DNA of 64,000 nt from a virus (lineage: Duplodnaviria > Heunggongvirae > Uroviricota > Caudoviricetes). Where the stretch lies: the IMG/VR virus record IMGVR_UViG_2703718815_000003. One strand, written 5' to 3'. Shown here piece after piece: positions 1 to 64,000 of this stretch. Position 1 is the first letter of the stretch. Each line of letters begins with the position of its first letter. Under the pieces are notes generated by a model. That model saw nothing but the letters and a program-made list of their open reading frames with translations, did no database searches and had not been told where the DNA came from. The translations under genes were made by a program, and so were the position numbers.

Positions 1-174
1 AAGGATGGAGCGCCAGATGTCAGCCGCTCCATATCGTTCTTGCGACGCAATATCACACGGCTGAACTCAACCAGTTTCTCCGGGGATATATCCTCCTCCG
101 TAGCAAGCGCCTCTAATCGTTCGAGTATGTGGAAGGCTTTTTCCTGGGTAATTGCAGAATGCGATGTGGTCATC

Positions 175-777
175 TCACTCTCCTTTGATGCGAATGCCAG
201 CGGCGCGGGAATCATTCCATCGCTTTACTTCTTCACGAATTACGTCAATGCATTCTTTCGAATCCATTAGGTAATCTTCATCAAAAAGACGTTCCTGTTC
301 GTTTTCTATCGCAACAATGATTGCTTCAACTAACTTTTGTGCCTGAGAATCACTTTCTAACTCTGCTATGCGCTTACTCCCATCCGAGATAACACCTTCG
401 TAATATTCACGCTGTTCGTTGAGTTTTGATTTTGTCTCCTCAAGCTCAACACGCAGCTTCTCAAGCGTTAGGACCATCTCTACGTTCTCCTGCTCAAGAC
501 GTCGGATGTGTTGCTGTCTTTTATCCAGTTCGTCCAGCAGTGCAATCACATCGGGATCACTAGCATCAACTACTGTTACGCGTGATTTTTCATAATGTTC
601 GTCTGCAAAAGTACGCCCTATCTTAAAATATCCGTCATCACCCTCACCGGAACAGGCATAAACAACATGTGCTCCAGATATGCGCTGTATTGACATTTCC
701 TCGCCACAAACAGAGCATTTAGGCGCTGGTTTTGGTGAATAACGTTCACGTAACGTCAGGTAGTAAATCTCATTCAC
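175..777 (-). CDS. hypothetical protein, N-terminal Cys-rich (CxxC) segment and coiled-coil
   Basis: 200-aa ORF; CSVCGEE...YACSGEGDD cysteine pairs then heptad-like acidic region; no recognisable catalytic motif. Confidence 0.4.
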   Translation of the reverse strand: MNEIYYLTLRERYSPKPAPKCSVCGEEMSIQRISGAHVVYACSGEGDDGYFKIGRTFADEHYEKSRVTVVDASDPDVIALLDELDKRQQHIRRLEQENVEMVLTLEKLRVELEETKSKLNEQREYYEGVISDGSKRIAELESDSQAQKLVEAIIVAIENEQERLFDEDYLMDSKECIDVIREEVKRWNDSRAAGIRIKGE

Positions 778-1229
778 TGTTTATTTCCTTTGCGAAGCTC
801 AGCGGCGAAGGCTACTGCGTGATCATGATGTTCAAGTGTGTATGCGCACTCAGCAAACATCTCCACGCCCTGCGCACGTACTTCAGCCAGAAAAGCATCG
901 GTGGCTGGAGTCTCCGTTAATTCGCTAACCCAATTATCTCCGTGTTCCTCGGCACACATCGCATCGAATGCTCGCTCAGATTCTTTCAGGGCTGCATTCT
1001 CCGCCGCTAATGCGTCTCTTTGCGCCCGCAACTTCTCAATTTCGGCAGCCATGTAGTAACCAACCATAGCGAAGACGGCAAAAGAGTTGTCTGCCTCATC
1101 AGGCGACACTGAGGCCATTAGCAGGCCATCGTAAAAATCGTGACTCCCATTGGTGATCGCCACCGCATAGGAGTCGTGGTTCTCGCGCTTGTGAATGAGA
1201 ACTACGGGATTTTCGATTTTGTTACTCAT
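774..1229 (-). CDS. hypothetical protein
   Basis: 151-aa ORF tightly coupled (4-nt overlap) to downstream gene; coiled-coil-like central region. Confidence 0.4.
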   Translation of the reverse strand: MSNKIENPVVLIHKRENHDSYAVAITNGSHDFYDGLLMASVSPDEADNSFAVFAMVGYYMAAEIEKLRAQRDALAAENAALKESERAFDAMCAEEHGDNWVSELTETPATDAFLAEVRAQGVEMFAECAYTLEHHDHAVAFAAELRKGNKQ

Positions 1230-1367
1230 GTGTTTTTCTCTTCTTTGCTGTTACATAAGCACTACCAAGTGCTGGTTTATTTTCACAAATAAGAAAAGGT
1301 AGAAAACAATTTATTTAAGGCCATAAGTTATGGCCTTTATTTATTCATGCAGAAGGATTTGTAGCGC

Positions 1368-1748
1368 CTAATTGCCGGATAAAATGGGTTGAGGTGCTTG
1401 CCAGTAAGCTCCACCGTCCCATGTGAACCCCATGCGAATAAGAGTGTTTATTGCGGCTTTGGTAGACTCTGATTCGACACTGACTTTTCGAAACTCTTGA
1501 ACCTCTTTCGCCAACCTGTATGTAATTGTGCAGGGGACGATTGCAGCCCAGCCTTTCTCATGACTGTTAATGACCATCTGGATGTGACCATCCAGAATAG
1601 GTTGATTAGGCATGTTATTGAAAATGTCTGCCTGTTTTTGAATGTGAAGAAAAAGCCTTGCCAGTGCCATTTGCTCACTACGAGACAAGGGATTATCAAG
1701 AGGACTTTTTGCAAAAGCGGCTATACGCTGTGCATCAATGCCAAACAT
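1368..1748 (-). CDS. hypothetical protein
   Basis: 126-aa ORF, stop/start overlap with upstream gene at 1748. Confidence 0.35.
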   Translation of the reverse strand: MFGIDAQRIAAFAKSPLDNPLSRSEQMALARLFLHIQKQADIFNNMPNQPILDGHIQMVINSHEKGWAAIVPCTITYRLAKEVQEFRKVSVESESTKAAINTLIRMGFTWDGGAYWQAPQPILSGN

Positions 1749-2452
1749 CAGCGCACCTCACCATCTTTATGGCTGGAGTTAACTTCCGCCATTAAATGTC
1801 TGACGTAATCGACAAGAGAGCCACCTGGTGGAATCTGGCATTCCTCAACTAACTGGAAGTAGATATCCGCTGCATTACGTGTATTACTACCCTCGCATAT
1901 TCTTTCTTCCCGAAGTGCATGAAGCTCGCTGATCAAACGGTCACACTCTCCGTTACGCTGATCCACAACGGCCTCAAGCTCTGCGACGCGTTCACCTGGC
2001 GTCTTACCTTCTTTGCGTTGGATGGTAACGACGAAATCGCCAATTGCAGGGACGTTGTAATCCAGCTCAAGGTAGTTTTTGGCACCGCTGCGGACGAACT
2101 CACCCGCGAACATGGTGGCGAACATCGCAGAGGCCACTTCGCCGTTGAAAAGTGACTCCAGATCTAACGGAGTCCCGGCAGCAAGAGCCTCTTTTGCTGT
2201 ATCCATTGCATCCATGAACCGATCAAACTCACTAGCGCGCTTTTCCAGGTCTTTCCATTGCTCGCTCCAACGTTTGGCAACGAAGTCTATGAATGTTTTC
2301 GCGGATTCATCAAAATTCCCCTCAAACTTAACGATGCCTTTATCAATAATGATCTGGCCTACCGCATCCTCTGCATAACCTTTCAATGTAAACTTGAAAG
2401 GAAAATCAGAATGGCCTGTGACGTTAAAATGCTCTAACTGGAGGTTGTTCAT
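1748..2452 (-). CDS. hypothetical protein
   Basis: 234-aa ORF, start preceded by catgtgtttttc context shared by many genes in this window. Confidence 0.4.
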   Translation of the reverse strand: MNNLQLEHFNVTGHSDFPFKFTLKGYAEDAVGQIIIDKGIVKFEGNFDESAKTFIDFVAKRWSEQWKDLEKRASEFDRFMDAMDTAKEALAAGTPLDLESLFNGEVASAMFATMFAGEFVRSGAKNYLELDYNVPAIGDFVVTIQRKEGKTPGERVAELEAVVDQRNGECDRLISELHALREERICEGSNTRNAADIYFQLVEECQIPPGGSLVDYVRHLMAEVNSSHKDGEVR

Positions 2453-2513
2453 GTGTTTTTCTCTTATCGTTTAGTTACTACATTCTTACACAAATTAAGT
2501 AAGTATTTACCTA

Positions 2514-4199
2514 TCATTTAACGCATTTGAAAACGTATACGCTGACTGTGATCCCTGTGTCTTCAAACTCGTTGGTAAACGACTTCCCTCTGGCATAAAC
2601 GTAATTATCCATCGTCATCCAGTCCAGTATTGGCGCAGTGCCCGGCAATACTGCTACAAGACGCCCGCCGACTTTCAGATGCCCCAGCGCAGCCAGCGTG
2701 TGCTCTCTATGACGACCAAGCGAGTACGGCGGGTTCATAACGATTTTGTCGAACTGATAACCTGCGTTGTCCTCAGACCACTTTATGAAGTCGCAGCAAA
2801 TCGTGTTCGTATACCCTTTTCCAAGCAGGATATCAGCGAAGAGAGGTGCGATTTCTATGCAGGTAACATCTTCCAGATCGGCGTTAATATAGGCCAGAAG
2901 ATCCCCACGTCCGGCTTGAGGCTCCAGCAGCTTCTCACCAGGCTTCAATTCAGTGGCTCTGGCAACGTACTCAGCAATCAAGCGTGGGGTAGGGTAGAAC
3001 TGGTGTGATTTTGTATCCGGTATTAAACCGGTAGCCACAATCGTATTTAGCGTATGGCCGATGTCATACGGGAACTGCCAGTGCTTTTTCTCCTGCACGC
3101 CGCCAATGAAGCTCAGTGTGCGCTCAAGCTCTTCCACCTGCGACTTCTGGAGAGCTGAATCAGAGAAGTACCATACGCCTTTGTCTTTGCTCAATCGCCC
3201 GTCACGAAGCGCAGTGCGAACCGGCACGGAGATCGTCTTCTGGATTAACCCGAACTGCTTTGGTGCCCGTGTTTTTGGCGCAGTTCGGCATGGCGCGGGG
3301 ATTGCAGCAGGCATACTGTAAGCCAGCACCTCATTCAACTTCCAGGCCACGTCAGGATGTATTTCAAAGTGAACGTTGCCGTTCTTGAACATCTTCACGC
3401 GCATCAGATTTCCATCGACGTTCATCCAGTCACCGGTCTGGCAGTCGTTTGCTCGATACGCAGCTGATAGCACCTCAGCAGTGCGGTTGATGGTAATAAA
3501 TTCTTTGTGCGCGAAGAAATGAAGCAAGACACGCAGATCGTCGATGTAGTCCTCTTTGCGATAGTTCACGCTAACGCTGTCCCGCCAGAAATCAGAAATG
3601 CAGTCAGCGATTATCAGACGCTCGCTGAAACCGTTTGTCTTATTTGTCTTGTGCGCAGGACTCAGCGCCTTAAACAAGCCATACACGCGCTCAGAGAGAT
3701 ATTTGTGCCTGTCATTCAGCAAATTAAGCATCGTGGGTATGACCGTTTCTGCTTTGAACTCCGGTACACCAACGAACTCTTTAACCTTCATCTGGTAGCC
3801 GGTTCTGTCAGTTTTGATGACTTCCTGTTTGCCCTCTATAAACTGCTCGCGCCACTCATCTCGACGGGAAGCTGGCATGATCAGCAAAACGTTAGTCATG
3901 TCCGTGACCTTCCTCCAGTACTCGGCCCAAATATTCTGTTTCACCCATTCCAGATCGACTTTATCCAACCAACCTCGATTTAAACGCGAGCGATCTTCAT
4001 CTGGTCGATGGTTTAGTCTCAGCAGGCGATTAATCATGTTGTGGCGTTCGTCGCCATAAACGAAGTCGTGAACCTGATACATGAAGGCGATCTCTTTCTC
4101 GCACTCGGCCACAATTTCGTGGATGACGTTCATTTCCTGCCGATAGTCGATAGCAGTGTTTGAGTTGGCATCGTCGATGATGGAAAGGGCTGTATTCAT
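2514..4199 (-). CDS. DNA N6-adenine methyltransferase with large N-terminal domain of unknown function
   Basis: C-terminal ~190 aa carry FYPTP, LEPQAGRGDL (AdoMet-binding) and NPPY catalytic motifs; N-terminal ~370 aa unassigned. Confidence 0.6.
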   Translation of the reverse strand: MNTALSIIDDANSNTAIDYRQEMNVIHEIVAECEKEIAFMYQVHDFVYGDERHNMINRLLRLNHRPDEDRSRLNRGWLDKVDLEWVKQNIWAEYWRKVTDMTNVLLIMPASRRDEWREQFIEGKQEVIKTDRTGYQMKVKEFVGVPEFKAETVIPTMLNLLNDRHKYLSERVYGLFKALSPAHKTNKTNGFSERLIIADCISDFWRDSVSVNYRKEDYIDDLRVLLHFFAHKEFITINRTAEVLSAAYRANDCQTGDWMNVDGNLMRVKMFKNGNVHFEIHPDVAWKLNEVLAYSMPAAIPAPCRTAPKTRAPKQFGLIQKTISVPVRTALRDGRLSKDKGVWYFSDSALQKSQVEELERTLSFIGGVQEKKHWQFPYDIGHTLNTIVATGLIPDTKSHQFYPTPRLIAEYVARATELKPGEKLLEPQAGRGDLLAYINADLEDVTCIEIAPLFADILLGKGYTNTICCDFIKWSEDNAGYQFDKIVMNPPYSLGRHREHTLAALGHLKVGGRLVAVLPGTAPILDWMTMDNYVYARGKSFTNEFEDTGITVSVYVFKCVK

Positions 4200-4302
4200 A
4201 ATTGCACCATTAAGAAGTGATTTGTTTAATGGTGCAATTATTTCAAAAATGAAAAGGTACTAAATAGAAATAAACAGGCAATCCTTCAAATAAAGGCATT
4301 GG

Positions 4303-4974
4303 CTAATCATACTTGGAGGTATTTATCACCAGAATTTTGTTTGTATAAATCTTCTTAATATCCCATGTGACATTACCGGAATACCATTGACCGTTATATA
4401 CTTGGTTTCCAGTTGCACCTGTCATTGTTACATAGACAGGTCTGTCGTAATCGGTTCGTCTATAGTTATATACTCCAACCATAGCAGGCATTACCGCACA
4501 TGGATACCCCATATCTATTGTAAATTGAGGGTCAGAAATAGTGATAAGTTTCGCATCAAGGGGCATCATCTCACCGTGATACACCATTGCGCCTGCGCTG
4601 TTATACATGGCAATGCCATAGCCAGAATGTGGTAACACCATATCAGAAAAAGCATAAACTGTTATTGTTCCGGGGCTACCATTTACCTGATGCAATCTGA
4701 GAGCATTGTATCCGTTACTATGCTCATGAATAAACATCATGTTCGCCTTATTACTGCTTTTTATGAAAAAAAAACATGATTTGTTTGATGGGATTGATGT
4801 TTGAAAAACAGAACCTTTAGATGTAGACATTGTCCCTTTATTAATCAGATTTTGCGGAGTAAATTCTGGACTCATCCACAAACTTCCATCTGATTGAGTA
4901 ATTGACATCCCGAACATAATTATCCCCAGTATGTGTATATGTAAGAACCAAGCCCCGTATATAAATTTGACCAA
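4303..4974 (-). CDS. hypothetical protein (AT-rich gene; start uncertain, may begin at internal Met at 4917)
   Basis: 223-aa ORF, low GC, overlaps upstream ORF by 55 nt in another frame. Confidence 0.3.
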   Translation of the reverse strand: MVKFIYGAWFLHIHILGIIMFGMSITQSDGSLWMSPEFTPQNLINKGTMSTSKGSVFQTSIPSNKSCFFFIKSSNKANMMFIHEHSNGYNALRLHQVNGSPGTITVYAFSDMVLPHSGYGIAMYNSAGAMVYHGEMMPLDAKLITISDPQFTIDMGYPCAVMPAMVGVYNYRRTDYDRPVYVTMTGATGNQVYNGQWYSGNVTWDIKKIYTNKILVINTSKYD

Positions 4975-5201
4975 CTAACCGTATTTCCATTAATAGTAAC
5001 ATTTGGAACAGGTAAATTGATGTAGTTGTCGTTGTTAAGAGGCATTAATGACCACACGGCATGTAGTGATTTACCCGGTGGCGGATTAGAGTACGTCTTA
5101 GAGCCTGATGACGCCGTAAATCGATCAAGAAAAAAAATAGGTGTAAGGAAGCCAGTAACGTTAATTCCTTTATTGTTGTAAATCCCTGTACCGTATGACA
5201 T
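4920..5201 (-). CDS. hypothetical protein (AT-rich)
   Basis: 93-aa ORF; GGGTGA-like RBS upstream of ATG at 5201. Confidence 0.3.
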   Translation of the reverse strand: MSYGTGIYNNKGINVTGFLTPIFFLDRFTASSGSKTYSNPPPGKSLHAVWSLMPLNNDNYINLPVPNVTINGNTVSWSNLYTGLGSYIYTYWG

Positions 5202-5255
5202 TTTTCACCCTTGTTTTTATCAACACAATATGGCCGATCATGCGGCCATATCAGA

Positions 5256-5825
5256 TCAATTAGAGCTTTGAAAGACTTTGTGTGGTTGTGTTGCGAGGTT
5301 ATGTCGATGGCTTAACTCACGCATCATGTCTTCAAGCCGACTCTTTGTGTCGTCGAGTTGGTCGGCCATTGCTCCCAAAAGCTGACGAACGGCCATCGGA
5401 TCATCGCTGTTTAGTGATGGCATTTTATAACCCGCCTGAGAAGACATAAGATTGAACGCAGACATCAACATCGTTAGAGAGGATTTAAGCCCAGCAATTT
5501 CACGATCTTTGCTGGCAATAATCGCCTCACTCTTGTTAGTGTCATCAGTTCGTTGAGTCTCGCTCACCATATCCAAAGTCGCCTGCAACTTATCAGCGCG
5601 CTCTTTTTCAGCAAGATAATGAACACCGAAATGATGTGCTAAAGCTACAACCTGAGTTGGCTCTTCAAAGGTGGACTCAAAATTAAGTGCTGTAACCACT
5701 CTCTCAAATATGGAAACGTCTTCTATTCCTCGAAGAATGGCTAACATTTTGACCAGTTCATTAGCATCCATTTCTTCGAATAAGGCGTTTTGTTCATCAG
5801 CTATCGCTTTGCATTTCTTGCACAT
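5256..5825 (-). CDS. hypothetical protein
   Basis: 189-aa ORF; AAACAAGTTGTTT palindrome 20-30 nt upstream of start. Confidence 0.4.
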   Translation of the reverse strand: MCKKCKAIADEQNALFEEMDANELVKMLAILRGIEDVSIFERVVTALNFESTFEEPTQVVALAHHFGVHYLAEKERADKLQATLDMVSETQRTDDTNKSEAIIASKDREIAGLKSSLTMLMSAFNLMSSQAGYKMPSLNSDDPMAVRQLLGAMADQLDDTKSRLEDMMRELSHRHNLATQPHKVFQSSN

Positions 5826-6122
5826 GTGTTTTTCCTAATGCTTAAACAAGTTGTTTTCTTATTGGCTTTATTGTGATGTGGCATAAAAGGGGAGCAAGCT
5901 AAACGTAAAGGTGCAAACTCTCTATTTCGGTCAACGAAACACAAGGGCCATTTGGCCCTTGTCATTAACACGTTGCTTTACGGACTAGCGGATAAGCGAA
6001 GTAGATCGCCAGACCAATGAGGACGCCATCAGAAATGACAGACATCATCTTTCCCGTAAAATCCACCAACACCGCCATCACCAGAAGAGCAATGACGATC
6101 ACAAGCCGGAATCTCTCAAGCA

Positions 6123-6548
6123 TTAGAGATAAGCATCCAGTGACAACTGAAGCGCCTGGGCGATCTTTTTCAGTGCCTGCTCTTCTTGTTCACCAATGCC
6201 GTCCTGATCGGCAATATCAAGGCACAGACACAGAACATCGACCGCCTCTGGAGTACCCGCAATATCAGACAGCTCACGAATAGCCTGTGCATTAGCAGAA
6301 CGAGGGGACGCTTCGTAACGAGCACGGATATTGGCGCTCATTTGGGCAATTTCACCAGCAAACGGAGAAAACGCAGGCAGAGCTGCAATTGTCTTCTCAA
6401 GAATGGCAATTTCTTTTGCGTCACATGTGCCGTCGGCATAGGAGATCATGTACGCGCCCCACACGGTGGCCTCAACCGCATCACGGTTCTCCATTTTTTT
6501 GACTTCGATAACAGCTTTACGAGTTTTCTTTTTGAAGAAACCTAACAT
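6123..6548 (-). CDS. TerB-like domain protein
   Basis: 141-aa ORF; YADGTCDAKEIAILEK and C-terminal acidic helices resemble the TerB/DjlA-N fold; AGGAAA RBS. Confidence 0.45.
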   Translation of the reverse strand: MLGFFKKKTRKAVIEVKKMENRDAVEATVWGAYMISYADGTCDAKEIAILEKTIAALPAFSPFAGEIAQMSANIRARYEASPRSANAQAIRELSDIAGTPEAVDVLCLCLDIADQDGIGEQEEQALKKIAQALQLSLDAYL

Positions 6549-6641
6549 GTGCTTTCCTTTTATTATTTGTCAAAACAAGTTGTTTTCTAATTACATAAAT
6601 TGCTTACGCAGAGATGGTCAATGCATATGCACTAACAGCCG

Positions 6642-6830
6642 TCAGAAATAACCAAGTACCGAACCAACTGGAAAAACAAAAATCCCAACTACACGAGCCA
6701 AGGTCATGCCAGCCTGAAACTGGAGATCGCCAGAGCAAACAAGTTTTATAATGTTCGATACCCAACCGGCGGCCATAAGGGCAAGAATTGCCAGCCAAAT
6801 TTTTCCAAAGTGATTTGAAAACCAGTTCAT
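6642..6830 (-). CDS. small membrane protein
   Basis: 62-aa ORF with two hydrophobic helices. Confidence 0.3.
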   Translation of the reverse strand: MNWFSNHFGKIWLAILALMAAGWVSNIIKLVCSGDLQFQAGMTLARVVGIFVFPVGSVLGYF

Positions 6831-6839
6831 ACAACCGCC

Positions 6840-7334
6840 TTAGTCACAGCATGATCCTGAGTAACTGGATGAACTTGAGGTATCGCATCCACCGCCATCC
6901 CATCCAGAGTGACAGGACGCTCCACTGGAGTGGTGGTAATTGTCGTCGACGAAGGTGTGGTGATGGATGAATCCGGCATCAAAAGGCTCTGACCGGCTGG
7001 AACGGCTACCGTCGCCAGTGAAACTATAATGAGAACGTAGGCCATTGGTTTCAGCCTCTTTCTTTGAAAATTTTCCATTCGAACTGTCCTTGTTGTTTTT
7101 CTCCTTCACTAAAGGCCGTGCATTTTTCGCTTCGCGTGAAGAGCCAGAGGCAACAATCGCCCCCACGTTCGCAACAACTGACGCTTGATTATCTAAACGT
7201 TCATTCAGCAACCGAACGGTAGTCTCTAGTTCTTCAAGGCGTGACATAACACGACCGCTAAATAATTCGGCCAAAATTTGACGTAAAGAACGAGGGCGTT
7301 TAGTTACAGAAGTGAAATAGGTTTGACGTGCCAT
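6840..7334 (-). CDS. hypothetical protein (C-terminal half low-complexity; gene model uncertain)
   Basis: 164-aa ORF; N-terminal coiled-coil-like, C-terminal S/G/H/C-rich; overlapped by an alternative-frame ORF 6827..7078 that has a signal-peptide-like N-terminus. Confidence 0.3.
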   Translation of the reverse strand: MARQTYFTSVTKRPRSLRQILAELFSGRVMSRLEELETTVRLLNERLDNQASVVANVGAIVASGSSREAKNARPLVKEKNNKDSSNGKFSKKEAETNGLRSHYSFTGDGSRSSRSEPFDAGFIHHHTFVDDNYHHSSGASCHSGWDGGGCDTSSSSSYSGSCCD

Positions 7335-7354
7335 GTGGACTCCATCCAGTGTCA

Positions 7355-7385
7355 GAAAGAGTTGCGGCTGGCGATTGCCAGCCGC
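7355..7385 (-). terminator. stem-loop, candidate intrinsic terminator downstream of rnhA
   Basis: gcggctggc-gatt-gccagccgc 9-bp stem; flanked by T/A-rich sequence. Confidence 0.35.
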
Positions 7386-7482
7386 CTTTCTCGTTCCATC
7401 CTGGAACTGTGTCTTACCGACACATTGTCATCCTGACGCCGATAAGATACATGATTTAAAATGATAGGTAAACACTTACTTA

Positions 7483-8073
7483 CTATTTATTATAAACAAA
7501 ACCAATATCTTTCTTGTGAGGCATATCTGCTGCTGAAAAAGCTGCGATCTTCGCGAGTCGATCACATATTTCATTTTCACGATGCCCGGCGTGACCTTTA
7601 ACCCACTTCCAGCGAACATTATGTCGACTTGCGGCCTCATCCAGACGCTTCCACAGATCAACATTCTTTACCGGTTTTTTGTCAGAAGTCATCCATCCAT
7701 TGCGTTTCCACCATTTCATCCACTGTGTCATGCCGTTTTTCAGATACTGGCTATCAGAGTGCAAAATAACGTTGCATGGATATTTCAAACGCTCCAGCCC
7801 GATAAGTGCCCCCATCATCTCCATGCGGTTATTGGTGGTGCTATGAAAACCATCTGAGAACTCGCGTTCCTCACCACGATACTGGAGAACTATACCGTAA
7901 CCGCCCGGGCCACCCGGATTTTTAAGGCAAGAGCCATCACTGAAGATTTTCACGGTTTTAAGCTGGGGATTGAACTCTACGACAGGCGTTGTGGAATTGG
8001 TGCGGGGAGAATTTTTGTTTTTGGCTTTTTTGCGAGTTTTTTCTTGCGATCGGGCTGGTGTCTTCGTCGTCAT
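7483..8073 (-). CDS. rnhA: ribonuclease HI
   Basis: [47 protein letters not shown] motifs; start set at internal ATG 8073 with AGGAG RBS (ORF track extends to 8160). Confidence 0.85.
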
Positions 8074-8658
8074 ATAAACTCCTGAATCAAGCGCCGCGCC
8101 GATTTTTTTTCCTCGCGCGTGCGCACACGCGTGCGTGTTAATAATTATTAAAATAAACAAATTACTTCCCAGAACAGGTTTTTATAAACCTGAACTGAAC
8201 GAACGAAGTGAGTGAAGTTCACCTCGAACGAAGTGAGAGGTTGTCTTTTCAGGTAATACTCTCCCAGGGAGGTGAGTATAAAAATCCCTCACCAACCTGG
8301 TCGTTTCATAACCTGAAAAGTTATGGTCTAAGTCTACTGCCAGCTTAGACTTGGGAAGTTATGGATGACAGCACCCCAGAACCGAGATCTTCCCACACTT
8401 TATGAAGGGGAGTACTGGATTCAACCTCTCGAAACACCCCAGACTCGACAATCATAAAGTGACCCTTGTCTCCGCTCACTTTGGTTCCCCCTTCCCCGAC
8501 ACCTAAACGGCACCAGTTCTACGCTGGTAGTGAGCTTTTTTAAACCTGACGCCAGTGACGCTTACCCCCACCCATCAGGTCGAGTCTCCAGTCTACGACT
8601 GGAAACTATCAGATCTTAGCACTTACAATTCACTTTATGAATAGTTTGTACTTATCTA

Positions 8659-8913
8659 TCATTGTGATTGATTATTTTCTCTACCATGTAGTTGAACATT
8701 CAAGGCAAACACCTCATTGATCAACTCACCTAAAAGCTGTTCAACAAGTTCGCGATGCTCGCCAAGATGCAAGCACTTAATTGCCCATTCGTACAAGTTG
8801 AAAGCCTGCTCACGATCTTTCATCATTTCACGAGCCTGGGCCAGAAAATCGCTCTCTACGAGCGCAACGACATTAGTCGGGTATGACATGTTGGTTTCCT
8901 TAAAGTGGTTCAT
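8659..8913 (-). CDS. hypothetical protein
   Basis: 84-aa ORF. Confidence 0.35.
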   Translation of the reverse strand: MNHFKETNMSYPTNVVALVESDFLAQAREMMKDREQAFNLYEWAIKCLHLGEHRELVEQLLGELINEVFALNVQLHGRENNQSQ

Positions 8914-8994
8914 AAAATCGATTTTAAAGCGTCTGGGAAGGGGTTCTAGTGGATTCTGTAGTGATGTTCAGGTCTGGAGTCTCTGATACAAAAC

Positions 8995-9052
8995 AGCCTG
9001 CTTCCGTATATTAATAATTAATATGTAGTTATTTATATATACAGAAGCAGGC
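8995..9052. repeat. 57-bp palindromic element, copy 1 (cctgcttccgtatat / AT-rich spacer / atatacagaagcagg)
   Basis: 15-bp inverted repeat with one mismatch; near-identical element at 54318..54372. Confidence 0.6.
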
Positions 9053-9074
9053 TAATTACAGACGCCAGAACAAA

Positions 9075-9668
9075 CTAAGCAGCCTTCTTTGATGGTCTTT
9101 TTTTCCTGATCACATTCGCAGGATCATACCCTCCCAGACTTTTCATGACGTCCAAAGGGATCTTGCTTATAGAGTGCCCAGCGTCCTGACAGAATCCTCG
9201 AAAAACAACGAGCATACTGCCACCTGGGTTGATGTTTACTTCTACCTGACCCAGATTGACGTCAGGCTCGACAAACGCTACGCGGCCACCAGACAGAATA
9301 ATCGTCTCATTCGCACACTCTGTTGCACGCTCATACCACTTTGTATCTAGGGATTGAGGAATTAGCATCACTGTTGTAACTCCGCGAGCCTGCTCACGTA
9401 TAGCCGCATCAATCCAGGGGGAGATTTTGGAGTAGGGTGGATTGAGGAAGGCAATTGTACCTGGCTGTCCCCATTCAGATTTCAAAGCATCACGCTCAAC
9501 GCCTATGAAATTAGGCAGCTTTGCATTGTCCTTGTTGCAGGCAACGTCAACATCAAATGTCACTCCAAGATAACGTTGAATGGCAGAAAACAGCCAGTCA
9601 GGTGTTCTCCAGAGGTCACGAAGAGAGTTGTCGCGCTTTCGCTGTTTGATTTTTTCGGCTGCAATCAT
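9075..9668 (-). CDS. DNA N6-adenine methyltransferase, small phage type
   Basis: 197-aa ORF with NPPY catalytic tetrapeptide (AFLNPPYSK) in a small single-domain protein. Confidence 0.65.
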   Translation of the reverse strand: MIAAEKIKQRKRDNSLRDLWRTPDWLFSAIQRYLGVTFDVDVACNKDNAKLPNFIGVERDALKSEWGQPGTIAFLNPPYSKISPWIDAAIREQARGVTTVMLIPQSLDTKWYERATECANETIILSGGRVAFVEPDVNLGQVEVNINPGGSMLVVFRGFCQDAGHSISKIPLDVMKSLGGYDPANVIRKKRPSKKAA

Positions 9669-9733
9669 CTTCTTTCTCGATAGGTAAGTAAATACCTATT
9701 TTTGCATTTGATTTTATGTCTGGCAATCAAATA

Positions 9734-9778
9734 AAACGCGCCAGAAATGCAAACGAGAAGCTCTCTGGCGCGTTTTTG
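9734..9778. terminator. long hairpin with T-runs on both strands (candidate bidirectional terminator)
   Basis: aaacgcgccaga ... tctggcgcgttt 12-bp stem followed by TTTTT; second hairpin at about 9779..9812. Confidence 0.5.
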
Positions 9779-9851
9779 TGGTGCTGGGTATGTGATTGGC
9801 TTACCCAGCACTATAAAGCTCTCTATGGGCTTTATTTTCAGTAGGGGAACG

Positions 9852-10661
9852 TCATCCAATAGTGTACTCCGCGACAAACTTCTTAACGATCGGTGATTCT
9901 TCGTTCAATGTTAGATTTCCACCGTCTCTAACGGCAATTCCTGTCGCTGGAAATACAGCCATCATTTGCCCAGCCTGAGTTGACGCAGTGTTAAGCGGAT
10001 ACGGTTTTTCTGGATTGCTCATTAAAGCAATCTTAATACTATTACTTGTAGCCTTCTTTTCTGTGAGAAGGTGTCTCATGGAAATTACCGTGTAAACACT
10101 AATATCTGGACCTCCGCTAAACCAATTAAGAAGGTTTAATATCTTATCCTTTGCTTTGACAGGCGCGTTATCGTAAGCGTCTAAAAAAATATCTTTCTCT
10201 AAACCCGCTTTATTGAAAAACGCATCATCTTTATCACTTAGAGCAAAACGAGGACCTCTTGCAGTACGCGCTTTTTTATTTGTGTTGCTATCATTTGACT
10301 GTTGAACTTTTAATTCATCATTAATCTCAACACACCCTTCAACCTCGATGATCCCCAACTGTTCTGGTTCGTTTTCGGCAGCTTCACCACTTTCAGCGTT
10401 AATTACGTTTATAGGCTCATGCGCTAACTCCAACTCATTTAAAGCTGAGCTGAAATCACCTGCTTTTTCTTCATTGAACAGTTCTTCGGCAACATCATCA
10501 GAACTCATGGCTACGCCAGCATCTAGGCCGAGCAGCAGATCGTCAATATCATCAGTATTTTCAACCTGTGCAGCTTTTTTTACTGGTTCATCAAGTGATT
10601 GCAACATGGCTGCCAGCTCGTCCAGATCATCATTTGTCATTACATTTTCAACCGAACTCAT
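9852..10661 (-). CDS. acidic hypothetical protein
   Basis: 269-aa ORF, D/E-rich N-terminal half. Confidence 0.4.
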   Translation of the reverse strand: MSSVENVMTNDDLDELAAMLQSLDEPVKKAAQVENTDDIDDLLLGLDAGVAMSSDDVAEELFNEEKAGDFSSALNELELAHEPINVINAESGEAAENEPEQLGIIEVEGCVEINDELKVQQSNDSNTNKKARTARGPRFALSDKDDAFFNKAGLEKDIFLDAYDNAPVKAKDKILNLLNWFSGGPDISVYTVISMRHLLTEKKATSNSIKIALMSNPEKPYPLNTASTQAGQMMAVFPATGIAVRDGGNLTLNEESPIVKKFVAEYTIG

Positions 10662-10819
10662 GTAAGTCTCCTTCTGTTTGGTTACATTTGCGTTTCGATG
10701 GCTACATTTTGACTAAACCTATCAGGCGGAAAAGTATTAAATACAGGCAGGAAATGATTGAAAGGCGACTGTTCTTTAAAAGAAAGCCTACTTTAAACTT
10801 TTTAAAGTAGGCTTTTGTT

Positions 10820-11377
10820 TTACACAATTTCAGAGGGTAATTTAAAAAATCCGTACTTATTACGTGCCTTAAAGAAGCATTGCATCATTAAGTTTGTGTC
10901 ATATAAGGCACTATGTGCTTTGGCATGATCGTATATAAAGCCAAGAGAGAAGGCCAACTCTTCAAGGCGGGGACGTTTACCGTCTTCTGTGGCCCACAAT
11001 CCCGATAACATAGTATCTATAACAGGAACTTCTGGCAGTCTTACTCCATACCCTGAAAACTCGTGTCGAATAAATGGTATATCAAATGCTTCGCCGTTAT
11101 GAGCAACCCACACACTACATGCCCCCATATAAGCGCCAATTTCGCTGGCATGATTTGACAACAAAGGTTCAGCTGCGAGCTGTTCCAATGAAATGCCATG
11201 AACGGCTTGAGCTTTCGGATCTATGTTTCTGCGAGGGTTAAAACGCATCTCCAGACTATCAATATGTCTCTGTGTCTCCAGTTCATAGCGGGTAATTGCG
11301 ATTTCAATAATTTTATGACCAGCAAGGAAATCCAGTCCCGTAGACTCGATATCGATGCCTGCAACAATCGTTGTCAT
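10820..11377 (-). CDS. DnaQ-like DEDDh 3'-5' exonuclease
   Basis: GIDIESTGL (Exo I), HNGEAFDIPF (Exo II), HSALYDT (Exo III) motifs. Confidence 0.7.
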   Translation of the reverse strand: MTTIVAGIDIESTGLDFLAGHKIIEIAITRYELETQRHIDSLEMRFNPRRNIDPKAQAVHGISLEQLAAEPLLSNHASEIGAYMGACSVWVAHNGEAFDIPFIRHEFSGYGVRLPEVPVIDTMLSGLWATEDGKRPRLEELAFSLGFIYDHAKAHSALYDTNLMMQCFFKARNKYGFFKLPSEIV

Positions 11378-11386
11378 CAGAACTCC

Positions 11387-11806
11387 TTACAACTTCTTAG
11401 CGCCCTTAAGTAGTGCGCTACGTACAAATTGAGCCGCTTTTTTCAAAGTTTCTTCACTGGTTTCACAGACAATCGGATCTTTCCACTTACCTGACACAGT
11501 GTTGAGAATATTGATTTGGTTGCTATCCAGACAAACAGAGATATAAAGCACCGTGCCACCAGCCAGCATCAAATGCATAGGAAACAGAGGCTTTTTACTG
11601 CCTTCACTGAACTGAGACATGGCGATGTTAATGGCTTCACCCACTTGTGTACCAACAAGCCCCTGCGCAGTTTCGAATATGGCACGAATAGCCAGACGAG
11701 CCTCTCGATCGCTCATAAGCGACCGGGAATGTTCGTCCGCTACACGAATCAAAGCCTCTGTTGTTTTCCGATCCAGTTCATCTTCAAGCAACATTTCACT
11801 AAACAT
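11387..11806 (-). CDS. hypothetical protein
   Basis: 139-aa ORF. Confidence 0.4.
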   Translation of the reverse strand: MFSEMLLEDELDRKTTEALIRVADEHSRSLMSDREARLAIRAIFETAQGLVGTQVGEAINIAMSQFSEGSKKPLFPMHLMLAGGTVLYISVCLDSNQINILNTVSGKWKDPIVCETSEETLKKAAQFVRSALLKGAKKL

Positions 11807-11867
11807 TTTTTATCCTTAACCCATTTTGAGAGTTTTATTGTCGCAATGTCGAAGAGGCGAACAATTT

Positions 11868-12512
11868 CTAATGAACGGTCACTCGGCCACAGAACCGGTT
11901 TTCTATCTTTTCTACAGCGTTATCTAGCATTCTCATCACTGATCTGGCTCTTGCTTCAACCGTGCGATATCGGTTGGAAACGACGAAGGTTTGCAGATCT
12001 CCCCTTTGCGGATGCAGGTGAATTTTTGTCAGTTCCCCGCACATCAACGCATCAATACGAGCGACATACAGACGGTCTAATGATGCTCGTTGTGATCGCA
12101 AGTAATCTCGCTCTGAGAGAGCGACTCCCGGGCGTAAGCCAGCAATGGCGTTAAAGTTTGAAATAGCAGTTTTGTGGCAAAACTTTTCGATATCGAGGGC
12201 TAACTCAATACACCGATCTTCATTTGTATGGCCGACCAAATCCAACGTGTAGGCCATAACATCAGCAGGTGTGCGATCGATAACAAAGCCTTCAACACCA
12301 CGCGTAAGTAGCTCTATATGCTTTGCTATTTCCATTTGAATCTGAAGCCGCTCATATAGAGGCATAGAATCACCTACTCGAACACCGAGGCGGCTCATCA
12401 AACTTCCGACACCAGCATCCACGTAAGGGATTCCGTAATGTTTGTCGATATATTTAGCCAGGGTTGTTTTCCCACTGCCCTGAGCACCAGTGATCCCAAT
12501 CCGGTAATCCAT
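11868..12512 (-). CDS. P-loop nucleotide/nucleoside kinase-like protein
   Basis: Walker A GITGAQGSGKTT at N-terminus, small size typical of dNMP/nucleoside kinases. Confidence 0.5.
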   Translation of the reverse strand: MDYRIGITGAQGSGKTTLAKYIDKHYGIPYVDAGVGSLMSRLGVRVGDSMPLYERLQIQMEIAKHIELLTRGVEGFVIDRTPADVMAYTLDLVGHTNEDRCIELALDIEKFCHKTAISNFNAIAGLRPGVALSERDYLRSQRASLDRLYVARIDALMCGELTKIHLHPQRGDLQTFVVSNRYRTVEARARSVMRMLDNAVEKIENRFCGRVTVH

Positions 12513-12988
12513 TACGACCTTCTGTATACGATCTGCGAAAAGCCAGGCTCTTCCTCGCTGGCTCGTTGGGTATAAGCTGTTTCAACAGGCACAAAGCCTA
12601 AATTACGCATCATGCTTGCCGGGAAGAATGCATCGGCGTTTGGCACATCAACGCCGATGTGGGAGAGCCAAATCTCTTCAACATGCGGCATGAATAGCGA
12701 GTAAATTTGTTCCCCGCCAATCACCCACACAGGCTCTGGTAATCGCAACACATCATCCACACCAGCAGGGTAGAATCCATTTGGTACAAAGCCATGAGAG
12801 CGCGTCAAAACGAGGTTATGACGCTCTGGAAGAGGGCGTTTGAGACTTTCCATCGTTTTACGCCCCATAACGACAGTGGCGTTTTTGGTGAGTCTCTTAA
12901 ATAGCTTCAGATCGGTAGAACAACGCCAGGGGAGTTCATTCGCTATGCCGATCTCATAGTTACGGCCAACAGCAGCGATCATCTTCAT
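12512..12988 (-). CDS. folA: dihydrofolate reductase
   Basis: MIAAVGRNYEIG...LPW...VVMGRKT...PLPER...VIGGEQIY aligns with bacterial DHFR. Confidence 0.8.
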   Translation of the reverse strand: MKMIAAVGRNYEIGIANELPWRCSTDLKLFKRLTKNATVVMGRKTMESLKRPLPERHNLVLTRSHGFVPNGFYPAGVDDVLRLPEPVWVIGGEQIYSLFMPHVEEIWLSHIGVDVPNADAFFPASMMRNLGFVPVETAYTQRASEEEPGFSQIVYRRS

Positions 12989-13446
12989 TTGCTCACCTCA
13001 TAGATGACCGGTCGATGGTGAGAGTCGGCTAAAGCGGCACGGAGTCGAGGATCGTGCACCAGCGCAGCGATAAGCAGATCGCCTTTATGCTCCGCTAATG
13101 TGCGCTTAATATGCTTCTCATAACTGGTGCCATTCGGTACGAGATGAAGCCAGTCATAATCAACGCCAAAATCTTTCAGCCATCGTTTAGTTGGCGCTTC
13201 AAGAGTTTCAGAGCGGCTACTGATAAGCACCACTTCAGCCCCTGAGCGAGCAAAACCACGCAACATACGGCTGGTGGGGAAAATGAGTTCATCACCGGCA
13301 ATGAGCTGGCCTGCATCCGCGTCAGATACTGATTTACGATGGCTGGCATTTGCCAGCACACCTTCAATTTCGCATAAGACATACATACCTCTTGCCATAT
13401 CACACCGCCACTGGAACCTTGATCCACGATAGAGGGTCATAGCCAA
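12985..13446 (-). CDS. hypothetical protein
   Basis: 153-aa ORF overlapping thyA end by 46 nt. Confidence 0.35.
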   Translation of the reverse strand: MAMTLYRGSRFQWRCDMARGMYVLCEIEGVLANASHRKSVSDADAGQLIAGDELIFPTSRMLRGFARSGAEVVLISSRSETLEAPTKRWLKDFGVDYDWLHLVPNGTSYEKHIKRTLAEHKGDLLIAALVHDPRLRAALADSHHRPVIYEVSK

Positions 13447-14530
13447 GAATTAAAACCTCGTCCCATTTGAAATCATCCAACTCTGACCATTCATGAGGGA
13501 AAATAACGACCGGATCTGAATGCTCTGGAGCCTGTCGTTTCATTAGCTCACACACACCTTCCATGTGGTTGTTGTACAAATGCACGTCAAAGCCAAAATG
13601 CACAAATGCACCGGCCATGTGACCCGTAATCTTCGCGAGAAAATGAGTGAGAATGCCATAGCCAGCAATATTGAATGGCATACCAACAAAAGTGTCTACG
13701 CTACGCTGTACGAGGCAGGAGTTGAGGATGCGTTTGGGGATTCCAAGTTCATCCAGTTCAGCTTCAGTAACACTGCCGTCCATCTCCAGATCGTATAGCA
13801 TCTTGGTGTAGATAGACTCGTAACCGAGGCGACTGTGTTGAAGACCAATGTCAGTTGCCATCGTTAAACGGGTTTCAAAATCCAGCTCACGACTCCACAA
13901 AGAGAAGACAAAGTGGCAAGGTGGCAGTTTCATATCCTCAAGCTCGCCTACGTTCCATGCGTTAAGCATGATGCGACGATCGGTAGGGTTCGTGCGCAGT
14001 GTATCGACAATACGCTGTAGCTGATCGATTTCACGGGACAGCACTACGCGATCTTCACTGATACCCAGGTATCCCTCGACTTTGTACCCGCGTTCACGGA
14101 AAGTAGCGATCTTGCTCAGATATTCACTATGGCTCACGATGCGGGTATCTTCCCATCGACGCCACTGCTTACCGTAAACCGGCCCCAAATCGCCATTCTC
14201 ATCGGCCCATGCATCCCAAATCTTAACGCCGTTATCCTTGAGAAATTGGATGTTGCCCGTGCCTTTCAGATACCACTCAAGTTCGACAAGCAGTGGCTTA
14301 AGATTTACCGCCTTTCCAGAAATAAGCGGCACAGTCCCACCAGTAAGCATGTAGTAAGAGGGAACGTAGCAGGTGCTTAAAGTACCAGTGCCTGTGCGAT
14401 CATCAGCCTGCACGCCGCTTTTAAGCACCGTCTCAATAACTTTTGCATACGATGCGTTTGTTACCTGACCGTTCGTATGCTCACGATTCAAAAGGAGTGA
14501 CACAAAAACCTCACAAAGATAAGTAACCAC
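13400..14530 (-). CDS. thyA: thymidylate synthase (ThyA type, with insertion)
   Basis: DRTGTGT, WADENGDLGPVYGKQWR, RRIMLNAWNVGELEDMKLPPCH, HLYNNH, YDPLSWIKVPVAV match ThyA; ~45-aa insertion after catalytic Cys. Confidence 0.85.
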   Translation of the reverse strand: MVTYLCEVFVSLLLNREHTNGQVTNASYAKVIETVLKSGVQADDRTGTGTLSTCYVPSYYMLTGGTVPLISGKAVNLKPLLVELEWYLKGTGNIQFLKDNGVKIWDAWADENGDLGPVYGKQWRRWEDTRIVSHSEYLSKIATFRERGYKVEGYLGISEDRVVLSREIDQLQRIVDTLRTNPTDRRIMLNAWNVGELEDMKLPPCHFVFSLWSRELDFETRLTMATDIGLQHSRLGYESIYTKMLYDLEMDGSVTEAELDELGIPKRILNSCLVQRSVDTFVGMPFNIAGYGILTHFLAKITGHMAGAFVHFGFDVHLYNNHMEGVCELMKRQAPEHSDPVVIFPHEWSELDDFKWDEVLILGYDPLSWIKVPVAV

Positions 14531-14580
14531 TTATTAATTACGTGAGTTTACATTTATTGAGAGAACAAGACCAGACAGAT

Positions 14581-14606
14581 AAAAAAATGGTGGCCATAGG
14601 CCACCA
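14581..14606 (-). terminator. intrinsic terminator
   Basis: tggtggcc-ata-ggccacca hairpin preceded on plus strand by A7 (U-tract on minus strand). Confidence 0.6.
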
Positions 14607-14673
14607 AAACGAATAGTCATTCCAGAGTTTTATTACGCATGTTAAATATACACAGATAGATAACTACCTACAA

Positions 14674-15543
14674 TTATTTTTTGATCATTCCGTACATTGC
14701 TGAGGCTTTAGCTTGCTCAACAAAGGAGGATAAATCGACATCACTATAGGTTGGAGACTTCAGAATCTTTCCATCGGAAATTCGAAAACCGATCATCTTA
14801 TCGGTGCCATCAGCATGGCGGAATCCCAGATCTGAAGAGTCGTATTTGCAGTTGGCCACAGCCTGGCGACGTTCCTCAACATCAGCAGGCCATAATTTTG
14901 TCATGTTAGACCGATGAATTTCGCCAACCAGCTCGACGACATTGATACCGAGGAAATCAGCCAGTCGATAAGTCATCATGCACGCCACATAGATTTTGTT
15001 CATTACACGGCGCAGTTCCTGAATCAGCTCAGAATCCTTAACAGTCTTCTTCTCAAGTTTATCTGCCAGCTCTTCGAGCATACATGACGCCTCACGAGCT
15101 TCCTGAAATGGCATTGCCATATCATCGAAAACAGTGTTACCGGGCACAAAAATTGTCTGCATAAAGCGATCAATGCTCTGTTCCTGCGTGTAATAGGTCA
15201 TGCCGGTAGAAATACCACCTTTGATGGAGACCATCGTACCAACACCAACGTATAAAAAGTCGGCCATTGCATCCAGCAGTTGCTCAATATCCCCATTCAT
15301 TGCGGCTGGAATACCTTCCACTACAGCTTCTTCATGAATCAGGCTTGCACGGAGACGAAGCAGCTCTGGTGTCGGCATAACGCGTCTCGGATGCTGGAAG
15401 AGTTCATGAAACTGATCGACCATCTTGTAAATACTTTCAGTGGCTACACCATGGCCTTCATGCAACTCATATGGTTCTGGCTTAAATCCAATGAGTCGAT
15501 CGGTGGCAAGTTTCAGGTGGTCAGTCAGTTTGGTAAAGTTCAT
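14674..15543 (-). CDS. MazG-like nucleotide pyrophosphohydrolase (tentative)
   Basis: start moved to internal ATG 15543 to avoid overlap with nrdB; all-alpha sequence with EExxE / D-rich pairs (IHEEAVVEG...DIEQLLDAMAD). Confidence 0.4.
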   Translation of the reverse strand: MNFTKLTDHLKLATDRLIGFKPEPYELHEGHGVATESIYKMVDQFHELFQHPRRVMPTPELLRLRASLIHEEAVVEGIPAAMNGDIEQLLDAMADFLYVGVGTMVSIKGGISTGMTYYTQEQSIDRFMQTIFVPGNTVFDDMAMPFQEAREASCMLEELADKLEKKTVKDSELIQELRRVMNKIYVACMMTYRLADFLGINVVELVGEIHRSNMTKLWPADVEERRQAVANCKYDSSDLGFRHADGTDKMIGFRISDGKILKSPTYSDVDLSSFVEQAKASAMYGMIKK

Positions 15544-15620
15544 GCTAGTTTTGTTCCTTCTTAATTCTTGTGATCCATTGTGGCCCAGCGTTGCCAGGCC
15601 ACATAATGCTTTGTATCGGT

Positions 15621-16763
15621 TTACAGGTCTGCAAACTGGCTTAGAGAAGCCTTGTCCACGGTAGAATCGATCTGACCTACCAGATATGTGCTTTGCTCTG
15701 CCTCTTGTGGTGCAATTTGCAGTGTGTCGGTTAACAACCACTTGTTCATCCAGACCAGCGGATCTGTGGTAACTTCTGGAAATAAAGCCTTCAGGCCAAG
15801 ACGATTCATAGCCAGATTGGTGCGGTATTTTACATAGGTCTTCAGAATATCCGCGTTTAAACCAATCATCGAACCGTCTTTGAAGAGATAGTCTGCCCAG
15901 TTCATTTCTTGTTCGGCGACTGATTTCATGGTGTCGTAAATGACGTTTTCTTCATCAGCAGCAATCTCTTTCCACAATAAACCTTCGCGACCGGTACGCA
16001 TGAAGCGGATCATGCGTTCAGTTCCTTCGCAATGCAGAGCTTCATCACGGGCAATAAAGCGCATAATTTTGGTGTTACCCTCAAGCAACTTCCGTTCGCC
16101 AAAGGCAAACGTACATGCAAAACTTACATAGAAACGGATCGCCTCAAGCGCATTAATGGACACCAACGTGCGGAAAAGCTGACGGTGCAAAGGGTATGGC
16201 TCCCAGCCATATTCATTTACGTACAGACGTTCAAACTCTTTCTCACCTAACGACTGGCGCTCGCAGGTCATCCCATAAAGCCTGTCATATTCAGCAGAGA
16301 TACTGATCGCTCGGTTGATGATTTCTTCATCCGTAACAATACCGTCAAAAACAATGCTCGGATCGTCCACCATGCCACGAATAATGTGGGTGTAGCTGCG
16401 GCTATGGATAGTCTCAGAGAAAGACCATGTTTCAACCCACGTTTCCAGTTCAGGAATAGAGATAAGCGGCAGCAGCGTTGCATTTGGGCTACGTCCCTGA
16501 ACTGAATCGAGTAACGTTTGATAACGGAGATTGCTCAGAAAAATGTGACGTTCGTGGTCCCGCAGCTTCGTGTTGAAGTCGATACGATCGCTCGAAATAT
16601 CAACTTCTTCCGGCCGCCAGAAGAAAGACAATTGACGTTCAATCAACTTTTCAAAATCACGGTATTTTTGCTGATCGTAACGTGCCACGTTGACAGATTG
16701 TCCGAGGAACATAGGCTCTTTGGTTGCATCATTAGCACCCAAACGGAACGTTGAATATGACAT
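15621..16763 (-). CDS. nrdB: ribonucleotide reductase class Ia beta subunit
   Basis: 380-aa ferritin-like protein with diiron/tyrosyl-radical context (EALHCEG) directly downstream of nrdA. Confidence 0.8.
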
Positions 16764-16869
16764 GTGTTTTTCCTTTTTCTTTTTTGGTGCGTTTAAACAA
16801 GTTGTTATCTTATGTGTTTAAACAAGGCTTACAAATCAAAGAGAAGGTGGGGATATCCCCCACCATATG

Positions 16870-19185
16870 TCAGATTTTGCAGGCTCCGTCGCACTCATCT
16901 TCTGGCTCGACGGCTACAGCTTGCGTCAGTGGATTATGCGGTTCGTCGTCATCACGCTTTCCTGCCCCATCTCTGGTGTTGTGGTAGTAAAGCGTTTTAA
17001 CTCCCATCTTGTAGGCGAGAAGCAAATCTGACAGTAGCGTCATCATTGGGACTTTATCGCCTTCAAAGCGAGAAGGGTCATAGTTGGTATTGGCTGAAAT
17101 AGCCTGGTCAAAGAACTTCTGGATGATCGCCACCTTTGTCAGATAGCCGCGGTTGTCCGGCATATCCCACAGGTATTCATACTGTTCCTTCAGTTTTTCA
17201 AACTCAGGCACGACCATCTTAACGATGCCGTCCTTAGAAGATTTCACCGACACCAGGCCACGAGGCGGTTCGATGCCGTTGGTGGAATTAGTGATCTGGC
17301 TGGAAGTCTCGCATGGCATTTGTGCCGTCAGTGTGGAGTTGCGAAGGCCGTATTTTGCAATACGTTCACGCAGTTCTTCCCACGGCATCTTTAACTCAAA
17401 GTTGGTTTCGCCACTTTCGTCTAATGAAGAACGGTAATGGTCGATCGGCAACTGACCAATTGCGTACTTGGTCTGCTCAAACCAGTCACACTCACCTTTT
17501 GCTTCAGCAAGTCGGCAGCTGGCATCAAGAAGGTAATACTGGATAGCTTCGAACGTTTCATGCACCAGTTTATTGCCAGCGGTATCAGAATAACGAACGC
17601 CATTCTTTGCCAGGTAATAAGCAAAGTTGGTTACACCAATTCCCAAGCTACGACGAGCTTTGGCAGGCACTTCGGCTGCCTCCATCGGATAGTCTTGATA
17701 ATCCAGTAACGAATCCAGTGCAGCAACGGCATAGAACGCCACCTCTTTAAGAGACTCCAGTGAACGGATGGCTCCGAGGTTAAAAGCGGATAAAGTGCAT
17801 AGCGCGATCTCACCGTTCGGGTCGTCGGTAAATGCCAGTGGACGAGTGGGTAGAGTGATCTCCATGCACAGGTTTGACTGGCGAACAGGTGCAAGAGCAG
17901 GAATGAAAGCGCCATGCTCGTTAATATGATCTACGTTCGCAATATAAATTCGGCCCGTGGACGCTCGTTCCTGCATCAGAGATGAGAACAGCTCAATGGC
18001 AGGTACTGACTTCTTGCGAATTGAATCATCGGCTTCGTATTTATGGTACAGCTTTTCAAACAGCTCCTGGTCTGTGAAGAAGGCTTCGTACATATCAGGC
18101 ACATCATGCGGGCTGAACAGAGTGATGTTCTCGCTTCTGACGAGTCGACGGTACATTAGACGGTTACTCATGACGCCGTAATCAAGATGGCGAACGCGGT
18201 TTTCATCAATACCACGGTTATTTTTCACCACCAGCAGACTTTCAACTTCAAGATGCCAGATCGGGTAAAACGCTGTTGCTGCGCCACCACGAACACCACC
18301 TTGCGAACAAGATTTAACAGCCGTCTGGAAATGCTTCAGGAATGGAATAACTCCGGTATGGGTGGCTTCACCATTGCGGATCTCGCTGCCCAGCGCACGG
18401 ATACGGCCAAAACCAATACCAATTCCAGCACGACGTGAAACGTAGTCGATAATTGCGGCTGAAGCTGCACTAATCCCTTTCAGACTATCGCCAGACTCAA
18501 TCAGCACACAACTGGAGAACTGACGGGTTGGAGTACGGACGCCGGCCATGATTGGTGTGGGCAGAGACAGTTTGAACGTACTTGTAACGTCATAGAAACC
18601 TTTGACCATCTCCATACGTGTTTTGCCAGCGCAGTCGTCTTCCCAATTCTGGAACAGACACATGCCTACCAGCATATAGATATGTTGCGGCCCCTCATGA
18701 ATCTCACCAGTAACACGGTTTTGAACGAGGTATTTGCTTTGCAACTGCACCGTAGCTGCATAGCCAAAAAGATCGTCACGTTTCGGCTTAATGTAATTGC
18801 CGAGTTCTTCGATCTCTTCAAACGAATAATGTGTCAGCAAATCCTTGTCATAAACGCCCTTGTTAACGTTCTTGACAATGTGTTGGTAGAAGTTCGGATA
18901 GTCGTAACGACCGAAGGCATCTTTGCGGATTTTAAAAATGTTCAGGCGGGCAGCCACCTGTGAGTAATTTGGTGCTTCTGGTGAGATCAAATCAGCGGCA
19001 GATTTAACCAAAGCCTCATGCAACTGGCTGGTGGTAATCCCATCAAAAATGCTGGCCGCAGCTCCCATTGCTACAGCGGATGCGCTTACACCACGAATGC
19101 CTTCTACGCCATACATTACGACGCGGTTGTATTTTTCTTCGGATAACGGCTCTGTTTGGCCGTTACGTTTTACGATGCTTATCAT
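16870..19185 (-). CDS. nrdA: ribonucleotide reductase class Ia alpha subunit
   Basis: 771 aa; SNLCMEITLPT active-site loop, C-terminal DECDGACKI redox tail. Confidence 0.9.
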   Translation of the reverse strand: MISIVKRNGQTEPLSEEKYNRVVMYGVEGIRGVSASAVAMGAAASIFDGITTSQLHEALVKSAADLISPEAPNYSQVAARLNIFKIRKDAFGRYDYPNFYQHIVKNVNKGVYDKDLLTHYSFEEIEELGNYIKPKRDDLFGYAATVQLQSKYLVQNRVTGEIHEGPQHIYMLVGMCLFQNWEDDCAGKTRMEMVKGFYDVTSTFKLSLPTPIMAGVRTPTRQFSSCVLIESGDSLKGISAASAAIIDYVSRRAGIGIGFGRIRALGSEIRNGEATHTGVIPFLKHFQTAVKSCSQGGVRGGAATAFYPIWHLEVESLLVVKNNRGIDENRVRHLDYGVMSNRLMYRRLVRSENITLFSPHDVPDMYEAFFTDQELFEKLYHKYEADDSIRKKSVPAIELFSSLMQERASTGRIYIANVDHINEHGAFIPALAPVRQSNLCMEITLPTRPLAFTDDPNGEIALCTLSAFNLGAIRSLESLKEVAFYAVAALDSLLDYQDYPMEAAEVPAKARRSLGIGVTNFAYYLAKNGVRYSDTAGNKLVHETFEAIQYYLLDASCRLAEAKGECDWFEQTKYAIGQLPIDHYRSSLDESGETNFELKMPWEELRERIAKYGLRNSTLTAQMPCETSSQITNSTNGIEPPRGLVSVKSSKDGIVKMVVPEFEKLKEQYEYLWDMPDNRGYLTKVAIIQKFFDQAISANTNYDPSRFEGDKVPMMTLLSDLLLAYKMGVKTLYYHNTRDGAGKRDDDEPHNPLTQAVAVEPEDECDGACKI

Positions 19186-19191
19186 GTATCA

Positions 19192-19224
19192 CCAAATAAA
19201 GAGGGCCACTAAATATAGTGGCCC
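19192..19224 (-). terminator. intrinsic terminator
   Basis: gggccact-aaatat-agtggccc hairpin with T-rich tail on minus strand. Confidence 0.5.
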
Positions 19225-19258
19225 ATGTTAATAGATAAGCACTTACCTATCAATGAAA

Positions 19259-19828
19259 TCAAATGAGAGACTTAAGAACATCGCGCACCTGGCGGAACTG
19301 ATCTGTTTGCATACCGGTATGGATGGCAGCCACCGCATCAGCCAAATGTTCGTTTTTGTTCACGAGAACATCCTGTCCAGATTGCTTACGACGCAGCCAC
19401 GGTGCTTTAGGGTGTTTTTTCGTAGCCCACTGGATAATCTCTTCTTTCGATGTAGTAAGTTTATTGCCGACAAAATGCTTGATTTCGTTTGGAGTAACCT
19501 GGATCAATGGCTTATCCACACACGCAAGTACACCGATACAAATACCGTAAGACGTCTGCGAACGAGAGTTTTGGCTCCCAACCGGTAGCTCACAAAAAAC
19601 CATATTTGCCTTATCAATGATTGGCTTCGCAACACGCCATATTTCACTGGCGCGGCGCAGATCGTCACTGTTCACACGAACGGTCTTTTTGTTACTCCCC
19701 GCTTTAGTCTCAACAAGAGTAAGGCCGTGAATCTCAAGTTCGTCCGTCTCAAGGTCTAAAGTGCCCACAGCAAGCCCAAAGTTGCTCATTGAGGGATCAA
19801 CACCAACTACGCTGATTTTTTTACTCAT
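19259..19828 (-). CDS. RuvC-like Holliday junction resolvase (tentative)
   Basis: N-terminal VVGVDPSMSNFGLAV resembles the RuvC/YqgF first acidic motif. Confidence 0.45.
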   Translation of the reverse strand: MSKKISVVGVDPSMSNFGLAVGTLDLETDELEIHGLTLVETKAGSNKKTVRVNSDDLRRASEIWRVAKPIIDKANMVFCELPVGSQNSRSQTSYGICIGVLACVDKPLIQVTPNEIKHFVGNKLTTSKEEIIQWATKKHPKAPWLRRKQSGQDVLVNKNEHLADAVAAIHTGMQTDQFRQVRDVLKSLI

Positions 19829-19837
19829 ATAGTCTCC

Positions 19838-20581
19838 TTACCATGTTCCCCATATAGGGTTTTCCAATAATCTCGCCTCCAACGAATTGGCTACTATTGC
19901 CGTTTGCAACGTTGGTTGGGGATAGTTTGCAAAGTCTGAATACTCATTTTCCTGCGTGACACGTTTATCTGCGGCATGTTTAACACCACTTGCTATGAAA
20001 TGACGCATGATGCCCAATAGCCTCCGACTGTCTGCACTATCGTTTGCTAAAACATGAGGGAGCTGAAGTTCGATTTCTACCATTTCTCCATACTTACCAA
20101 CAAACTGTAGTTTGTCCGCACTGTACTTTTTATCCCTCCTTTGGATAAGGAAACCAGTAAAAGCATCACCTGGCGATGCCAAACTATCCACCCGCTTATT
20201 GGCAAGTCGAATAAGGTTCGTGAAAGCCATACAGTGATGCGCACCCATTCCCCCAAAGACCCCTTCGCTATTAATGTTAAGATCTTCAGTTTCATGGGAT
20301 GCAATAAACCCAGGCCCGACGTTGGGAAGATATCCCCCCTCAACAAAAGGATTAATCAGGATCGGCGCAATACATCCAGGTGGTAGTGATTTCAAACTTT
20401 GCATCAATGGCGTCTCGGATATTAGACCAAGCAACGCGGCGAATTGTACTCCGTCAATATTGTTGCTGCCCCACAGAATACGTGGAGCCGCACCATTGGA
20501 AGTATGCCCATTGATCAGTTTTATCGACTGCATCACTGCAAATACCTGCAAAAACTGCGAGCGGCTTAATTTAAACGACAT
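19838..20581 (-). CDS. hypothetical protein
   Basis: 247-aa ORF between resolvase-like gene and sbcC-like gene. Confidence 0.4.
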   Translation of the reverse strand: MSFKLSRSQFLQVFAVMQSIKLINGHTSNGAAPRILWGSNNIDGVQFAALLGLISETPLMQSLKSLPPGCIAPILINPFVEGGYLPNVGPGFIASHETEDLNINSEGVFGGMGAHHCMAFTNLIRLANKRVDSLASPGDAFTGFLIQRRDKKYSADKLQFVGKYGEMVEIELQLPHVLANDSADSRRLLGIMRHFIASGVKHAADKRVTQENEYSDFANYPQPTLQTAIVANSLEARLLENPIWGTW

Positions 20582-22487
20582 AGCTGCGCCCCTCTTTAAC
20601 TTCCAGCGTAATAGTTTCCCGGAACCATGACTTCATCTCTTTATGGGAGATAATCAGCACAGTACCTCGCTCGCGAGCTTTGGACTCCAGAATACCCATG
20701 AGGCGTTCAAGACCGGCTGTATCGAGTGCATCGTCAATTTCGTCGCCGATAAACAAATCGATGTTTTTACTCGCCCGGTTACTAACCAGATCCTGCAATG
20801 CCAAAGAACACGCAATGCGAACCTTCCGCTTCTCACCACCAGAGAGGGTCTGGAACGACTTACTTGAACCTTTCTTCTGCACACTAATGTTGAATTTGTC
20901 GCGATACTCACCTTTTTTAGTGACATCCATCGTCGACCACTCAGCAGTAATATTCCCGTCAGACAACGTATTGAGATACTCGGCAGTGCGTGTATTCAGG
21001 AAAGGCGTAACAGACGTCAAAATATGAGAACGCACCCCGGCAGGAGAGTAGACCTGACGAGCTTTTTCCAATAGCAACGTTTGTTCCTGAATAGCCTTCA
21101 ACTCATCTTTTAAGGACTTGAAGGTAGACTTACTGGATACCAAGTTATCTTCGTGTCTGGCGATAAGAGCAATAAACGGATTAATCTCTTTTGATATACG
21201 ATCGACCTCAGTACGAGCACGAGTCACAAGAGACTCAATAGCAACAACCTCCTTCTCACGATGACGCAAAGATGAGAGTTGTTTCGTAAGCTCTTCAATC
21301 CGGGCAATGATAGCCGTTACATCAGGTGTCGTTTTAACAAGGGCAGACTCAATGCTTAACGCTTTCTCAAGATTCGTTTTGTGTTTAGCCATTGCCTCTG
21401 CAAGTGTCTTCGCCTGACCAATTTCCTGACGTGCTTGTTCAATGAAATTCTCCTTCACCGTTGATAGATCTTCTTCGCAGTAGGCTTTGCCACAAGTAGG
21501 GCATGGTGATCCTACTTTAGTACCAACCTCTTCTGCTTTGGTCTTAAAATTGCGCGCGCGGCTCATTGCATCAGCCTGACTATTTTCTGTAGCTTTGATG
21601 CTTGCCCGAATATCAGTTATCGCACCACGAACTTTGAGCAACTTGGCGTCATGTTCTTCTTTTGAGGCTAACTTTTTGCGCTCACTTTCGATTGCCTTCT
21701 CGGTATCACGTATCTGTTCGGGAAGAGTGCGGATCTCAAGTTCAACTTCCGTTAACTCAACTTCGGCACTGGCCAGCCCAGCCAGGGCATCGTCATAACG
21801 TTTAGAACGCTCTTGCTCCCATGATTCAGAGGAGGCTTTCGCTGACTCAATTTCTGACTGTGTTGCCTCAATGGTCGAGATTGTCGACTCCAATTTGGTT
21901 TTAACCACATCCATACGTGCGGCAGCTGCATTAGCTCGCTCACGAGCAATAGCGTAGGCGCGTGTCAGTCTGTCAACGCCAGCGGCTTCTTCTACGATGG
22001 TTTTGAGGTTTTTGTCGGACATTCCAGGTAAATCTGGCATAGCTTCTTGGCTCGCATAGATGGAAGCCATGAAAACCTCTTTAGATGCACCGATCAGACG
22101 CTCGACGAACTCCTGCGTCAGCGCATCTTTGCCTTTCGTCATATCGCCATCTTCACCACGAACGATAAGACGATTTTTGAACTCTTTGTGTTTACGGTGA
22201 CGAATGATTGCGTATCTCTTGCCTTCATCCTCGATGGTTACTGCAACACGACAGTTCTTTTCATGGTCGGTAGACAACACATCGTCACCCTTCACACCAT
22301 GAGCTGTTTCGCCATAAAGACACCACATCAGGCTATTCATTAGAGTTGACTTTCCAGAGCCATTACTTGATGCGGAACTATCATCACTATTAACACCCTG
22401 AATAAGCACTAAACCACGCTGATCTAACTCGACCTCCGCGCTGGCGATAGCCATAAAATTCTCAACCTGGAGCTTTAAAAACTTCAT
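20571..22487 (-). CDS. SbcC/Rad50-like recombination ATPase
   Basis: N-terminal Walker A NGSGKST, long coiled-coil with central CPTCG zinc hook, C-terminal ABC signature region. Confidence 0.75.
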   Translation of the reverse strand: MKFLKLQVENFMAIASAEVELDQRGLVLIQGVNSDDSSASSNGSGKSTLMNSLMWCLYGETAHGVKGDDVLSTDHEKNCRVAVTIEDEGKRYAIIRHRKHKEFKNRLIVRGEDGDMTKGKDALTQEFVERLIGASKEVFMASIYASQEAMPDLPGMSDKNLKTIVEEAAGVDRLTRAYAIARERANAAAARMDVVKTKLESTISTIEATQSEIESAKASSESWEQERSKRYDDALAGLASAEVELTEVELEIRTLPEQIRDTEKAIESERKKLASKEEHDAKLLKVRGAITDIRASIKATENSQADAMSRARNFKTKAEEVGTKVGSPCPTCGKAYCEEDLSTVKENFIEQARQEIGQAKTLAEAMAKHKTNLEKALSIESALVKTTPDVTAIIARIEELTKQLSSLRHREKEVVAIESLVTRARTEVDRISKEINPFIALIARHEDNLVSSKSTFKSLKDELKAIQEQTLLLEKARQVYSPAGVRSHILTSVTPFLNTRTAEYLNTLSDGNITAEWSTMDVTKKGEYRDKFNISVQKKGSSKSFQTLSGGEKRKVRIACSLALQDLVSNRASKNIDLFIGDEIDDALDTAGLERLMGILESKARERGTVLIISHKEMKSWFRETITLEVKEGRSYVV

Positions 22488-22716
22488 ATAACACCTCTGA
22501 TACCGTGTGTTAGCTTTTGGCCTTCTTTCAATCTGAACTCCGTATGCGCCGGGAAGGATCTGCGCCTCAATACGCCTTTTCTTGTTAACCTTCCAAGATA
22601 AAACGCTACGGGATTTCCTTGTGGCGGGTAGGGCTTGTGAAACATCACCGTCTGGCCTCGTTCAAGTCTTTTCATCGTGATGGCAAAGTCTCGAAAGCTC
22701 CCATAACGACTTTGCT

Positions 22717-23802
22717 TCACACAGCCTCCGAACTCTCCGCTTCGGTGAGGATTTCCTGACACAAAATATCCAATTTGCTCAGATCAAATCCGCCGTCAGT
22801 ATCGTGGACAATCTTGCAATAAGCAGATACCGACTCTCCCAGGCTATCGATTTTGCTGGTTTCAGTTGTGCTGGCTGTCCCTTCCATCATTGATGACTTA
22901 CGGATGAAGTTGCACACGACACCTTTTGCACCCATTGTTTTGAGGATGTTCTGGTACTTAATGCCTTCTTCATCGTTCTCAATTACGGCGCGGAAACGCA
23001 CGTAGTTGCCGCGAATTTGGTCATCAGCAACATCATCTTCCAGGTTAATGAATTTAGGCGCACTGGTTTCGTAGTGACTGAAACTGCCGTCCGGGTTTAC
23101 GATCATGTAGCCAGCCAGAGATCCAACATCTCCCCAATTTTGATGAGTCAGTGCACCGACACTGATAACTCCAGGAATGACCTCTTTGTGGTTGTGGTAA
23201 TGCCCACTAAGCACGAGACGAAAGCCGATATCCTTTAACTCCTGCGCATCGATACCGACGTCAGGCATTGTTGGAATGGCTTTGTTAATGGATGTATGGA
23301 TAACAACGTCATGATTATCACCTTCTACGCTCTTACGTAATGCTTTCAGATCGCTGATAAGCTCCGCATGATTGTTACGCCAGCTAATCAGGTGGACAGT
23401 CACATCACCAATTTTTATTGAGTGTGGGCGCTTGCCACATACGATTACCACGCCGATAGAACTCAGCGATGCTGCTGCGTTGGCGCTATATACTGAATCG
23501 TTGGTTTCAAGATCGTGATTACCGGCCAGCATTACTACTGTCAGATCAAGCTCGTTGATAATCCACTTGTACGTTTCAGTTACGTAATGCAAAACAGAAG
23601 GGGACACAGTTCCTCGGACGTGAAATGTATCACCGGCAACCAACATGTACTTACAACCGGCCTTCTTCATGGCGATGGCTGCTTCTTTCGTTGCTTCCAA
23701 CTGTATTTCAAGTCTGGAGTTAAGCCCCTCAGCGTTCGTCGTGGAGAACGCATCCCATTTGTGGTAGTGGCAGTCAGAAATGACGCCGTATGGCAAAGTC
23801 AT
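22717..23802 (-). CDS. SbcD/Mre11-like nuclease
   Basis: calcineurin-like phosphoesterase motifs AGDTFH, GNHD, SGHYHNH. Confidence 0.8.
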   Translation of the reverse strand: MTLPYGVISDCHYHKWDAFSTTNAEGLNSRLEIQLEATKEAAIAMKKAGCKYMLVAGDTFHVRGTVSPSVLHYVTETYKWIINELDLTVVMLAGNHDLETNDSVYSANAAASLSSIGVVIVCGKRPHSIKIGDVTVHLISWRNNHAELISDLKALRKSVEGDNHDVVIHTSINKAIPTMPDVGIDAQELKDIGFRLVLSGHYHNHKEVIPGVISVGALTHQNWGDVGSLAGYMIVNPDGSFSHYETSAPKFINLEDDVADDQIRGNYVRFRAVIENDEEGIKYQNILKTMGAKGVVCNFIRKSSMMEGTASTTETSKIDSLGESVSAYCKIVHDTDGGFDLSKLDILCQEILTEAESSEAV

Positions 23803-24056
23803 GTATTTTTCCTTTGTGGTTATTTTGATACAAATTCTAAGAGCAATGAGGAGGTAAACAACTATGCATAACGGTATGTTAGGAATGAAACGAGCGCCTT
23901 AATATACAAAATTTATAAGTAAGTATATACCTATTTATCGTGGCGCAACTTTGCTTGTCTGTATGACTAAAAATAAGACAGGATCACTGTAGAACGCTAT
24001 GAGAGCTATTTTGAGGGGACGTAGATTCTATCTACGCCAATATACGATCTGGAGGG

Positions 24057-24701
24057 TTACAGCGCGTCAGTGGGCTTTTTACGCGCTGCGTTTATGCTTA
24101 TGACGCCAGCTTTTGGACGTGGGTCAACAAGGTTAAGCTCTTCTTCGCTGTGGTATTCGAGGTCGAACTCACGTTTTACATGTCTGATGTAGATTGCGGT
24201 GAGCAGGCTATCTTTGGTCAGAAAGTGTCCGTAGGATTTGCGGATCACTTCTTCTACTTTCTCGATTTTCTCACCACCCATACAGAGATGATTAAACCGG
24301 CTGTGTTTCCGCAACATTTCGTCTACTGGGCCTGAGTAAACCTTGTCTACTTTCCCAAAACGGATGATTTTCCCTGTGTCTGCGGATACGAGGCAAATCA
24401 GCTTGTCTGGTGATAAACGATCTCGCCACGTCACACCTGAACGGAGTGTGTTGAAGTAGGGAGCATCCAATCCGATGATCGGTTTACGAAATGCGAGTAA
24501 TGGAACGTACCTGATGCAACTGTTTAAATGAAAATTCACACCAGCCTTATCAAGTTTAATTCTGGTTTCGTAGATCGGGCACTTCGCCGCTATACCGCAG
24601 ATGTCACAAAGCAACTTCTGCTTATTCAGGTTGGAATTTGATTCGATAGTGTAGGAGCCGTCTTCAAGACGACGAACCCAGCGCGTGCGTTTTAGATCCA
24701 T
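24057..24701 (-). CDS. hypothetical protein
   Basis: 214-aa ORF. Confidence 0.4.
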   Translation of the reverse strand: MDLKRTRWVRRLEDGSYTIESNSNLNKQKLLCDICGIAAKCPIYETRIKLDKAGVNFHLNSCIRYVPLLAFRKPIIGLDAPYFNTLRSGVTWRDRLSPDKLICLVSADTGKIIRFGKVDKVYSGPVDEMLRKHSRFNHLCMGGEKIEKVEEVIRKSYGHFLTKDSLLTAIYIRHVKREFDLEYHSEEELNLVDPRPKAGVISINAARKKPTDAL

Positions 24702-24787
24702 ATGTCATTTTTCTGTGATTGTTAGCCGAGGCAACGATAACCCACCAGGTGCGCCGAAGGTAGTAAATGCCTGTTTTAATTATTCAC

Positions 24788-24861
24788 ATATCCACAGGAT
24801 AGATCCTAATAAAGAGATCCATAGATAGATCCTTGTATAGATCAAATAAGATCCCCGATCG
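24788..24861. promoter_or_regulatory. origin-like region: DnaA-box-like ATATCCACA followed by six GATC sites
   Basis: ATATCCACA at 24788..24796; GATC at 24802, 24817, 24829, 24841, 24851, 24858, five in AGATCC context at roughly helical spacing. Confidence 0.55.
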
Positions 24862-24900
24862 CTGTAAGCCGCGCCACGACTGGTCTGAAGCCATGTTCAT

Positions 24901-25002
24901 GTATGCTGTCAGCGGTAATTGATAGTCTGTCAGCGGTTCACCGTATGCTGCCAACTGTTTTTGGTATTCTGTCAGCGGCAAATCAAGTATGCTGTCAGCG
25001 GT
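24901..25002 (+). repeat. iteron array upstream of repA (5 direct repeats of GTATGCTGTCAGCGGT)
   Basis: copies at 24901, 24925, 24943, 24966, 24987, spaced 18-24 bp. Confidence 0.8.
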
Positions 25003-25022
25003 TGAATGACAAAGGTGTCCAC

Positions 25023-26117
25023 ATGTCCACAAAAAATAAAAAAGGTAAAAATAACAAAGAAGTAGAAGATAATCTCGACAACTTTGAAGAAGGTTCCCTT
25101 GAATTGTACACAGGGGAACTTGTCCCTAATAGCAACAATACAGTCCAACCAATTGCGTTGATGCGGCTGGGATTGTTCGTGCCCACGCTCAAGGGGACAA
25201 AATACAGCAAGCGTAACAAGCCAAATGAGATCGATGCTTCAAAGGAGCTTGTTCAGCTCGAAGTAGCCCGTTCTGAAGGCTATTCCGATATCAAGATAAC
25301 CGGTCCTCGTCTCGACATGGATCATGATTTCAAAACGTGGGTGGGCGTTGTGCGTTCGCTGGCAGAATACGGCGAACCTAACGGTCGTGTCGAGTTAAGC
25401 ATCACGAAATTTGCGAAGTTTTGTGGCTATCCATCGTCACAGATCCGCAAAACACTCCGCGACCGGCTTACAAACAGTCTTTTGAAGATCATGCGTACAA
25501 CTCTGTCTTTCCAGAGAACGTATGAAGAAAAGAACGTCGACGGCTCTAACAAGATCTCGCTTCTGATGGTGCACCTCATCAATAGCGTGGACTACAACGA
25601 GCAGAAAGATACGGTGGTGTTCTATGCAGAACCGAAGCTGGCCGAACTATATCGCTTTGACCATAAGGTTCTTTTGCAGTTAAAGGTTATCAATAAGCTA
25701 CCACGCAAAGAAACAGCACAGGCTCTGTACACCTTCATCGAAAGTCTTCCAACCAAGCCTGCGCCGGTATCGCTTGCTCGATTGCGTGCGCGACTCAATT
25801 TGAGTAGCAGGAATGTCAGCTCGCAGAATCAGACTATACGCAACGGCTTAAAAGCTCTCCAAGATTTGGGTTATCTCGAATACAGCGAGATTAAGCGAGG
25901 GCGGTCGATCTATATCCAGATTCACAGCCGCAATCCAAAACTCAAAGTCGCACCGCCAAAACCTGAAGACATCGAACCCAAAAAACTAGATGAGAAAGCT
26001 GGGGAAATTGATGCCAAACAGAACATTATCAACAAGATAACCGAACTTTCGCAGAATTTGACGCCTGAAAATATCAAGATGATTGAGATCCTTTCCAATA
26101 GTCTCAAACTGCTTTGA
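25023..26117 (+). CDS. repA: iteron-binding replication initiator RepA-like protein
   Basis: only long plus-strand ORF here; bracketed by direct-repeat arrays; start placed at ATG 25023 after last upstream iteron (ORF track starts at 24903 inside the iterons). Confidence 0.65.
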   Translation: MSTKNKKGKNNKEVEDNLDNFEEGSLELYTGELVPNSNNTVQPIALMRLGLFVPTLKGTKYSKRNKPNEIDASKELVQLEVARSEGYSDIKITGPRLDMDHDFKTWVGVVRSLAEYGEPNGRVELSITKFAKFCGYPSSQIRKTLRDRLTNSLLKIMRTTLSFQRTYEEKNVDGSNKISLLMVHLINSVDYNEQKDTVVFYAEPKLAELYRFDHKVLLQLKVINKLPRKETAQALYTFIESLPTKPAPVSLARLRARLNLSSRNVSSQNQTIRNGLKALQDLGYLEYSEIKRGRSIYIQIHSRNPKLKVAPPKPEDIEPKKLDEKAGEIDAKQNIINKITELSQNLTPENIKMIEILSNSLKLL

Positions 26118-26649
26118 TATGCTGTCAGCGGTGAAATGTATGCTATCAGCGGCTATTTTTCTGAAAAGTATGCTGTAAACGGTTAAATATATGCTACCAG
26201 CGGTATAGTGAGATGAACGTATGCTGTGGGCGGTAAATCATCTATCACCACTCAATGCTCTGTCATACCTCCCCAGTGGTTACTAACCTCGAAGAGTGCA
26301 TTCCATATAGGTTTGCGCTCACTAACATTCTATTGCTATTGCGCTGATTGCTTGTAGTGAAAGGCATTTATTGCCTGCTGCTCCCTGATAGAACGTATGC
26401 TGTCAGCGGTGTTTTATTGAGGAATTTTTGTTTGGATATGCTATCAGCGGTAATTAATGGTATATGTCAGACCTTCGTATGCTGCCAGCGGTAATTTTGT
26501 TCTGGTTATACCCATACCGGTACACATTATTCATGCAATGTCTTAAGTATGCTGTCAGCGGTAAAAAATCGAGTAAAGTATGCTGTGAGCGGTGAGATAG
26601 ACTCTCGATATGCTATCAGCGGTAGTTGATTGTGTATGCTGTCAGCGGT
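26118..26649 (+). repeat. iteron arrays downstream of repA (12 direct repeats in two clusters)
   Basis: copies at 26118, 26138, 26169, 26189, 26219 and 26395, 26436, 26477, 26547, 26578, 26608, 26634. Confidence 0.8.
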
Positions 26650-26696
26650 GACGACTATGAAATATGACTGCGGAACGTGCCGCAGTCAGTTTGCAT

Positions 26697-26909
26697 TTAG
26701 TGTATTTTCTTTAACAGACCCCAAAGTGTTCCGGCTTTTGTAGTCAGTTTTCCTGTTTCTGGATCGTACATACGCCATTCACGCCGCTGGTGGACGATAT
26801 ACCCATCTTCACGTTCCAGACGCTCAAGAATGCCAGGCTGCTTGAAACCCTTAGCACGCCAGTAGCCGCTTGTTTTCTCGATTTCCAGACCTGCCAGTGT
26901 TAATGCCAT
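26697..26909 (-). CDS. hypothetical protein
   Basis: 70-aa ORF. Confidence 0.3.
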   Translation of the reverse strand: MALTLAGLEIEKTSGYWRAKGFKQPGILERLEREDGYIVHQRREWRMYDPETGKLTTKAGTLWGLLKKIH

Positions 26910-27244
26910 TATCCAACCTCCTTGCAGTCATCGAAAAGGTAGCTTTGCTGAGAAGCGTGAACACCATAGAAGCCCTTGTATTTGTTGTATACGAAGTGGT
27001 CTTCTCCGACGCCGGTTAATTTGCCATTACGATTTGTGAGATATGGGGATGACAACACTCGATCGTCACGCACAACATAGAACTGGTCGCCGCTGTCTAC
27101 GACCATCGCTCCATATGGTGCTTTTATGACGTCGGTAAGAGCGCCATTCTTAACGTCGGCTACAGACATTTCACACTGATAAACAGTGGTGTCGGCCACA
27201 ACGATCGAAGAAAGGAACAACAGCGCGAATGGGATGGTCTTCAT
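26909..27244 (-). CDS. secreted protein (signal peptide)
   Basis: N-terminal MKTIPFALLFLSSIVVA signal-like sequence. Confidence 0.4.
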   Translation of the reverse strand: MKTIPFALLFLSSIVVADTTVYQCEMSVADVKNGALTDVIKAPYGAMVVDSGDQFYVVRDDRVLSSPYLTNRNGKLTGVGEDHFVYNKYKGFYGVHASQQSYLFDDCKEVG

Positions 27245-27459
27245 GCTGCCACCTCTTTGATTACATCAAATGCTGAATTAAATACGAGCACGATAGCCAA
27301 AGCGTTTATGACTACGTCGTGCACCGGGGAAAAGACTTTACGAATGACACCAGTGAAAATGCAGTCGATGACAAAAGCTATTGAAACGATGAGTAACAAG
27401 TATTCAATAAAAATCTTCATGATAGGTAGATACTAACTTATATAAATTTTACTGTAAAC

Positions 27460-27735
27460 TCACTCAAAAGTGCTGATGCTTAAAATACGCTCAAGATGTT
27501 CGGCATCTTCATCACTGATTTGTTGAGTCTCTTCTACGTACCAACAGTTGCCGTTATGCCAACAAACACCATCATCATCAACCATCACTGAATCAGCGTC
27601 ATGACCTGTATATTCAACGAGAATACGCTGGATCAGCGCGTCAGTTTCTTCGTCGTTAAGGCCATCGGCTTTGACCATAAAAAGCGGAAACACGTCATAG
27701 ACAGTGCTGGTAACGATTCGAACTAAAACTCTCAT
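27460..27735 (-). CDS. hypothetical protein
   Basis: 91-aa acidic ORF. Confidence 0.35.
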   Translation of the reverse strand: MRVLVRIVTSTVYDVFPLFMVKADGLNDEETDALIQRILVEYTGHDADSVMVDDDGVCWHNGNCWYVEETQQISDEDAEHLERILSISTFE

Positions 27736-27790
27736 GTGTTTTTCCTTTTGTGGTTAGTGTTTACTTATTTTGTTAGTTATGAATAGGCGA

Positions 27791-28216
27791 TCAATCTTCT
27801 TGTTTAGGGAAAAACTGTTCAATAACTCTGTCAACGGCTGTGTCTATATGGAGTAGATGCCACACAACCATATCTTTGCTTCCCATGCCTTGTGTGAATA
27901 TCACGTCATACTTACGCCATGCGCAGTGGAACCAATATGCTGAGTCATCAATTGGTAAATCCTCTCCCGCCTCTTTGAAGTATTTCAGCAGCATTGCCTG
28001 CTCTGCCGTTGGCGTTGGACCTATTTCCTGAGCGTACATACGGATGAATCGCTGCCAGTCTGTCTCCTCGGGGGTTGGATCTGGTGGGGTCATTTCTGCG
28101 ATAGCGTTTCGTAGTTGATGCGCCCAATCAGGTTCAGGAAAGCCTTTTGCTGCTTCATCATCAATAACATCCAGAGCCACGTTTGCGGCATCGTAGAGTT
28201 TCTTAATAGCTGTCAT
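27791..28216 (-). CDS. hypothetical protein
   Basis: 141-aa ORF; AAACAAATTATTT palindrome-like motif upstream. Confidence 0.4.
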   Translation of the reverse strand: MTAIKKLYDAANVALDVIDDEAAKGFPEPDWAHQLRNAIAEMTPPDPTPEETDWQRFIRMYAQEIGPTPTAEQAMLLKYFKEAGEDLPIDDSAYWFHCAWRKYDVIFTQGMGSKDMVVWHLLHIDTAVDRVIEQFFPKQED

Positions 28217-28265
28217 GTTTTCTTATCCTTTTAAACAAATTATTTTCTTAATAAGATAATTGCGA

Positions 28266-28291
28266 TAAAAAAGGCGTCCAACTGGACGCCT
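28266..28291 (-). terminator. intrinsic terminator
   Basis: aggcgtcc-aact-ggacgcct hairpin with A6 on plus strand (U6 on minus). Confidence 0.65.
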
Positions 28292-28307
28292 GAACTTTTT
28301 AGGGGAG

Positions 28308-29138
28308 TTATTTCACTGTAATGAAAGGAGTGTTAGCCCCTTGAGTCATGTACTGCGGTAACTGGCCATTCCATTTATTGATGGCTTCCAGTTCCATAAC
28401 GTTCGGGTTTTGACGCAGAGCTTCACCGCGCAGACGAATGGCGTCTGCTTCTGCTTGCGCACGAGCACGGATAGCATCAGCTTCACCATTAGCCTGTTCA
28501 CGTAGCATATTCGCCTCAGCTTTACGTTGTTCAACTTCCTGCTGACGTTGCAGAGTACGCTGGTTAGCCGTTACTTTGGCGTTAATAGATTCAATGACGG
28601 TTTTTGGGTAATCAGGCTTTCCAACCCATGACAGGCTCAGTACCTCAATACCAACCGGAGACATCTCTTTCTGAATATCTTTCAGTGCGTTGTCCAGCAA
28701 TTGTGCCTTACCACCGTCGATAAATGAGTCAGTGGTCATACGGCTGGCCAAACGGTTTAGAGAGTCGGCAATTTTCTGACGCAGATCTGATTCGGTGATA
28801 TCGTCTACGCCTTTGCGATAGGTCTGGAACACCGTCGTTACCTTGTCACGATTAACCAGATACGCAACGCCAATTTTGTGACCAATAGCAGTACCGTCAC
28901 TCATCTGGAATGTGAACGGCTCGTCGTAGGTCTTCATTTGTTTGAAGGTCGGGAATACGTAAAGTTCGGTGTTAAGACCTGTCCATTGGCGACCAACGCC
29001 AACTACTTCACCAATCCCTTTGTCTTCACCTAATTTGTTTACTTTGATGCCAACGTATCCAGGCTCCACGCGATCACAGCCAGTAAGACCCATTGTGCAA
29101 ACAGCGGCCACGATCACTGCCAGTAAACCTTTCTTCAT
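28308..29138 (-). CDS. SPFH/band-7 domain lipoprotein
   Basis: lipobox LTGC after signal peptide; SPFH-like core followed by Ala/Glu/Arg-rich coiled-coil. Confidence 0.6.
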   Translation of the reverse strand: MKKGLLAVIVAAVCTMGLTGCDRVEPGYVGIKVNKLGEDKGIGEVVGVGRQWTGLNTELYVFPTFKQMKTYDEPFTFQMSDGTAIGHKIGVAYLVNRDKVTTVFQTYRKGVDDITESDLRQKIADSLNRLASRMTTDSFIDGGKAQLLDNALKDIQKEMSPVGIEVLSLSWVGKPDYPKTVIESINAKVTANQRTLQRQQEVEQRKAEANMLREQANGEADAIRARAQAEADAIRLRGEALRQNPNVMELEAINKWNGQLPQYMTQGANTPFITVK

Positions 29139-29141
29139 TAC

Positions 29142-29342
29142 TTACTTCTCCTTCGAATTGATGAGTGACTTTAGAAACTTACGACCTGCAATAAACCCGA
29201 TCACAGGAGCGCCAAAAGCAACGATGATTCCAAGCATTACGGCAATGTCGCTTTTAGTAGAGATCAGCGACGGAACCAGCAAACAGTAGATGAAAACTAC
29301 AGATAGACCTGTAACTACTGCCATAAGATAGAGTTTGATCAT
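29142..29342 (-). CDS. small two-helix membrane protein (operon partner of SPFH gene)
   Basis: 66-aa ORF, two hydrophobic segments, 3-nt gap to SPFH gene. Confidence 0.4.
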   Translation of the reverse strand: MIKLYLMAVVTGLSVVFIYCLLVPSLISTKSDIAVMLGIIVAFGAPVIGFIAGRKFLKSLINSKEK

Positions 29343-29403
29343 GTGTTTTCCTATGTGGTTATTGTGTGCTAATGATAAGTAAGTGCTTATACATTTTCAA
29401 TAT

Positions 29404-29429
29404 ACAAAAAAGGCGTCCGTTTGGACGCC
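29404..29429 (-). terminator. intrinsic terminator
   Basis: ggcgtcc-gttt-ggacgcc hairpin preceded by A7 on plus strand. Confidence 0.65.
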
Positions 29430-29435
29430 TGATAA

Positions 29436-31775
29436 TTAATCTTCTAGTTCTTCTGTTGGTGATGTCTTCTCTCGTCGGTCATCTATCGTCTGTAAAGCCG
29501 CAATGATTTCAGCTAGTGGCTTCTCCCGATACATCTCGACGATCTGTGATTTGGTGTATTTCTTGTCACCAATTTCAACTCGCCCGCTGGCGTTCTTTGG
29601 CAGGTATCCTTCTTCCAGCATGTACTCGACGAGCGACTCGATAACGTCGAGGCCACGAGTAGGATCGAAGTAGAATTTCCAGGTGCATTTGCCATACGGT
29701 GGTGCAACTTTGTTTTTGATGCACTCTGCGCCTACGTCCTGACCGATCTTCTCTTTCCCATCCTTCATCACCGATGCACCGAGACGGATGCGCACAGAAG
29801 CGTAAAACTTCGGTGAATCGCCGCCTGGCGACGTAGTAGGGTCGCCAAACATTACACCGATTTTTGTGCGAACCTGATTCAAGAAGATGATGCAGGCGTT
29901 GTATTTGCGTGCCCACAAAGCCAGAGTAGGGAAGTTCGCACTCGTCGCACGAGCCAGTGCCGTATTGTCGTTCATGTTCAGCTGATCTTTGTCTTTGGCA
30001 GTGCCTTCAGCCATCTTTTCGAACTTCTCGGCTTTGGAGTTCGGAACCATAGACGCAAGTGAGTCAGCCACGATACAGATAGGTGCTGATTCAGGAATAA
30101 GCTCTTCATCACGTACCAATTTAAGAATTGTGCCGATCAACTCTACAGAGTCTTCGAAGGTATCAGGCTGCTTGTATACCCACTGACCGTCATCCTCATC
30201 TGCGTTCAGACCATTGGCGACAGCCAGGCCAACGTCAAAACTGTTTTCATGATCGAGGAATACCGCCAGACCATCTTGTTTTTGAGCGGAGATCATCGCT
30301 GCTGTTGCAAGGAATGTGTTGTGGCTGATAATCCCGTTAGACCAGAAAGAGTGTGTTTCCGGCATCGCTACGTCGAACGTTGGTGCTTCACCTTCCTCAA
30401 TAGCCACGACTTCGTCGTAGAACAAGTTAGAGCCAATTACCGCTGCCAGTTGTGCAAACAGATGCTCGTTAAAACGATTCTTTCTGCCAATGAAGGAGAC
30501 ATAGATTTCTCGCAGTTTGTCTATTCCGACACGATCGCCGCGGCCAATAACGTGGTCTACCAGAGCGTAGTCTTCACGGGTGGTCTTGGTGAGCGACTCG
30601 TAGAGTGATTTCACTAAGCCGCTGATGTGCGGAACATAGCCTGAGTAAGTGCGGTCAAAACCAATGTCCCGTTTGGTTGCCACTGATAAACGTGCCGGAG
30701 ATTCGAAACCAATCGTTGACAGAAAAAGGTCGTAATTAGAGCCACTGAATGACAGCCGGTAATATGTATTTTCATAACCCGCGACGTGTTTTTCAGAGAT
30801 AGTTGACGTAATCCCCAGATTCAGGAGCATGAGGCGAATTTGCTGTAGCAGCAGCCCACTCGCGCTCACAACCTCAATGCAGCGACCATCATTGACGTGG
30901 CATTCCAGCTCAAAGTAGCCGCGAAGGAATGCAATTTGAGCCTCGCTATTGGCGCGACGCACACTCAACGGAACCTGCTTGCCAGCAGCTTTCTCATACT
31001 CCAGACCATATTCTTTAAAAAGCAGCGAACGCACCTCTTTGCTAAACAGCACATGGTCTTCCGAGCCGTTATGTTTTCTCGTAACTGGCATCTTGTCTGA
31101 TACCAGCGAAATGAGGCGGTAGTACTCATCCTTGATGAAAGGATCTGTGTTAGAAAAATTCACTGAATTTTCAGAGGCCACGTATCCGTCAGCAATTAAA
31201 TAGCCCATCAGTTTTGCGATATTGGCATCCAGGTGCTGATCGCCGAATTGATGTGTGCCAACCATTGAAGGAATCGTGTCGCCTACACTGATTTTTTCAG
31301 CATGTCGCCAGACGACATTACCTAAGTCGTCAACCACACGGATTGGGTGACGGAACGTAGCCTCGATATAACCGCCTGATGCCAGCTTAATACGCTTGAA
31401 TTTGCGACGGTTGTTCCATGTCAGGTGTGAGGTCTTCTCTATCACGCCATTTTCATTGATGAGTCCAACGTTATGCTCTACATCGCGAGTAGTGCATGTC
31501 GCTTTGTACCCTTCAATCTCAAACAACTCTTTCACTGTTACCATTCCACGCTCCGTCAGCAGCATGGTGTCTGCGGTAACACATTTCCCTGCACTTGGAG
31601 GACCGAATACTTCGACGATACGACCACATGGGAAGCCGCCATCGTAACGACCGGAAATAGCTTTGTTTAACGGTGGAAAGCCTGTATCAATCCAATGAGT
31701 TACTTTCTGAATTTCGTCGTTGCTACCGATTTTCTTTTTCAGAGCAAGTGCCAGTGCGGATTTTCCTTTTGCCAT
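29436..31775 (-). CDS. RecA-like recombinase interrupted by an intein
   Basis: extein: Walker A GPPSAGK|T split by insert, plus NQVRTKIGVMFGDPTTSPGGDSPKFYASVR RecA core; extein about 357 aa. Confidence 0.8.
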   Translation of the reverse strand: MAKGKSALALALKKKIGSNDEIQKVTHWIDTGFPPLNKAISGRYDGGFPCGRIVEVFGPPSAGKCVTADTMLLTERGMVTVKELFEIEGYKATCTTRDVEHNVGLINENGVIEKTSHLTWNNRRKFKRIKLASGGYIEATFRHPIRVVDDLGNVVWRHAEKISVGDTIPSMVGTHQFGDQHLDANIAKLMGYLIADGYVASENSVNFSNTDPFIKDEYYRLISLVSDKMPVTRKHNGSEDHVLFSKEVRSLLFKEYGLEYEKAAGKQVPLSVRRANSEAQIAFLRGYFELECHVNDGRCIEVVSASGLLLQQIRLMLLNLGITSTISEKHVAGYENTYYRLSFSGSNYDLFLSTIGFESPARLSVATKRDIGFDRTYSGYVPHISGLVKSLYESLTKTTREDYALVDHVIGRGDRVGIDKLREIYVSFIGRKNRFNEHLFAQLAAVIGSNLFYDEVVAIEEGEAPTFDVAMPETHSFWSNGIISHNTFLATAAMISAQKQDGLAVFLDHENSFDVGLAVANGLNADEDDGQWVYKQPDTFEDSVELIGTILKLVRDEELIPESAPICIVADSLASMVPNSKAEKFEKMAEGTAKDKDQLNMNDNTALARATSANFPTLALWARKYNACIIFLNQVRTKIGVMFGDPTTSPGGDSPKFYASVRIRLGASVMKDGKEKIGQDVGAECIKNKVAPPYGKCTWKFYFDPTRGLDVIESLVEYMLEEGYLPKNASGRVEIGDKKYTKSQIVEMYREKPLAEIIAALQTIDDRREKTSPTEELED
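30318..31583 (-). mobile_element. intein with LAGLIDADG homing-endonuclease domain inside the recombinase P-loop
   Basis: begins with Cys after GPPSAGK, block B TFRHP, LAGLIDADG-like LMGYLIADGY and LRGYFELE, ends ...IISHN followed by Thr (+1 nucleophile). Confidence 0.7.
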
Positions 31776-31777
31776 GA

Positions 31778-32050
31778 TCAGGCTCCTTTTGTTTCGTTGA
31801 TTCGTTTTAAAGCGGCGGATTCATCGAATACAATCGCATCGTGGTTAAGGAGTCTGGATACACGAGCGAGGATTTTTACGACCTGCTCGCTGACTAATCC
31901 AAACTCGCGATCTGTCGCTTTCATTCCGGCAGCGCCTAGAATTGACGGCAGTGCGATGACAGCGTACTCACCGTGATAAAAGACAATCTCTTTTGCCAGT
32001 TGGGTGGGGGTGGTTGTAGCGCCATTAATAATCGATTTAAGCATTAGCAA
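31778..32050 (-). CDS. hypothetical protein
   Basis: 90-aa ORF. Confidence 0.3.
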   Translation of the reverse strand: MLMLKSIINGATTTPTQLAKEIVFYHGEYAVIALPSILGAAGMKATDREFGLVSEQVVKILARVSRLLNHDAIVFDESAALKRINETKGA

Positions 32051-32988
32051 TACCTTTCGAATGGAAGAACAAACACTTCAAGGTCTTCAAGGAACGAACG
32101 GAAATTCAGCTCGTAGCACAGTTGCTCGAATGCTTTCACGTCACGATTGCCTTTGATTGTTTCGATTTCGGTAGGCGGAAACTTCGTCTCAATCAGGTTC
32201 ATTAGCGTGATGTTTCTCTTGAACGCTTCGAGCATTCGACAGCCTGTTTTCTCGTTGAAGGCATTCTTCGCTAGTTTGTTGAAGGCGGTCTTATGACGTC
32301 CTTTGTCAACCACGATTGAGCCGTCGTTGATGCCGCGTACCATCGTTGCGACACTTCCCCATTCATGCAGCAGCTCTTTCGCACCGCCAGCACCAATGCC
32401 ACCAACACCGCTAATGTTGTCCGATTTATCGCCTTGTAATGCTTTTGCTTCCAAAAATGCGCGAGGAGTAGCGAATCCTGTCAGCTCCGCAAATTGCTCA
32501 AAATTAACCTGCTTGTTTTTGGCGTCTTCACGCAGGCTTACCCAGCTTACGTTTTCACGAACTAACTGAAGCCAGTCGCTATCGCCTGTTAACAGATAGA
32601 TGTGTTCAACGGTTGGCTGCGGTGCCATGCGGGATACCAGCAGCCCGGCCAGATCATCCGCTTCTGCATCTTTTGCAATGAGTTGGGTAACTCCAAGCGC
32701 GGTCATCATTTTGAGGATGTATGGCTTCTGGATAGCAAAGCCTTCCTTCATCTTTTTCATATCAGGATCGTCGTCGCGATTTGCTTTGTAGTCCGGGTAA
32801 AAGTCGCGACGCTTGTCACTAAATCCATCCCAAAGAATCATAGGCCGGGCATGGAGGATGGAGGCATAACGACGGACGTTCTTAACAAAGCCGAAAGCAG
32901 CCTGTACTTCCATTTCGCCGTTGTGCAATTTGTCAGATTGTTGGTGGTAATAGCCCAGGCTATTGCCATCTACGAAGAGATAATTCAC
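32044..32988 (-). CDS. 5'-3' exonuclease / flap endonuclease
   Basis: LFVDGNSLGYY, AKDAEADD, LLTGDSDWLQL, QGDKSDNISGVGGIG motifs; start moved to GTG 32988 with GGAAGGA RBS because the longer ORF would include the upstream terminator hairpin. Confidence 0.8.
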   Translation of the reverse strand: MNYLFVDGNSLGYYHQQSDKLHNGEMEVQAAFGFVKNVRRYASILHARPMILWDGFSDKRRDFYPDYKANRDDDPDMKKMKEGFAIQKPYILKMMTALGVTQLIAKDAEADDLAGLLVSRMAPQPTVEHIYLLTGDSDWLQLVRENVSWVSLREDAKNKQVNFEQFAELTGFATPRAFLEAKALQGDKSDNISGVGGIGAGGAKELLHEWGSVATMVRGINDGSIVVDKGRHKTAFNKLAKNAFNEKTGCRMLEAFKRNITLMNLIETKFPPTEIETIKGNRDVKAFEQLCYELNFRSFLEDLEVFVLPFERYC

Positions 32989-33004
32989 CGGTACATTCCT
33001 TCCA

Positions 33005-33035
33005 AAAAGTAAGGCGTCCGTAGACGCCTTACTGG
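33005..33035 (-). terminator. intrinsic terminator
   Basis: taaggcgtc-cgta-gacgcctta hairpin with T-run on minus strand. Confidence 0.55.
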
Positions 33036-33048
33036 TCACGTAATGGGA

Positions 33049-34077
33049 TTACAGAGAGTCCAGCTCTCTCAGTAGGTCATCCAGACCTTCATCTTCCGTC
33101 GCAGATGCGGTTGCTACAGATGTCGCTGCGACTGCTTCAGACTCTTTGACTGATACGGCAACGGCAGCGGAACTTGCCTCTGGTTTAAATTCAGTTTCAA
33201 CGGCACGGAGGATTTCTTCATCAACCAGACTGGTTGGTTCAGAAGCCGGTGTGTGCGCGGTTGCTACAGCCGTCGCTCCTTCTGTATGACCAGTGACAGA
33301 GCCAAATCCAGGTAGTGCCGCAGCCGATGTTTTCGCGGTTGAGGAAATTGCTGGTGCAGATGCTGCGGCAGTTGGTGCAGCGATGCCAATCAGACGACCC
33401 ATAGTGCGAACTGTCGACAGAAGACGAGTTTCATCAGCCTGATTTGCGTATGCGATCAGATCATGCTGGGTGTTCCAGAATTTATCTTCGATATCGCCTT
33501 TGTAGACTTTACGCTTAGGCGAGACGTCATATTTGGTATCGCGACCAGAGCCAGTACGTTTAATCAGGAATGCGTAGCCTTCCTCTTTGCTCAGTGGATT
33601 GCCGATATCATCAGCGATGTCTTCGGTGATTGCTTTGCAGATATCATCGAATACAGTAGACGGCAGCTCGATTAATTGGCATTTCTCAGCATCTGCGAAA
33701 TCCTCACGAGCTGAAAGAATGCCGTTGACCAGGTAGCGAGGAGTGGCACGCATTTGACCGATGCGTTCTTCCATTGCTTTGTTACCCTTGTGACGAGCGC
33801 GACCTTCCATCACCATTTCGCATAGCTGACAAGCGCGACCGTGAGTATGTTGCTCACAAATATAAGCGTTGGTTGCTTCTTTACCGTCCTCGTTCTGATA
33901 CTTAACGTAGTGCATACCGAAAGTCTGGAAGAACTTACCGTTTGGGTCGTCCTTATTCGGGAAGATACGGATATAGTTGACGCCATCTTTTAAGCGAGTC
34001 AGATCAACGTTGTTACCACGTTTGGCGGCAATGTCTTCACGAGTTTTGTTAAGCAAATCAAGTAATGTCTTAGACAT
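33049..34077 (-). CDS. single-stranded DNA-binding protein (tentative)
   Basis: Cys/His cluster (CEQHTHGRACQLC), Ala/Ser/Thr-rich linker and acidic C-terminal tail DEGLDDLLRELDSL. Confidence 0.5.
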   Translation of the reverse strand: MSKTLLDLLNKTREDIAAKRGNNVDLTRLKDGVNYIRIFPNKDDPNGKFFQTFGMHYVKYQNEDGKEATNAYICEQHTHGRACQLCEMVMEGRARHKGNKAMEERIGQMRATPRYLVNGILSAREDFADAEKCQLIELPSTVFDDICKAITEDIADDIGNPLSKEEGYAFLIKRTGSGRDTKYDVSPKRKVYKGDIEDKFWNTQHDLIAYANQADETRLLSTVRTMGRLIGIAAPTAAASAPAISSTAKTSAAALPGFGSVTGHTEGATAVATAHTPASEPTSLVDEEILRAVETEFKPEASSAAVAVSVKESEAVAATSVATASATEDEGLDDLLRELDSL

Positions 34078-34194
34078 GTGTTTCTCCTTGTTGTGATTTG
34101 GCCGATGGCGCTATGCGCGTTGGGCTTTCGTTCATTCGTGGCTCTTTCGAGCTGTTCAATGATAGATCAGTACTTACTTATTATCTATCAAAAA

Positions 34195-34626
34195 TCAACG
34201 GGGAGTAATAAAGCGTTCGGAGCCTAATCGCTCCAATTCAACAATGGCCATCTTCGACGCCTGAACGATCATGTCTCGGCGATGCGAAAAGGCGGCGACA
34301 GCATGTTTGTATATGTCTGCGATGTGCCGTGCTTCATCCAACTTCTGCCGTTTAGACAGATACTGTGGGTTTGTTTTAACCTTAGCGTCCAGTACAGATT
34401 CGTTGAACTTAATGCCGTTCATACTCAAGTTCTTACGCTCTGTGTCGTATAGCTTTGCTTCAACAGCTTCAAGGTTAAGTTTTGCCTCTGCGACACTTCT
34501 TTCTGCATGAGCGAGTTTTGAGCCATATTCCATCAACAGGCGGGGTTGTCTACGCCAGACTTCTTCCAGATTGTCTCGGTCAAACTCGAGATCAGACATT
34601 ATTTTCTCGTAAATATCGGTGATCAT
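34195..34626 (-). CDS. hypothetical protein
   Basis: 143-aa ORF. Confidence 0.4.
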   Translation of the reverse strand: MITDIYEKIMSDLEFDRDNLEEVWRRQPRLLMEYGSKLAHAERSVAEAKLNLEAVEAKLYDTERKNLSMNGIKFNESVLDAKVKTNPQYLSKRQKLDEARHIADIYKHAVAAFSHRRDMIVQASKMAIVELERLGSERFITPR

Positions 34627-34713
34627 GTGCTTTCCTTTTTACTTATCATCTTATATTGATTATATCATTGTGATGATAAGGCAAGGAGTTCGAGGATAGG
34701 GGATATGAGGGGA

Positions 34714-34743
34714 TAAGAGAAAACATGGCCATAGAGGCCATGT
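34714..34743 (-). terminator. intrinsic terminator
   Basis: acatggcc-ataga-ggccatgt hairpin followed on minus strand by TTTTCTCTTAT. Confidence 0.6.
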
Positions 34744-34751
34744 TTATTGGA

Positions 34752-37700
34752 TCACGACTTAATAGTTTCTGCTACGTCGGCTAATATCGCTTCTAGTCGT
34801 TCTCCCTCTTCAGGTCTGAAGTAAAGAATGTTGGGGTTAAACCCGTAAAAGACTGTAACGTCAAGGTCTGGAAGATACTCCTTCCTACCGACTAAATCGG
34901 ATGGCTTGTTTTTGTTGTTAAACAATGCCGTTGCCCGACTGCCACACGTCAGCACATAGGTCGGACGTACCAGATTGATCTCTTCACGCATAAAGTCGGT
35001 GAACTGGCCGATCTCGTCTTTGGTGTAGTCCTTTTCTTTGTCTTTCACCTTTTTGCAAACGCCTGTGACATAGAGATCGCCCATGCGCAAATCTCCAGCC
35101 GTCAACAGCTTGGCCTTAAAATCGTCGTATCCGTTCTCCATGAAGTAACCGGTTCGAGCATCATTGCCGTTTGCATTGTCCAGAATGATCATGATTTTCG
35201 GCTTAATACCAATGCTGGGGCGGATTAGTTCATCACCTAAGCCCATTTCAGCCGCCATCCGTGTCATGAGTGCGTTAATTTCAGCCGATCGTTTGGGGTT
35301 CATCTCAAACGGACGTGAGGCTTTAACTGCGTCTATGACAAGGTTTCCCATCAATTCTGCCTGGTCGCGGAGACGCTCTGGATCAGTTGCTGGCAGACTG
35401 CCAGGCTCGATGGCTGCAAATGCCCCTACTTTTTGCAGCGATTCGCGAACTCGACTATTACAGGCACGTTTCTCGACAGCTTCTTCGAATTGCGCAAGTG
35501 ACTCGAATTTGCCGCCAACCTTTTCTCGCGCTCTCATGATGGCCTGGCAGCCATTCTCAGAACACCCCTTCACAGCAGAGAAGGGCGCATACAGCACCTG
35601 GCTGCCATCTTCAAGCGTGCGGATCTCGATTCGGTTTGATGACACGTTAACGTCTGGTGGCAATACGCGAATACCATAGGTCAGCGCATCTTTAACCAGC
35701 CCCTGGTGTTTATCTTCGCCAAGAATAGTGAGAGCAGCAGCGAAAAACTCTGCGGGGTAATGAGTTTTCAACCACATAGATTGATAACTGATTAAGGAGT
35801 AAGCAACAGAGTGTGATTTGTTGAACTGGTAGGCACCATTTTTTTCGAATGCGGTCCAGATCTCCTTCGCTTTCATCTCTGATAGCCCTGGATGTGACGC
35901 TGTAACACGTACTGCGTTTATAGGTAGTGTTGCTCCGTGCTCAAGTGCCTCTTCGACAGTTTTCAGAGTTCCGTCTTCGCATTTAAAATGTTCCGCACGG
36001 TGAATGCGCTGCGTAGTGCCATCTTCCAGTTCAACGTCTATCCAGCCAGCTTGAGCCTGAACGATGAACTTCTCGCCCATGCTCTTCATTTTTTCCATGT
36101 CCTTTTTGCCGATCGCTTTACGAACACCGTCAGCTTCAGCCATTGTGAAGCCAGCAAGCAATCGAGTCGCGTTCATCGTCTGTTCCTGATAGAGAATCAC
36201 GCCATTTGTTTCTGCGGTAAGTTCATCAAGAACGGGGTGTAATGATTCCGGCGTCATAAAGCCTTTGGCGACAGAAACATAATCATCCAACATGCCTGAC
36301 TGAATTGGTCCCGGCCGGAAGAGCGCAGTCGTAGCAACAACCGTTTTAAAGCTCATTGGCTCAATTCCACCACCTAAATCTTTAAGCAGCTTGCGCATTG
36401 GGCCTGATTCAAGCTGGAAAACACCTTGAGTGTACCCAGCAGCAAAACCATCCAGCACCTTGCGATCTTCAAGAGAAATGGCATCAAGATTGATATCTTC
36501 ACCTGTGTTCTCTTTTATGTAGCGTTTTGCACTATCGAGCAAATCGAGAGTTGCCAGACCGAGTACGTCCAGCTTAATTAGGCCCATAGCCTCGCAGTAA
36601 CGCTTGTCAAATGCGATACAACGCGCGTCACCACGGCGTTCAACCGGTGTACGTTCTGTCAGAGGAACACCTGCTACGATCATCCCTGCCGCATGTCTAC
36701 CAAAGCCACGCATAAGGCTTTGTAACTTGCAGGCTGCATTGAATGCATCAGGATATTTTGTTGCGTATTTGTCGAGACTTGCCAGTTGTTCGCGCAGTTC
36801 TTCCAATGGAAGGCTATCATCCTCGACGTTCTTCAGTTCTTTTGATACCGCCATATCTGCGGACTCCACACCATAAATACGAGCGGTGTCACGTAGTGCA
36901 GAGGCTGCGCCCAGATATGTGAAGTTCGGAATACCCGCAACGTAATCTTCGCCGTAGCGTTCATTCAGATACTCGATCACTTCATGGCGACGTGCCTGGC
37001 TGAAGTCCAAATCCGCATCCGGCAAGTCGAGACGCTCAGGGTTGATGAAACGTTCAAACAGAAGACCGTGACGGATTGGGTCGACGTTGGTTATGCCTAT
37101 GCACCATGCCACCAAAGAGCCAGCAGAGGAACCACGACCAGGCCCAACGGGAATGCCAGTTTCACGACTATGATTCATCAGATCGCGCACCATCAGGAAG
37201 TAACCACAGAATCCCAGGCGAGTCAGCGTGTCCATTTCGTACTTTAGCCGCTCAACATAAACCCTGTTCTCAGAAGCCGGTGGTGTGTAGCCAAACTCTT
37301 TTGTGGTAAGACGTTTACGCAGCCCAGCAACGGCCAGTTTCATCAGAGTTGCAGGCTCGTCGTCTGCCATCTTTGGCAGTGCTGGTGGCAATTCATGCCA
37401 GCGCCATGTGCAGGCATCGATAATGGTATCCTGCGTTGTTGAGGCCATTGCAGCTGTTACCGGCACATCCATGCGAACGGAGAAGGCTTTAAGCGCCTCA
37501 AGGAGATGGCGGCGACCATTGACGGCGTTATCTCGCTGGTGGGGGATACGCAGACGATGCGGCTGGTCGATTTTGATGTTGTTCGTAACCATGTGCGCAA
37601 TGTCTTTAATGTCTGCATCGTCGATCGATTCGTAATAAGCGGGATAGAACGCCACTGGCTCTATTTTCAATGCGCTGGCGACTTTCATCGCCCGGACGTT

Positions 37701-38270
37701 AATCTGGTCGTAGAATGGGGTAGGATGCGGATAAACCACACTATAGAAGTTGTCTTTTCCACCCGCTGTAATCAGTGTGCTTATAATTTTTGCAAAATCG
37801 TTGCGTTGGAACACGCTACCGATGTCGGAAGTAAGCAGGATGATGTTGCCTTTGGCATATGTAGAAACCAACTGTTCGAGCGAGAGACGCGGTACAAAGT
37901 AGAACTGTTCTCGTGTGTTGGCCGCCGTCATTAGTTCGCAGATGTCGCGATATCCTTGCTCATTTTTAATTAGAGCGGTAAACGAGTAGTTACGTCCCCG
38001 CTCTAATGATTCCATACATCTCATAGATTCTTTAGCAAGTTTAGCCCGGTGCTCGTATGTGGGATCATCAACAATGTTTAGTTTCACACCACAAATAACC
38101 GCCATGTCGTCACCAGCGGCACGTTGTAGTGGAATAACACTTGCAATATTCATGCTATCTGCTGAAATTACAGCGGTGTAGCCAGCTTCTCTGGCAATCT
38201 TCACCGCGTTTTCTGCTTTTAGAGCCGACTCCCCAAGTGAGAAGTCAGTTCGAACCATCAGTGCCTTCAT
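34752..38270 (-). CDS. dnaE: DNA polymerase III alpha-type (DnaE-like) replicative polymerase
   Basis: 1172 aa; N-terminal PHP-like domain; GPGRGSSAGSLVAWCIGITNVDPIRHGLLFERFINPER core motif. Confidence 0.85.
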   Translation of the reverse strand: MKALMVRTDFSLGESALKAENAVKIAREAGYTAVISADSMNIASVIPLQRAAGDDMAVICGVKLNIVDDPTYEHRAKLAKESMRCMESLERGRNYSFTALIKNEQGYRDICELMTAANTREQFYFVPRLSLEQLVSTYAKGNIILLTSDIGSVFQRNDFAKIISTLITAGGKDNFYSVVYPHPTPFYDQINVRAMKVASALKIEPVAFYPAYYESIDDADIKDIAHMVTNNIKIDQPHRLRIPHQRDNAVNGRRHLLEALKAFSVRMDVPVTAAMASTTQDTIIDACTWRWHELPPALPKMADDEPATLMKLAVAGLRKRLTTKEFGYTPPASENRVYVERLKYEMDTLTRLGFCGYFLMVRDLMNHSRETGIPVGPGRGSSAGSLVAWCIGITNVDPIRHGLLFERFINPERLDLPDADLDFSQARRHEVIEYLNERYGEDYVAGIPNFTYLGAASALRDTARIYGVESADMAVSKELKNVEDDSLPLEELREQLASLDKYATKYPDAFNAACKLQSLMRGFGRHAAGMIVAGVPLTERTPVERRGDARCIAFDKRYCEAMGLIKLDVLGLATLDLLDSAKRYIKENTGEDINLDAISLEDRKVLDGFAAGYTQGVFQLESGPMRKLLKDLGGGIEPMSFKTVVATTALFRPGPIQSGMLDDYVSVAKGFMTPESLHPVLDELTAETNGVILYQEQTMNATRLLAGFTMAEADGVRKAIGKKDMEKMKSMGEKFIVQAQAGWIDVELEDGTTQRIHRAEHFKCEDGTLKTVEEALEHGATLPINAVRVTASHPGLSEMKAKEIWTAFEKNGAYQFNKSHSVAYSLISYQSMWLKTHYPAEFFAAALTILGEDKHQGLVKDALTYGIRVLPPDVNVSSNRIEIRTLEDGSQVLYAPFSAVKGCSENGCQAIMRAREKVGGKFESLAQFEEAVEKRACNSRVRESLQKVGAFAAIEPGSLPATDPERLRDQAELMGNLVIDAVKASRPFEMNPKRSAEINALMTRMAAEMGLGDELIRPSIGIKPKIMIILDNANGNDARTGYFMENGYDDFKAKLLTAGDLRMGDLYVTGVCKKVKDKEKDYTKDEIGQFTDFMREEINLVRPTYVLTCGSRATALFNNKNKPSDLVGRKEYLPDLDVTVFYGFNPNILYFRPEEGERLEAILADVAETIKS

Positions 38271-38450
38271 GTGTTTTTACCTTTCTGGTTTTTTTGATTT
38301 TGTCATTGGGGAAGCCTACGAACTTCCCATACATCGAAATCGCAACTTCTTTTGCTGATTGGTGACAATCGGGCTTGTCTGGACACCCCAGACAAGTCTT
38401 GCCAGTTTCAGAAGCAGCGATAAGAGAGCCGAAACATCCTTTACGCACGA

Positions 38451-39686
38451 TTAACCAAATATTTTTTGAACAACTTCACGAGCCGCTTGCGCAGAAGCTG
38501 AAGGGAGTTTGTTAATGAAAGAACGCTCAATACCTGTCACAAAGTCGCCTCGCATCATTCCAATCTTGGCCGACAACAAAAGCTCACGAGGCCCAATTGG
38601 CTGGCTGATAAGGTGTTCTTCATATCCATCGCGAACGATACCGGCAAACTTAACCATCTTTTCAGCGTATTCATCCACGATGCCGGCATTTATCAACATG
38701 TTGATCTCTGCCTCTTTGCTCATGTATTTCACATTCGAAACGATGCCAAAACGTGAAAAGTTCGCGGCGTTCTGGATGTTTGTACCCTGGTACAAGCCGG
38801 TTTCATCACCAGAACCGTTTGTGTTGCCAGTGCCAATGAAAGCAAACCGTTCATGCGGAGTAATGCGACGCCATTCTGGAGTCGCCTCTTTGATGACCAA
38901 CGCTTCACCTTCCAGCACTGGCTGATACACGCCAAGAATCTGTGGAAACGCAAAGTCGTATTCATCCGCGAGGTAAACCCAGCCATGCTTCATTGCGAGC
39001 GCAAGCAAGCCAGGCTCGAAATACGTAGAGCCATCACGCGCCAGAATTTGTCCCGTAACATGAGCCTCTTCCATTGATGCTGTATGTTGGGCACGGATTA
39101 ACGGACGATTGAGCAAAGCACATAGTTGTGTAGGCAATGAAGATTTGCCTGTTCCTGCATGACCCCACAAATAGCCAGGTATGCCAAGTTCAAGCATCAT
39201 GAAAATGTCTTTGATCAGTTCGAAGTCGCCATATACGTATCCCTTCTTCACTTCTGGAACGAACTCTGGAAACGGCGTATTGACGTTGACGCTAACCATG
39301 AGCGGCGTCCCACGTTTTGTTCCGAGTTCTTTCACCGTTACATTTAGCAGTTCGTGAGCTGCGACCAGATCTGTCTTGTACTCAACTGTGCCTGTGTAGC
39401 CTGGGCTACTGGTCACGCCAGATGATTTGGCCATTTCGCTTTTTTGCTCGGCACGTTTAGCTTGAATTGCATCAAGTGCCTTTTTCGATAGCGTTGGCTC
39501 ATCTGGAAACTGTGTTGTGTACATTTTCAGTACGGTGTCAGGATCGGCATCTTTTACTGACTCAGGAATGCCCTCGCAATTACCATTGGCTACATGGGAC
39601 TTAAAATAGTGAAATGATTTTCCGCACCACTTGCAAACAAGGTAATCAGAAGGATTTTTTTCATTTTGCAGTGCAGTAGTAGTCAT
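38451..39686 (-). CDS. AAA+ ATPase, CobS/MoxR-like
   Basis: Walker A GHAGTGKSS, Walker B VYLADEYDF. Confidence 0.7.
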   Translation of the reverse strand: MTTTALQNEKNPSDYLVCKWCGKSFHYFKSHVANGNCEGIPESVKDADPDTVLKMYTTQFPDEPTLSKKALDAIQAKRAEQKSEMAKSSGVTSSPGYTGTVEYKTDLVAAHELLNVTVKELGTKRGTPLMVSVNVNTPFPEFVPEVKKGYVYGDFELIKDIFMMLELGIPGYLWGHAGTGKSSLPTQLCALLNRPLIRAQHTASMEEAHVTGQILARDGSTYFEPGLLALAMKHGWVYLADEYDFAFPQILGVYQPVLEGEALVIKEATPEWRRITPHERFAFIGTGNTNGSGDETGLYQGTNIQNAANFSRFGIVSNVKYMSKEAEINMLINAGIVDEYAEKMVKFAGIVRDGYEEHLISQPIGPRELLLSAKIGMMRGDFVTGIERSFINKLPSASAQAAREVVQKIFG

Positions 39687-39781
39687 GCGTTTTTCCTTTG
39701 TTTTCTAATGAGCGTTCAACTTCTTATATAAATATATCATTATCTATCGTAAGTGGTTACTTATCGTTAAGGCTGTTTTGT

Positions 39782-41890
39782 TCACTTTAAAATGATACGA
39801 GATAGTTCAGTAACTACAGATGAACCAAGACTATCAACGCTCGTTACCAGGGCATGATTTGAGTAAAATCTCTCCGGTGCATCAGTCATGATGCCAATTG
39901 CCATCAAATCAATGTCAGTCTGCGTTTCAATTTGCTTCGCAACTGAACGCAAATGAGCGTCAAAACCTCTCCCAACAGCCCACGGCGCGCCATCACTCAG
40001 AACAAGCATGATCTTCCTGTCCTCCAAGCGACCGGAAAATAACGATGCAAGGCTGGCTATGCTTTCACCATCCACGTTATTAAGAAGTGGGAATGTGTAG
40101 CCTACGCACCCCATACGTGAGCGAACTTCGCGAGAATTTGCTTTTTCATTCCAATTTTTGATGATAGGTAGCATTAAAGATTCAAAGCGAGAGAACTCAT
40201 ATTTGATAGCCTTAAGTTCTCCTGCTGCCATATGACTGCCAAATGTAGTGAAGCCGGTGATAATGTTGGGAACATTTATTCGATCAAGTGCATCGGCGAT
40301 GGTATATGCACTTGCAAGAGCTAGTTTTATCGTTTCGCCACTCATTGAACCCGATAAATCAATCACTTGTTGAACACAGGCGTTAACGGCTTTAGATTCT
40401 TCTTTTTTACGAAACACGCGATCATCATTCATTGTTAATCTGTAGATACTTGAACCATGAATGCGCCCCCGACGCTGGCCAGGTATAAACTGAACTCTGT
40501 TTCTGCTTGCTATTGCACGTTCCAGGTCTTTTGCCAGCGTCGACGAAACACCTGACGAAAGGTGCTTTTCAATATATTTGTCGAAGAGTTGGTTGCCTTC
40601 AGGAACGATGCGATAACGGCTGATTGGATATCCACCTAAATCAATATCGGAGAATGTTTTAATAAGCCGTTTGATATGGGCTTCTGCCTGATCAATCGAG
40701 CCGATGAAGTCGTATGAGCGATTGTATGGCCTGTATTCGCTTTTCGAGCTTTCTGTTAACTCGCTTTTAATCGTTTCGGATAGCGCATCTTCTGTCATGC
40801 CTCCGACTTCATCTTCCATGCTATCCAACTCCTCTAAAGCCTCTTCCAGACTCATTTTTGACGGAGTTGGAATGTCTGAAGAGCCGTCTTCTGTCGTTTT
40901 TCTTTTTTCGTGGTCAGCGGTTAATGATTCTGACGCCGCGTTATCAGAAGCATCAGAATCTGATACCGCTTTATCATTTTCTGTATCATCGAATATTGTT
41001 TCTGATGATTCAGGATTATCTGAATCATCACTGTCGTTATTATCATTTTTGTGCTTACTATGTGACTCTGATTTAATAGATTTGTGATTATCTAACGATG
41101 AGGGTGTCTCATGATCTTCGTTGTCTTCATTGTTTTCTCCAGAGGCATCCGTCTGGTCAGCGTCTGAAGGATCGGAAGTTTTTCCCGGAGCTGACTCCTT
41201 ACCTTTGCTTTCACTTTCAGTGTCTTTGAGGATCTTAGCTATGGTCGCAGCCACCTTTACACAATCCTCGGTGCAAGACATGTTACGCACGGCCACATCG
41301 ATACCATGTTCTTTTAATAATGAAATTGGTTTCTCAATGACAGGCCAATATTCATCCATGAAATCTACGAACGGTGCTTGGCCATCCCAGGCTCTTACAA
41401 CCGGACAGAGAAAGAAGTTTAGAACAAGCGCGCGCTGATCTTTGCCACAATAAGCAATAGCCTCTGAAGCCTTTGGTTTAAAGACTTTTTCGATTATAAG
41501 GCGCTGAGTTGCCATCAGATTACGTCCTGTTCCGTTAAAGACCTGACCCATTTTTCGCTCGATGAACACGTCTTCTAAGGCATTCCATAGCGACCAGGAA
41601 GGAACGCGTCCTTTTTCTCTCATTTTGTTGGACACACGAATATCGGTAAACAAAATGTGAGCAACCTCATGATCGAGAAATCCGCGCACAGCATTCATCA
41701 ATGCCGGTGTTGCGTTATCCGGGATTGATGGGATGTTTACGAGAATTGGCTCTCCATCATCGTTATAGCGTACATAAGCGTCGTCCCCTCGTTCTGCAAC
41801 AGGGATGTTTTTACCTGAAAGGAGAGCGACTACTCGTTTTACACTGTCACGGAAGTCCTGAACCTCTTTGATGGAACGTTTTTTAGACAT
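39782..41890 (-). CDS. von Willebrand factor A domain protein, CobT-like
   Basis: central acidic low-complexity region; C-terminal vWA with MIDAS motif DLSGSMSGE. Confidence 0.65.
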   Translation of the reverse strand: MSKKRSIKEVQDFRDSVKRVVALLSGKNIPVAERGDDAYVRYNDDGEPILVNIPSIPDNATPALMNAVRGFLDHEVAHILFTDIRVSNKMREKGRVPSWSLWNALEDVFIERKMGQVFNGTGRNLMATQRLIIEKVFKPKASEAIAYCGKDQRALVLNFFLCPVVRAWDGQAPFVDFMDEYWPVIEKPISLLKEHGIDVAVRNMSCTEDCVKVAATIAKILKDTESESKGKESAPGKTSDPSDADQTDASGENNEDNEDHETPSSLDNHKSIKSESHSKHKNDNNDSDDSDNPESSETIFDDTENDKAVSDSDASDNAASESLTADHEKRKTTEDGSSDIPTPSKMSLEEALEELDSMEDEVGGMTEDALSETIKSELTESSKSEYRPYNRSYDFIGSIDQAEAHIKRLIKTFSDIDLGGYPISRYRIVPEGNQLFDKYIEKHLSSGVSSTLAKDLERAIASRNRVQFIPGQRRGRIHGSSIYRLTMNDDRVFRKKEESKAVNACVQQVIDLSGSMSGETIKLALASAYTIADALDRINVPNIITGFTTFGSHMAAGELKAIKYEFSRFESLMLPIIKNWNEKANSREVRSRMGCVGYTFPLLNNVDGESIASLASLFSGRLEDRKIMLVLSDGAPWAVGRGFDAHLRSVAKQIETQTDIDLMAIGIMTDAPERFYSNHALVTSVDSLGSSVVTELSRIILK

Positions 41891-41988
41891 GGCTAATCCT
41901 TTGTTATGAAAACAAATTATTTACTAGTGTGTTTAATGTAGCACTGCGCGAACAGGGAACTAAGCCATTCGCGCAGGGAGAAGAGGGG

Positions 41989-42201
41989 TTAACAGATTCT
42001 GACGGCTAAAGACCCGGAGCCGGTATTGAGAAGCGTGAAGCGTTTGTTGTTAAGTTCGAATATAAATCCAGTTGTGTCATTCACACCAACCTGAATCTGC
42101 TCATTCGGTAGATCGGTGAGGATGTCAGCTACACACTCATCAGCTAATTTCTGTACGTGTCCGATCTCAAGAGCGATTAGGCTGGAAATAGTGGTGTTCA
42201 T
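41989..42201 (-). CDS. hypothetical protein
   Basis: 70-aa ORF. Confidence 0.3.
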   Translation of the reverse strand: MNTTISSLIALEIGHVQKLADECVADILTDLPNEQIQVGVNDTTGFIFELNNKRFTLLNTGSGSLAVRIC

Positions 42202-42377
42202 TCAATCAATCCATTCTAACTTATACTATGGTAAGGAATACTACTAAAATTTGTATCAATACTGAATACATTCATATCATATGCAAGTTGATTTTCTTAC
42301 CTGTTTTGGGCTAATTTTTCTCCGTGCAATGGCCTTTAAACGGTCTTTTAAGTGCCTATCGAAAAAATGATAATAGC

Positions 42378-42405
42378 TTTACAACCCTAACCTTTGATGT
42401 AATAT
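42378..42405 (+). promoter_or_regulatory. candidate sigma70 promoter for the XRE regulator gene
   Basis: TTTACA - 16 nt - TAATAT, followed by palindrome GGTAAGCACTTACC before the start codon. Confidence 0.4.
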
Positions 42406-42451
42406 CGGTAAGCACTTACCAGAGAGAATTGAACGCGCAAAGGTTGTAACC

Positions 42452-42838
42452 ATGTCTGATAACAAGATTGAATTTATAGAAAGTCGCTACGCTGCTTTTA
42501 TCGCAGGGTTGATTGAATCCTCACCTATGAGCCAGGCCCAGATAGCCAAAACAATTGGGTATAAAAACGCCAACAACCTTTCTTTAATTAAAAGCGGCAA
42601 AATTCCTTTGCCTATCGATAAGGTTCGTCCGCTGGCGCTGGCACTGGGCATTGAGCCAAGTCGTCTTATGATGATGGTGCTGGAAGAACGCCAACCCGAA
42701 CTCGCAGCATTTTTATACAAAGAAGGCACTGCTCCTCTTAACGAGGACGAAAAACAGGTTCTTGCTGCATATAACGAGCGATTCGGTAAAGAGAAAGGCG
42801 CATCACAAAAGGTTGTTGAGGCCATAAAGTCTCTATGA
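42452..42838 (+). CDS. XRE-family helix-turn-helix transcriptional regulator
   Basis: HTH SQAQIAKTIGYKNANNLSLIKSGK; plus-strand gene convergent with recombinase. Confidence 0.65.
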   Translation: MSDNKIEFIESRYAAFIAGLIESSPMSQAQIAKTIGYKNANNLSLIKSGKIPLPIDKVRPLALALGIEPSRLMMMVLEERQPELAAFLYKEGTAPLNEDEKQVLAAYNERFGKEKGASQKVVEAIKSL

Positions 42839-43936
42839 AAAATTTACACGAATAAGCTCTGTTGATAGACGATCTCCCTTAAATTTGTGGTCAATTTCGT
42901 CTAAATCCGGTTGCTCTACGATTGATGCGATGTACGTCGAGAAACTTTCTAAGGCGTCTCGCATCTCGTCCATATAATCGTGACGGTCGTAGACCCGATC
43001 TATCCCCTCAAGACTGTGGTTCATGATTTTACGTGATACCTCCTGGCTTATGCCTAATGCTGGGAAGTAACTACGCGCAGTACGGCGCAAATCTCGGGGT
43101 GTAAATGGCTCAAGCTCCATCAGTTCTGGTCGTTCCAGAATACGACGTAATGCCTGGGCTATTGCCACTTTAGACATAGGAAGGTCTTTCCCGATTTTTT
43201 TATTCGAAGGCACGAGCCACTGGCTGTCTTTACCATATTCGAACAACTCTTCAATACAAGTGCGCATTAATGAGCTTAAAGGCAGAGAATGCTCACGGGC
43301 AGATTTGTTCCTCTTGCCTTGATTCCAAACCCCACGCTTAAGATTGAACTCACTTTTTTTAGCCCGCAGTACTTCGTCAGGTCGTCTTGCTGATACAAGA
43401 CACAGTCTGGCCGCCCATTTTGTACCAGCGCACACATTGAAGTAGTCCCATATATTCCAGAACACCCATACCTCTGCGTCAGTCAGCTTCCGCTCGCGGG
43501 GCGTGGGCTTTGCGCCACCGGCAACTTTGTTAAGTGACATATCGTTTAACGGTGACACGTCTATCATCCCCTGGAAGGCGCACCAGCTAAGGAACTGCTT
43601 CATCAGAGAGAAAACGCGGCGGCCCATAACAATTTTGCCATCCAGTATTAGTGGGTTGACCAGTTGGTTCACCATGAACCTATTAATATCACTTACTTTT
43701 ACATCGGCAATGTGCGGCAAAACATGTATCAAAATACAATGAACAGCGATCTCTGGCCGACGTCTGGTTATCAGCAGAGATAAGCGAGTGAATAACATGA
43801 ATGCGTCCGAGAATCTCATGTCATTGCTAACCTGGGAGATCATAACGGCCTGCATTTGAGATGCTCTTTCGAGATACTCAATCGCCTCTTTTGAGGTGTT
43901 CTCCGCAGCGCGTGCTCTGTCAAAGCTATTTTTCAT
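42833..43936 (-). CDS. tyrosine recombinase / integrase
   Basis: C-terminal catalytic region with ...RRPDEV..., TPRDLRRTARSY and HSLEGIDRVYDRHDY (R-K-H-R-H-Y-type arrangement). Confidence 0.75.
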   Translation of the reverse strand: MKNSFDRARAAENTSKEAIEYLERASQMQAVMISQVSNDMRFSDAFMLFTRLSLLITRRRPEIAVHCILIHVLPHIADVKVSDINRFMVNQLVNPLILDGKIVMGRRVFSLMKQFLSWCAFQGMIDVSPLNDMSLNKVAGGAKPTPRERKLTDAEVWVFWNIWDYFNVCAGTKWAARLCLVSARRPDEVLRAKKSEFNLKRGVWNQGKRNKSAREHSLPLSSLMRTCIEELFEYGKDSQWLVPSNKKIGKDLPMSKVAIAQALRRILERPELMELEPFTPRDLRRTARSYFPALGISQEVSRKIMNHSLEGIDRVYDRHDYMDEMRDALESFSTYIASIVEQPDLDEIDHKFKGDRLSTELIRVNFS

Positions 43937-44032
43937 ATGACAATCACCGAGTTACGCCGATGTACTGTATAAGTAAACAGTATATTAGGCATAGATTCTT
44001 ATAGGATCAAGAGTAAAAGTAACTCATTTTTA

Positions 44033-44071
44033 CTAATGATTCCATACATAGTAGGTATGGAATCATTTAGA
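44033..44071. promoter_or_regulatory. palindromic operator-like site upstream of recombinase gene
   Basis: AATGATTCCATAC-ATAGTAG-GTATGGAATCATT perfect 13-bp inverted repeat. Confidence 0.5.
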
Positions 44072-44148
44072 CGTCGTTTTTTAAATTTTAAGGTAAACAG
44101 GAGTGAGTTTGGTGGGGAATAAAAAACGGCTCCTGTGAGCCGTTAAAA

Positions 44149-44397
44149 TCAGAGGGTGCTGACGTATGCAGCCAGTTCTGTGTATCCGCCAATCGGCTGG
44201 CCATCGATCAGCACCTGGGGGATAGTCTCTACCGGTTTATCAACAATTTCACTTAGTTTTTCCTTGTCGATACCGGCAGTGGTGATGTCGATGTACTCAT
44301 AATCACCGTAGCCATGTCCCTTTAGTTGCTTCGCCAGCTCAACCGCACGTTTGCAGTATGAGCAGTTATCTCGTCCGTAGATAACGACTTTCATCAC
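44149..44397 (-). CDS. glutaredoxin
   Basis: 82 aa; CSYC active site, TIPQVLIDGQPIGGYTEL glutathione-site motif. Confidence 0.8.
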   Translation of the reverse strand: MMKVVIYGRDNCSYCKRAVELAKQLKGHGYGDYEYIDITTAGIDKEKLSEIVDKPVETIPQVLIDGQPIGGYTELAAYVSTL

Positions 44398-44668
44398 TTC
44401 ACCTCGTGCAACTGCTGTTCATTAACGATGATTGTGTCAATTTCGTAGCCGTGGATGCGTGGCTTTGGCTTCACTGCCTGACGAGCTGCGCGACGCGCCT
44501 GTTTACGTTTGTTTCCCATATAGAGTCCTTTCAAGTGAGTAAGTGTCGTGACTATAGCTAAAATGAATAGGTGAGTCATTACCTATTTAATGTGTTTGGT
44601 TACTAAGCAGAAATGGCTTTGTGAGGTTGACACATTAGAAACGGCAAGACAGCTTTAAACTAGCTGAA

Positions 44669-45790
44669 ATGGTATGGTCGATTAGGTATCATTCAGTTTC
44701 AAAATTAACCAAAGACACTGATAAAATGCCTGTTTTGTTAATCCTCATACTTGGGACAGTGATGATTATTTTCTGGGATACCGTCAAGGAAAACGTAGAG
44801 GTCATAGGTACACTTGCCACTTCACTTGCATTTTTCGCCACAGCATGGGCCGCTTACGAGGCAAGGCATAGTGCAAAGGCAGCAATGAGGGCCACTAGGC
44901 TGACGGCAGCTTCACTCCTTGAAATGAAAAAAGCCTCTTTTAAGGAATGGTACGGCATATTACTTGAACAGCATAATAGATTACTTGAGGATGTTAACAA
45001 GACCTTGCAGGATGATAGGGAACTTAATGCAAAACTGGGAACGAATCTCATCAAGGCTATTTATTACCATGTAACCAAAAACTCCGTTTACATTAAATAT
45101 ATTAACCACATAGTTTTAATTCTTGATTATTTAGATAAAGACTTCTATTCGCCGTCATCAGCCGATTATGAAAAGAGAGCTTACATAGAACAGCTGCGCA
45201 ACAGCATTAGTCCTAATGTAAGCCTGCTGATAGCTACATTCGGCCTTAATATTGACACTAATAAAACCTATGACGCAAAGAGGCTTTACAGCCTGCTAAG
45301 CAAGTATAACTTCTTCGAAGGCCAACTTTTTTTTGAAGAAGCAATATCGAAAGTTCATTATTTGGACTCTTATGCTGCTGTGATATTTGATAACGAATAC
45401 CGAAAAGATGTAGAGTTTTATGTTGAAGAAATGGTTCGAGGTCGTGAGACCCCTAAAATCGATTCAAGATATCGTCATTTAAGGGCTACGTTCGCAATTC
45501 TGTGGTCTTACAACAACCCCTGCCGACAACATTTGCTTCAAAGATTTAATGACCTACCTATGCATATGCGAAACAGCATTGAGCTGAGGATGGAAAATGC
45601 AGCCGATAAAGTAGCTGAGTTCAACTCTTTGTTACTTGGTTTTATAGGCTGGGAGCTTAGAATCGCAGGTAATAAAGTGAGGGTGATCAAGGATGAAAAA
45701 CATTTAAAGAGGCTAATAAAACTCAACGATAAGTATCCTATTCCCCCCCCGAGAGAAAGGTATTCTGTTAACCAATGGTTTCACCAATAG
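44669..45790 (+). CDS. membrane-anchored hypothetical protein (plus-strand moron; 3' end may be frameshifted at a C8 tract)
   Basis: 373-aa ORF, N-terminal hydrophobic helices; C8 run at 45743..45750; +1 frame stays open to 45957. Confidence 0.45.
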   Translation: MVWSIRYHSVSKLTKDTDKMPVLLILILGTVMIIFWDTVKENVEVIGTLATSLAFFATAWAAYEARHSAKAAMRATRLTAASLLEMKKASFKEWYGILLEQHNRLLEDVNKTLQDDRELNAKLGTNLIKAIYYHVTKNSVYIKYINHIVLILDYLDKDFYSPSSADYEKRAYIEQLRNSISPNVSLLIATFGLNIDTNKTYDAKRLYSLLSKYNFFEGQLFFEEAISKVHYLDSYAAVIFDNEYRKDVEFYVEEMVRGRETPKIDSRYRHLRATFAILWSYNNPCRQHLLQRFNDLPMHMRNSIELRMENAADKVAEFNSLLLGFIGWELRIAGNKVRVIKDEKHLKRLIKLNDKYPIPPPRERYSVNQWFHQ

Positions 45791-45961
45791 ATTCGCTGAT
45801 GAGATTAAAAATAGTCTGTCTATGTATAAGTTAGAAAATGCCTATTTAGCACTCAACTCTAATCAACACAAAGAAAAGGTGATTGATGAAATTGTTGTTG
45901 AAGTTGAGAAAATTGTCGATAAATTTAAAGCAGAACTTGATTCTTTGGATTTCAACTAAGC

Positions 45962-45990
45962 AAAAAGGGGCCGAAGCCCCTTTAATTATT
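45962..45990. terminator. bidirectional intrinsic terminator
   Basis: aggggc-cgaa-gcccct hairpin with TTAATTATTT on plus strand and TTTTT on minus strand. Confidence 0.65.
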
Positions 45991-46069
45991 TGCGCTGAAA
46001 AAAGTGTTGCTAGGATGTTAGCAAGCTATGGTTAAGAACGTCTGCCGCAATTGTCTATCACAGCGTTGA

Positions 46070-46135
46070 GCGGTCTGGTTTATGTTAGCGGAGTCTTAAT
46101 CTGGGTGATTAAAAGGCCAAACCGCTCAACGCTGT
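46070..46135. repeat. perfect 16-bp inverted repeat (long stem-loop) downstream of tRNA cluster
   Basis: cacagcgttgagcggt ... accgctcaacgctgtg with a ~34-nt loop. Confidence 0.6.
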
Positions 46136-46138
46136 GTC

Positions 46139-46225
46139 TGGCGGAGAGTAATGGAATCGAACCATCATCGCTTGCGCAATGGGACGGTTTTCAAGACCGC
46201 TTGAGCACCATGCTCCCTACTCTCC
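46139..46225 (-). tRNA. tRNA-Ser (anticodon UGA), CCA encoded
   Basis: manual fold: acceptor GGAGAGT/ACTCTCC, anticodon loop CTTGAAA, long variable arm, T-loop TTCGATT. Confidence 0.75.
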
Positions 46226-46438
46226 AGTTGTTGTGGTGCCGGGGGCTTCCCGGTGTCCTTTGGCTGGTTATCCACCGTGGACGGAGCCAATAGTCATCAC
46301 AAAGGATCAATATAACCATTTCCCCGCGTGCGCTTAGCCGCATTCACCACAACGAAAAGAGCACTGTATGACGTTTGCACGGACTTACGCTTAAAACAGG
46401 GCAGTCTCGGCGGTTCTCAATGCTCTTTCCTGTTGTGT

Positions 46439-46514
46439 TGGTGCCGGTTAACGGATTCGAACCGCCGACCATTCGCTTACAAGGCGACTGCTCTACCAAC
46501 TGAGCTAAACCGGC
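46439..46514 (-). tRNA. tRNA-Thr (anticodon UGU), CCA encoded
   Basis: manual fold: acceptor GCCGGTT/AACCGGC, D-arm GCTCAGTTGGTAGAGC, anticodon loop CTTGTAA, T-loop TTCGAAT. Confidence 0.75.
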
Positions 46515-46518
46515 AATT

Positions 46519-46605
46519 TGGTGGGGAGTGATGGAGTCGAACCACCCGAGTCGCAATGACAGTAGATTTACAGTCTACACCGCTACCTCTACGGACTAAC
46601 TCCCC
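46519..46605 (-). tRNA. tRNA-Tyr (anticodon GUA), CCA encoded
   Basis: manual fold: acceptor GGGGAGT/ACTCCCC, anticodon stem GTAGA/TCTAC with loop CTGTAAA, long variable arm. Confidence 0.75.
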
Positions 46606-46610
46606 TAAAT

Positions 46611-46685
46611 TGGCGATGGTGGGTGGATTCGAACCACCGACCAGTTGGTTAACAGCCAACTGCTCTACCGCTGAGCTACACCATC
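46611..46685 (-). tRNA. tRNA-Asn (anticodon GUU), CCA encoded
   Basis: manual fold: acceptor GATGGTG/CACCATC, anticodon stem GTTGG/CCAAC with loop CTGTTAA, T-loop TTCGAAT. Confidence 0.75.
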
Positions 46686-47463
46686 AATTCGGCACTGCCA
46701 GTATTTATTACTCAACAGTGCCAATCGCGACGGTTTAGTTTCTGCCAGGAAACGCACCGCTACTTGCACTTTTCGTTAGTGCCAGACGCTTTCGACTTCG
46801 CTCAATAGTAGAAGGCAAAATCTTTAAGTAGATGATGTTTCTGAGGACAGCACCTACTTTGTAATTTATACAATGTGATGTATGGAATCATTTGTTGTGA
46901 AAACAGGCACCAATGGCAACAGTGGTTAAACCTACACAACAATCCTGTCTTCACAACGTTGAGGCCACTACTCCGATTGAATGTTTGCCCAACATGTTAC
47001 ATATCAACGCTCGCCGGTATCTCTGTGAATAGAACCTTAGAATTGATAAAAATGTAATGGCCTCAACGTTGTGTGCTGGCTAACCATACCAGCCGGGCTA
47101 CGTCGCCGCTTTTTAACCCAGTATAAACGACATAATTGAACAAAATGACGTAACAGGATGGGCGGTCAGAGGCTAAGAATCCGGGAGTCATATGGAGTTG
47201 AAAATATACCGACCGCCCATTCTGTTACTTCATCGGAGGGAACACTCATGTTCCCTCCTGCGTTCTGCAATCACACTCGCTCAGTGTGTCCCATTTCGGT
47301 AACGAGGCTGGAAACTGACCTCGCTGGTGTTTGGCTTATTAGGCTACTGCCAGATAGACTTCTTCGTTTGCACTTGTATTTAAGTTCAAACAGTCGCGTC
47401 TCAACGAAAACAAAGTCATCTTATACATAAAAGATAAGTAAGTAAATACTTATTATTGTGTTT

Positions 47464-47754
47464 TTATTCGGTTGTGACTTTTTTGATCAAGGCCACTCTA
47501 CGACTAGGTGTTCTTGTGATGGTGGCAGTGAATCGTTTCGCTTGGATAGTAATGGTTTCGTTCTCCTTAAGTTGCCCGTAGCGAGTTTCCACCAGGGTGC
47601 CAAGACGCCACAGACCATCATCGATACGTTTATGACTAGCAAATTTAATCAGCAACAGTTTTACGACTAACTGACCTACGTAAAAGGCGAATGCGACTCC
47701 GGCCGCTAAGCAATAGGTGGCCAACCACCAGTCCCAAGAAGTTAAATTGCTCAT
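47464..47754 (-). CDS. small membrane protein
   Basis: 96-aa ORF with N-terminal hydrophobic helix. Confidence 0.35.
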   Translation of the reverse strand: MSNLTSWDWWLATYCLAAGVAFAFYVGQLVVKLLLIKFASHKRIDDGLWRLGTLVETRYGQLKENETITIQAKRFTATITRTPSRRVALIKKVTTE

Positions 47755-47899
47755 TTTCTAACCTTTGTTTCATGAACTACCCGATACACACGCTTTCCGA
47801 TGCACAGTGTTTTGGTTTTAAGTTCCTGCTTAATTAAATCACGACAGATGCCGAAGCCGATAAGGAAGCCACCCATAAAAGCTAATGAGATGTATGGAA

Positions 47900-48115
47900 T
47901 CATTTTAACGCTCCTGATTCTACTAATTGCTGTAGCAATAATTTCCCTTTATCAGTTAACTGGTAGTTGGCCGAGCACCACGTTTCAGAAACGTTTGCAA
48001 CCAACCCTAAACGCTCTAACTTAGCTCGCGTTTTAGGCTTCCAGTACTCAGGGAACTCCGGCCACTTACTGATTTCATGAAGCGTTTCTTTCTCCCTTTT
48101 ACTTAATACGATCAT
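47900..48115 (-). CDS. hypothetical protein
   Basis: 71-aa ORF overlapping ligase gene end by 4 nt. Confidence 0.3.
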   Translation of the reverse strand: MIVLSKREKETLHEISKWPEFPEYWKPKTRAKLERLGLVANVSETWCSANYQLTDKGKLLLQQLVESGALK

Positions 48116-49434
48116 TCTTTATCTCCGATTCGATCTTCGGTATCGCGTAAGCAACGCGGCCATTTCAGTCGTGGGTGGCGTAAGCTGCCATCAGGTGTTT
48201 TCTCGTGACAATGAACCTCGACAATACGACCACGGTACTTCTCTTTGTTGTTCCAGATCTCGTCCAGATATTTATGCTTAATGCCACTCGCACGAACGAT
48301 GACGCCGTTTTCAAGACGAATAACAATTTTTCCAAGCGTGTTGGCAAAACCAGAGTCCGGGTCGCCCGGCTCAAAATCGATAATTTCACCATCTTCTGAA
48401 TCTTCGTCTTTTAACTTCCACCAGCTGCGGGTACGTTTAAACTCGTAAACAGAGTTCGGATCTTTGCCCATCTCCCCTTCTTCGTTATCGTCCAGGCGTT
48501 TCATGAAGCGTTCGATGAAGTCTTCGTGGCTATGGATGATGTAGAACGGATGTAGGTGAATGTCTTGCGCGTAGTCTTCACTGCGATCGTTTTTGAACAA
48601 CGCCACGAGAATAGCCAGGCGCTCTTTCAGCTTCATACCTGTCTTTGCATACTCTTTGGATTTAGCCTGTGCCCGCCATTCCGGTAGGAAGAAGTCGAAA
48701 ACATGATAAATAGCGCCAATTGCCTGCACGTTCTTTTTGCGCAATGCAGATACGGACTGGTTAAATGAACCGGCTGTTCCTTCACCATCGAAGAAGATGT
48801 GTTTGTGGCCTGAAAGTTTGCCTAATTCGAGCATGGCTGGCTTTAGGTGATCGAGAGACGTGATTGGATTACCAGTACGAGAAAGGAAGTTCACCTCTTC
48901 CTCGTCAACAATAACCTCGCAAATTACTCGCAAACCATCGAGCTTAAGGCTGCCAATCATCGGCCATTTTGCTTTAGGATTTGGCTTGAAGGGGTATTTG
49001 TCGCCTTTTTCTTTATACGGTGACGCCAGCTGCACCTCAAATTTCGGAATGGGATTTTCAAAAACCTTGTTGCATAGGCTAATCCCAACACCCGCTTTCG
49101 GGTCTTTTAAGAGGAAACGACGGAACACGTCCTGCCCATCGGCGCACATTGACGCCACGATAGACTCAACAGCAGCTATTGCTGCGTTCCCCGTCAGCTC
49201 GCGAGAGGCCAGCTTATTCAGTATATCAATGGCTTTTTCGTCACTTGGGACGGACTCACTAAGCGGCTCTGCCACTTTGTATTTCTTTACCCCAAAACGG
49301 ATGAAAGGGTTGAGCATCAATGAAACCATGCTTTGCTCGAAGTCATCCATGTTGGCCAATGCCTCTTTTTTTGCATTGGTTCCCATAGCTTTCATTTCGT
49401 CCAGCTTATGCTTAAGTGCGATCAACTTTTTCAT
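48112..49434 (-). CDS. ATP-dependent DNA ligase
   Basis: nucleotidyltransferase motif I KLDGLR, later FFDGEGTAG, EGEMGKD and WWKLK motifs. Confidence 0.7.
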   Translation of the reverse strand: MKKLIALKHKLDEMKAMGTNAKKEALANMDDFEQSMVSLMLNPFIRFGVKKYKVAEPLSESVPSDEKAIDILNKLASRELTGNAAIAAVESIVASMCADGQDVFRRFLLKDPKAGVGISLCNKVFENPIPKFEVQLASPYKEKGDKYPFKPNPKAKWPMIGSLKLDGLRVICEVIVDEEEVNFLSRTGNPITSLDHLKPAMLELGKLSGHKHIFFDGEGTAGSFNQSVSALRKKNVQAIGAIYHVFDFFLPEWRAQAKSKEYAKTGMKLKERLAILVALFKNDRSEDYAQDIHLHPFYIIHSHEDFIERFMKRLDDNEEGEMGKDPNSVYEFKRTRSWWKLKDEDSEDGEIIDFEPGDPDSGFANTLGKIVIRLENGVIVRASGIKHKYLDEIWNNKEKYRGRIVEVHCHEKTPDGSLRHPRLKWPRCLRDTEDRIGDKE

Positions 49435-49913
49435 TGTTGTTTTGCCTCCATATGTTGATCGATTTGCTCATGTGTTTCTTTTGTTGTTTCTTCAAGCAAC
49501 GCCGCATACACGTCAGTGATCGCTGTTTGTGATGTGGTGCTCTTCTTAACCATGCTATTAATCGTTACACTGTCACGTTTTCGTTTTATAGTTCTGGCTT
49601 GTTTATTCCGTTCTTCAACCTCCTTAATGAGCGCGGTCATATCTTCGAAATACAGAGATTCTCCTTTACGAATCTCTTCAACCATCATTTTTAACGCCTT
49701 GCATTTGCCTGCTTTGATAGCGGTTGCGCACGACTGGAATGAAGTTCGAGGAAGACGATTTTCTTTGAAGGCAAGAATGGTGTGCTGGCAAACGGAGTAG
49801 CTGCAATATGCCGACTCACCGTTTATCTTTACTTCCTCACAACGAAGTGAATAACCATTATTTCCTGAAATAGAAGGGATTTTTGACAAATCAGCTTTCA
49901 CAACTACCGCCAT
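49431..49913 (-). CDS. hypothetical protein
   Basis: 160-aa ORF, Cys-containing N-terminal half and basic C-terminal half. Confidence 0.4.
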   Translation of the reverse strand: MAVVVKADLSKIPSISGNNGYSLRCEEVKINGESAYCSYSVCQHTILAFKENRLPRTSFQSCATAIKAGKCKALKMMVEEIRKGESLYFEDMTALIKEVEERNKQARTIKRKRDSVTINSMVKKSTTSQTAITDVYAALLEETTKETHEQIDQHMEAKQQ

Positions 49914-49968
49914 AAATAATCTTGTACTTACCTATCGTTATTTGCGTAAAAAACGACGCGCGGAGAGA

Positions 49969-50745
49969 TTACCAACTTCCCCAGCTAACCATCTTGCGCT
50001 GATTGCTTTCTAAGCGATAGGGGACAAGAAGCTCTGTGACATGATTGGTGGCGTATGATTTGGCCTCTTGCTCTATCATCGGTAATTCGTTAGCAATCCT
50101 GACCACCTTCCAAGCAAATTCCGCCATTACGCCATCACATGCCTTCCCAGCATCAATAACGATATGCACCAGATCCAACTGGCTTTTGCACATGTCGCAA
50201 AGAGACGCATACTCACTCTCTCTGATTACATTTACGGCATCATTAGCCCCTTTATTAAGCAAGACTTCCAACAGGTTTTTCGGGGTAACGAAATCTGCTT
50301 TCAGAGATAATGTCTTTTCACCACTTATCGAACGCAAGTACTCTTCGTAGTTATTCTTCATCAAACCGCTGCTGCGCATTGCTAGAACTGCTTCTTGAAT
50401 GGCCGCTTCAATAGTTTCGTCGTTTGAAAGACAAAAAACGGTATTTGTGTAGATCACTTTGCCATCCATCCATGCACCAACCTGCACTTTAAGACTGAGC
50501 GGGTTTTCTTTGCTAATAAAAACAACTAATGCAGAACGCCGTGCACAAGAAGGTTCACCCCATACGTGTAACTCAACTTTCAGATAAGGTAGCCCTGGTA
50601 GCGGGATCTCAACCAAACGAGTGGCGATATGATCCATTGCTGTTTTTACCGCTTTTTCAATGATGTCTAGTCGATTGCTCTCGCTGATTTCTAAACCAGT
50701 TTTATCAATGATGTCGCAGGCTAATTTCTGAATTTCGTCTTTCAT
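49969..50745 (-). CDS. hypothetical protein
   Basis: 258-aa ORF. Confidence 0.4.
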   Translation of the reverse strand: MKDEIQKLACDIIDKTGLEISESNRLDIIEKAVKTAMDHIATRLVEIPLPGLPYLKVELHVWGEPSCARRSALVVFISKENPLSLKVQVGAWMDGKVIYTNTVFCLSNDETIEAAIQEAVLAMRSSGLMKNNYEEYLRSISGEKTLSLKADFVTPKNLLEVLLNKGANDAVNVIRESEYASLCDMCKSQLDLVHIVIDAGKACDGVMAEFAWKVVRIANELPMIEQEAKSYATNHVTELLVPYRLESNQRKMVSWGSW

Positions 50746-50820
50746 ACCAACTCCTAGCTAACAGATGAAAGTATTCTTACAGAAAGATAAGTAATCATCT
50801 ACTTATTTTAGCGGCACTTG

Positions 50821-52074
50821 TTACGATAGCGCCTTAATGCCCAAAACCTTGCTTTGCAACTCCAACTGTTTGGTATACGGTTTTGCCCGATAATAGGCTT
50901 TGATAATTTGTTCTGGCGTTGCATCGCCTGGGTCGAGTCCTTCCTCGCCCAAACATGCTACTTTGACATTAAGACCAATACTGGTCAGTCGCCTGGCTGC
51001 GGCCATAGTGTTGCGTATAGCTTGCTTTTCACTATCCCACATCATGATCACATTACGTAATCCACGCGCCTTGAGCGTCAGGAACGCGCCCAACTGATCT
51101 TCTGCATCCTGAGTGGTGTTACCAGATAGATGCATCCCGAACGTTCCTATCGGTTCCACGTAATCACGTAATGTTTCTTCATCAAAAATAGCTCGTTTAA
51201 CTCCCATAACATCGAACGCCCCCTCACAGACAACTACAGTCTGTTTGCCGACCGCATTATGGCCGTTGTAGAGAAACTTACCTGAAGCTGGAAGCTGCAT
51301 AGGAAAGAGGTAGCGACGTTCAGCTGTACCGGTAATGTCTCGCCCCTGAAATGTCTTCATTACCCCATCCAGATCGTAAACCGGTATCAGTATTCGCATA
51401 TCGAATATCTGTCCTTTAACCTGATCTGTATACGGATCTACATAAGCGTGCTTGCCTTCGACGCAGTATCGTAGGTCAAAATACTTTGCCATTTCAGGTG
51501 ATATGTTTCGTTCAACCAGATAGTCTGGAAGACGGCCATCTATAGGAAGCTCGTAATGACGAGGGAGTGCAACTGGCCCCTCTAACTCGACTGTGCTTGC
51601 AAGCACTAGCTCTTCTTTCTTTGGTGCCCACCCCTGGGAAAGAAGGGCGTTCTGCACATATTCCTCGAACTGTCGTCGTGATTTGCCGCTGTAGTGCTTG
51701 AGGAAGACCAGCTTATTGAACTGAATCTCTTCGGGATGATCACCAGCGAAGCATTTACCGACGCCACTGGTCAGATTGAAATATACCTTCCAGTTGGAGC
51801 TGCCGCATACCGGACACTCTTTGATATTCACTTCACGACCGCGAGCACTCACGCCTCCACGTCGATAAACGATACCTTCAGTATCCAACCATTGTTCAAA
51901 ATCTAATTCGGCAATTAGCTCTTTCAGCTCGCTCACGATAATTCCACTTTTAACAGGCAATATTGTGACCAACCTAAATGTTGATATAACATAAAGGCTC
52001 ATGTGTTTTTCTTTTGTGGTTTGGCAAAAGAAAAGTTGTTTCACCAATGAATCAAGCGTGGAGGTGTTCTCCAC
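50821..52074 (-). CDS. DNA primase (zinc-ribbon + TOPRIM)
   Basis: CPVCGSS...GKCFAGDH zinc-binding segment; TOPRIM VVVCEGAFDVMGV and later IMMWDSE. Confidence 0.7.
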   Translation of the reverse strand: MENTSTLDSLVKQLFFCQTTKEKHMSLYVISTFRLVTILPVKSGIIVSELKELIAELDFEQWLDTEGIVYRRGGVSARGREVNIKECPVCGSSNWKVYFNLTSGVGKCFAGDHPEEIQFNKLVFLKHYSGKSRRQFEEYVQNALLSQGWAPKKEELVLASTVELEGPVALPRHYELPIDGRLPDYLVERNISPEMAKYFDLRYCVEGKHAYVDPYTDQVKGQIFDMRILIPVYDLDGVMKTFQGRDITGTAERRYLFPMQLPASGKFLYNGHNAVGKQTVVVCEGAFDVMGVKRAIFDEETLRDYVEPIGTFGMHLSGNTTQDAEDQLGAFLTLKARGLRNVIMMWDSEKQAIRNTMAAARRLTSIGLNVKVACLGEEGLDPGDATPEQIIKAYYRAKPYTKQLELQSKVLGIKALS

Positions 52075-52083
52075 GCTTATTTT

Positions 52084-53424
52084 TTAGGTAACGTCTAAGA
52101 TTCGCTCAATGAAGCGCATTTGTTCGAGGTTTTGTTTAACGCGAATGCTGATCCCTCCCTGCTGGTTACGCGAACCAGCAAAGTAGAGACGAGCCTCTCC
52201 TTTCGCTTCTTCTTCTTCGGTTTTGTTGATCGTTATTACCAGGTCAGCAATACGTACTTTTTCGATGTTGTCGGCAGCGTGCATCATTGTGGCAACTTCT
52301 GACGCGCCACCTTCACGGTTTGTTTGCGATGCTGTGATACCAGCAACGTTGTGTTTGTCATAAAGAGCACGTAAATCGGTGTAGATACTACGAATGTTGG
52401 CGCGATCATCACGAAGGTCATAACTGGCACGCATCAAATCTGCGTAGTCGACAACAAGCATGTCAGGCACCATGCCATTGGCTTTCATGCTGTTAAGCAT
52501 ACGGTCCAGATCTGCCGGTGACATACTTCCTGACGGACGCTCAACAACCCACAAACTACCAATCCCCTTAGTGGCTCCCAACTCTGCCAACTTACGATGA
52601 ACTTCATCGCGCCGTTCCACCAGCTTGGACATTTCCGTCTCCGACAATCTTGCATCAAAGCGGTCGGACAAAATGTTGGTGTGAACCTCCAGCGAGAGAT
52701 ACAGAACATTGTAGCCAGCAAGCGTTGCGTTTATGGAAAACTCACCCATTGCGGTCGATTTACCGGATTTAGCGAACCCCATGAAAAGCACCATTTCGCG
52801 CTTTGCCCAGCCTTTTTGGTACAGCAACCTATCGAGAAGAGGGAGTCCTGTTGTAATACTGTTTGGTACATACTCCTCTGAAGCCTCATATTCACGCGCT
52901 TTCAATCGCTCACTTGCGGAGGTGTAGTAGTCATAGATTCCGGTCGCTTCGTTCGATCCAATCTGCTGAACCTTGGCCATGATTGCCATCGCCCCCTGAA
53001 AGTCGCCTTTCTCTTTCAGTTCAGCAGCCTTAATCAGAGCATCATCAAACGCTACGCTTTTTGCGAAGGTTGATACCTGGTCAACCATGTACGAGGTATC
53101 GGACAATTTTTCTGCAAGGATGCGCTTAAACGCAGCAACAACATCGGCGAATAGTTCCTCACGGATAGTCTTATCGCGTTTCGCACGCTTAAGCATATCC
53201 AGAATTGCAGATGAAGAGGGCGCGCTCTTGTACATACGGTAATAGCCCGAAACCATATTAACCAATATGGCATTGGCCGCATTGGCAAATTGGCTAGGCA
53301 CAACCAGATCTCCCGCACGAGTAAGAAACTCGTGATCACGACAAAAATATGCCGTCAGTCTGTTCTGGAAATCTTCATCAAACTCTTCGGACAGCCCGCG
53401 TCCTGTATGGCAAAGTTCGGTCAT
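52084..53424 (-). CDS. replicative DNA helicase, DnaB family
   Basis: Walker A GFAKSGKST in C-terminal RecA-like domain, N-terminal helical domain; adjacent to primase. Confidence 0.7.
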   Translation of the reverse strand: MTELCHTGRGLSEEFDEDFQNRLTAYFCRDHEFLTRAGDLVVPSQFANAANAILVNMVSGYYRMYKSAPSSSAILDMLKRAKRDKTIREELFADVVAAFKRILAEKLSDTSYMVDQVSTFAKSVAFDDALIKAAELKEKGDFQGAMAIMAKVQQIGSNEATGIYDYYTSASERLKAREYEASEEYVPNSITTGLPLLDRLLYQKGWAKREMVLFMGFAKSGKSTAMGEFSINATLAGYNVLYLSLEVHTNILSDRFDARLSETEMSKLVERRDEVHRKLAELGATKGIGSLWVVERPSGSMSPADLDRMLNSMKANGMVPDMLVVDYADLMRASYDLRDDRANIRSIYTDLRALYDKHNVAGITASQTNREGGASEVATMMHAADNIEKVRIADLVITINKTEEEEAKGEARLYFAGSRNQQGGISIRVKQNLEQMRFIERILDVT

Positions 53425-53467
53425 GTGCTTTCCTTTGTTTTTTAAACAAATTGTTTTCTAGTATTAG

Positions 53468-54217
53468 TTAATTAGATAGGGGATCAATAAACCGCCGTGC
53501 TTCTTCCAGTTCTTCTGGAAAGTGGGCGGAAATAAGGCGCTCTGGAACGATTTCCATTAGCCAGATAGCGGAGAAAATTGCGCGTATGCGCTTGCTGCGG
53601 GGGATGGTGCGTAAACGCTCCAGAATCCACTCAAAATAGCTTTCCTGGATCGGGTTGAACTGCATGTCTCCTATATGCTTAAAGCTAACCAGAGAGTCAT
53701 CCAGACGGGTTGTTGCGCGTCTGGCTAATTTCTCTTCAAATATCTCAATCAGTTCTGGCTGCCACAAATGCTGTGGGCGAGGCAGCTTGTCCCACAGACG
53801 TCGTGCAGCTGCGGAAAGAACGGTGGAGATAAAGTAGTCGTATGAGCAGCAATAGCGGTCAGCAAACTGGCGTGCTTTCCATAGCGACGTTTTATTGGCA
53901 GTCGACAACTCCTGATAAGGCAGGCGTTTTAACCCGGTGGTGAACGGAGCTGTTTCAAAGTGTTCGCGACCGTGCGTCAGCATGATATTTGAGTACTGAC
54001 GTTTGTATGCCTCCGTAAACAGACAGGTGGCCATAAGAGGATGCATGTCGCGGTAATCAAACCACTTCGTATCGAAGAGTTCAGCCTCGTCTTTGCAGCG
54101 CGACAAACCAATGTTTTCAGCAACCCACTTATCCATAACAGCGGTATTCCACTCTGTCATGAAGTCGTACTGGTCGTTGTCGATGGTGTCGAAAAAGATT
54201 TGGCTCATGTGGCTCAC
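53468..54217 (-). CDS. hypothetical protein (position suggests helicase-associated function)
   Basis: 249-aa ORF immediately upstream of the helicase gene. Confidence 0.35.
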   Translation of the reverse strand: MSHMSQIFFDTIDNDQYDFMTEWNTAVMDKWVAENIGLSRCKDEAELFDTKWFDYRDMHPLMATCLFTEAYKRQYSNIMLTHGREHFETAPFTTGLKRLPYQELSTANKTSLWKARQFADRYCCSYDYFISTVLSAAARRLWDKLPRPQHLWQPELIEIFEEKLARRATTRLDDSLVSFKHIGDMQFNPIQESYFEWILERLRTIPRSKRIRAIFSAIWLMEIVPERLISAHFPEELEEARRFIDPLSN

Positions 54218-54317
54218 CTGGTAGGTAGTTACTTACTTATCACAATGAGCTGATGATAGCGATTGGTGGCAGTTTTTGGAAGTGGAAACGGAAGGGAGTT
54301 GTTCTGGTGGGTATCTT

Positions 54318-54372
54318 TTGAAAGACCTGCTTCCGTATATTTAATAAGTTACTTATTATTTATATACAGAAA
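54318..54372. repeat. 57-bp palindromic element, copy 2
   Basis: cctgcttccgtatat ... atatacagaaacagg; near-identical to 8995..9052. Confidence 0.6.
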
Positions 54373-54386
54373 CAGGTCATGAATAC

Positions 54387-56090
54387 TTAATTATTAAGCA
54401 ATCTGCTCACACGTAGTTTGTTAAGACTTGATCTAGAGGCCAGTTTCGTTAATGCACCTATTGCTTTATTCGTGATTTTTTGCTGTTCTTCTGTTAGTTC
54501 TTGCATACTTTTGAATCTGAGCAACCCCTTTCTCACTAAATCCAAAGCATCCTGATTGCGGGATAATATCCACTTTAAATAATCATCTTCAGAGAAACTG
54601 TTAAGATATGCTATGTCACTATGATTAAATTTGCCTTCAATTATTTTGTATAAAACATTCTCTAAATTAGTCTCTTCAGGCTTCTTATTCATCAATTTTT
54701 TTTGAATTAGCAGACCTAACTTTTCGTTACCAAATATCTCTACATACAAATTCCGAAAAGCAGTATAAGCATCATCTTGGCTAACAAAGGCATCTGCATA
54801 TGCCTCTATATAACTATCACAATCAATCTCCAATCTATTTAAGATATCAATCAAGCCTATGAAGTGAGCAACAGGTATGTGTGAAAGATTGTCGTTAATT
54901 ACACATTTTATCTTAGAAATAAACTCAGATTCATTGTCCTTGAATGAGTCACTAAAAATATCCCAAACATTGTTAACCTCACATAAAGCCTTGTGTTCTT
55001 TATATTGTTTATTTTTTTCTTCTATTATACCTCGAATATTGCTTTCAGTAGAAAGATAACCATTCTTGAGATAAAAATCTATGTCATCATCGAAAGCAAT
55101 TTCCGCTCGTTCATAAATAATATCAAGACTATTAATAAATGAATATACAGAATCATCCTTTTTATCATCTAACATGTAATCAAATACATGTATGTTTTTA
55201 ATTGATTCTTTAAACAAGGCATAATCAACACCTGGAACACCAGAATAGTAAACCACTGAAAACAGAACCAATCTATTGATAAAACTTTCTCTAACCTTAT
55301 CCTCTGCCAAGCTTAGCTCATTCCTAAGATTAACCAGAGATGTTTTTATTTTATTTAATATACGGATATTTTTAATGCCTAAGTCATTTGCTAAGACTTT
55401 TAACAAAAGAAAATCAGAATCAGTTTCATAAAAAACTTTACGTAAGTTCTTCTCAGGCGTAGGATCGTATTTTATTTCGACATCAATTACTTTTTCTCTG
55501 TACTCTAAAAACTGTTTTTTTGCAGTTTCATCATGTAAATTATCTTCATTTAAAATTAGAACAACTTTGCAGCCTTTTCTTCTTGCCAATTCATCAATTA
55601 CCCCCATAATTTCTTTAACTTCTAGCGAATTACCTTTTCTTTCAACATCATCAATACAAACCAAATAATTATTAACAAATTTATACTCAAGAGATGACAG
55701 CAGGTTATCTGTTTTGAACCCAAAAAAATCGTTCTTTCCGAAATGTATTAAAAATTTTGACAAGGAGTTGTATTTCAACCATCCCAAAAACCCATTTCTA
55801 TAACGAATCATAGTTCGATCCGTTTCAGATAAAATTAGTTCTTTATATTTCTTTTCATTAATTGGTGTGGCACAATGATAAAGAGCTTTTTTAATATCAC
55901 CAATAGAGTTAACCCCAAACAAAGAAACATACGAATATGCATTAAAATCTAATCCTTCAGAATGCTTAGTATAAAAACTATTCCAATAATGAGTTTTACC
56001 AACGCCCCAATCTCCTTTTATGACGGCAACCCGATGATCTGAAACTAGAAAATTTTTTAGAAATGATTCTATCGATTCCATTAGTATCAA
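54387..56090 (-). CDS. KAP-family P-loop NTPase
   Basis: KAP-type Walker A GDWGVGKT and Walker B-like LVCIDDVER; gene markedly more AT-rich than neighbours. Confidence 0.6.
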   Translation of the reverse strand: MILMESIESFLKNFLVSDHRVAVIKGDWGVGKTHYWNSFYTKHSEGLDFNAYSYVSLFGVNSIGDIKKALYHCATPINEKKYKELILSETDRTMIRYRNGFLGWLKYNSLSKFLIHFGKNDFFGFKTDNLLSSLEYKFVNNYLVCIDDVERKGNSLEVKEIMGVIDELARRKGCKVVLILNEDNLHDETAKKQFLEYREKVIDVEIKYDPTPEKNLRKVFYETDSDFLLLKVLANDLGIKNIRILNKIKTSLVNLRNELSLAEDKVRESFINRLVLFSVVYYSGVPGVDYALFKESIKNIHVFDYMLDDKKDDSVYSFINSLDIIYERAEIAFDDDIDFYLKNGYLSTESNIRGIIEEKNKQYKEHKALCEVNNVWDIFSDSFKDNESEFISKIKCVINDNLSHIPVAHFIGLIDILNRLEIDCDSYIEAYADAFVSQDDAYTAFRNLYVEIFGNEKLGLLIQKKLMNKKPEETNLENVLYKIIEGKFNHSDIAYLNSFSEDDYLKWILSRNQDALDLVRKGLLRFKSMQELTEEQQKITNKAIGALTKLASRSSLNKLRVSRLLNN

Positions 56091-56102
56091 TCCTTTAATT
56101 CA

Positions 56103-56129
56103 TATATTGGGCGTAACAAACGCCCAATA
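56103..56129. repeat. hairpin/palindrome between parG-like gene and KAP NTPase gene
   Basis: atattgggcg-taacaaa-cgcccaatat 10-bp inverted repeat. Confidence 0.5.
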
Positions 56130-56132
56130 TAA

Positions 56133-56492
56133 TCAACCTTTCTTCATCAACTCTCGTTTAATTTCATCGGTACGCATCGTAACGTCGGCAGCTGTGATCG
56201 CCTCGTTAAGCTTCACGATGTCCTCGATTTCCTGCGGTGACTTCTCTGCCAGATGGAAAATGGCTGCTCGAATCACGTCAGAACGAGTGAACTTCTCGAA
56301 GCGAGGGATGAACTTCATCATCTCCAGCAGTTCGAAGTATTCGTCCTCCAGTGACATTGTGCGGCTTTTAATTTTCTCTTTGCCACGAGTCGGGCGTCCC
56401 TGTGGTCTGACTGGTTGGCGCAAAGGAGTTGTGTTCTTAGCCGGTGCATCAGGCTCTTTGCGCTTTGCTAGGTCACCCATTTTCATGGACAT
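56133..56492 (-). CDS. ParG/ParB-like small partition protein (RHH-type, tentative)
   Basis: 119 aa; basic disordered N-terminus, C-terminal strand-helix-helix-like segment; start overlaps parA stop. Confidence 0.45.
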   Translation of the reverse strand: MSMKMGDLAKRKEPDAPAKNTTPLRQPVRPQGRPTRGKEKIKSRTMSLEDEYFELLEMMKFIPRFEKFTRSDVIRAAIFHLAEKSPQEIEDIVKLNEAITAADVTMRTDEIKRELMKKG

Positions 56493-57160
56493 TATTCTTC
56501 TTCCTCCAGACTCAACAGATAATCTACAAATTCTTCAAACTCGGCTTCCGCCTTTTTGTCGCGCTCGCTACCGGTCATTTCAAAGATAGAACGACCAGAC
56601 TCTTCCGCATCATCATAGACGTTGCGGTTATATAGATTGACTGGCGCAGACTCGATTCCAAACGTCTCAACAATCTCTTTAGCCGCCAGAATGCGAGACA
56701 CTTGTGATGGCAAAGCCGGGCACTGGTTCATGACCGCGCGGACCTTCACTTTATCGTTTACATTGCGAACATTGTCGATAATAGGATCGATGTCACGTAA
56801 AGATTTCAAATCACGACGCTTAGGACGCAGCGGGATAATGATAACGTCAGCCATCAGCATCGCTTGTCGCTGAATTTCGGAGTCGAAGCCACCAGCATCT
56901 ACCACTACAAACTCAGCTCTACCCTGAAGCGATTTTAGGTGCTTAATGATGTCATCCTGAACGTATGCAAAAGGAATCAGCTCAAGGTCTTCGTTCTGTC
57001 GACGGTCTTCACACCAGCTCGTTGTCGTGCGCTGAATATCTATATCGGTAATATAAACCTTCTTCTTCTTTTTGACTTTCAGGCAAACGGCAATTTGCTG
57101 GGCAACGGTGGATTTGCCAGGCCCGCCCTTTGTGCCGCCAACCACAAAGATCTTGGTCAT
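56492..57160 (-). CDS. parA: ParA-family partition ATPase (small type Ib)
   Basis: deviant Walker A VVGGTKGGPGKST, Walker B FVVVDAGG. Confidence 0.8.
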   Translation of the reverse strand: MTKIFVVGGTKGGPGKSTVAQQIAVCLKVKKKKKVYITDIDIQRTTTSWCEDRRQNEDLELIPFAYVQDDIIKHLKSLQGRAEFVVVDAGGFDSEIQRQAMLMADVIIIPLRPKRRDLKSLRDIDPIIDNVRNVNDKVKVRAVMNQCPALPSQVSRILAAKEIVETFGIESAPVNLYNRNVYDDAEESGRSIFEMTGSERDKKAEAEFEEFVDYLLSLEEEE

Positions 57161-57478
57161 TGGAGAGTTCCCTTTGCGTATATAATTATCGTCTGAAACA
57201 ACTTGTTTTCTTATATGTGATATAGCCTAAATGCCTACGGCTGCGGTGTAAAGGTTAAATGGTAGGTTGTGATTAACAATTGGCAATCATAGCTTGTATT
57301 TGTCTGTTGAAAAAAGTAACAATGACCTCTATATTACAAGTACGGTGATATGCCGTACACAATTTGATAATGCACACGTAATGGGCTATAGCCTTTTAAA
57401 GTAATTTTTGAGTCGAAAACTCAGTTTGAACAGAGGAGATTGATGGCCTTCCTACATCACGGCCATCAGGAGGAATAC

Positions 57479-57748
57479 ATGTCAGCACTAAAAAAGCAGC
57501 GCATCGATTTGAGATTAACCGATGACGATAAAAGCATCATCGAGGAAGCTGCCGCAATGTCTAACCAGAGCATTACTCAGTTTATGGTTAGCAGTGCATC
57601 TGAACGTGCCGTGAAAGTTATAGAGCAACACCGTAGACTAGTTCTGAATGAAGAATCCTGGAATCTGGTTATGGACGCTATAAGCAATCCTCCGGCACCG
57701 AACGACAAGCTGAAACGAGCTGCTGATCGTCTGAAAAGCATGGAGTAG
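57479..57748 (+). CDS. TacA-like RHH antitoxin
   Basis: 89 aa from internal ATG 57479 with AGGAGG RBS; MSALKKQRIDLRLTDDDKSIIEEAA... matches GNAT-associated antitoxins. Confidence 0.65.
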   Translation: MSALKKQRIDLRLTDDDKSIIEEAAAMSNQSITQFMVSSASERAVKVIEQHRRLVLNEESWNLVMDAISNPPAPNDKLKRAADRLKSME

Positions 57749-57755
57749 TTTACTC

Positions 57756-58277
57756 GTGAGCAATACAACGATAGAGATTTTCTCTGGAGAGAAAGATTAT
57801 GATCTAAACGGTTTTGATTGCGGCGAAGAGTCACTAAACGCCTTTTTAGCCAACCACTTAAAAAGGCAGCATGAGGGAAAAATTCTTCGTGCTTATGTGC
57901 TTTGCACTCAAGAAGAAAGGCCAAAAGTGTTAGGATATTACACTTTGTCAGGTAGTTGTTTTGAAAAGGAGTCCTTACCTTCAAGAAGCAAACAAAAGAA
58001 GGTTCCTTATCGGAATGTTCCAAGTGTTACTTTGGGTAGGCTGGCTTTGGACAAGTCCCTTCAAGGTCAAGGATTTGGCTCAATGCTTGTAACACATGCA
58101 ATGCGCGTTGTGTACAATGCATCTCTTGCTGTAGGCATTCATGGACTTTTCGTTGAGGCGTTAAATGACAAAGCCAAGGCGTTTTATAAAAGTTTAGGCT
58201 TTATCCAGCTGGTTGGTAACAACGAGCGTTCTTTGTTCTATCCTACAAAATCTATCGAAAAATTGTTCGAAGAATAA
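57756..58277 (+). CDS. GNAT-family acetyltransferase toxin (TacT-like)
   Basis: 173 aa, GTG start 8 nt after antitoxin stop; acetyl-CoA motif QGQGFGSMLV. Confidence 0.7.
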   Translation: MSNTTIEIFSGEKDYDLNGFDCGEESLNAFLANHLKRQHEGKILRAYVLCTQEERPKVLGYYTLSGSCFEKESLPSRSKQKKVPYRNVPSVTLGRLALDKSLQGQGFGSMLVTHAMRVVYNASLAVGIHGLFVEALNDKAKAFYKSLGFIQLVGNNERSLFYPTKSIEKLFEE

Positions 58278-58445
58278 TGTGTTCCCCTCATTTGAGGGGA
58301 ACTTCGACATCACCAACCACAAACCCTCTCTCCCATCGTATTGTGAAAAAGGATTTGGCGTTCGGTTTCTTCAGTCATTACATCATTATTGCTGATATAG
58401 ATAGGCTCAGCCCCATCGCAGAACAACACGCTGGCTGTTTGTGGT

Positions 58446-58697
58446 TTAATGACGCACCCACTTATCATACAACTCACGATGAACGGCAGAAGCATCTTTC
58501 TGACGTATTTTACTGCTCGTCTCATTCACCACTTTCACTGTGTTTTGAAGTCGTTTTCTGTCTTCCTGTTTTGCCTTCTCTTCCATTGCTCGTCGCGCCG
58601 CATTCCCGCCCATCGTGTAAGCGCCGACAAGAACGAAAAGAACGGCAGCCAGCGTAATCAAAGCAACTTTTAGCTTTGTCATCAGGCTGCCTAGCAT
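58446..58697 (-). CDS. small membrane protein with coiled-coil (spanin- or holin-associated candidate)
   Basis: 83 aa, N-terminal TM helix then charged helix. Confidence 0.3.
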   Translation of the reverse strand: MLGSLMTKLKVALITLAAVLFVLVGAYTMGGNAARRAMEEKAKQEDRKRLQNTVKVVNETSSKIRQKDASAVHRELYDKWVRH

Positions 58698-58698
58698 A

Positions 58699-59418
58699 TT
58701 AGACCATCCCTTTCTGGTGTTTTCTTACCTGCGACCAGGCAATGAATCCTGCCACAACAATAGTGGCAATACCGAAGATGATGCGTACTGTATCCCCGCT
58801 AGAGATATGACCTTGTGCTTTATCCATAGCAGCGGAAACCTGCGGCATAACATCGGCCAGCTGCGCCAGACCAATACCTGCTGTAACAGTTGCGCCTGCG
58901 GTTTCTTTAGTTACAGGAACAGCCTTCACGGTTTTCACCGGCTTAACAACGCCAGCTCGACGCAGACCTTCCTCAATAACTTCTGCCGCATACCAGGTGT
59001 TCAGCGTTTTTAGCGGGCCTCGGCCATTCTCGTGGCGAATGATTGCCTCAACCAAAGGTCGAAGGATGTCGTAATCATGCAGATCGATGATCATGTCTGC
59101 GGTTACACCAACGGCTTTAGACACCTCATTAATGTAGGCGTCAGTATTGTTTTCATTCGGCGGTGCCCAGCGTTCAATAACTTCACGAATGGTATCGATA
59201 CTTGTGCCGTCTTTTGCGCGACGTTTATCGTGGTAGGTAATTAGAGTCACCGCCAGCGCACGAATCCCCCAAACAGGGTCTTTAAACGTGCAAAAGCGCG
59301 GTTCGTCTGGATTCGCAACCAGACCTTGCCACGGTGATCCTTTATCAAGATTACCGGGGTTATTATTACGAATGCCTCTCGGAGTCTTCATCCTTGATCT
59401 CCTGTTATTGCAGTCCAC
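58699..59418 (-). CDS. hypothetical protein with C-terminal transmembrane anchor (possible cell-wall-acting protein)
   Basis: 239 aa; conserved-looking GIRNNNPGNL motif; C-terminal hydrophobic helix. Confidence 0.3.
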   Translation of the reverse strand: MDCNNRRSRMKTPRGIRNNNPGNLDKGSPWQGLVANPDEPRFCTFKDPVWGIRALAVTLITYHDKRRAKDGTSIDTIREVIERWAPPNENNTDAYINEVSKAVGVTADMIIDLHDYDILRPLVEAIIRHENGRGPLKTLNTWYAAEVIEEGLRRAGVVKPVKTVKAVPVTKETAGATVTAGIGLAQLADVMPQVSAAMDKAQGHISSGDTVRIIFGIATIVVAGFIAWSQVRKHQKGMV

Positions 59419-59740
59419 TTTTTACGCCATACGCGGCTAACCCCAAAAGCAGTGCGGTAATAATGAACGACGTTATTTTAGAAACAATGCCGCCAAAGAA
59501 CCCACTTGAGATGGAATCTAACCGGTTAAGGAGTTTGTCCAGATTGGAGTGTTGAATACTATGTTGCGCCGGGGTCATATCACCAAAGTAGGTTTTCAGC
59601 TGATCATTGACCTCCTGGCCAATTTCTTCACGTAGCTCTTTACCTAATTTGCCGACAACTTCACGCGCAACGATAGCGGCAATGCGCTCTACCTGCTCTG
59701 GCGTTACGCCTGCCATCTCGTTCGACATTATTTCCTCCAT
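59405..59740 (-). CDS. tail-anchored small membrane protein
   Basis: 111 aa, single C-terminal TM helix. Confidence 0.3.
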   Translation of the reverse strand: MEEIMSNEMAGVTPEQVERIAAIVAREVVGKLGKELREEIGQEVNDQLKTYFGDMTPAQHSIQHSNLDKLLNRLDSISSGFFGGIVSKITSFIITALLLGLAAYGVKSGLQ

Positions 59741-59802
59741 GAATCGTCAAATCGGGATGGCGGTTTTATATCATAAAACGCCCACACTTGGTAGGTAAGT
59801 AC

Positions 59803-60642
59803 TTACACATGAGCGCCGTAAATTGCCCCAACTTTAGTCCAAGTTGGAGCATTACCAGTAACAGCTTTACCAGCTGCTCCGCCGTTATATTCTGTACCGT
59901 TACCTTGAGTATTACATCTTCCTCCAGCAGCACCGACATTACCACCCGAACCGCCTGTATATGCACTAAGAGACCCCTCACCAACAGATCCTTTACCAGG
60001 AGCGGAAATAGTACCAGCAGTTGCACCGGAACTCATATGAGAGGAAGACCCACCAGCACCGAATGGGCGACCACCGCCACCACCAAATATTAGTTTACCC
60101 CTGTTACCGCCGCCACCGCCGCCGCCACCTCCAGCGATTGCACCATTATTCGTAATACGCAAGCGTGTACCGATGCCATTATTAATTGCGTTACCACCAG
60201 CAGCACCGGCAGCGTTACTACCACCATTGCCACCGCGTCCATAGACAGTCACACCTGCGTTGATTACAAGGCTGATATAAGAGTTGGTAAGTGAACTCGG
60301 GAAATCTAAACATGGCACGCCGCTACTGGACGACACCAGATCCCCTGTAATGGTAACAACGACTGGCGTCGCCCCCTGGGATTTTAAATAGTTGATCAGT
60401 GTGTCTTTGTTGTAGTTATGATTCGCACCGATGCTGTACTGAACTTCTTTAGATCGCCCGGCCATTTGAGACATTGAACCAGCCGCTGGCAGTTGCACCG
60501 CCGTTCGAGCCGCACTCATCCATCTCTGGCCTGTCACACTGACAGCCGAAGACCCAATCCAACCGGGAACACCGACAATTGGCACATCTAATCTCCTTTT
60601 TGATGTGAATATCCTGAATTGGTGAGGGTGGCCCCTCACCAT
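59803..60642 (-). CDS. glycine-rich protein, possible tail-fibre adhesin/accessory protein
   Basis: 279 aa with poly-Gly stretches (GGGGGGGGGN, GGGGGRPFGAGG) immediately downstream of tail fibre gene. Confidence 0.4.
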   Translation of the reverse strand: MVRGHPHQFRIFTSKRRLDVPIVGVPGWIGSSAVSVTGQRWMSAARTAVQLPAAGSMSQMAGRSKEVQYSIGANHNYNKDTLINYLKSQGATPVVVTITGDLVSSSSGVPCLDFPSSLTNSYISLVINAGVTVYGRGGNGGSNAAGAAGGNAINNGIGTRLRITNNGAIAGGGGGGGGGNRGKLIFGGGGGRPFGAGGSSSHMSSGATAGTISAPGKGSVGEGSLSAYTGGSGGNVGAAGGRCNTQGNGTEYNGGAAGKAVTGNAPTWTKVGAIYGAHV

Positions 60643-60651
60643 TCACCTTGA

Positions 60652-63600
60652 TTACATTTTTGCCTTCAGTTCGCGCACTTCCTCGCGCAGCTCTTTGACA
60701 GCCTCGACCAACATGCCGATAACGCCGTTGTAGTTAAGACGCAGACGAGGCTCTCCTGACTGATCGTTATGGTCAACCGTTACCAGTTCAGGCTGAACAT
60801 TCTGGACGTCCTGAGCGATGAGGCCGCCAGACTGCTCATACCGGTCACAGACCTGAATCTCGTACAGAACACCTTCGATCCGATCCAGCTTGTCGAGCGC
60901 TCGTTCAATCTTGCGAATATTGCGTTTGCTACGACGGTCAGAGCGGATATAAACGTCATTAAAGCTGCCATTACCGCCACAAACCCAAGTACCATCATTC
61001 TGGAGGTATGCGTTCGCATCCGTGCCGTTTGCGGTACGTGAGTTGTTGATCATGTAAAAACCAAACTGACTGTTTCCCAAGCCACCCAAGAAGAATTTGC
61101 GATCCGCGTGGTCTTGTCTCAACAACGCTTGTGCAGAGCTTGTACTTACAGCGTTCCTCCCGAAGATGACGTTCTGGTTACGCATATCTATCCACGCGCC
61201 AGAGCCGCTGTTGATGGAAAAACGGTTGGCGTAAACCCACGCACTTGACGTGATGTCACCCGTTACACTCAACGGCTTAAGGCTTTGCAGCGTGCTATTA
61301 ACGAACCTAAAAACATGGGCGCTATTGGCGTAAACATCCAGAATGCCATCTCCGTTCTGTTTAAAGCCGGTGTCATTGTCACCCAGAACAATGGAATTAC
61401 CGCCAAGACCATTGACCACACCCAGCCCAAGACCACCGTTAACAACAGCACCATTGCCCATTGTTACTCTGCCATTAGTGAGATCTACATAAAATGGACG
61501 AAGCGAACCTATATCACCATTTTCTCCCTGGTCTTTTGCTGTCGGGATAAGGTAAAAATTATTTTCGGAACGGCGAAAAATCATCCCGTATGCCGCATCG
61601 TAAATGCGTAACCCATCCGTAGAGCGGATCTTAAGCTGTCCGGACATCGTACCGCCGCTGTTTTTCATAAATAGCGCATCAATCCAGCCTGCAAATCCCG
61701 ACTTATTAATGTATAAATTTCCATCATTTGCCAGAATGCCTCCACCTTGCGTCTTGAGGGGCTGACTCACATTTTGCAGCGTCAGCACACCAGTCATTGT
61801 TCCGCCAGAAATCGGTAACGCACCGACATCAGCCGCAGTGGGTTTGAGAGCAGTGTTGTAATCTCTGCGCCAGGCAGGGGCATACGCGCTACCGTGATTA
61901 ATATAGGTGAACTGAGCACTGGCAATACCACCTCCGGTTGTCGTTGTAGGCGTAGTAACTCGGATGGTCATTGCGCCTTCGTGACCTAAAACCTCGATAA
62001 CCGCACCAGCAAGACAAATATTGCCGACACCTGTATCAGTGATAATTTTATTGTCGGCATATGACCAAGAGCCTTTCATCATCCAATACGGTACGGCGAA
62101 AGCACCACGCTCCTTCAGCCATGCGATAAATTCAGCGGTAGTCCAGTTGCCAGCCCCAGTACTGTATGACGCGCTAAACGTCTGTGCAGCCCCAACATCT
62201 TTCGCTGTGGGTTTATGAGCAGTGGTATAGACCTGCGCCCAACCAGACCAATTCGCTGTCGAAGTATCACGGCGTGAACGAACATAAACCGGTGCATGAG
62301 CACCATCCGTTCCGCTCCAGCCAACAAGCATCTCGCCCTCACCAGAAGCACTCGCACCTTTCATGTGCAATACGTTGCCATACATGGTCGGGTAGCTATT
62401 GTTGTACGCCTCATACATTTGAATGCCAGCAGTGCCTTGAGTAGAGCCGCTTAACGCCGTAACTCGGCCACGAGATACCAATGTATTAATATTGATATCG
62501 CCTGAACCATCAAACTTAACACCATTGATGTTTCTCGCTGTTTGCAACTTCGTAGCCGTTGAAGCATTGCCATTCAAGCTACCATTTACGCCACCAGTAA
62601 CATTGAGTCCATTAGCGATCGTAACAGCACCATTGGCATTGTTAATGATAAGCGGCCTTAAACTATTATAGGTTCCCAGGCTGTTACCCGAATTGGTCAA
62701 CATGAAATATGTGTTTGAACCATCGTTTCGGATAAAGAATCCGTAGCTTCCGTAGGCAATGCGCAGACCATTCGCCGATTTTGAAATGATCTCACCAGTA
62801 GCCGTTAAACCGCCGTTGAGATTTCCTCCGGTTATTGGTAATGCGCCGACATCCGTGGCGGTCGGTTTAATGTGCGAACTGTAAATGACATATACCGTTC
62901 CATCAGTAAGACCAGTTGGTTTATTCGCTGTATAAGTTGGTGATGTATGAATCGTTACGCTGGCGTTACTGGTATAATCCCACTGAATATTAACACCTGT
63001 GGCGTAATTACCTATTTCAACATAAACATCATAGGTATCACCGGATGTATTCACCCATGCAAAATTAGTAAATCCAACCGATGTCCGTCGCCATAATGCA
63101 CCAGTAATACCCTTTGGATTTCCATTTCCGGCACGCAGAACCAGCTCAGAGATGCCTGCTTGATGCGGGGAGCCAACGTTATACCCTGCACCACCAATCA
63201 GGCTTATGTAAACCACGGAACTGGCCTGTGGCATGGTTACAGTTGCCAGCTTGAACCATCCGGCACCACCACTAAAAGATATTGTTGCTGAGTTGATCGT
63301 GCCTATAGACCTTGGAGTTAGCTCAATGTTTTTAGAACCGTCAAACGACACCCCATTAATAGTACGCGCAGTCTGCAACTTCGTAGCAGTAGCCGCATTA
63401 CCTGTTGTATTCTGATTACCAGTCGTATTAACACCTGGCAAATTAATATTTGCAGTACCATCAAAGCTCACGCCGCCGATAGTTCTTGCCGTCTGTAGTT
63501 TTGTAGCAGTTGCGGCATTACCAGTGGTGTTCTGATTACCCGTAGTATTTACACCTGGAAGGTTGATATTTGCAGAACCGTCGAAACCAACTCCACCGAT

Positions 63601-63966
63601 AGATCTTGCCGTCTGCAATTTCGTTGCTGTACTTGCATTACCATTTAATGTTCCGGTGATACCACCAGTAACAGACAACGGACCTGAAACTGTTCCTCCG
63701 GTTGTTGGCAGTGCTCCAATATCTAACGGCGTCGGTTTCTGATGTGTGCTATACATCGTATAAACAACACCATAGGTAACGCTGGAAGGCTTACTCGCTG
63801 AATATGTTGGCGATGTATAAATAGAAACTGACGCATTTGCAGTACAATCCCAATGGATATTTACACTCGTCGCATAATTGCCAATTTCAACGTAAATATC
63901 ATATGTATCGCCGGATGTGTTGATCCAGGCGAAATTCGCTAATCCGACAGCTGTACGCTTCCACAA
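60652..63966 (-). CDS. tail fibre protein with C-terminal intramolecular chaperone domain (5' end beyond window)
   Basis: repeated NINLPGVNTTGNQNTTGNAATATKLQTARTIGGVSFDG modules; C-terminal ...YIRSDRRSKRNI... Ser-Lys motif; ORF open to the window edge. Confidence 0.75.
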   Translation of the reverse strand: MWKRTAVGLANFAWINTSGDTYDIYVEIGNYATSVNIHWDCTANASVSIYTSPTYSASKPSSVTYGVVYTMYSTHQKPTPLDIGALPTTGGTVSGPLSVTGGITGTLNGNASTATKLQTARSIGGVGFDGSANINLPGVNTTGNQNTTGNAATATKLQTARTIGGVSFDGTANINLPGVNTTGNQNTTGNAATATKLQTARTINGVSFDGSKNIELTPRSIGTINSATISFSGGAGWFKLATVTMPQASSVVYISLIGGAGYNVGSPHQAGISELVLRAGNGNPKGITGALWRRTSVGFTNFAWVNTSGDTYDVYVEIGNYATGVNIQWDYTSNASVTIHTSPTYTANKPTGLTDGTVYVIYSSHIKPTATDVGALPITGGNLNGGLTATGEIISKSANGLRIAYGSYGFFIRNDGSNTYFMLTNSGNSLGTYNSLRPLIINNANGAVTIANGLNVTGGVNGSLNGNASTATKLQTARNINGVKFDGSGDININTLVSRGRVTALSGSTQGTAGIQMYEAYNNSYPTMYGNVLHMKGASASGEGEMLVGWSGTDGAHAPVYVRSRRDTSTANWSGWAQVYTTAHKPTAKDVGAAQTFSASYSTGAGNWTTAEFIAWLKERGAFAVPYWMMKGSWSYADNKIITDTGVGNICLAGAVIEVLGHEGAMTIRVTTPTTTTGGGIASAQFTYINHGSAYAPAWRRDYNTALKPTAADVGALPISGGTMTGVLTLQNVSQPLKTQGGGILANDGNLYINKSGFAGWIDALFMKNSGGTMSGQLKIRSTDGLRIYDAAYGMIFRRSENNFYLIPTAKDQGENGDIGSLRPFYVDLTNGRVTMGNGAVVNGGLGLGVVNGLGGNSIVLGDNDTGFKQNGDGILDVYANSAHVFRFVNSTLQSLKPLSVTGDITSSAWVYANRFSINSGSGAWIDMRNQNVIFGRNAVSTSSAQALLRQDHADRKFFLGGLGNSQFGFYMINNSRTANGTDANAYLQNDGTWVCGGNGSFNDVYIRSDRRSKRNIRKIERALDKLDRIEGVLYEIQVCDRYEQSGGLIAQDVQNVQPELVTVDHNDQSGEPRLRLNYNGVIGMLVEAVKELREEVRELKAKM

Positions 63967-64000
63967 AGCACCTGTAATTCCTTTGGGGTTTCCATTGCCT

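Follow-up and report, generated by a model that had tools for sequence, protein, structure and literature searches.

A CobS/CobT-like AAA+ ATPase and vWA adaptor pair next to dnaE in an SSU5-like E. coli phage-plasmid

A mechanism based on a pore finger and a twisting motion has been described for the AAA+/vWA pairs CobST and NorQD. In NorQ–NorD and CbbQ–CbbO, a finger of the vWA protein enters the pore of the AAA+ ring and a linker is remodelled to act on the client; these pairs serve metal insertion into NOR and activation of Rubisco. The segment of Brucella CobT that enters the pore of the CobS ring is known as the 'shaft' (bioRxiv 10.64898/2026.07.21.739949), the linker of this protein is disordered and ~90 residues long, and its N-terminal domain (CobT_N) was described as M48C-peptidase-like in a crystal structure report. 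Few phage auxiliary metabolic genes are cited as often as cobS and cobT, to which the label "B12 synthesis" has been given in cyanophages, pelagiphages, roseophages and archaeal viruses as well as in many virome surveys. This interpretation was put forward by Liu et al. 2021 for archaeal and bacterial viruses; it is also that of most database labels. For jumbo phages, a role in virion assembly was proposed by Iyer et al. 2021, by analogy with the Acidianus two-tailed virus, which depends on a MoxR–vWA pair to develop its tails. No experiments on any viral CobS/CobT were found in the searchable literature, in line with the statement of an earlier note on the present DNA that the substrate of the pair is unknown.

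Genomic context and expression of the pair

The window (the whole stretch of 64,000 nt that was analysed) derives from an SSU5-like E. coli phage-plasmid, with 98% DNA identity to phage Cyrano and 99.7% identity to known plasmids. Because of this identity, the pair is already known and annotated: its members are the catalogued "CobT/CobS-like" genes of SSU5-type E. coli phage-plasmids. The ATPase is 100% identical to a Cyrano protein, and the DNA is 74% identical to that of SSU5 across the 60% of the region aligned by megablast. In the Cyrano record, the two genes are labelled 'DMB phosphoribosyltransferase' and 'cobalamin synthetase', which are mislabels caused by the confusion of two naming schemes. 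The genes of the locus are as follows.

42833..43936: tyrosine integrase, upstream of the pair
42452..42838, plus strand: HTH regulator, upstream of the pair
41989..42201, minus strand: 70-aa ORF, the first gene past the divergent regulatory region (phrog_2627, E 8.8e-41; corresponds to CYRAN_46)
39782..41890, minus strand: CobT-like adaptor of 702 aa with a zincin-like N-domain, an acidic disordered linker, a shaft-like hairpin and a MIDAS-vWA domain (Pfam, PHROG, AF2)
38451..39686, minus strand: CobS-like AAA+ ATPase of 411 aa (Pfam AAA_5, E 2e-15; phrog_249, E 2e-106)
38245..38448, minus strand: 67-aa ORF with four cysteines, between the ATPase gene and dnaE (phrog_6337, E 1.3e-45)
34752..38270, minus strand: DnaE-type DNA polymerase III alpha (PHP, pol3 alpha, finger and HhH domains), the last gene of the unit
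34745..34721, minus strand: terminator-like hairpin after dnaE

The earlier note had placed the two reading frames at exactly these coordinates and among replication genes, both of which hold, with the DnaE-type polymerase downstream and the HTH regulator and tyrosine integrase upstream. The 70-aa ORF likely starts the transcription unit that contains the pair. No terminator-like site was detected from this ORF to the end of dnaE, and the hairpin at 34745..34721 is the sole minus-strand site of this kind between 42201 and 34700. The 67-aa ORF, a hypothetical protein in the annotations of SSU5 and of plasmid records, has a GTG start 2 nt past the ATPase stop codon and overlaps the start of dnaE. 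The pair thus appears to be co-transcribed with dnaE, heading an operon that dnaE closes.

The CobS/CobT-like genes are silent in lysogeny. Normalised counts in LF82 lysogens were 7.8 for CYRAN_47, 6.7 for CYRAN_48 and 10.1 for CYRAN_49, which is the level of the terminase, as compared with 133 for RepA and 96 for the repressor. A role in lysogeny or plasmid maintenance was rejected on these grounds, given expression at the level of structural genes and 10–20 times below that of RepA and the repressor.

Domain architecture of the two proteins

The following segments were delimited in the two proteins, all encoded on the minus strand.

39582..39647: putative Ros/MucR-type C2H2 zinc finger near the N-terminus of the ATPase, residues 14-35 (profile, AF2 beta-beta-alpha)
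38454..39266: AAA+ module of the ATPase, residues 141-411 (alignment to Brucella CobS)
39141..39164: Walker A motif GHAGTGKS, residues 175-182
38961..38978: Walker B motif with D241-E242
41201..41890: N-terminal domain of the adaptor, residues 1-230, consisting of helix a1, a three-stranded sheet and a helical bundle (Pfam CobT, AF2 topology)
41657..41671: HEVAH, residues 74-78, an HExxH zincin motif on helix 62-81 (sequence, AF2)
41558..41575: E106 and E111, invariant and on the next helix, 96-117 (conservation, AF2)
40751..41233: acidic, serine-rich low-complexity linker, residues 220-380 (composition, pLDDT)
40391..40504: basic hairpin, residues 463-500, aligned with the Brucella CobT shaft, Q373-R413 (alignment to 9uka_G)
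39785..40390: vWA domain with a complete MIDAS, formed by D511-x-S513-x-S515 (40346..40360), N605 and D633 (alignment)

The ATPase matches the solved structure of CobS (PDB 9ujv) with an E-value of 1.8e-25. Its AF2 model (pLDDT 86.7) retrieved NorQ and CbbQ as the best Foldseek matches (E 1e-15, TM ~0.85). The residues predicted to make up the catalytic set are all intact (G175-S182, D241/E242, N288, R312 and R367) and align, in that order, with G71-S78, D141/E142, N186, R210 and R271 of Brucella CobS, from which the putative roles of N288 as sensor-1, R312 as Arg-finger and R367 as sensor-2 were transferred (bioRxiv 10.64898/2026.07.21.739949). The predicted MoxR/dynein-type fold, the adjacent MIDAS-vWA gene and the conserved hairpin equivalent to the shaft place the pair among the MoxR-class AAA+ proteins with vWA partners. 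A clamp-loader-like role was considered and rejected, as the ATPase belongs to the MoxR/dynein rather than the RFC class.

The N-terminal extension of the ATPase contains a finger with C18, C21 and H31 as putative ligands and either H26 or C37 as the fourth; across 33 homologues, C18, C21, H26 and H31 vary little or not at all. A profile of 24 ATPase N-termini matched Ros87 (PDB 2jsp) with an E-value of 1.4e-4, and 14 of the 24 members matched Pfam ROS_MUCR (PF05443; best E-value 1.7e-5), all below the gathering score. The window finger alone gave a weak zf-C2H2 match only and was not significant against Ros/MucR. This type of finger is specific to ATPases of the SSU5, Nickie and Rhizobium types and absent from those of cyanophages and ICP2. 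A search of viral contigs with the ATPase alignment returned close relatives only (78-100% identity).

The 702-aa protein matches Pfam CobT_C (E 1.5e-82) and CobT (E 3e-26), phrog_1576 (E 2e-299) and, among PDB entries, CobT 9uka_G (E 3e-17); its AF2 model has a pLDDT of 82 and a pTM of 0.75. The linker combines 49 D+E with 14 K+R in 161 residues, and a pLDDT below 50 at residues 233-337 predicts disorder; its counterpart in Brucella CobT is the disordered linker mentioned above. The hairpin is predicted to form strands at residues 465-472 and 493-499 (AF2) and contains the invariant or near-invariant residues G471, G475, L482, D489, R491 and F493. In the vWA domain, whose closest solved-fold matches are NorD-VWA and Midasin-MIDAS, the MIDAS residues D511, S513, S515, N605 and D633 align with D422, S424, S426, N518 and D546 of Brucella CobT.

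The N-domain alone matches Pfam CobT (E 1.4e-20), aligns with the N-domains of 84 cellular CobTs (MAFFT) and, in its AF2 topology, agrees with the published description of Brucella CobT_N, which its profile reaches weakly (domain i-E 0.81). The resemblance of the viral N-domain to M48C peptidases follows from the description of this Brucella homologue. H74, E75 and H78 on a helix, together with the downstream Glu, would constitute a zincin site. The HExxH motif is retained in 143 of 146 full-length representatives of relatives clustered at 50% identity; it is lost in the remaining three and also in Pseudomonas phage phiK7B1 (SEISK), so proteolysis is not a universal requirement. Fold searches with the full-length model returned vWA matches only; as these filled the lists, the searches gave no confirmation of a zincin fold for the N-domain. 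None of four viral N-domains matched a peptidase family in a relaxed Pfam scan, even at E 10, and comparison of the N-domain alone with PDB sequences (phmmer) gave chance superoxide-dismutase matches only.

The description of the pair in the earlier note, as an AAA+ ATPase with Walker A and B motifs followed by a protein with an acidic low-complexity centre and a C-terminal MIDAS-containing vWA domain, is therefore borne out. Both of its comparisons apply: the nearest sequence relatives with solved structures are chelatase subunits, and the nearest solved folds are NorQ/CbbQ for the ATPase and NorD-VWA or Midasin-MIDAS for the vWA domain. The profile search it had proposed matched AAA_5, CobT and CobT_C. 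The HExxH motif of the 702-aa protein (residues 74-78) and the CxxC...H finger of the ATPase (residues 18-31) are additions to that description. The reading is further sharpened in that the pair falls outside the true chelatase subunits, retains the zincin motif and occupies a polymerase-adjacent position that is conserved rather than incidental.

Cellular and viral relatives and the function of the pair

When scored against the CobS equivalog (NCBIfam TIGR01650), the ATPase reached 84.8 bits, compared with a cut-off of 558.55 (E 5.9e-24; residues 141-411 only), and the 702-aa protein obtained 68.4 bits against the CobT equivalog (TIGR01651), compared with a cut-off of 759.05 (E 4.9e-19). The architecture of CobT is nevertheless complete, with the N-domain, the disordered acidic linker, the shaft and a vWA domain with D-x-S-x-S, N and D. 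None of the 84 cellular CobTs, all from Proteobacteria (Rhizobiales, Sphingomonadales, Rhodobacterales and Burkholderiales), carries HExxH; the aligned site reads GD[SA]xAL[RQK], and this degenerate form is not found in the window protein (HEVAH). Cellular cobS lies upstream of cobT in 81 of 84 loci, an order that is inverted in the window.

Adjacent matches to phrog_249 and phrog_1576 in a tailed-phage genome make the pair a member of the viral cobST cluster. The CobT-like gene precedes the CobS-like gene in all nine viral-type lineages examined (the window and eight others). A block of integrase/repressor, CobT, CobS, (small genes), DnaE, gp32, 5'-3' exonuclease and RecA is kept at 45-47% ATPase identity, and phages of Pseudomonas and Rhizobium share its CobT-CobS-DnaE core. 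The pair lies between gp46/47 and gp45/44/62 in cyanomyovirus S-PM2, and upstream of a helicase and PolA in ICP2-like phages. Gene order and position in the replication module are thus common to SSU5-like, Nickievirus, Rhizobium, ICP2-like and T4-like cyanophages. As an alternative to a functional link, this linkage may reflect early timing only, as shared by auxiliary metabolic genes.

E. coli possesses neither CobN nor the substrate of this subunit, nor an aerobic B12 pathway; some hosts of related phages, Rhizobium and Pseudomonas among them, do have CobN. B12 synthesis in E. coli requires heterologous cobN/S/T and ~28 other genes, and Salmonella uses an anaerobic, CobNST-independent route. 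The 108-kb Cyrano record has no annotated CobN or cobalamin-dependent enzyme, and none was detected among the ~26 ORFs scanned, which form part of the ORFs of the window. The phage ribonucleotide reductase (RNR) is of class I (NrdA with an ATP-cone, and NrdB), so that it does not need B12, and a supply of B12 to a class II RNR was excluded for this phage. The pair is probably not a working cobaltochelatase in this host and almost certainly serves a different function while the phage replicates its DNA lytically.

The pair is interpreted, with moderate confidence, as an AAA+ motor with its adaptor, of the CobS/CobT type within the MoxR–vWA class, that belongs to the lytic early/replication programme and does not act as a cobalt chelatase in this host; on this reading it is a remodeller of the MoxR–vWA type, and possibly a protease, that acts in the lytic cycle. 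The 411-aa ATPase would assemble into a hexameric ring and form a complex with the 702-aa partner, whose N-domain would dock on the small subdomains of the ring while its basic hairpin (463-500) would go into the pore. ATP hydrolysis would twist or pull the adaptor, and its MIDAS face would grip an acidic side chain on the client, a protein in the place of CobN. The client would probably be cleaved as well as remodelled, because the HExxH...E zincin motif is intact in the N-domain of the adaptor, and the complex may be anchored to DNA through the Ros/MucR-type finger of the ATPase. The client might be a replication or recombination protein, from the phage or the host, or else a metalloenzyme (for instance RNR R2, the DnaE PHP domain or SbcD). 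A bolder version, which is considered unlikely, would make the viral pair an ATP-driven, MIDAS-targeted metalloprotease/remodeller integral to lytic DNA replication and tethered to DNA by the finger in the SSU5-type lineage, with cellular CobS/CobT as a derived, protease-inactivated branch rather than the ancestors of an auxiliary metabolic gene taken from a host. The pair might then, for example, activate or assemble the DnaE replisome or, alternatively, remove replication and nucleoid proteins of the plasmid mode or of the host when the phage switches to lytic replication.

The metabolic explanation, according to which the viral proteins stand in for, or add to, the motor subunits of the host, drive host CobN and raise cobalamin for B12-dependent enzymes, has in its favour that CobS/CobT are the closest characterised homologues, that domain order, MIDAS and shaft are conserved, that it has been proposed in print for archaeal and bacterial viruses and that some related phages have hosts with CobN. 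It is nonetheless very unlikely for this locus, given scores far below the equivalog cut-offs, the missing CobN, the biosynthetic capacities of E. coli and Salmonella, the class I RNR, and an HExxH motif, a gene order and an extra zinc finger that set the pair apart from cellular CobS/CobT. In addition, the pair is present in every examined representative of the ~100-kb phage lineage, unlike a sporadic cargo gene.

If the pair served virion assembly as a chaperone and protease, folding or processing structural proteins by means of a MoxR–vWA module that has a metallopeptidase fused to it, the conserved HExxH would fit, and an equal architecture has been described with this proposed role (Iyer et al. 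2021). Its position in the early/replication block, distant from head and tail genes in nine of nine lineages, and its apparent co-transcription with dnaE in the window make such a role rather improbable, although the place of a gene bears on its role only indirectly. An early ATP-driven protease/remodeller could also serve host take-over or counter-defence by inactivating a host protein, for example a defence factor, nucleoid protein or replisome component, at the onset of the lytic phase. The pair comprises the first large genes past the divergent region of the repressor, its zincin motif is intact, and its finger resembles xenogeneic-silencer-like DNA binders. However, the PADLOC defence models gave no credible match (nothing for the ATPase, and for the 702-aa protein a marginal DrmE match with an E-value of 7e-4 at residues 340-533, a stretch starting in the acidic linker), no known anti-defence match was found, and the pair is conserved across cyanobacterial, Vibrio, enteric and Rhizobium hosts. 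Conservation over such different hosts favours a conserved or phage-encoded target over a lineage-specific defence protein, and this function is judged distinctly improbable.

The retained peptidase motif, the lack of CobN in some hosts and the replication-gene neighbourhood suggest that the metabolic label is incorrect for at least part of the viral family. An E. coli phage-plasmid of the Cyrano or SSU5 type offers a genetically tractable setting for the function of the pair, whose public annotations are in need of correction regardless.

Comparison with known systems

With Brucella melitensis CobSTN (PDB 9ujv, 9uka; bioRxiv 10.64898/2026.07.21.739949), the pair has in common the catalytic residues of the ATPase and, in equal layout, the N-domain, acidic disordered linker, pore 'shaft' and MIDAS-vWA domain of CobT, including the N-domain helix a1 that contacts CobS. 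It differs in ~140 additional N-terminal residues of the ATPase, which include the zinc finger, and, with respect to CobNST as a whole, in its low equivalog scores, the lack of a detectable CobN, the intact HExxH and the inverted gene order. NorQ–NorD and CbbQ–CbbO provide the best solved-fold matches for both window proteins, but identity is only 14-22%, NorD and CbbO are devoid of the zincin-like N-domain, and the clients NorB and Rubisco are absent here. Rea1/Midasin possesses a dynein-like AAA+ ring, and its MIDAS domain grips the UBL domains of ribosome assembly factors; it is, however, a single eukaryotic polypeptide of 4,700-4,900 residues that unites six AAA+ modules and lacks a peptidase domain. 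The finger shares with Ros/MucR (PDB 2jsp) the CxxC...H...H spacing and the subsequent 'Y..(K)F/W' segment, but is fused to an AAA+ ATPase instead of forming a stand-alone regulator and represents a diverged copy with C37 as a putative fourth ligand. Within the viral cobST or 'MoxR–vWA-metallopeptidase' family, whose members are labelled 'porphyrin biosynthetic proteins' in SSU5 and CobS plus 'peptidase' in cyanophages, the Ros/MucR-type finger varies between the lineages named above, and the window pair is a member that shows no material difference at the level of the pair.

Architecture of the gene pair and its replication context

The earlier note had described an AAA+ ATPase adjacent to a 702-aa protein with an acidic low-complexity centre and a MIDAS-containing vWA domain. 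Both were recovered as minus-strand ORFs at exactly the positions it had assigned and are listed below with the other loci considered here.

Features of the window (coordinates, strand, description)
13400..14530, minus, thymidylate synthase (Pfam Thymidylat_synt, ThyA type)
15621..16763, NrdB, class I reductase
16870..19185, NrdA with ATP-cone, class I reductase
29436..31775, minus, phage RecA, with an intein carrying a LAGLIDADG homing-endonuclease domain
34745..34721, minus, terminator-like hairpin directly after dnaE
34752..38270, minus, DnaE-type polymerase; residues 920-1171 match phrog_4335 and phrog_13175 (function-unknown families)
38245..38448, minus, 67-aa four-cysteine ORF (phrog_6337, E 1e-45)
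38451..39686, minus, CobS-like ATPase, 411 aa (Pfam AAA_5, E 2e-15; phrog_249 'porphyrin biosynthesis', 2e-106)
39782..41890, minus, CobT-like protein, 702 aa (Pfam CobT_C, 1.5e-82, and CobT, 3e-26; phrog_1576, 2e-299)
44669..45790, plus, 373-aa ORF (phrog_18168; GC about 0.40)
46139..46685, minus, four tRNA genes (Ser-TGA, Thr-TGT, Tyr-GTA, Asn-GTT)
54387..56090, minus, 567-aa ORF (phrog_4740, function unknown; PADLOC candidate defence protein PDC-S49, E 2e-22, residues 6-226)

The ATPase carries the Walker A (GHAGTGKS, residues 175-182) and Walker B (D241-E242) motifs reported previously as well as sensor-1 (N288), Arg-finger (R312) and sensor-2 (R367) residues, all of which align to the catalytic residues named for Brucella CobS. 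The acidic centre and the vWA domain of the CobT-like protein were borne out by a count of 49 D+E against 14 K+R in residues 220-380, by predicted disorder of residues 233-337 and by alignment of D511, S513, S515, N605 and D633 to the MIDAS residues of Brucella CobT. Residues 463-500 correspond to a conserved basic hairpin, aligned to the Brucella CobT shaft. Helix a1 of the N-domain, which contacts the CobS small subdomain according to the Brucella CobST work, is also conserved.

The putative minus-strand transcription unit comprises, in this order, a 70-aa ORF, the CobT-like gene, the CobS-like gene, the 67-aa ORF and dnaE. No terminator-like site was found from the 70-aa ORF to the end of dnaE, the hairpin directly after dnaE being the first in the unit. 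The 67-aa ORF starts with GTG 2 nt past the ATPase stop, overlaps dnaE by 26 nt and has no annotation in Cyrano; in distant relatives, its slot holds a sigma-70 region-2-like protein and a protein of ~170-190 aa. The unit is flanked upstream by a divergent HTH regulator and integrase and downstream by UvsY-like, gp32-like SSB, 5'-3' exonuclease and intein-bearing RecA genes; clamp or clamp-loader genes were not seen. The distant Ectothiorhodospira prophage (L088) likewise encodes a RecA with an intein, and the DnaE-type polymerases of this and two further distant relatives (L086-L088) have a UDG-family domain (Pfam PF03167) at the C-terminus. In Cyrano, a separate epsilon-like exonuclease is annotated away from dnaE.

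The block integrase/repressor-CobT-CobS-small genes-DnaE-gp32-exonuclease-RecA recurs at 45-47% ATPase identity in elements that include an uncultured 96-kb phage and the Ectothiorhodospira prophage, and Pseudomonas phage phiK7B1 and Rhizobium phage RHph_N1_10 have the CobT-CobS-DnaE core amid primase, ligase and RecA genes. Unrelated phages also carry the pair in their replication region, between gp46/gp47 and gp45/gp44/gp62 in cyanomyovirus S-PM2 and upstream of helicase and PolA in the ICP2-like Vibrio podovirus JSF27. The earlier, cautious reading of a chelatase-like or MoxR-VWA-like pair among replication genes was sound.

Differences between the viral and cellular proteins

The N-domain of the CobT-like protein contains the sequence HEVAH (residues 74-78). 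Among 146 full-length representatives, taken from the best 150 of 5047 50%-identity clusters (E ≤ 1e-3), 143 have HExxH, and the same number have DxSGSM. An alignment of 51 sequences showed E75, E106 and E111 to be invariant and H74 and H78 to be nearly so. In an AF2 model (pLDDT 82), HExxH lies on helix 62-81 and E106 and E111 on the following helix; the predicted topology (helix, three-stranded sheet, helical bundle) agrees with that published for Brucella CobT_N, a domain compared there to an M48C peptidase domain. At the aligned site, by contrast, cellular CobTs have GD[SA]xAL[RQK], and HExxH was found in 0/80 Rhizobiales proteins and in none of four further cellular CobTs (Pandoraea, Sphingomonas, Cereibacter, Caballeronia), a sample drawn throughout from Proteobacteria. 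Judged from these alignments, the putative zincin motif sets viral-type CobT apart from cellular CobT.

The motif was lost in one viral lineage, that of phiK7B1, whose protein (L001 6847..8931) reads SEISK instead of HExxH. The three remaining representatives read KEVAN, QQVAR and HQVAL. These proteins retain the MIDAS and are natural, putatively 'protease-dead' variants that could serve as informative controls.

The ATPase has ~140 additional N-terminal residues compared with cellular CobS. Within this region, conservation of C18, C21, H26 and H31 extends across 33 homologues with identities down to 44%, and a finger of beta-beta-alpha topology is predicted. A profile from 24 N-termini matched the Ros zinc-finger DNA-binding domain (PDB 2jsp, E 1.4e-4), and 14 of the 24 matched Pfam ROS_MUCR individually (best 1.7e-5). 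The N-terminus from the window alone gave no match to ROS_MUCR, this copy being too diverged; a Ros/MucR-type finger is assigned, as a prediction, at family level only. The cyanophage and ICP2 ATPases lack it.

Gene order is a third difference, with CobT-like preceding CobS-like in 9/9 viral-type lineages examined and cobS preceding cobT in 81/84 cellular loci.

Expression and candidate functions

RNA-seq data for LF82 lysogens were re-analysed from the supplementary table of Misson et al. 2023. Normalised counts were 7.8 for the CobT-like gene (CYRAN_47), 6.7 for the CobS-like gene (CYRAN_48), 10.1 for dnaE (CYRAN_49) and 7-8 for the terminase subunits, as against 133 for RepA, 96 for the repressor and 294 for HicA. 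The pair is therefore part of the repressed lytic programme. A plasmid-maintenance or lysogenic-conversion gene was rejected, as the counts of the pair in lysogens lie at terminase level.

The nearest characterised relatives are chelatase subunits (PDB CobS, 1.8e-25; PDB CobT, 3.2e-17), yet chelatase membership fails on several defining features. The ATPase scored 84.8 bits against a cut-off of 558.55 in the NCBIfam CobS equivalog model, and the CobT-like protein 68.4 bits against 759.05 in the CobT model. CobN was not found among the scanned subset of window ORFs, and neither CobN nor cobalamin-dependent enzymes appear in the Cyrano annotation. De novo B12 synthesis in E. coli depends on heterologous cobN/S/T and the remainder of the aerobic pathway, and the Salmonella route is CobNST-independent. 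Supply of a B12-dependent reductase, a role argued for viral CobST, is no explanation here because the reductase in the window, which also encodes thymidylate synthase and a glutaredoxin-like protein, is class I. For this phage, a true chelatase booster is thus very unlikely. A chaperone-protease for virion assembly (cf. Iyer et al. 2021) would be consistent with the peptidase motif but at odds with where the genes lie and appears rather unlikely. That the pair heads an early operon would suit a protease for early host take-over or counter-defence; we consider this improbable, however, since the family is found across very different hosts and PADLOC gave no signal for the pair.

For CobST and NorQD, the vWA protein has an extension that inserts into the pore of the hexameric ATPase, and ATP-driven rotation or twisting is relayed via the adaptor to a client near the MIDAS. 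Based on this mechanism, the conserved 463-500 hairpin and the conserved helix a1, we lean towards a CobST-like motor/adaptor complex, assembled from the 411-aa ATPase and the 702-aa adaptor, that would handle some client distinct from CobN while the phage replicates lytically. Conservation of the zincin motif points to possible cleavage of this client, and the predicted Ros/MucR-type finger to activity at or close to DNA.

Relation to known elements and systems

The region shares 98.2% identity with Escherichia phage Cyrano, a phage-plasmid of the SSU5 type from E. coli LF82, and 99.7% with an E. coli plasmid; Salmonella phage SSU5 shows 74% identity across the aligning 60%. Matches were obtained to 465 PLSDB plasmids (Escherichia, Enterobacter, Yersinia, Salmonella, Citrobacter and others). 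At the protein level, the ATPase and its Cyrano counterpart show 100% identity, and the 90%-identity clusters holding the two proteins comprise 1077 and 3307 member sequences.

The 373-aa ORF, without match in Pfam or PADLOC, lies between integrase/glutaredoxin-like genes and the tRNA cluster, where Cyrano instead has CYRAN_43, a small gene with very high expression; this spot is therefore a variable cargo site. Only three tRNAs (Asn, Thr, Ser) are annotated at the equivalent position in Cyrano, compared with four here, and its counterpart of the ThyA-type gene is annotated as ThyX, a sign that either the module was exchanged or the annotation is wrong. The 567-aa ORF, located in a patch of markedly low GC (0.33 for 54001-56000), is probably accessory defence cargo inserted beside helicase and primase genes.

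Database labels for the pair differ ('porphyrin biosynthesis protein', 'cobalamin biosynthesis protein CobT', 'AAA family ATPase'). In the Cyrano record (OV696614.1 43137..46576; L004 23138..26577), the CobT-like protein is labelled 'dimethylbenzimidazole phosphoribosyltransferase' and the CobS-like protein 'cobalamin synthetase', a nomenclature mix-up with the unrelated Salmonella enzymes also named CobT and CobS and an error able to propagate.

The gene pair, its sequence and its annotation are already public and known: the viral cobST pair was described by Liu et al. 2021, and a 'MoxR AAA+ / vWA fused to an N-terminal metallopeptidase' pair is also in print (Iyer et al. 2021). The HExxH contrast with cellular CobT, the inverted gene order, the putative Ros/MucR-type finger and a genetically tractable host lacking CobN make the function of viral cobS/cobT directly testable.

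Follow-up and report, generated by a model that had tools for sequence, protein, structure and literature searches.

Cre/loxP of the phage-plasmid P1, with Dre/rox, VCre and Vika, offers a close described counterpart to the locus reported here: a single tyrosine recombinase is encoded beside a site made of 13-bp inverted arms and an asymmetric spacer, and the system serves a low-copy plasmid prophage with no arm-type sites and no excisionase, its expected role being dimer resolution. XerCD likewise carries out multimer resolution on core sites with inverted arms (dif, cer and psi). Integrases of the P4 type (CP4-57/IntS-like) combine PF22022 and PF00589 with an N-terminal PF13356 domain and act on an attP that has arm sites and a tRNA-derived core. 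Integron integrases (IntI) are LexA-controlled, and their gene has the attI site just upstream, with variable genes beyond; Cre is not known to be under LexA control.

The window analysed here, a stretch of 64,000 nucleotides, derives from an SSU5-like phage-plasmid with 98% identity to Escherichia phage Cyrano, itself a plasmid maintained at ~5.5 copies per cell. It encodes a tyrosine recombinase (Int) next to a 33-bp palindrome. Judged from sequence comparisons, the two probably constitute a self-contained Cre/loxP-like module that mainly keeps the ~108-kb low-copy phage-plasmid monomeric. The features on which this reading is built are listed below; here and in later lists, those given without a strand have none assigned.

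42833..43936, minus strand: int, tyrosine recombinase of 367 aa, annotated 'integrase' (open reading frame and Pfam PF00589)
44035..44067: proposed core site, 13-7-13, 33 bp, an inverted repeat ~100 bp upstream of int
44035-44047: left arm of the palindrome, AATGATTCCATAC
44048-44054: spacer of the palindrome, ATAGTAG
44055-44067: right arm of the palindrome, GTATGGAATCATT
24903-26117, plus strand: Rep3-type initiator
56492-57160, minus strand: ParA-type ATPase

Int is a member of the tyrosine recombinase superfamily. Its match to Phage_integrase PF00589 (E 2.9e-10, 40.6 bits) exceeds the Pfam cutoff of 27.1, and the catalytic set R185, K211, R281-x-x-R284, H307 and Y316 is invariant in an alignment of 34 sequences with identities down to 42%, which bears out the integrase-like catalytic domain noted in a preliminary description of this DNA. 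R184 is also invariant, as is the arginine (R281) that occupies the His-II position and sets Int apart from Cre. The best PDB folds for the AF2 model (pLDDT 85, residues 1–57 all-helical) are lambda Int, Tn1549 Int, XerA/H, IntI and Cre; IntI belongs to a different family, and the resemblance to it is a generic fold match only. Int has no detectable sequence relation to Cre: a phmmer search against all PDB chains returned nothing at E≤1, Cre included, and Foldseek pairs the two at E 1.5e-2 with 12% identity. The Int lineage descends instead from P4-type integrases, its closest relatives outside the family, with which it has PF22022, PF00589 and a D-L-R-R-T box in common. However, these next-nearest relatives (26–34% identity) all carry PF13356, the arm-binding domain, which is absent from Int and ~113 family members, and the match to NCBIfam PRK09692 (E 1.3e-8) covers model positions 137–393 only. 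Int is annotated 'integrase' in every record, and no biochemical or genetic work on this recombinase was found in the searchable literature.

The palindrome, earlier placed at 44033..44071, is real, although its extent is corrected here to 44035–44067, and comparative evidence supports it as the cognate site of the recombinase. It adjoins int in 101 of the 101 IMG/VR loci that carry it, and an exact search of 185,579 species genomes yields seven matches, each beside int on a contig of at most 169 kb. Conversely, when loci are picked by Int protein similarity alone, 79 of 80 have the site: 71 with exact arms, 8 with a single mismatch at the outermost position. The arms stay unchanged while Int identity falls to 57% and carry 2 bits of information per position; the spacer and flanks are variable, with at least 11 spacer types across lineages. 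Other explanations of the palindrome fare poorly. An intrinsic terminator is disfavoured by a T-run 9 nt from the stem and by a terminator scan that made no call. A dispersed operator of a P1 C1-like master repressor is at odds with the distribution of the 13-mer, which in the whole of Cyrano (108 kb) is limited to the palindrome and three single copies (a, b and c, described below), all within -6 to +3.2 kb, and with arms that co-vary with Int on megaplasmids lacking the XRE gene. Cointegrates formed at the site are also rejected, large plasmids (161–252 kb) keeping the site with both flanks intact.

Int homologs at 44–47% identity, found on a Xenorhabdus phage-plasmid, a 508-kb Pantoea vagans plasmid and a 723-kb Rahnella replicon, are accompanied by a 13-7-13 palindrome in the corresponding position, with different arms of the type (T)GTGACTCCAGAC-N7-GTCTGGAGTCAC. 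This co-variation of arms and recombinase argues for a resolvase-type function. The Pantoea and Rahnella copies of int are solitary, with neither the XRE gene nor phage genes nearby. In the mechanism that we propose, each 13-bp arm would take up one Int monomer, the two sites of a head-to-tail dimer would synapse, Tyr316 would cut at the edges of the 7-bp spacer (8 bp in Cre's site), and strand exchange via a Holliday junction would release two monomers, to be segregated by the ParA system. The asymmetric spacer would confer polarity on the site, and lineage-specific spacers would keep unlike elements that share a cell from fusing. A further possible task of the module is to circularise or tidy up phage DNA after replication, which Cre does for P1.

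The multimer resolution proposed here would make the system comparable to XerCD, yet Int is single and element-encoded, its 13-7-13 site differs from the 11-6/8-11 Xer format, and there is no sign of accessory proteins. A search for a dif/cer-like host Xer site found none, and the Cyrano annotation has no second site-specific recombinase besides int. The element had also been credited with a complete replicon and partition system; the Rep3-type initiator and the ParA-type ATPase are indeed present in the window, but the centromere-binding partner of ParA was not found there by Pfam. Rfam matches are tRNAs only.

Whether the recombinase is a genuine integrase or a Cre/Xer-like resolvase had previously been left open. 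A genuine integrase would use the palindrome as attP, insert at a chromosomal attB and let the element alternate between plasmid and integrated states. Its kinship with P4-type prophage integrases (NCBIfam PRK09692) and its universal 'integrase' label would suit such a role, as would SOS-induced expression, which befits an excision enzyme. A close Int homolog, P0006, lies on three contigs of 0.2–1 Mb, which fall outside the loci inspected and on which rare integrated or cointegrated forms are possible. The genomic distribution points the other way. Among 5,426 complete E. coli genomes, 252 carry Int homologs, at 254 places in total, all of which are on plasmids and none on a chromosome, so that the integrated host copies earlier proposed as a mark of integration are not seen there; the recombinase family has a homolog on 934 PLSDB plasmids, of which 900 are non-mobilizable. 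Nor did an exact-arm search of the 185,579 species genomes, which a degenerate attB would escape, find any attB-like copy of the site away from int. An integrase is further contradicted by the absence of an arm-binding domain, arm-type repeats or an Xis-like gene, by the perfect symmetry of the arms, in contrast to P4-type attP, and by the solitary int–site modules on megaplasmids. A published survey attributes rare chromosomal remnants of phage-plasmids to recombination that is not integrase-directed (PMC12977533). Integration as the function of Int is thus highly improbable, and the evidence favours the plasmid-stability option.

Int departs from Cre, and approaches IntI, in its predicted transcriptional control, the relevant features being the following.

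43963..43982: LexA (SOS) box TACTGTATAAGTAAACAGTA, directly adjoining the -10 from which int would be transcribed
43982..44010, minus strand: inferred int promoter, read from sequence, with -35 TTGATC (44010..44005), a 17-nt spacer and -10 TAATAT (43987..43982)

The motif CTGT-N8-ACAG occurs in the 64-kb window at this box only. In all lineages with Int identity of at least 79%, the central 8 nt of the box change but its CTGT and ACAG do not, and the -35 and -10 are both conserved; the predicted promoter scores under the stringency of a consensus scan. The whole Cyrano genome has two strong LexA boxes, that of int and one upstream of the UmuD-like CYRAN_98. In Cyrano lysogens, int transcription is ~5x background, and across five conditions it parallels that of CYRAN_98. 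It seems that DNA damage induces int. In the SSU5/pHCM2/pMT1/Klebsiella group, host LexA would hold int down and int should rise in the SOS response, a timing that would coincide with the formation of RecA-driven dimers and with prophage induction. SOS control is unexpected for a housekeeping resolvase, and the box is absent from the lineage with 57–61% Int identity; both observations weigh against the maintenance role.

Convergent with int lies a candidate regulator.

42452..42838, plus strand: XRE-type HTH gene of 128 aa, a candidate prophage repressor that shares 6 nt with int at the 3' end
42378-42405, plus strand: XRE promoter TTTACA-16-TAATAT, in a block conserved across lineages
42407-42420, plus strand: candidate operator, perfect palindrome GGTAAGCACTTACC, directly after the XRE promoter

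The convergent arrangement given in the preliminary description is confirmed by the open reading frames, which overlap at 42833–42838. The int–XRE pair persists in the lineage at 61% Int identity and in that of Xenorhabdus, at ~45%, and XRE homologs occur solely on SSU5-like elements of ~100–116 kb. The protein matches HTH_19 weakly, with 19.7 bits where Pfam requires 30.2; its match to PHROG 8, 'transcriptional regulator', reaches 1.3e-11. Its AF2 model is all-helical (residues 12–80 helical with pLDDT 84–90), and Foldseek retrieves C-proteins, HigA, SinR and 434 Cro with weak scores (E about 1e-2), which would fit a generic XRE fold. The promoter-like signal previously assigned to this gene is, as a pattern match, at chance level (4 versus 5.1 expected in the region), but the block of promoter and candidate operator is conserved in all lineages with at least 79% Int identity. 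The operator motif is found eight times in the window (1.4 expected; 0 of 100 shuffles reach 8). Besides the XRE promoter it occurs at six others, with sites at 2498, 7467, 9683, 19234, 44570 and 59794, a recurrence that supports a repressor role. In Cyrano, the XRE ortholog CYRAN_45 is expressed at ~10x background in lysogens, no CI-type repressor (HTH plus S24) is present, and two other repressor candidates were rejected, CYRAN_114 as FljA-like and CYRAN_98 as an S24 peptidase only. The earlier proposal of a lysogeny repressor gains strength from these data, and the XRE gene is a probable prophage repressor whose function would be separate from that of the recombinase, autoregulated at GGTAAGCACTTACC and exerted on similar 20-bp palindromes at several promoters. 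In being small, free of a protease domain and associated with an operator motif at several phage-plasmid promoters, the candidate resembles P1 C1 and non-cleavable repressors such as that of coliphage 186 (CI). Unlike C1, it belongs to an unrelated 128-aa HTH family, and its candidate operators, 20-bp palindromes (ATAGGTAAGnnCTTACCTAT), contrast with the asymmetric 17-mers of C1. The 128-aa protein has no match to the S24 peptidase domain, so any induction by SOS would have to be indirect.

An indirect route could pass through the following gene.

41989..42201, minus strand: 70-aa ORF (PHROG 2627, a function-unassigned family), co-oriented with int and downstream of it, with the XRE gene pointing the opposite way (divergent)

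The main role of int might be regulatory, its LexA-controlled transcription acting as the SOS sensor of the lysis–lysogeny switch by transcriptional interference and/or an antirepressor; transcription would run from the int promoter through int and antisense over the XRE gene into the 70-aa ORF, which heads a cobT–cobS–dnaE gene row of conserved synteny. The convergent overlap is kept in every phage-plasmid lineage and absent from the solitary megaplasmid copies, no convincing terminator was found between int and the 70-aa ORF, and the expression of the Cyrano ortholog of this ORF tracks int across five conditions. Moreover, Cyrano is induced 39-fold by ciprofloxacin with two LexA boxes only and no HTH+S24 repressor. 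However, the RNA-seq signal is possibly not strand-specific, cobT, cobS and dnaE remain near background when int rises, and the 57–61% lineage has the overlap yet no LexA box. Such a scheme leaves a catalytically intact enzyme and its site unaccounted for and would be an added layer at best; we judge regulation to be a distinctly unlikely main role. It is rather doubtful, too, that int doubles as an SOS sensor beside its recombinase role, with LexA release sending antisense transcription through the repressor gene into a possible antirepressor (the 70-aa ORF) while, in parallel, Int bound to three polar arms organises a region of ~10 kb. If true, this would link DNA damage to derepression in an element lacking any self-cleaving repressor.

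The three polar arms are single, exact copies of the 13-mer outside the palindrome.

38005..38017, plus strand: isolated arm copy a, AATGATTCCATAC then ATC, exact 13-mer, antisense in a dnaE-like gene
46880..46892, minus strand: isolated arm copy b, exact 13-mer, ~195 nt upstream of the tRNA cluster
47892..47904, minus strand: isolated arm copy c, exact 13-mer over the ATG of a conserved 50-aa ORF (MIPYIS...)

All three copies are oriented towards the palindrome. They are kept exact across lineages, copy a down to 59% Int identity while its flanks diverge, and a simple Cre/lox model assigns them no role, a point that stands, together with the conserved flank element described below, against the maintenance reading. 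Protein constraint on copy a was considered and rejected: it codes for CMESL, part of a loop of DnaE that differs in Xenorhabdus. Recombination of the palindrome with the isolated arms is disfavoured by their spacers (ATC[T/A]CAT versus ATAGTAG/CTACTAT), which match at only 2–3 of 7 positions. An analogy with fork traps or a terminus fails as well: the site lies ~20 kb from repA, not opposite it. In the R64 shufflon, the sites of Rci have only one conserved arm, and in the window copies a and c form identical 20-mers in inverted orientation, so that an Rci/sfx-like switch could be imagined in which Int flips the ~9.9-kb segment 38005–47904 using one conserved arm plus a 7-bp spacer. The assemblies show otherwise. 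The a × c junction is absent from 219 of 219 matching E. coli plasmids (no place covering at least 80% of it) and from the ~50 IMG/VR loci that reach copy a, where orientation is constant; the spacers of a and c fail to co-vary in other lineages; and inversion would decapitate dnaE. An a × c inversion switch is largely refuted at the assembly level, and we regard it as scarcely credible.

On the other side of the site, sequence conservation ends shortly beyond the right arm and gives way to variable genes.

44077..44091, plus strand: flank element on the cargo side (consensus TTTTTTGAAATCTGA, in this window TTTTTTAAATTTTAA), separated from the right arm by 9 nt
44068..46138: hypervariable cargo region beyond the site
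44149-44579, minus strand: glutaredoxin operon in the cargo region of this window
44669-45790, plus strand: 373-aa ORF in the cargo region of this window

Of 33 right-flank families with no other resemblance to one another, 24 match the flank element at 10 or more of its 15 positions, 21 of them at an offset of 8–9; only 3.4% of random 45-mers from the window attain that score. By eye it shows no convincing match to an IHF site or a sigma-70 promoter. The right flanks fall into 36 different clusters among 103 loci, relatives carrying a YafO toxin, colicin immunity or other genes in place of those listed. This layout recalls IntI/attI, with a recombinase gene under predicted LexA control, a site just upstream and variable genes beyond, and raises the idea of an SOS-induced Int that inserts or exchanges cargo at the site and so creates the hypervariable region. 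The diversity of the junctions would agree with capture at a site placed between int and cargo, as would the homology with many relatives, which breaks off no more than a few bases from the right arm, and a cargo gene beside the site can be very highly expressed (CYRAN_43, 723x background). Against this, the conserved element reaches +24, placing the true break in homology beyond the site, and the far edge of the replaced segment falls inside the glutaredoxin gene, as exchange by homologous recombination at conserved anchors would produce. The cargo region is not bounded by a second, attC-like site and contains no further paired sites, and neither attC-like partners nor cassettes are present; the remaining arm copies are single, with spacers that do not match, the site itself is symmetric and double-stranded, and the large cointegrate plasmids retain both site flanks. 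Gene capture of the integron kind is, on balance, very unlikely.

A Cre/loxP-like maintenance module would bear on the biology of the whole SSU5-like group, which is common in clinical Enterobacteriaceae and carries resistance and virulence cargo, and in which the recombinase family extends to pMT1 of Yersinia pestis. An 'integrase' in these elements is routinely taken as a sign of integration; a lox-like maintenance role would correct that annotation, and a lox-like system with a defined 33-bp target would account for their never being chromosomal. The recombinase and its site would then be a stability determinant and a possible target for curing, and the two naturally orthogonal recombinase/site pairs (AATGATTCCATAC arms and GTGACTCCAGAC arms), with their many spacer variants, may provide tools for genome engineering. 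Finally, the LexA box and the convergent overlap with a probable repressor open the SOS inducibility of SSU5-like phages to direct testing.

The region shares 98% identity with Escherichia phage Cyrano (pLF82) and 93.5% with phage PhiR41_1; each of these is an SSU5-like phage-plasmid of ~108 kb. Its gene row runs from a ligase gene through small ORFs, tRNAs, the glutaredoxin/cargo region and a palindromic site to int, then to an XRE gene on the opposite strand, a 70-aa ORF and cobT-like, cobS-like and dnaE-like genes, and this ligase-to-dnaE-like order is kept across all relatives examined. The recombinase and HTH genes lie exactly where the preliminary description had placed them, convergent and overlapping by 6 nt. 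That description also credited the element with a complete replicon and partition system; the window encodes an initiator of the Rep3 type and an ATPase of the ParA type, and Pfam identified no centromere-binding partner. In the whole Cyrano genome (L108–L110), several 12-mers (AAACAAGTTGTT, CATGTGTTTTTC/AAAAACACATGA) are repeated 5–6 times and may be iterons or centromere repeats. The tRNA cluster (46139–46685, minus strand) holds four genes, Ser-tga, Thr-tgt, Tyr-gta and Asn-gtt, the first detected by ARAGORN and scoring below the Rfam gathering score; Cyrano has only three, Tyr being missing.

Main features of the locus
42833–43936, minus strand: int, annotated 'integrase'; 367 aa, PF00589 above threshold, weak central-domain match
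44035–44067, palindrome: proposed site of the Int protein, AATGATTCCATAC-ATAGTAG-GTATGGAATCATT, two 13-bp inverted arms around an asymmetric 7-bp spacer
42452–42838, plus strand: XRE (HTH) gene; 128 aa, Pfam HTH_19 below threshold, PHROG 8 'transcriptional regulator' (1.3e-11)
41989–42201, minus strand: 70-aa ORF, conserved, divergent from the XRE gene; PHROG 2627 (no assigned function)
44068–46138, with equivalents in loci L001–L006: hypervariable cargo hotspot, beside the site and beyond its right arm

The palindrome flagged earlier is indeed present, and an exact-arm scan of IMG/VR (101 loci) shows int adjoining it in every locus long enough to judge, with a gap to the int ATG of ~100 nt, or ~45 nt in the lineage with 57–61% Int identity. 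In a second set of 80 loci, chosen by protein similarity to guard against ascertainment through the arm sequence, the palindrome occurs in 79, with exact arms in 71 and a single outermost mismatch in 8. Among 24 lineage representatives, full information content is found in the arms and not in the spacer or flanks, and at least 11 spacers occur (ATAGTAG, TTAATAG, CTACCAA, CTTACAA, CTACTAT, TTACATA, TATATAA, CTAAAGA, CTATTAA, CTAAGGA and TTTATAG). Int homologs at 44–47% identity, encoded by a Xenorhabdus phage-plasmid, a 508-kb Pantoea vagans plasmid and a 723-kb Rahnella replicon, have a 13-7-13 palindrome at the same position with other arms, (T)GTGACTCCAGAC-N7-GTCTGGAGTCA(C/T)A. This co-variation of arms and protein is the decisive evidence for assigning the palindrome to Int as its own candidate site. 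The Pantoea and Rahnella int genes are solitary, with neither an HTH partner nor phage genes nearby, and int and site therefore form a self-sufficient two-part module. In the plasmids of loci L002 (PV340561) and L049, which are 99.8–100% identical across 1 kb on either side, the spacers equivalent to window 44048–44054 are exact reverse complements (CTACTAT and ATAGTAG), as are TTAATAG and CTATTAA in other lineages; rare wrong-alignment recombination of symmetric-arm sites or palindrome template switching are possible origins of the flip.

The integrase-like catalytic domain attributed to the recombinase is borne out by the PF00589 match. An alignment of 34 family members, down to 42% identity, retains R184/R185, K211, R284, H307 and Y316, and throughout it the histidine of the H-x-x-R box is replaced by an invariant arginine, R281 (window ~43094–43096), within P-R-D-L-R-R-T. 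The family comprises ~113 proteins of 340–380 aa at 44% identity or above, none of which carries the arm-binding domain PF13356. Beyond it, identity drops abruptly to 26–34%, to P4-type integrases of 400–464 aa that all possess PF13356, and the NCBIfam P4-integrase model aligns to Int only from model position 137 onward. The family is best read as derived from P4-type integrases through loss of the arm-binding domain. An AF2 model of Int (pLDDT 85) has an all-helical N-terminus, and its closest solved folds are lambda Int, Tn1549 Int, XerA/XerH, IntI and Cre, matched over the core-binding and catalytic parts at 12–16% identity; these matches show class membership, not function. A sequence search of the PDB returned no match, and Int is therefore not a detectable Cre homolog.

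The choice left by the preliminary description, between a genuine integrase and a Cre/Xer-like resolvase, can be weighed by where the locus resides. Its 254 occurrences in 252 of 5,426 complete E. coli genomes are all on plasmids, none being chromosomal. The exact site occurs in 7 of 185,579 species-representative genomes, among them Yersinia pestis pMT1, always beside int and on contigs of at most 169 kb, and no int-less exact site was found in that set. In PLSDB, an Int homolog is carried by 934 plasmids, including 74 Pantoea megaplasmids, and 900 of the 934 are non-mobilizable. According to a survey paper (PMC12977533), the few phage-plasmid remnants seen on chromosomes were apparently acquired with no integrase involved. 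Cyrano and the window contain no dif/cer-like Xer site, the Cyrano annotation lists no other site-specific recombinase, and the Cyrano copy number of ~5.5 per cell is in the regime where dimers matter. The integrase reading is thus left unsupported; the symmetric site, the lack of an arm-binding domain and of an excisionase, and the plasmid-only location favour multimer resolution. Int and the palindrome probably constitute a Cre/loxP-like multimer-resolution system, whose catalysis and biological role are inferred.

Outside the palindrome, the 108-kb Cyrano genome holds only three further copies of the 13-mer arm, all directed towards the palindrome.

Isolated arms and flank element
38005–38017, plus strand: arm a, exact AATGATTCCATAC then ATC, antisense in a variable DnaE loop
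46880–46892, minus strand: arm b, exact AATGATTCCATAC then ATC
47892–47904, minus strand: arm c, exact AATGATTCCATAC then ATC, overlapping a start codon
44077–44091: flank element, T-tract/GAAATCTGA-like, 9 nt past the right arm

The isolated arms are identical base for base in lineages with diverged flanks and are not present in the Xenorhabdus element. A test for inversion between arms a and c gave a negative result in 219 plasmids. The flank element, TTTTTTGAAATCTGA, is kept in 24 of 33 unrelated cargo-side flanks, with weaker versions in the Xenorhabdus and Pantoea relatives, and may be an accessory-factor site. The cargo beyond the right arm falls into 36 junction families among 103 loci and differs by relative (a YafO-type toxin, a colicin E1 immunity gene, a GadW-like regulator and other genes). 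CYRAN_43, the Cyrano gene adjoining the site, is expressed at 723 times the prophage background. No cassette-like second sites were found in the cargo region, at least one replacement ends within the glutaredoxin gene, and the variation can be explained by ordinary homologous exchange from one conserved anchor to another. The ORF at 44669–45790 (plus strand; 373 aa, without a Pfam match, PHROG 18168 only, with no assigned function), not found in Cyrano, is probably cargo.

The int promoter region carries a candidate LexA box, the sole CTGT-N8-ACAG in the window.

Elements of the putative int promoter
44010–44005, minus strand: −35 hexamer, TTGATC
43987–43982, minus strand: −10 hexamer, TAATAT, 17-nt spacer from the −35
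43963–43982: candidate LexA box TACTGTATAAGTAAACAGTA, directly after the −10

In all lineages with at least 79% Int identity, the two halves of the box and the two promoter hexamers are conserved and the 8 nt inside the box vary, a pattern that fits a LexA operator; the box is absent from the 57–61% lineage and from distant relatives. Cyrano has a single further strong box, TACTGTATGTGTATACAGTA (OV696614 89275–89294; L109 39275–39294), outside the window and 17 nt upstream of the UmuD-like S24 peptidase gene CYRAN_98. According to published LF82 transcriptomes, int is expressed at ~5 times the prophage background in LB, and inside macrophages int and the UmuD-like gene rise in parallel (~26-fold and ~32-fold) while dnaE and cobS stay flat. 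This pattern is consistent with LexA control and is no proof of it, because several other Cyrano genes rise too.

Of the signals ascribed to the XRE gene, the promoter-like pattern at 42378–42405 is present and its block conserved, but the region shows no excess of such patterns, and its weight therefore rests on conservation. Within the 250 bp of intergenic sequence, the most strongly conserved block consists of this promoter and a perfect palindrome, GGTAAGCACTTACC, at +1 (42407). With up to 2 mismatches allowed, the window contains 8 copies of the operator-type motif where 1.4 would be expected; this count was reached in 0 of 100 shuffles, and 6 of the other 7 copies sit just upstream of minus-strand gene starts.

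Upstream copies of the operator-type motif
2498, 7467, 9683, 19234, 44570 and 59794, 14 nt each: before minus-strand genes or operons

The genes that follow are nrdA, a methyltransferase, a glutaredoxin, a holin and two further minus-strand ORFs, and 5 of these 6 copies have an extended form, ATAGGTAAGnnCTTACCTAT, whose core is shared with the XRE-promoter operator. We infer that the XRE protein is what binds the motif. This protein folds like a generic XRE regulator and lacks a protease domain; its Cyrano ortholog is listed as a putative repressor and is expressed at ~10 times background in lysogens, and Cyrano encodes no HTH+S24 repressor. The conserved operator, the recurring motif, the lysogen expression and the lack of an HTH+S24 repressor strengthen the proposal that the XRE gene is a candidate lysogeny repressor. 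Its divergent arrangement with the 70-aa ORF, which heads the cobT-cobS-dnaE row, resembles the CI/Cro switch.

Ciprofloxacin induces Cyrano 39-fold, and the LexA-box units of this phage are int and the UmuD-like gene only. With no convincing terminator found on the way, int runs head-on into the XRE gene and, past it, into the 70-aa ORF. The product of this ORF is a candidate for a Cro-like protein or an antirepressor, and its Cyrano ortholog rises ~88-fold in macrophages, tracking int. Induction in the absence of a cleavable repressor, with a LexA-box unit reading into these two genes, makes it possible, if rather unlikely, that the prophage is induced through convergent transcription under SOS or through an antirepressor transcribed together with int. 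Such a route would be an added layer on recombination, not its replacement. The Int recombinase family has no earlier characterization in the searchable literature, and the best reading of the int locus is that of a lox-like resolution module, probably LexA-controlled and placed beside the probable prophage repressor.

Follow-up and report, generated by a model that had tools for sequence, protein, structure and literature searches.

The 64,000-nucleotide stretch of DNA analyzed here (the window) is an SSU5-like phage-plasmid in which a 33-bp palindrome at 44035-44067 lies upstream of a gene for a tyrosine recombinase, Int. It is reasonably probable that the adjacent recombinase recognizes this palindrome as its cognate core (crossover) site, for multimer resolution under SOS control and with single half-sites elsewhere in the window as accessory elements. 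Comparative sequence analysis establishes the association of site with recombinase, the co-variation of arms with recombinase, the residence of the module on plasmids alone and purifying selection on the half-sites; from the same material we infer binding, catalysis, multimer resolution, control by LexA and a role for the half-sites.

The 13-bp motif GTATGGAATCATT has five exact matches in the window as against 0.00 expected from 100 dinucleotide-preserving shuffles. Two of these, on the minus strand at 44035-44047 (arm AATGATTCCATAC) and on the plus strand at 44055-44067 (arm GTATGGAATCATT), form a perfect 13-7-13 inverted repeat around the asymmetric spacer ATAGTAG (44048-44054), with a fold energy as single-stranded DNA of -11.1 kcal/mol (z = -6.1). 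The first-pass annotation had described such a pair about 100 bp upstream of the recombinase, and the measurement bears it out: the near edge of the palindrome is 99 bp upstream of the ATG of int (42833..43936, minus strand). The remaining exact copies are single, at 38005-38017 (minus strand, inside the DNA polymerase III alpha ORF), 46880-46892 and 47892-47904 (both plus strand), and share a longer core, GATGTATGGAATCAT, with three exact matches in the window and 0 expected. The latter two had been listed, at about 46882 and 47890, in an annotation that missed the 38005 copy; they were also said to flank the tRNA region, which is not the case because the tRNA cluster (46139-46685) has both of them to one side and is bracketed instead by the palindrome and the 46880 copy. 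Cyrano, a close relative with a complete genome of 108 kb, carries the same five copies and no others, all within 9.2 kb, indicating that the motif is local and not genome-wide.

Through about 135 related loci in total the palindrome travels with the recombinase gene, being found upstream of it in 69 of 71 IMG/VR viral loci and 63 of 65 genome loci, at 77-346 bp from int. Arms of the form GTATGGAATCA accompany recombinases at 56% identity or above, and arms of the form GTCTGGAGTCA accompany a recombinase clade at 45-53% identity whose hosts are Pantoea, Rahnella, Erwinia, Ewingella, Xenorhabdus, Photorhabdus, Morganella, and Hafnia. The arms are invariant inside each clade, and the spacer varies in sequence and is always 7 bp long in both clades; invariant arms with a free spacer, as in the 13-7-13 layout, characterize core sites of the loxP, FRT, and dif type. 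Spacer orientation is reversed between close relatives (locus L057 vs L065; Rahnella vs Erwinia), so the direction of the spacer relative to the flanks is not selected, as would be expected if all that counts is how two copies in a multimer are oriented to each other. Of the genes around the site at the 55 loci that are not in SSU5-like elements, only that of the recombinase is conserved (54 loci; next family at most 21), and in one example, an Erwinia plasmid, recombinase and palindrome sit amid ordinary plasmid genes. Among 5,426 complete E. coli genomes the module was present in 252, in 255 places that were all plasmid-borne with no chromosomal copy, and 848 plasmids of PLSDB have a match, 813 of them non-mobilizable. 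Phage SSU5 itself lacks both recombinase and palindrome, and the module is therefore dispensable for lytic growth. Judged by sequence, SSU5 is an exceptional deletion derivative; its junction is found in none of 585 plasmids, and its filler sequence is also present in int-bearing contigs.

Int (367 aa) has core-binding and catalytic domains and no recognizable arm-binding domain. It matches PF00589 at 40.6 bits (cut-off 27.1) and, weakly, PF22022; the NCBIfam P4-type integrase profile aligns only from profile position 137 of 413, and the residues before 71 have no Pfam or NCBIfam match. The AlphaFold model (mean pLDDT 81.9) has an all-helical N-terminus, and a fold search with it returns Tn1549 Int, lambda Int (75-356), and Xer as top matches, with IntI weaker than lambda Int and Tn1549 Int, and Cre (E about 0.1) far below the three top matches. 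The model resembles the lambda Int lineage, for which an overlap of 7 bp is typical. R185, K211, R284, and Y316 are invariant in a comparison of 18 homologues, as is the arginine, R281, that occupies the position of the first catalytic histidine (HxxR); this substitution counts against the core-site reading, with the predicted activity of Int still plausible. Int is by its sequence a descendant of P4-type integrases, whose usual job is chromosomal integration, and this ancestry counts against a resolution role. The first-pass annotation had proposed arm-type recombinase sites. Sequence comparison supports recombinase binding sites, because the palindrome accompanies int, its arms co-vary with the clade and it is present without the neighboring XRE-family gene. 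The arm-type form is not supported: such sites by definition differ in sequence from the core and are bound by a separate N-terminal domain, and here the single copies are identical to the core-palindrome arms and Int shows no arm-binding domain.

A putative int promoter can be read at 43982..44010 (minus strand), with a -35 TTGATC at 44010-44005, a 17-nt spacer and a -10 TAATAT at 43987-43982; it scores 8/12 to consensus, under the threshold of the promoter scan, and its TTGATC block is kept in most relatives. A LexA (SOS) box, TACTGTATAAGTAAACAGTA, at 43963..43982 spans the start region and reaches into the putative -10, the final base of which it covers, and is the sole match in 64 kb at three or fewer mismatches to the 20-bp consensus (0 expected). 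The box is kept in E. coli, Klebsiella, and Salmonella-type relatives, and represents a candidate site at which LexA would bind. A LexA-repressed promoter is atypical for a housekeeping resolution system and counts against the resolution reading. On the other side, 9 bp beyond the distal arm of the palindrome, lies an A/T-rich tract (44076..44089; minus strand AAAATTTAAAAAAC). Unrelated cargo is concentrated at the distal flank, a hot spot that shows 18 flank types, and a pure resolution site leaves this unexplained. Most of these 18 mutually unrelated flanks carry a (c)AGAATTyAAAAA-like sequence at the same spacing from the arm; the tract is position-specific and retained even in otherwise unrelated flanks, a similar pattern stands beside the arm in the GTCTGGAGTCA clade, and it may act as a bend or accessory-factor site.

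On the favored reading, a lox/dif-like core site, each 13-bp arm would be bound by one recombinase protomer with A-N-GTATGGAATCA as the recognition core, two full sites would synapse as a tetramer, and strand exchange would follow cleavage at the two edges of the 7-bp overlap. Given the perfect symmetry of the arms, the direction of the site would be set by the asymmetric spacer alone. In this way monomer circles could be formed from multimers of the plasmid prophage (roughly 108 kb) or from infecting DNA that is terminally redundant. LexA would keep int low, and int would rise in the SOS response along with RecA-driven multimerization and prophage induction. The orphan copies would be high-affinity sites for single recombinase protomers, accessory or regulatory, and not crossover sites. 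The earlier pointer toward dimer-resolution sites was, we think, in the right direction.

The orphan half-sites occupy four positions. Half-site A (GATGTATGGAATCATT; 47889..47904, plus strand) covers the ATGA stop/start junction of ORFs 47900..48115 and 47751..47903 and is antisense to both, which lie on the minus strand; half-site B, of the same sequence (46877..46892, plus strand), is non-coding, 195 bp upstream of tRNA-Asn (46611-46685, minus strand) and always about 1.0 kb from A. Half-site D, again of this sequence (38005..38020, minus strand), is in sense at about codon 84 of the DNA polymerase III alpha ORF (34752..38270, minus strand). Half-site C (GGGGTTTGGAATCA; 43320..43333, minus strand), inside int at codons G-V-W-N-Q, is a decayed sixth copy of the motif, GTTTGGAATCA at 43320-43330, that is intact (GATGTATGGAATCA) in Kluyvera, Y. 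pestis pMT1 and loci L072, L146, and L151, and near-intact (AATGTATGGAATCA) in Klebsiella pJN2-26. Only 1 of 15 core columns varies at A (vs 36/48 flank columns; 24 distinct contexts), at B (vs 28/48 and 16/48; 16 and 6 distinct contexts) and at D (vs 36/48; 27 distinct contexts), and 5 of 15 at C (16 contexts). At D, in a poorly conserved protein linker, the codons read R-C-M-E-S-L, and TGT ATG GAA TCA never vary although nearby residues do. These comparisons demonstrate strong purifying selection on the half-sites, even inside coding sequence, where three of the four lie. All four positions have the orientation of the nearer arm, i.e., face the palindrome, in every lineage examined; a GAT extension missing from the palindrome arms is conserved at them, and half-sites are confined to lineages in which the palindrome arms match them in sequence. 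The single copies are thus candidates for, and probably represent, extra recombinase-binding sites. Counting against an Int-site reading, the palindrome arms lack that GAT extension and SSU5 retains half-sites without the recombinase. SSU5-like elements of the GTCTGGAGTCA clade have none in the 10 kb to either side of the core, and half-sites are therefore not needed for basic function. We know of no accessory-site mechanism that suits them, because they are kilobases from the core.

The palindrome and single copies might instead be sites of a recombinase-fold transcription regulator, with int autoregulation and the neighboring replication and tRNA genes as targets and recombination absent or secondary, a reading that we consider unlikely. 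The fold search with Int also matches MrpR (8a0a) and SroF (9rgl), and the system shares with MrpR (YopR) and SroF, SPbeta-like phage master repressors, the tyrosine-recombinase fold, an SOS link and dispersed 15-bp recognition motifs in a phage genome, the MrpR motif being found at 9 sites (PMC10516654; bioRxiv 10.1101/2025.11.27.690993). The orphan core has that same length and the half-sites are strongly conserved; many GTCTGGAGTCA-clade loci also have a TAnAAT hexamer 14-19 bp from the int-proximal arm, a possible promoter overlap. However, most catalytic residues are gone from MrpR, whose sites are in promoter regions (PMC10516654), whereas Int keeps an invariant nucleophile tyrosine, lysine and pair of arginines, the palindrome is a full crossover-type site, and the orphan sites are mostly intragenic and away from promoters. 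The broad range of palindrome-to-int distances, with the site ending here 25 bp upstream of the -35, is poor operator geometry, and int is apparently not highly expressed in lysogeny, Cyrano int being outside the genes that are (PMC9928086).

Somewhat less credible still is an integron-like or attP-like capture platform, in which Int, induced in the SOS response, would recombine the palindrome with secondary sites carried by other DNA molecules, so that cargo is inserted beside the site or the element integrates into other replicons. As in the integron platform (intI, attI, cassette array), an SOS box stands at the recombinase promoter, the primary site is directly upstream, and a highly variable, partly highly expressed cargo region adjoins it. 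The 18 unrelated flank types begin within about 25 bp of the arm, the variable segment spans from the site to tRNA-Asn, CYRAN_43 beside the site is expressed 723-fold over background (PMC9928086), and the P4-type ancestry of the recombinase would fit. Unlike in integrons, the cargo is neither bounded by attC-like sites nor cassette-organized, and Int does not belong to the IntI type. None of the cargo segments is bounded by a second full or hybrid site, relatives show no enrichment of degenerate copies, the tRNA 3' end is not directly repeated at the other boundary, the element is never chromosomal in E. coli, and a 240-kb cointegrate arose via IS100 and not at the site. The A/T-rich tract is moreover retained on the cargo side, which places the breakpoints outside the site itself.

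It is quite improbable that the orphan copies act at the RNA level, in the manner of the P4 CI and P1 C4 immunity RNAs with their short complementary repeats. With A and B antisense and C and D sense to unidirectional transcription, RNAs from A or B would be perfectly complementary to those from C or D over 15-20 nt, A and D sharing 20 nt in the window. B is in a long conserved non-coding leader beside the tRNA genes with its 5' half unpaired in the predicted fold, the orphan copies have the GAT extension in common, and most of the rare core variants would preserve G-U pairing; the GGT variant at B (L016, L017), however, breaks it. Pairing at pol codon 84 and int codon 203 would be atypical, no promoter or terminator delimiting a small RNA and no Rfam family were found, SSU5-like elements of the other arm type lack an analogous repeat pair, and the identity of the copies with recombinase-site arms is left unexplained.

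The first-pass alternative, that all copies are operators of the XRE-family repressor (ORF 42452..42838), is very hard to sustain. The gene adjoins int, convergent with it, and co-occurs with int in SSU5-like elements; Cyrano lysogens express its homologue, which is listed as the putative repressor (PMC9928086). However, the XRE promoter region (42202-42451) has no copy of GTATGGAATCATT, and 55 plasmid loci outside SSU5-like elements keep recombinase and palindrome without an XRE homologue. A 33-bp 13-7-13 layout is of the tyrosine-recombinase core-site type and far above the usual size of a helix-turn-helix operator. A different perfect palindrome, GGTAAGCACTTACC, just past the predicted -10 of the XRE gene, conserved in relatives and recurring 28-80 bp upstream of several genes (8 matches vs 1.4 expected), supplies GGTAAG-N2-CTTACC as the candidate operator of the XRE protein. 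Least probable of all, Int-bound orphan copies would be polar barriers, a replication-fork or translocase trap around the resolution site; their inward-facing geometry is that of Ter/dif and KOPS/dif arrangements, but only four independent positions are involved (chance of the pattern about 1 in 8), the motif appears unlike the Tus Ter core GTTGTAAC, repA lies only about 20 kb away from the site in a circle of 108 kb, lysogens probably contain little Int, and we know of no tyrosine recombinase that serves as a fork barrier.

The preferred reading, a lox/dif-like core site, can be set against several known systems. In TnpI/IRS of Tn4430, as here, the core motifs are perfectly symmetric, orientation comes from a short spacer only and additional copies of the recombinase motif exist, there as accessory sites for extra recombinase subunits; DR1 and DR2, however, are both to one side of the core and inside a 116-bp site (PMC2847244), whereas the copies described here are 0.7-6 kb off on both sides, three of them inside genes, and a topological-filter role cannot be assumed at such distances. 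Lambda/P4-type integrases with attP are related to Int in the core-binding and catalytic domains, by sequence and by fold, and share the 7-bp overlap, but here there is no arm-binding N-terminal domain and no chromosomal integration in E. coli genomes, the additional sites are core arms and not a second class, and the arms are perfect over 13 bp. XerCD/dif-cer-psi and ResD/rfsF are alike in proposed role and in having two inverted arms around a 6-8 bp central region; here, in contrast, one element-encoded recombinase would act on symmetric arms, and no cer- or psi-type accessory-protein region was recognized beside the palindrome.

Cre/loxP of P1 (also Dre/rox, Vika/vox, and Panto/pox) differs in its 8-bp spacer, as opposed to 7 bp, and here a LexA box stands at the promoter, orphan half-sites lie kilobases away, Int has no detectable sequence relationship with Cre, and function is predicted from sequence. 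It is alike in the pairing of a recombinase with a single adjacent site of about 33 bp, in the make-up of that site, two perfect 13-bp inverted repeats separated by a short asymmetric spacer, in its location on a low-copy plasmid prophage, and in the proposed multimer resolution and cyclization at a site never seen integrated. By analogy, the biological job is most likely that of Cre/loxP in phage P1, or of Xer/cer or ResD/rfsF in plasmids, which would yield monomer circles and hence faithful segregation of a low-copy replicon.

The 13-mer GTATGGAATCATT occurs as five exact copies in the 64-kb window, at 38005 (-), 44035 (-), 44055 (+), 46880 (+), and 47892 (+), where none is expected from 100 shuffles. 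Two of them, 44035-44047 and 44055-44067, make up a perfect palindrome with ATAGTAG as its 7-bp spacer, and the near edge of this palindrome lies 99 bp from the start codon of Int, a predicted tyrosine recombinase (ORF 42833..43936, - strand), as the first-pass annotation had described. Simple lox/FRT/dif-type cores consist of inverted 11-13 bp arms around an asymmetric 6-8 bp spacer, a layout that the 13-7-13 arrangement in the window reproduces. The single copies previously placed near the tRNA region were likewise recovered at 46880 and 47892 (both +), but the earlier list was incomplete, as a further exact copy at 38005 sits inside the DNA polymerase III alpha ORF. A longer core, GATGTATGGAATCAT, is common to these three single copies (three exact matches, none expected), and a decayed copy, GTTTGGAATCA, is found at 43320 within the recombinase gene. 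The window belongs to an SSU5-like phage-plasmid, and the nearest annotated record is Escherichia phage Cyrano, pLF82; the 108-kb Cyrano genome, which is complete, contains these five 13-mer copies and no others, all inside 9.2 kb. Read with coordinates descending, the local gene order is ligase and small ORFs, ~600 nt of conserved non-coding DNA, four tRNAs, variable cargo (glutaredoxin and others), palindrome, Int, a convergent XRE-type gene, CobT-like and AAA+ genes, and the DNA polymerase. The single copies and the decayed one, here termed orphan half-sites A to D, fall with the small ORFs (A, 47889..47904), between the non-coding DNA and the tRNAs (B, 46877..46892), in int (C, 43320..43333), and in the polymerase gene (D, 38005..38020).

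Comparison loci spanned 10 kb to each side of the recombinase gene, and two genomes were examined whole. In an IMG/VR set of 71 loci, whose recombinases are 84-100% identical except for single ones at 56% and 27%, the palindrome lies ~100 bp upstream of the gene in all but two; its arms are invariant and its spacers differ (CTACTAT, CTATTAA, TTGTAAG, TCCTTAG, TCTTTAG, TTAATAG, TTATATA). A profile search restricted to one genome per species yielded 65 further loci; in 63 of these, two inverted arms of 11-17 bp around a 7-bp spacer are located 77-346 bp upstream of the gene. Arms of class GTATGGAATCA accompany recombinases at least 56% identical to the query, and arms of class GTCTGGAGTCA, with two changes per arm, accompany a recombinase clade at 45-53% identity from Pantoea, Rahnella, Erwinia, Ewingella, Xenorhabdus, Photorhabdus, Morganella, and Hafnia, such that arm class follows recombinase clade; arms are intermediate or imperfect in a few loci. 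Among 55 non-SSU5-like loci, the recombinase is the sole gene conserved around the site (54 loci; any other family in at most 21) and an XRE homologue is absent, while on a completely sequenced Erwinia plasmid the module sits amid ordinary plasmid genes. The association, the co-variation of arms with clades, and the sole conserved neighbor together define a module of two parts, one DNA and one protein, that vary in concert. This co-variation is the strongest non-experimental evidence obtainable for the predicted binding of the palindrome by the recombinase.

Hybrid or imperfect arms, such as TGACTCCATAC...GTCTGGAGTCA and TGACGCCAGAC...GTATGGAGTCA, were observed in four chromosomal or megaplasmid loci (L103, L130, L133, and L138, at about 9,650-9,910). 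These copies could be specificity-class intermediates or decaying sites.

The spacer is fixed at 7 bp in length and free to vary in sequence. Across the sets of 71 and 65 loci, most spacers read CTNNNAA when put in one orientation; A is constant two positions from each arm, conservation is partial at the outer bases, and the middle three vary freely. Relative to the gene, the spacer was found either way round, even in close relatives with homologous flanks, as between loci L057 and L065 or between Rahnella and Erwinia. Since the spacer flips between close relatives, there is no selection on which way the site faces within its surroundings, as would be expected if the site need only match its own second copy in a multimer, unlike an attP with asymmetric arms. 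The two-arm core layout is that of loxP, FRT, and dif sites, and we propose that the module is functionally Cre/loxP-like, carried here on a phage-plasmid.

The distribution of the module was examined in 5,426 complete E. coli genomes, 252 of which carry it in 255 places, all on plasmids and none on a chromosome; a chromosomal attP is thereby ruled out for this species (0/255). In PLSDB, 848 plasmids have a match (813 of them non-mobilizable), with hosts in Klebsiella, Escherichia, Enterobacter, Yersinia (pMT1), and Salmonella. Each of ~135 loci has a single intact palindrome, without split half-sites of the attL/attR kind, and the whole Cyrano genome likewise has one. A 240-kb plasmid examined as a natural cointegrate at the palindrome proved instead to be fused through IS100.

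Phage SSU5, the type phage of the group, lacks the recombinase (best tblastn E-value 0.84), the palindrome, and the XRE gene. Comparison of its locus (L078, 42600-42662) with the window (41989-46611) indicates the absence of a ~4.6 kb segment comprising extra tRNAs, cargo, palindrome, int, XRE repressor, and a 70-aa ORF. The SSU5 junction was found in none of the 585 PLSDB plasmids that share its tRNA-Asn region, and no Int-less relative beyond SSU5 was present among the 585. A 62-bp filler at the junction corresponds to ordinary sequence beside tRNA-Asn in int-bearing relatives; together with the unique junction, this makes SSU5 an apparent deletion derivative. SSU5 thus looks like a repressor-less deletion mutant, and loss of the repressor would account for its recovery as a plaque-forming phage. 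Since SSU5 lacks the module, lytic growth does not require it. Elsewhere in the window, a RecA/UvsX-like ORF (29436-31775, -) encodes 779 aa compared with 358 aa in SSU5, and a homologue is annotated in RefSeq as a LAGLIDADG homing endonuclease; it is probably a recombinase gene with an intein.

Int matches PF00589 over residues 172-320 (40.6 bits; cut-off 27.1), placing it in the tyrosine recombinase superfamily, and a fold search matches it to Tn1549 Int, lambda Int, Xer, and IntI, each with a probability of 1.00. R185, K211, R284, and Y316, assigned to canonical positions by motif inspection, are invariant among 18 homologues; by the same motif-based mapping, arginine (R281) is invariant at the first histidine position of HxxR, and H or Q occurs at H307. 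The protein consists of core-binding and catalytic domains related to those of P4/lambda-type integrases. A search for an arm-binding domain yielded nothing from Pfam or NCBIfam ahead of residue 71, a P4-type integrase profile aligns only from position 137 of 413, and residues 1-60 of the model are helical, the arm-binding fold of lambda-type integrases being a beta-sheet. As judged from these alignments, Int is by descent a P4/lambda-type integrase with a predicted loss of the arm-binding domain. The first-pass annotation had offered arm-type recombinase binding as one explanation of the repeats. Arm-type sites are unlike core sites in sequence and cluster within ~250 bp of the core, whereas the orphan copies have the very sequence of the core arms and are found at variable distances of 0.7-6 kb from the core (1.2-5.7 kb for site B). 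Given copies with the core-arm sequence and an Int lacking an arm-binding domain, the arm-type reading is rejected.

The other explanation offered, that the 13-mers are operators of the XRE regulator, fares no better, as there is no 13-mer copy in the XRE promoter region (42202-42451) and the palindrome occurs in the 55 loci that have no XRE gene. A different perfect palindrome, GGTAAGCACTTACC (GGTAAG-N2-CTTACC), is located at 42407-42420, directly past the predicted -10 of the XRE gene, and is conserved in relatives with XRE proteins 65-100% identical. Resembling copies in the window number eight against 1.4 expected, are mostly intergenic, and include those at 2498, 7467, 9683, 19234, 44570, and 59794 besides 42407-42420. 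In Cyrano, copies with 1-2 mismatches lie 28-80 bp upstream of tail-fiber, holin, nrdA, methyltransferase, and ead genes. GGTAAGCACTTACC is therefore more likely than the 13-mer to be the operator of the putative XRE repressor, and is a candidate dispersed lysogeny operator, reminiscent of the C1 operators of P1.

Along the int strand, the glutaredoxin-operon terminator (44144-44119) is followed by an A/T-rich tract and the palindrome; a putative int promoter (TTGATC, 17 nt, TAATAT) begins 24 bp past the palindrome and precedes a LexA (SOS) box, a ribosome-binding site, and the ATG. The LexA box, TACTGTATAAGTAAACAGTA (43963-43982), is a strong one, has no other match in the window, and is kept in relatives. 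It reads TACTGTTTACTTATACAGTA on the int strand, where its first base is the last base of the -10, and the predicted CTGT-N8-ACAG box overlaps the putative -10 at its end, along with the predicted start region. We infer from this arrangement that int expression is SOS-inducible. In Cyrano, int is not among the genes highly expressed in lysogeny, and the gene beside the palindrome is expressed 723-fold over background (PMC9928086).

On the opposite side of the palindrome, the DNA extending to tRNA-Asn (44068-46610 in the window, with equivalents in L004-L073) is a hot spot for unrelated cargo with 18 flank types, and an A/T-rich motif, cAGAATTyAAAAA, is found at a fixed distance from the arm on this cargo side. 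A tRNA-Asn island with att repeats was considered; the tRNA-side boundary is sharp, but the opposite boundary carries no tRNA 3'-end repeat. One cargo ORF (44669..45790, +; 373 aa) has a C8 run at 45741-45752 near its 3' end and matches only the first 335 of 408 PHROG-profile positions; it may be frameshifted or phase-variable.

Several features surround the tRNA genes. Hairpin elements at 46059-46136 (78 bp) and 46952-47073 (122 bp) have identical inverted termini, CACA[AG]CGTTGAG, of which there are four exact copies (five matches at up to one mismatch; 0.7 expected). The two hairpins bracket the tRNA cluster and half-site B, and the SSU5 62-bp junction filler holds one such arm; candidate roles are RNA processing signals and small mobile or recombination elements. 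The ~600 nt of non-coding DNA at 46893-47463 is highly conserved among SSU5-like elements of E. coli, Klebsiella, and Salmonella and holds long hairpins, one of them with a 23-bp stem at 47145-47233. Folding of 46686-47080 (-), from the hairpin at 46952-47073 down to tRNA-Asn, gives z = -6.1, and 46893-47463 has no Rfam match; this stretch may encode a structured RNA or act in replication as a DNA element. Between tRNA-Ser and tRNA-Thr, 46203-46371 (-) has a sub-threshold match to Rfam STnc100, a Salmonella sRNA (41.3 bits against a gathering score of 47; E = 1.5e-6).

The orphan half-sites lie in dissimilar settings: A where two small ORFs meet, B in the DNA 195 bp upstream of tRNA-Asn, C within int, and D at codon 84 of the DNA polymerase. 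Only 1 of 15 core columns is variable at sites D and A (27 and 24 distinct contexts), compared with 36 of 48 flank columns at each; for site B the corresponding values are 1/15 and, in sets of 16 and 6 contexts, 28/48 and 16/48, and for site C (16 contexts) 5/15 and 31/48. Site D falls in a poorly conserved polymerase linker, where TGT ATG GAA TCA is constant while adjoining residues change, indicating selection on DNA or RNA. A GAT extension is present on the orphan sites and missing from the palindrome arms. All four share the orientation of the nearer arm and so face the palindrome, a pattern with a chance of ~1 in 8 for four independent positions. They are confined to SSU5-like backbones with a same-arm palindrome, including lineages with 56-62% identical recombinases. 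Within 10 kb on either side of the gene, they are absent from the Xenorhabdus and Morganella SSU5-like elements, whose palindrome arms are of the other class and which show no consistent analogous repeats, and from Chimaeribacter plasmids and all other non-SSU5 plasmids. The simplest reading is that the orphan half-sites bind single recombinase protomers, for which the third FRT element is a precedent; their kilobase spacing matches no known accessory mechanism.

An extension of this reading, which we regard as unlikely, is that Int is bifunctional, recombining the palindrome while SOS-induced protomers on the four orphan sites act as polar roadblocks or regulators of the replication region. 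Such a protein would be an active recombinase midway to a recombinase-fold repressor of the MrpR/SroF type, or part of a miniature Ter/dif-like trap around a resolution site; to our knowledge, the Tus Ter core, GTTGTAAC, is not matched by the half-site sequence. A role at the RNA level is unlikely: transcribed copies of A and B are complementary to those of C and D and could pair, yet pairing leaves the identity of the orphan sites with the recombinase arms unexplained, and tRNAs apart no known RNA family was found at or near the sites. Insertion relics of a former full site would fit the geometry, but C and D lie within intact ORFs, and inspection of alignments revealed no cryptic second arm 7 bp from any half-site. 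Mosaic boundaries are suggestive at site A and at the palindrome, and not at site D. Shufflon-like deletion or inversion between half-sites is rejected, as the adjacent 7 bp do not stay the same from site to site across lineages, and ~140 loci showed no inversion or deletion ending at a half-site. A start-codon context (ATG ATT CCA TAC) holds for site A only, the other copies being without a ribosome-binding site.

For the proposed resolution module, knowledge of the family suggests that each of the two arms would be bound by Int protomers, that two sites within a multimer would synapse, and that strand exchange over the 7-bp overlap would yield monomers. The promoter motif suggests that Int would be held low by LexA until SOS, and conservation of the orphan sites suggests that they may bind further protomers with an accessory or regulatory effect. 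SSU5-like phage-plasmids are common and can carry resistance and virulence genes; the recombinase/site pair, once defined, would represent a stability determinant targetable for curing, and the LexA box would tie plasmid-prophage maintenance or induction to the SOS response. The arm classes, differing at two bases per arm, may supply the genome-engineering toolbox with one or two naturally orthogonal 33-bp targets, as well as a natural system in which to map specificity determinants. The orphan half-sites point to DNA-level selection inside an essential replication gene, and may reveal a second, non-recombination role of an apparently catalytically intact tyrosine recombinase.

The tyrosine recombinase of the SSU5 group has been noted in the literature merely as a persistent gene family (PMC7969092). 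Searches with either arm sequence returned unrelated primers only, and no paper was found that defines the site. MrpR retains only 3 of 7 catalytic residues (PMC10516654); repressors of the MrpR/SroF type have lost catalytic residues, whereas Int keeps the arginines, lysine, and tyrosine invariant and so falls outside that class. The core layout of the palindrome is shared with the IRS core of Tn4430, the site of TnpI, and DR1/DR2 of the IRS provide a precedent for extra copies of a recombinase-bound motif (PMC2847244). The accessory motifs of TnpI/IRS, however, lie within ~100 bp of the core, whereas the orphan sites carry the same motif as the arms but are kilobases away. We rate the core module as an uncharacterized member of a familiar class; its SOS box, flipping spacer, adjacent cargo hot spot, and conserved intragenic orphan half-sites have no counterpart in the known simple systems.

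Follow-up and report, generated by a model that had tools for sequence, protein, structure and literature searches.

Sequence comparison shows that positions 44726..45959 of the analyzed DNA, a stretch of 64,000 nucleotides that we refer to as the window, form one gene of an SSU5-like phage-plasmid, which encodes a membrane-anchored protein of the putAbiC branch. In the window copy, slippage within a run of eight C residues would have shifted the reading frame and likely left a null allele, and the tract is a hot spot for such changes. The features on which this reading is based are listed in Table 1.

Table 1. Features of the split gene and its surroundings in the window
Feature	Coordinates	Strand	Remarks
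Integrase	42833..43936	-
GrxA glutaredoxin	44149..44397	-
phoH remnant	44394..44579	-	Short, N-terminal
Promoter-like site CTGAAA-17-TATCAT	44664..44692	+	Consensus scan, 9/12 matches, weak
In-frame upstream ATG with 19 additional codons (MVWSIRYHSVSKLTKDTDK)	44669..44725	+	First ATG of the mechanical ORF
Truncated ORF	ATG 44669 to TAG 45788-45790	+	373 aa
Whole gene, split by one extra C in the window	44726..45959	+	410 codons in the C7 state
Hydrophobic helix 1 (PVLLILILGTVMIIFW)	44729..44776	+	Predicted membrane anchor; residues 2-17; Kyte-Doolittle 19-residue mean up to 2.25
Helix 2, hydrophobic or amphipathic (VIGTLATSLAFFATAWAAY)	44801..44857	+	Residues 26-44; hydropathy 1.44
putAbiC (PF16872)-equivalent region	45080..45322	+	Residues 119-199; no alignment offset to residues 119-199 of P0065
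C8 homopolymer, frameshift site	45743..45750	+	Reads ATT CCC CCC C(+C)GA; in-frame state is C7
13 aberrant residues (PRERYSVNQWFHQ) and early TAG in the C8 allele	45749..45790	+	Translation
Displaced C-terminal coding segment	45750..45959	+	69 codons, REKGILLTNG...DSLDFN; TAA 45957-45959; now in the +1 frame
45-aa ORF inside the displaced segment	45822..45959	+	Listed in databases as separate protein WP_158003936.1
GC-rich hairpin terminator	45964..45983		Between the abortive-infection-like gene (+) and the tRNA cluster (-); terminator scan
Four tRNA genes	46139..46685	-
DNA ligase	48112..49434	-

Reading frames around the C tract

The initial annotation had described an AT-rich plus-strand moron, oriented against the prevailing strand, whose ORF stops at 45790 shortly after the C8 run. 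All of these coordinates hold, with the premature stop of the 373-aa ORF coming 38 nt past the run. The strand and composition of the gene were also as described: nearly all large ORFs near it lie on the minus strand, and its GC content is 39.4% (29.6% for positions 45791-45959) versus 45.6% for the window. Apart from the C8 tract, no C or G run in the 64-kb window reaches 7 nt. About 0.55 C runs of 8 or more are expected per window by base composition, and the C8 run by itself is thus not improbable. Elsewhere, an A9 run at 4766..4774 is the sole homopolymer of at least 9 nt in the window.

From the C tract onward, the +1 frame contains no stop for 69 codons, up to the TAA at 45957-45959, and only 0.19% of shuffles of the downstream segment were free of stops. 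Deletion of one C yields a protein of 429 aa from ATG 44669, or of 410 aa from ATG 44726, ending ...KIVDKFKAELDSLDFN. This repaired product reaches 56 residues beyond the 373-aa ORF, in good agreement with the extension of about 55 residues that had been proposed. The bidirectional terminator that had been noticed just behind the stop of this frame could be reproduced as well, as the hairpin folds on both strands (-15.0 kcal/mol on the plus strand and -13.5 kcal/mol on the minus strand) and has T-rich tails on both. At the other end of the gene, the promoter-like site is a weak indication that transcripts would start upstream of ATG 44726. The gene is a self-contained accessory gene on the opposite strand, with grxA and phoH on one side, the tRNA cluster on the other, and its own terminator.

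Homologues of the split gene

Comparison with relatives leaves little doubt that the 373-aa ORF and the downstream frame are one disrupted gene. In 11 related plasmids, annotation shows one ORF of 395-429 aa at this locus, with an end equivalent to 45959. For four plasmids at 99.9% identity, the matched span is one base shorter than in the window, and one of these, CP099286, carries TT-C7 in a gene otherwise identical to that of the window. L001 and the IMG/VR contigs L021 and L022 have C7, one ORF, and 0 SNPs relative to the window gene. The claim that the C tract splits a longer gene is thereby confirmed, since these C7 relatives contain a single ORF of 410-429 aa. Alleles from Enterobacter, Salmonella, Klebsiella, and other E. 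coli strains are single-frame and lack a C tract, coding for the same loop by mixed codons such as GAC CCT CGA or AAC GCC CGA.

At the protein level, the repaired product matches phrog_18168 with an E value of 1e-173 (579 bits; residues 13-410 on profile positions 1-406 of 408). This is the family that holds the gene, and PHROGs gives it no annotation, so no function follows from the match. A protein search returned 71 homologues, a few of them partial and most full length at 394-445 aa. In an alignment of 29 homologues, the C-terminal 60 residues were conserved, with Y367, L369, Y373, I386, and F409 nearly invariant, and the hhalign alignment to distant relatives extends to residue 425 of 429, inside the displaced segment. 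Because homologues are single-frame and have a conserved C terminus, we regard the open +1 frame as the ancestral coding frame. A search of homologues for a fused gene had been suggested at the outset, and both the identical-gene relatives and the distant homologues indeed encode one frame. The opposite pattern, with homologues sharing the early stop and no conservation beyond it, was not observed: the downstream frame is conserved, and homologues do not stop at that point.

No copy of the gene was found in INPHARED phage records by tblastn, and copies of the phrog_18168 family were found in records filed as plasmids. Megablast against the phage collection matched the flanks and not the gene. 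A metagenome scan for the sequence context of the tract gave no matches, and the gene goes unmentioned in papers on SSU5 phage-plasmids.

Tract length among isolates

Several tract lengths were present among the isolates. The gene is in frame with TT-C7 (L001, L003, L021, and L022) and with TTT-C6 (L002). It is shifted by +1 with TT-C8 (the window/L013; L014 from run SRR13972114; and L017 from GCA_029870855.1) and with T-C9 (L015, ERR4784719), and by -1 with T-C7 (L012, CP164373, and L016, SRR30896213) and with TT-C6 (L019, ERR9793810). The tract is the only difference in the gene between the window (C8) and L001 (C7), and the C8 alleles of L014 and L017 lie 3 SNPs from the window gene. Since the window/L001 group contains an otherwise identical C8/C7 pair and C8 is found again at a distance of 3 SNPs, this group requires a minimum of two events; the T-C7 and T-C9 alleles require two further events, and TT-C6 requires one more. 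By this reading of the alignment, at least four or five tract-length changes, in both directions, have occurred among the 14 sampled sequences, with the caveat for the recurrence of C8 that L014 is identical to L017 and L012 nearly identical to L016, such that each pair may be one isolate. Each pair apparently represents one isolate assembled twice, and the tract state agrees within each pair.

Two gene haplotypes, separated by about 15 SNPs, can be distinguished among the sequences, and both include out-of-frame tract alleles. Only two other indels were seen in the 1.3-kb gene, both confined to the already broken L012 and L016. One is a change from C4 to C3 at 45450 (45450..45453) in L012 and L016, and the other is a change from T8 to T7 at 45327 (45327..45334) in L012 only. 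Length changes in both directions and in several assemblies mark the tract as a real indel hot spot. The pattern is in keeping with a genuine slippage hot spot at which some copies continue to decay, and not with one assembler's mistake.

All close copies in PLSDB and among RefSeq complete plasmids are in frame, and OFF alleles are therefore a minority. Out-of-frame alleles were present on at least 9 contigs versus 82 contigs for the listed in-frame variants. The 45-aa remnant ORF (WP_158003936.1) occurs on 9 contigs, and the exact truncated 354-aa protein is deposited at NCBI from two assemblies (KYU61524.1 and MCJ2619837.1; WP_062873810.1). The tract itself is confined to one E. coli sublineage, being interrupted in L002 (TTT-C6) and absent from the Enterobacter, Salmonella, Klebsiella, and other E. 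coli alleles.

Start codon and predicted structure of the protein

The 19-codon extension from the upstream ATG is missing from most family members, and the MPxLLILI start is kept down to 39% identity. No Shine-Dalgarno sequence precedes either ATG (44669 or 44726). We dropped ATG 44669 as the true start, given that family conservation favors the MP..LLILI start, and ATG 44726 is the likely start codon on this basis.

The N terminus contains one strong and one weaker hydrophobic segment, which bears out the earlier description of the product as a membrane protein. Helices 1 and 2 correspond to helices 19-34 and 43-64 (429-aa numbering) in the AlphaFold model of P0001, a protein 99% identical to the window protein (mean pLDDT of 81 and pTM of 0.72). 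Directly after helix 2 comes the best-conserved motif of the family, ATAWAAYEARxSAKAAM, in which alignment columns T39, A40, W41, A43, E45, A46, and R47 are invariant. The segment behind the tract is modeled as two short strands and two long helices, with pLDDT values of 89-96. The predicted architecture is thus a mainly helical soluble domain tethered to the membrane by an N-terminal anchor. Searched against PDB sequences, the family profile yielded nothing under an E value of 0.05, and comparison of the fold of the helical domain with PDB and BFVD gave no informative match.

Genomic context

By sequence identity, the window belongs to the SSU5-like phage-plasmids of E. coli. Contig LOIP01000054.1 (assembly GCA_001607335.1) shares 100% identity with the window over window positions 43400-47900, and the flanks have matches in hundreds of plasmids of Escherichia, Klebsiella, Enterobacter, and Salmonella that are non-mobilizable and about 110 kb long.

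The neighborhood of the gene varies among relatives. The equivalent of the phoH remnant in relatives is marked by PGAP as an incomplete pseudogene. Relatives from Enterobacter, Salmonella, and Klebsiella have a full phoH of 774 nt, and some add a Gp49-family gene between grxA and the AbiC-like gene. In other SSU5-like phage-plasmids of about 110 kb, the same slot (around 20-25 kb into the record) holds family alleles that are only 30-38% identical; such divergent alleles came from E. coli, E. albertii, Klebsiella, and Citrobacter. Judged by these sequences, the slot of the AbiC-like gene appears to be a hot spot of diversification, which would suit a defense or exclusion gene. In some Enterobacter hormaechei plasmids, the IS3-like element ISSen4 is inserted in or beside the locus, which shows as two-piece matches; ISSen4 insertion is a further route of disruption at the same slot.

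On the tRNA side, the spacer between tRNA-Ser and tRNA-Thr (46203..46371, minus strand) matches the whole Rfam model of the STnc100 sRNA below threshold (41.3 bits versus a gathering cutoff of 47; E value of 6.6e-7). PGAP annotates a 133-nt "tRNA-OTHER" in L002 (3551..3683) and L003 (3542..3674), corresponding to about 46382..46514 of the window, a site occupied there by an ordinary tRNA-Thr of 76 nt. ARAGORN called no tRNA at this site in L002, and the 133-nt feature may be a disrupted or insert-bearing tRNA.

Relationship to abortive-infection proteins

The window protein itself gave no usable match against Pfam, NCBIfam, or PADLOC, and putAbiC was not detected in it or in P0001 even at an E value of ≤1. 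A profile search of 1.84 billion representatives recovered only 95 relatives. The homologue P0065 (39% identical; E value of 4.6e-79 to the query) matches putAbiC with 25.9 bits at residues 119-199, above the Pfam cutoff of 22, and relatives found at E values of 5e-40 to 1e-30 reach 32-45 bits. The putAbiC model matched 53 of the 59 remote relatives; the PADLOC AbiC model matched 8 of the 59 (best E value of 1.3e-6), and the AbiP model matched 5 (best E value of 1e-4). When the close family was aligned to the remote relatives with hhalign, the probability was 100%, with an E value of 1.2e-44 over 387 columns. Such relatives are named "putative phage abortive infection protein" by NCBI.

The AbiC link of the window protein is thus transitive, running from sequence to sequence via intermediates. 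Profile evidence places the gene as a distant relative in a small enterobacterial putAbiC branch, similar to lactococcal AbiC and AbiP. By analogy with these proteins, an anti-phage role, through abortive infection or exclusion, appears about as probable as a different function. An exclusion or abortive-infection phenotype had been suggested earlier from the sequence, and the putAbiC link agrees with it. A literature search for the term "putAbiC" did not find it in any paper.

In a 2026 review, the lactococcal proteins AbiC and AbiP are placed together as "AbiC/P" proteins, anchored in the membrane with two and one TM helices, respectively (PMC13064643). AbiC reduces production of the major capsid protein by a mechanism that is not known; AbiP, for which the major tail protein is the trigger, binds RNA and ssDNA nonspecifically; and both lack a fold-based mechanism (PMC13064643). 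The window gene resembles them in being a single-gene accessory determinant on a mobile element, in combining an N-terminal anchor of one or two predicted helices with a soluble domain that is mainly helical, and in the lack of an informative fold match, which has also been reported for AbiC and AbiP. It differs in residing in a Gram-negative phage-plasmid host, in its greater length (410 aa, versus about 344 aa for AbiC), in the conserved two-helix extension at its C terminus, and in scoring below Pfam and PADLOC thresholds. Compared by description, it is also the same kind of element-borne, membrane-anchored single-protein moron as PdpSau of Staphylococcus aureus Sa2 prophages, an AbiP-like protein that causes abortive infection of lytic phages (PMC10127798). 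However, PdpSau combines a single TM helix with an OB-like domain, and its anti-Kayvirus function has been shown experimentally, whereas a role of the window protein is suggested by its relatives.

Origin and significance of the C8 allele

Three origins had been offered for the C8 run, namely, sequencing error, phase variation, and programmed frameshifting. There is good reason to regard C8 as genuine in the window record. The extra C could be a sequencing or assembly error in a plasmid that really carries C7 and an intact gene, given that homopolymers are classic error sites, that the otherwise identical genes of L001, L021, and L022 carry C7, and that every close copy in the curated complete-plasmid sets is in frame. 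Moreover, the T8-to-T7 change in L012, a complete-plasmid record, is absent from the near-identical L016 and resembles a homopolymer error. Nevertheless, we consider such an error unlikely, since an identical truncated protein comes from two NCBI assemblies and the contig is present in two samples, C8 is also found 3 SNPs away both in an NCBI assembly and in an independent assembly of SRR13972114, and three more out-of-frame lengths are present in other sequencing runs. It is improbable that a majority-consensus error at an 8-base run would be repeated over unrelated data sets.

Whether the tract is a selected contingency locus, with reversible high-frequency on/off switching of an Abi-like gene that trades protection for cost, appears doubtful. 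Length changes in both directions on several backgrounds (the at least four or five events among 14 sequences), the window and L001 differing at the tract alone, and the cost that defense genes often carry would all suit such a locus. Tract-driven phase variation of phage defense also has a precedent in pglX of the Streptomyces coelicolor Pgl (BREX-like) system, in which a G tract changes length to turn the gene off or on, at measured rates of 1e-2 to 1e-4 (PMC4365076). Both cases involve a G/C homopolymer within a defense gene (a putative one here), with expansions and contractions seen in isolates. In contrast to pglX, however, the C tract is restricted to one E. coli sublineage, with mixed codons for the loop elsewhere, and it is interrupted in L002. 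Furthermore, one OFF allele carries a second frameshift, which suggests loss over switching, and C7-C8 is short for a mismatch-repair-proficient host: E. coli mismatch repair makes such runs far less mutable than they are in classical phase-variable species.

Programmed recoding would make C8 itself functional, with a +1 slip on CCC_C or transcriptional slippage giving 354-aa and 410-aa products. The motif CCC-C is known to be prone to shifting, tRNA-Pro slipping by +1 on CCC CCC C would restore the exact C7 protein sequence, the downstream frame is open, and the C8 frame encodes a PPP stall motif. We nevertheless rejected programmed frameshifting as highly improbable, because the shift site and the two-frame arrangement are not conserved among homologues: the nearest relatives and all distant homologues are single-frame. 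The minus-one alleles T-C7 and TT-C6 are beyond rescue by a +1 slip, no stimulatory element was seen on reading the sequence, and the ancestral coding frame fully explains the open frame. An explanation at the RNA level was also set aside, as Rfam returned only tRNAs, the subthreshold sRNA outside the gene, and a chance match on the terminator hairpin. Thus, error alone is an unlikely origin and programmed frameshifting finds no support. Phase variation comes closest of the three, but in a weak sense, as a natural indel hot spot with in-frame and out-of-frame alleles. The more specific proposal, that the poly-C run is a working on/off switch of a costly AbiC/P-like gene on a phage-plasmid, with a C8 state that is possibly leaky via CCC_C, strikes us as quite improbable. 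The sequence of the C8 allele is such that slight leakiness by a +1 slip on CCC_C may occur.

The reading that we prefer is a slippage frameshift in a single gene, and it can be outlined as follows. A C7 run would have arisen in one E. coli lineage from the codons ATT CCC CCC CGA, and in the window copy this run gained one C, presumably through replication slippage. Translation of the C8 allele would lose the frame past residue 341, add 13 wrong residues, and stop. The conserved last 69 residues, predicted to form two strands and two helices of the domain, would thereby be lost, and the allele is most likely null (OFF). From an intact copy, the protein would reside in the inner membrane during plasmid-state lysogeny; infection by another phage might then activate it and block phage development at some cost to the cell, as for AbiC and AbiP. 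By this analogy, we consider the gene a candidate abortive-infection moron of SSU5-like phage-plasmids, with the window copy most likely being an OFF allele.

These findings do not overturn current understanding, as they describe an ordinary homopolymer frameshift in a divergent AbiC/P-like gene. Annotation should treat the 354-aa WP_062873810.1 and the 45-aa WP_158003936.1 as pieces of one gene, i.e., as a frameshifted allele. The window and CP099286 make up a natural ON/OFF pair one base apart that is suited to a clean phenotype test. If the tract did act as a switch, it would represent mobile-element-encoded, phase-variable phage defense in a mismatch-repair-proficient enterobacterium. More generally, our data indicate an uncharacterized enterobacterial AbiC/AbiP branch in a fixed accessory slot of SSU5-like phage-plasmids, and the family is a testable candidate for phage defense or superinfection exclusion in clinically common plasmids.
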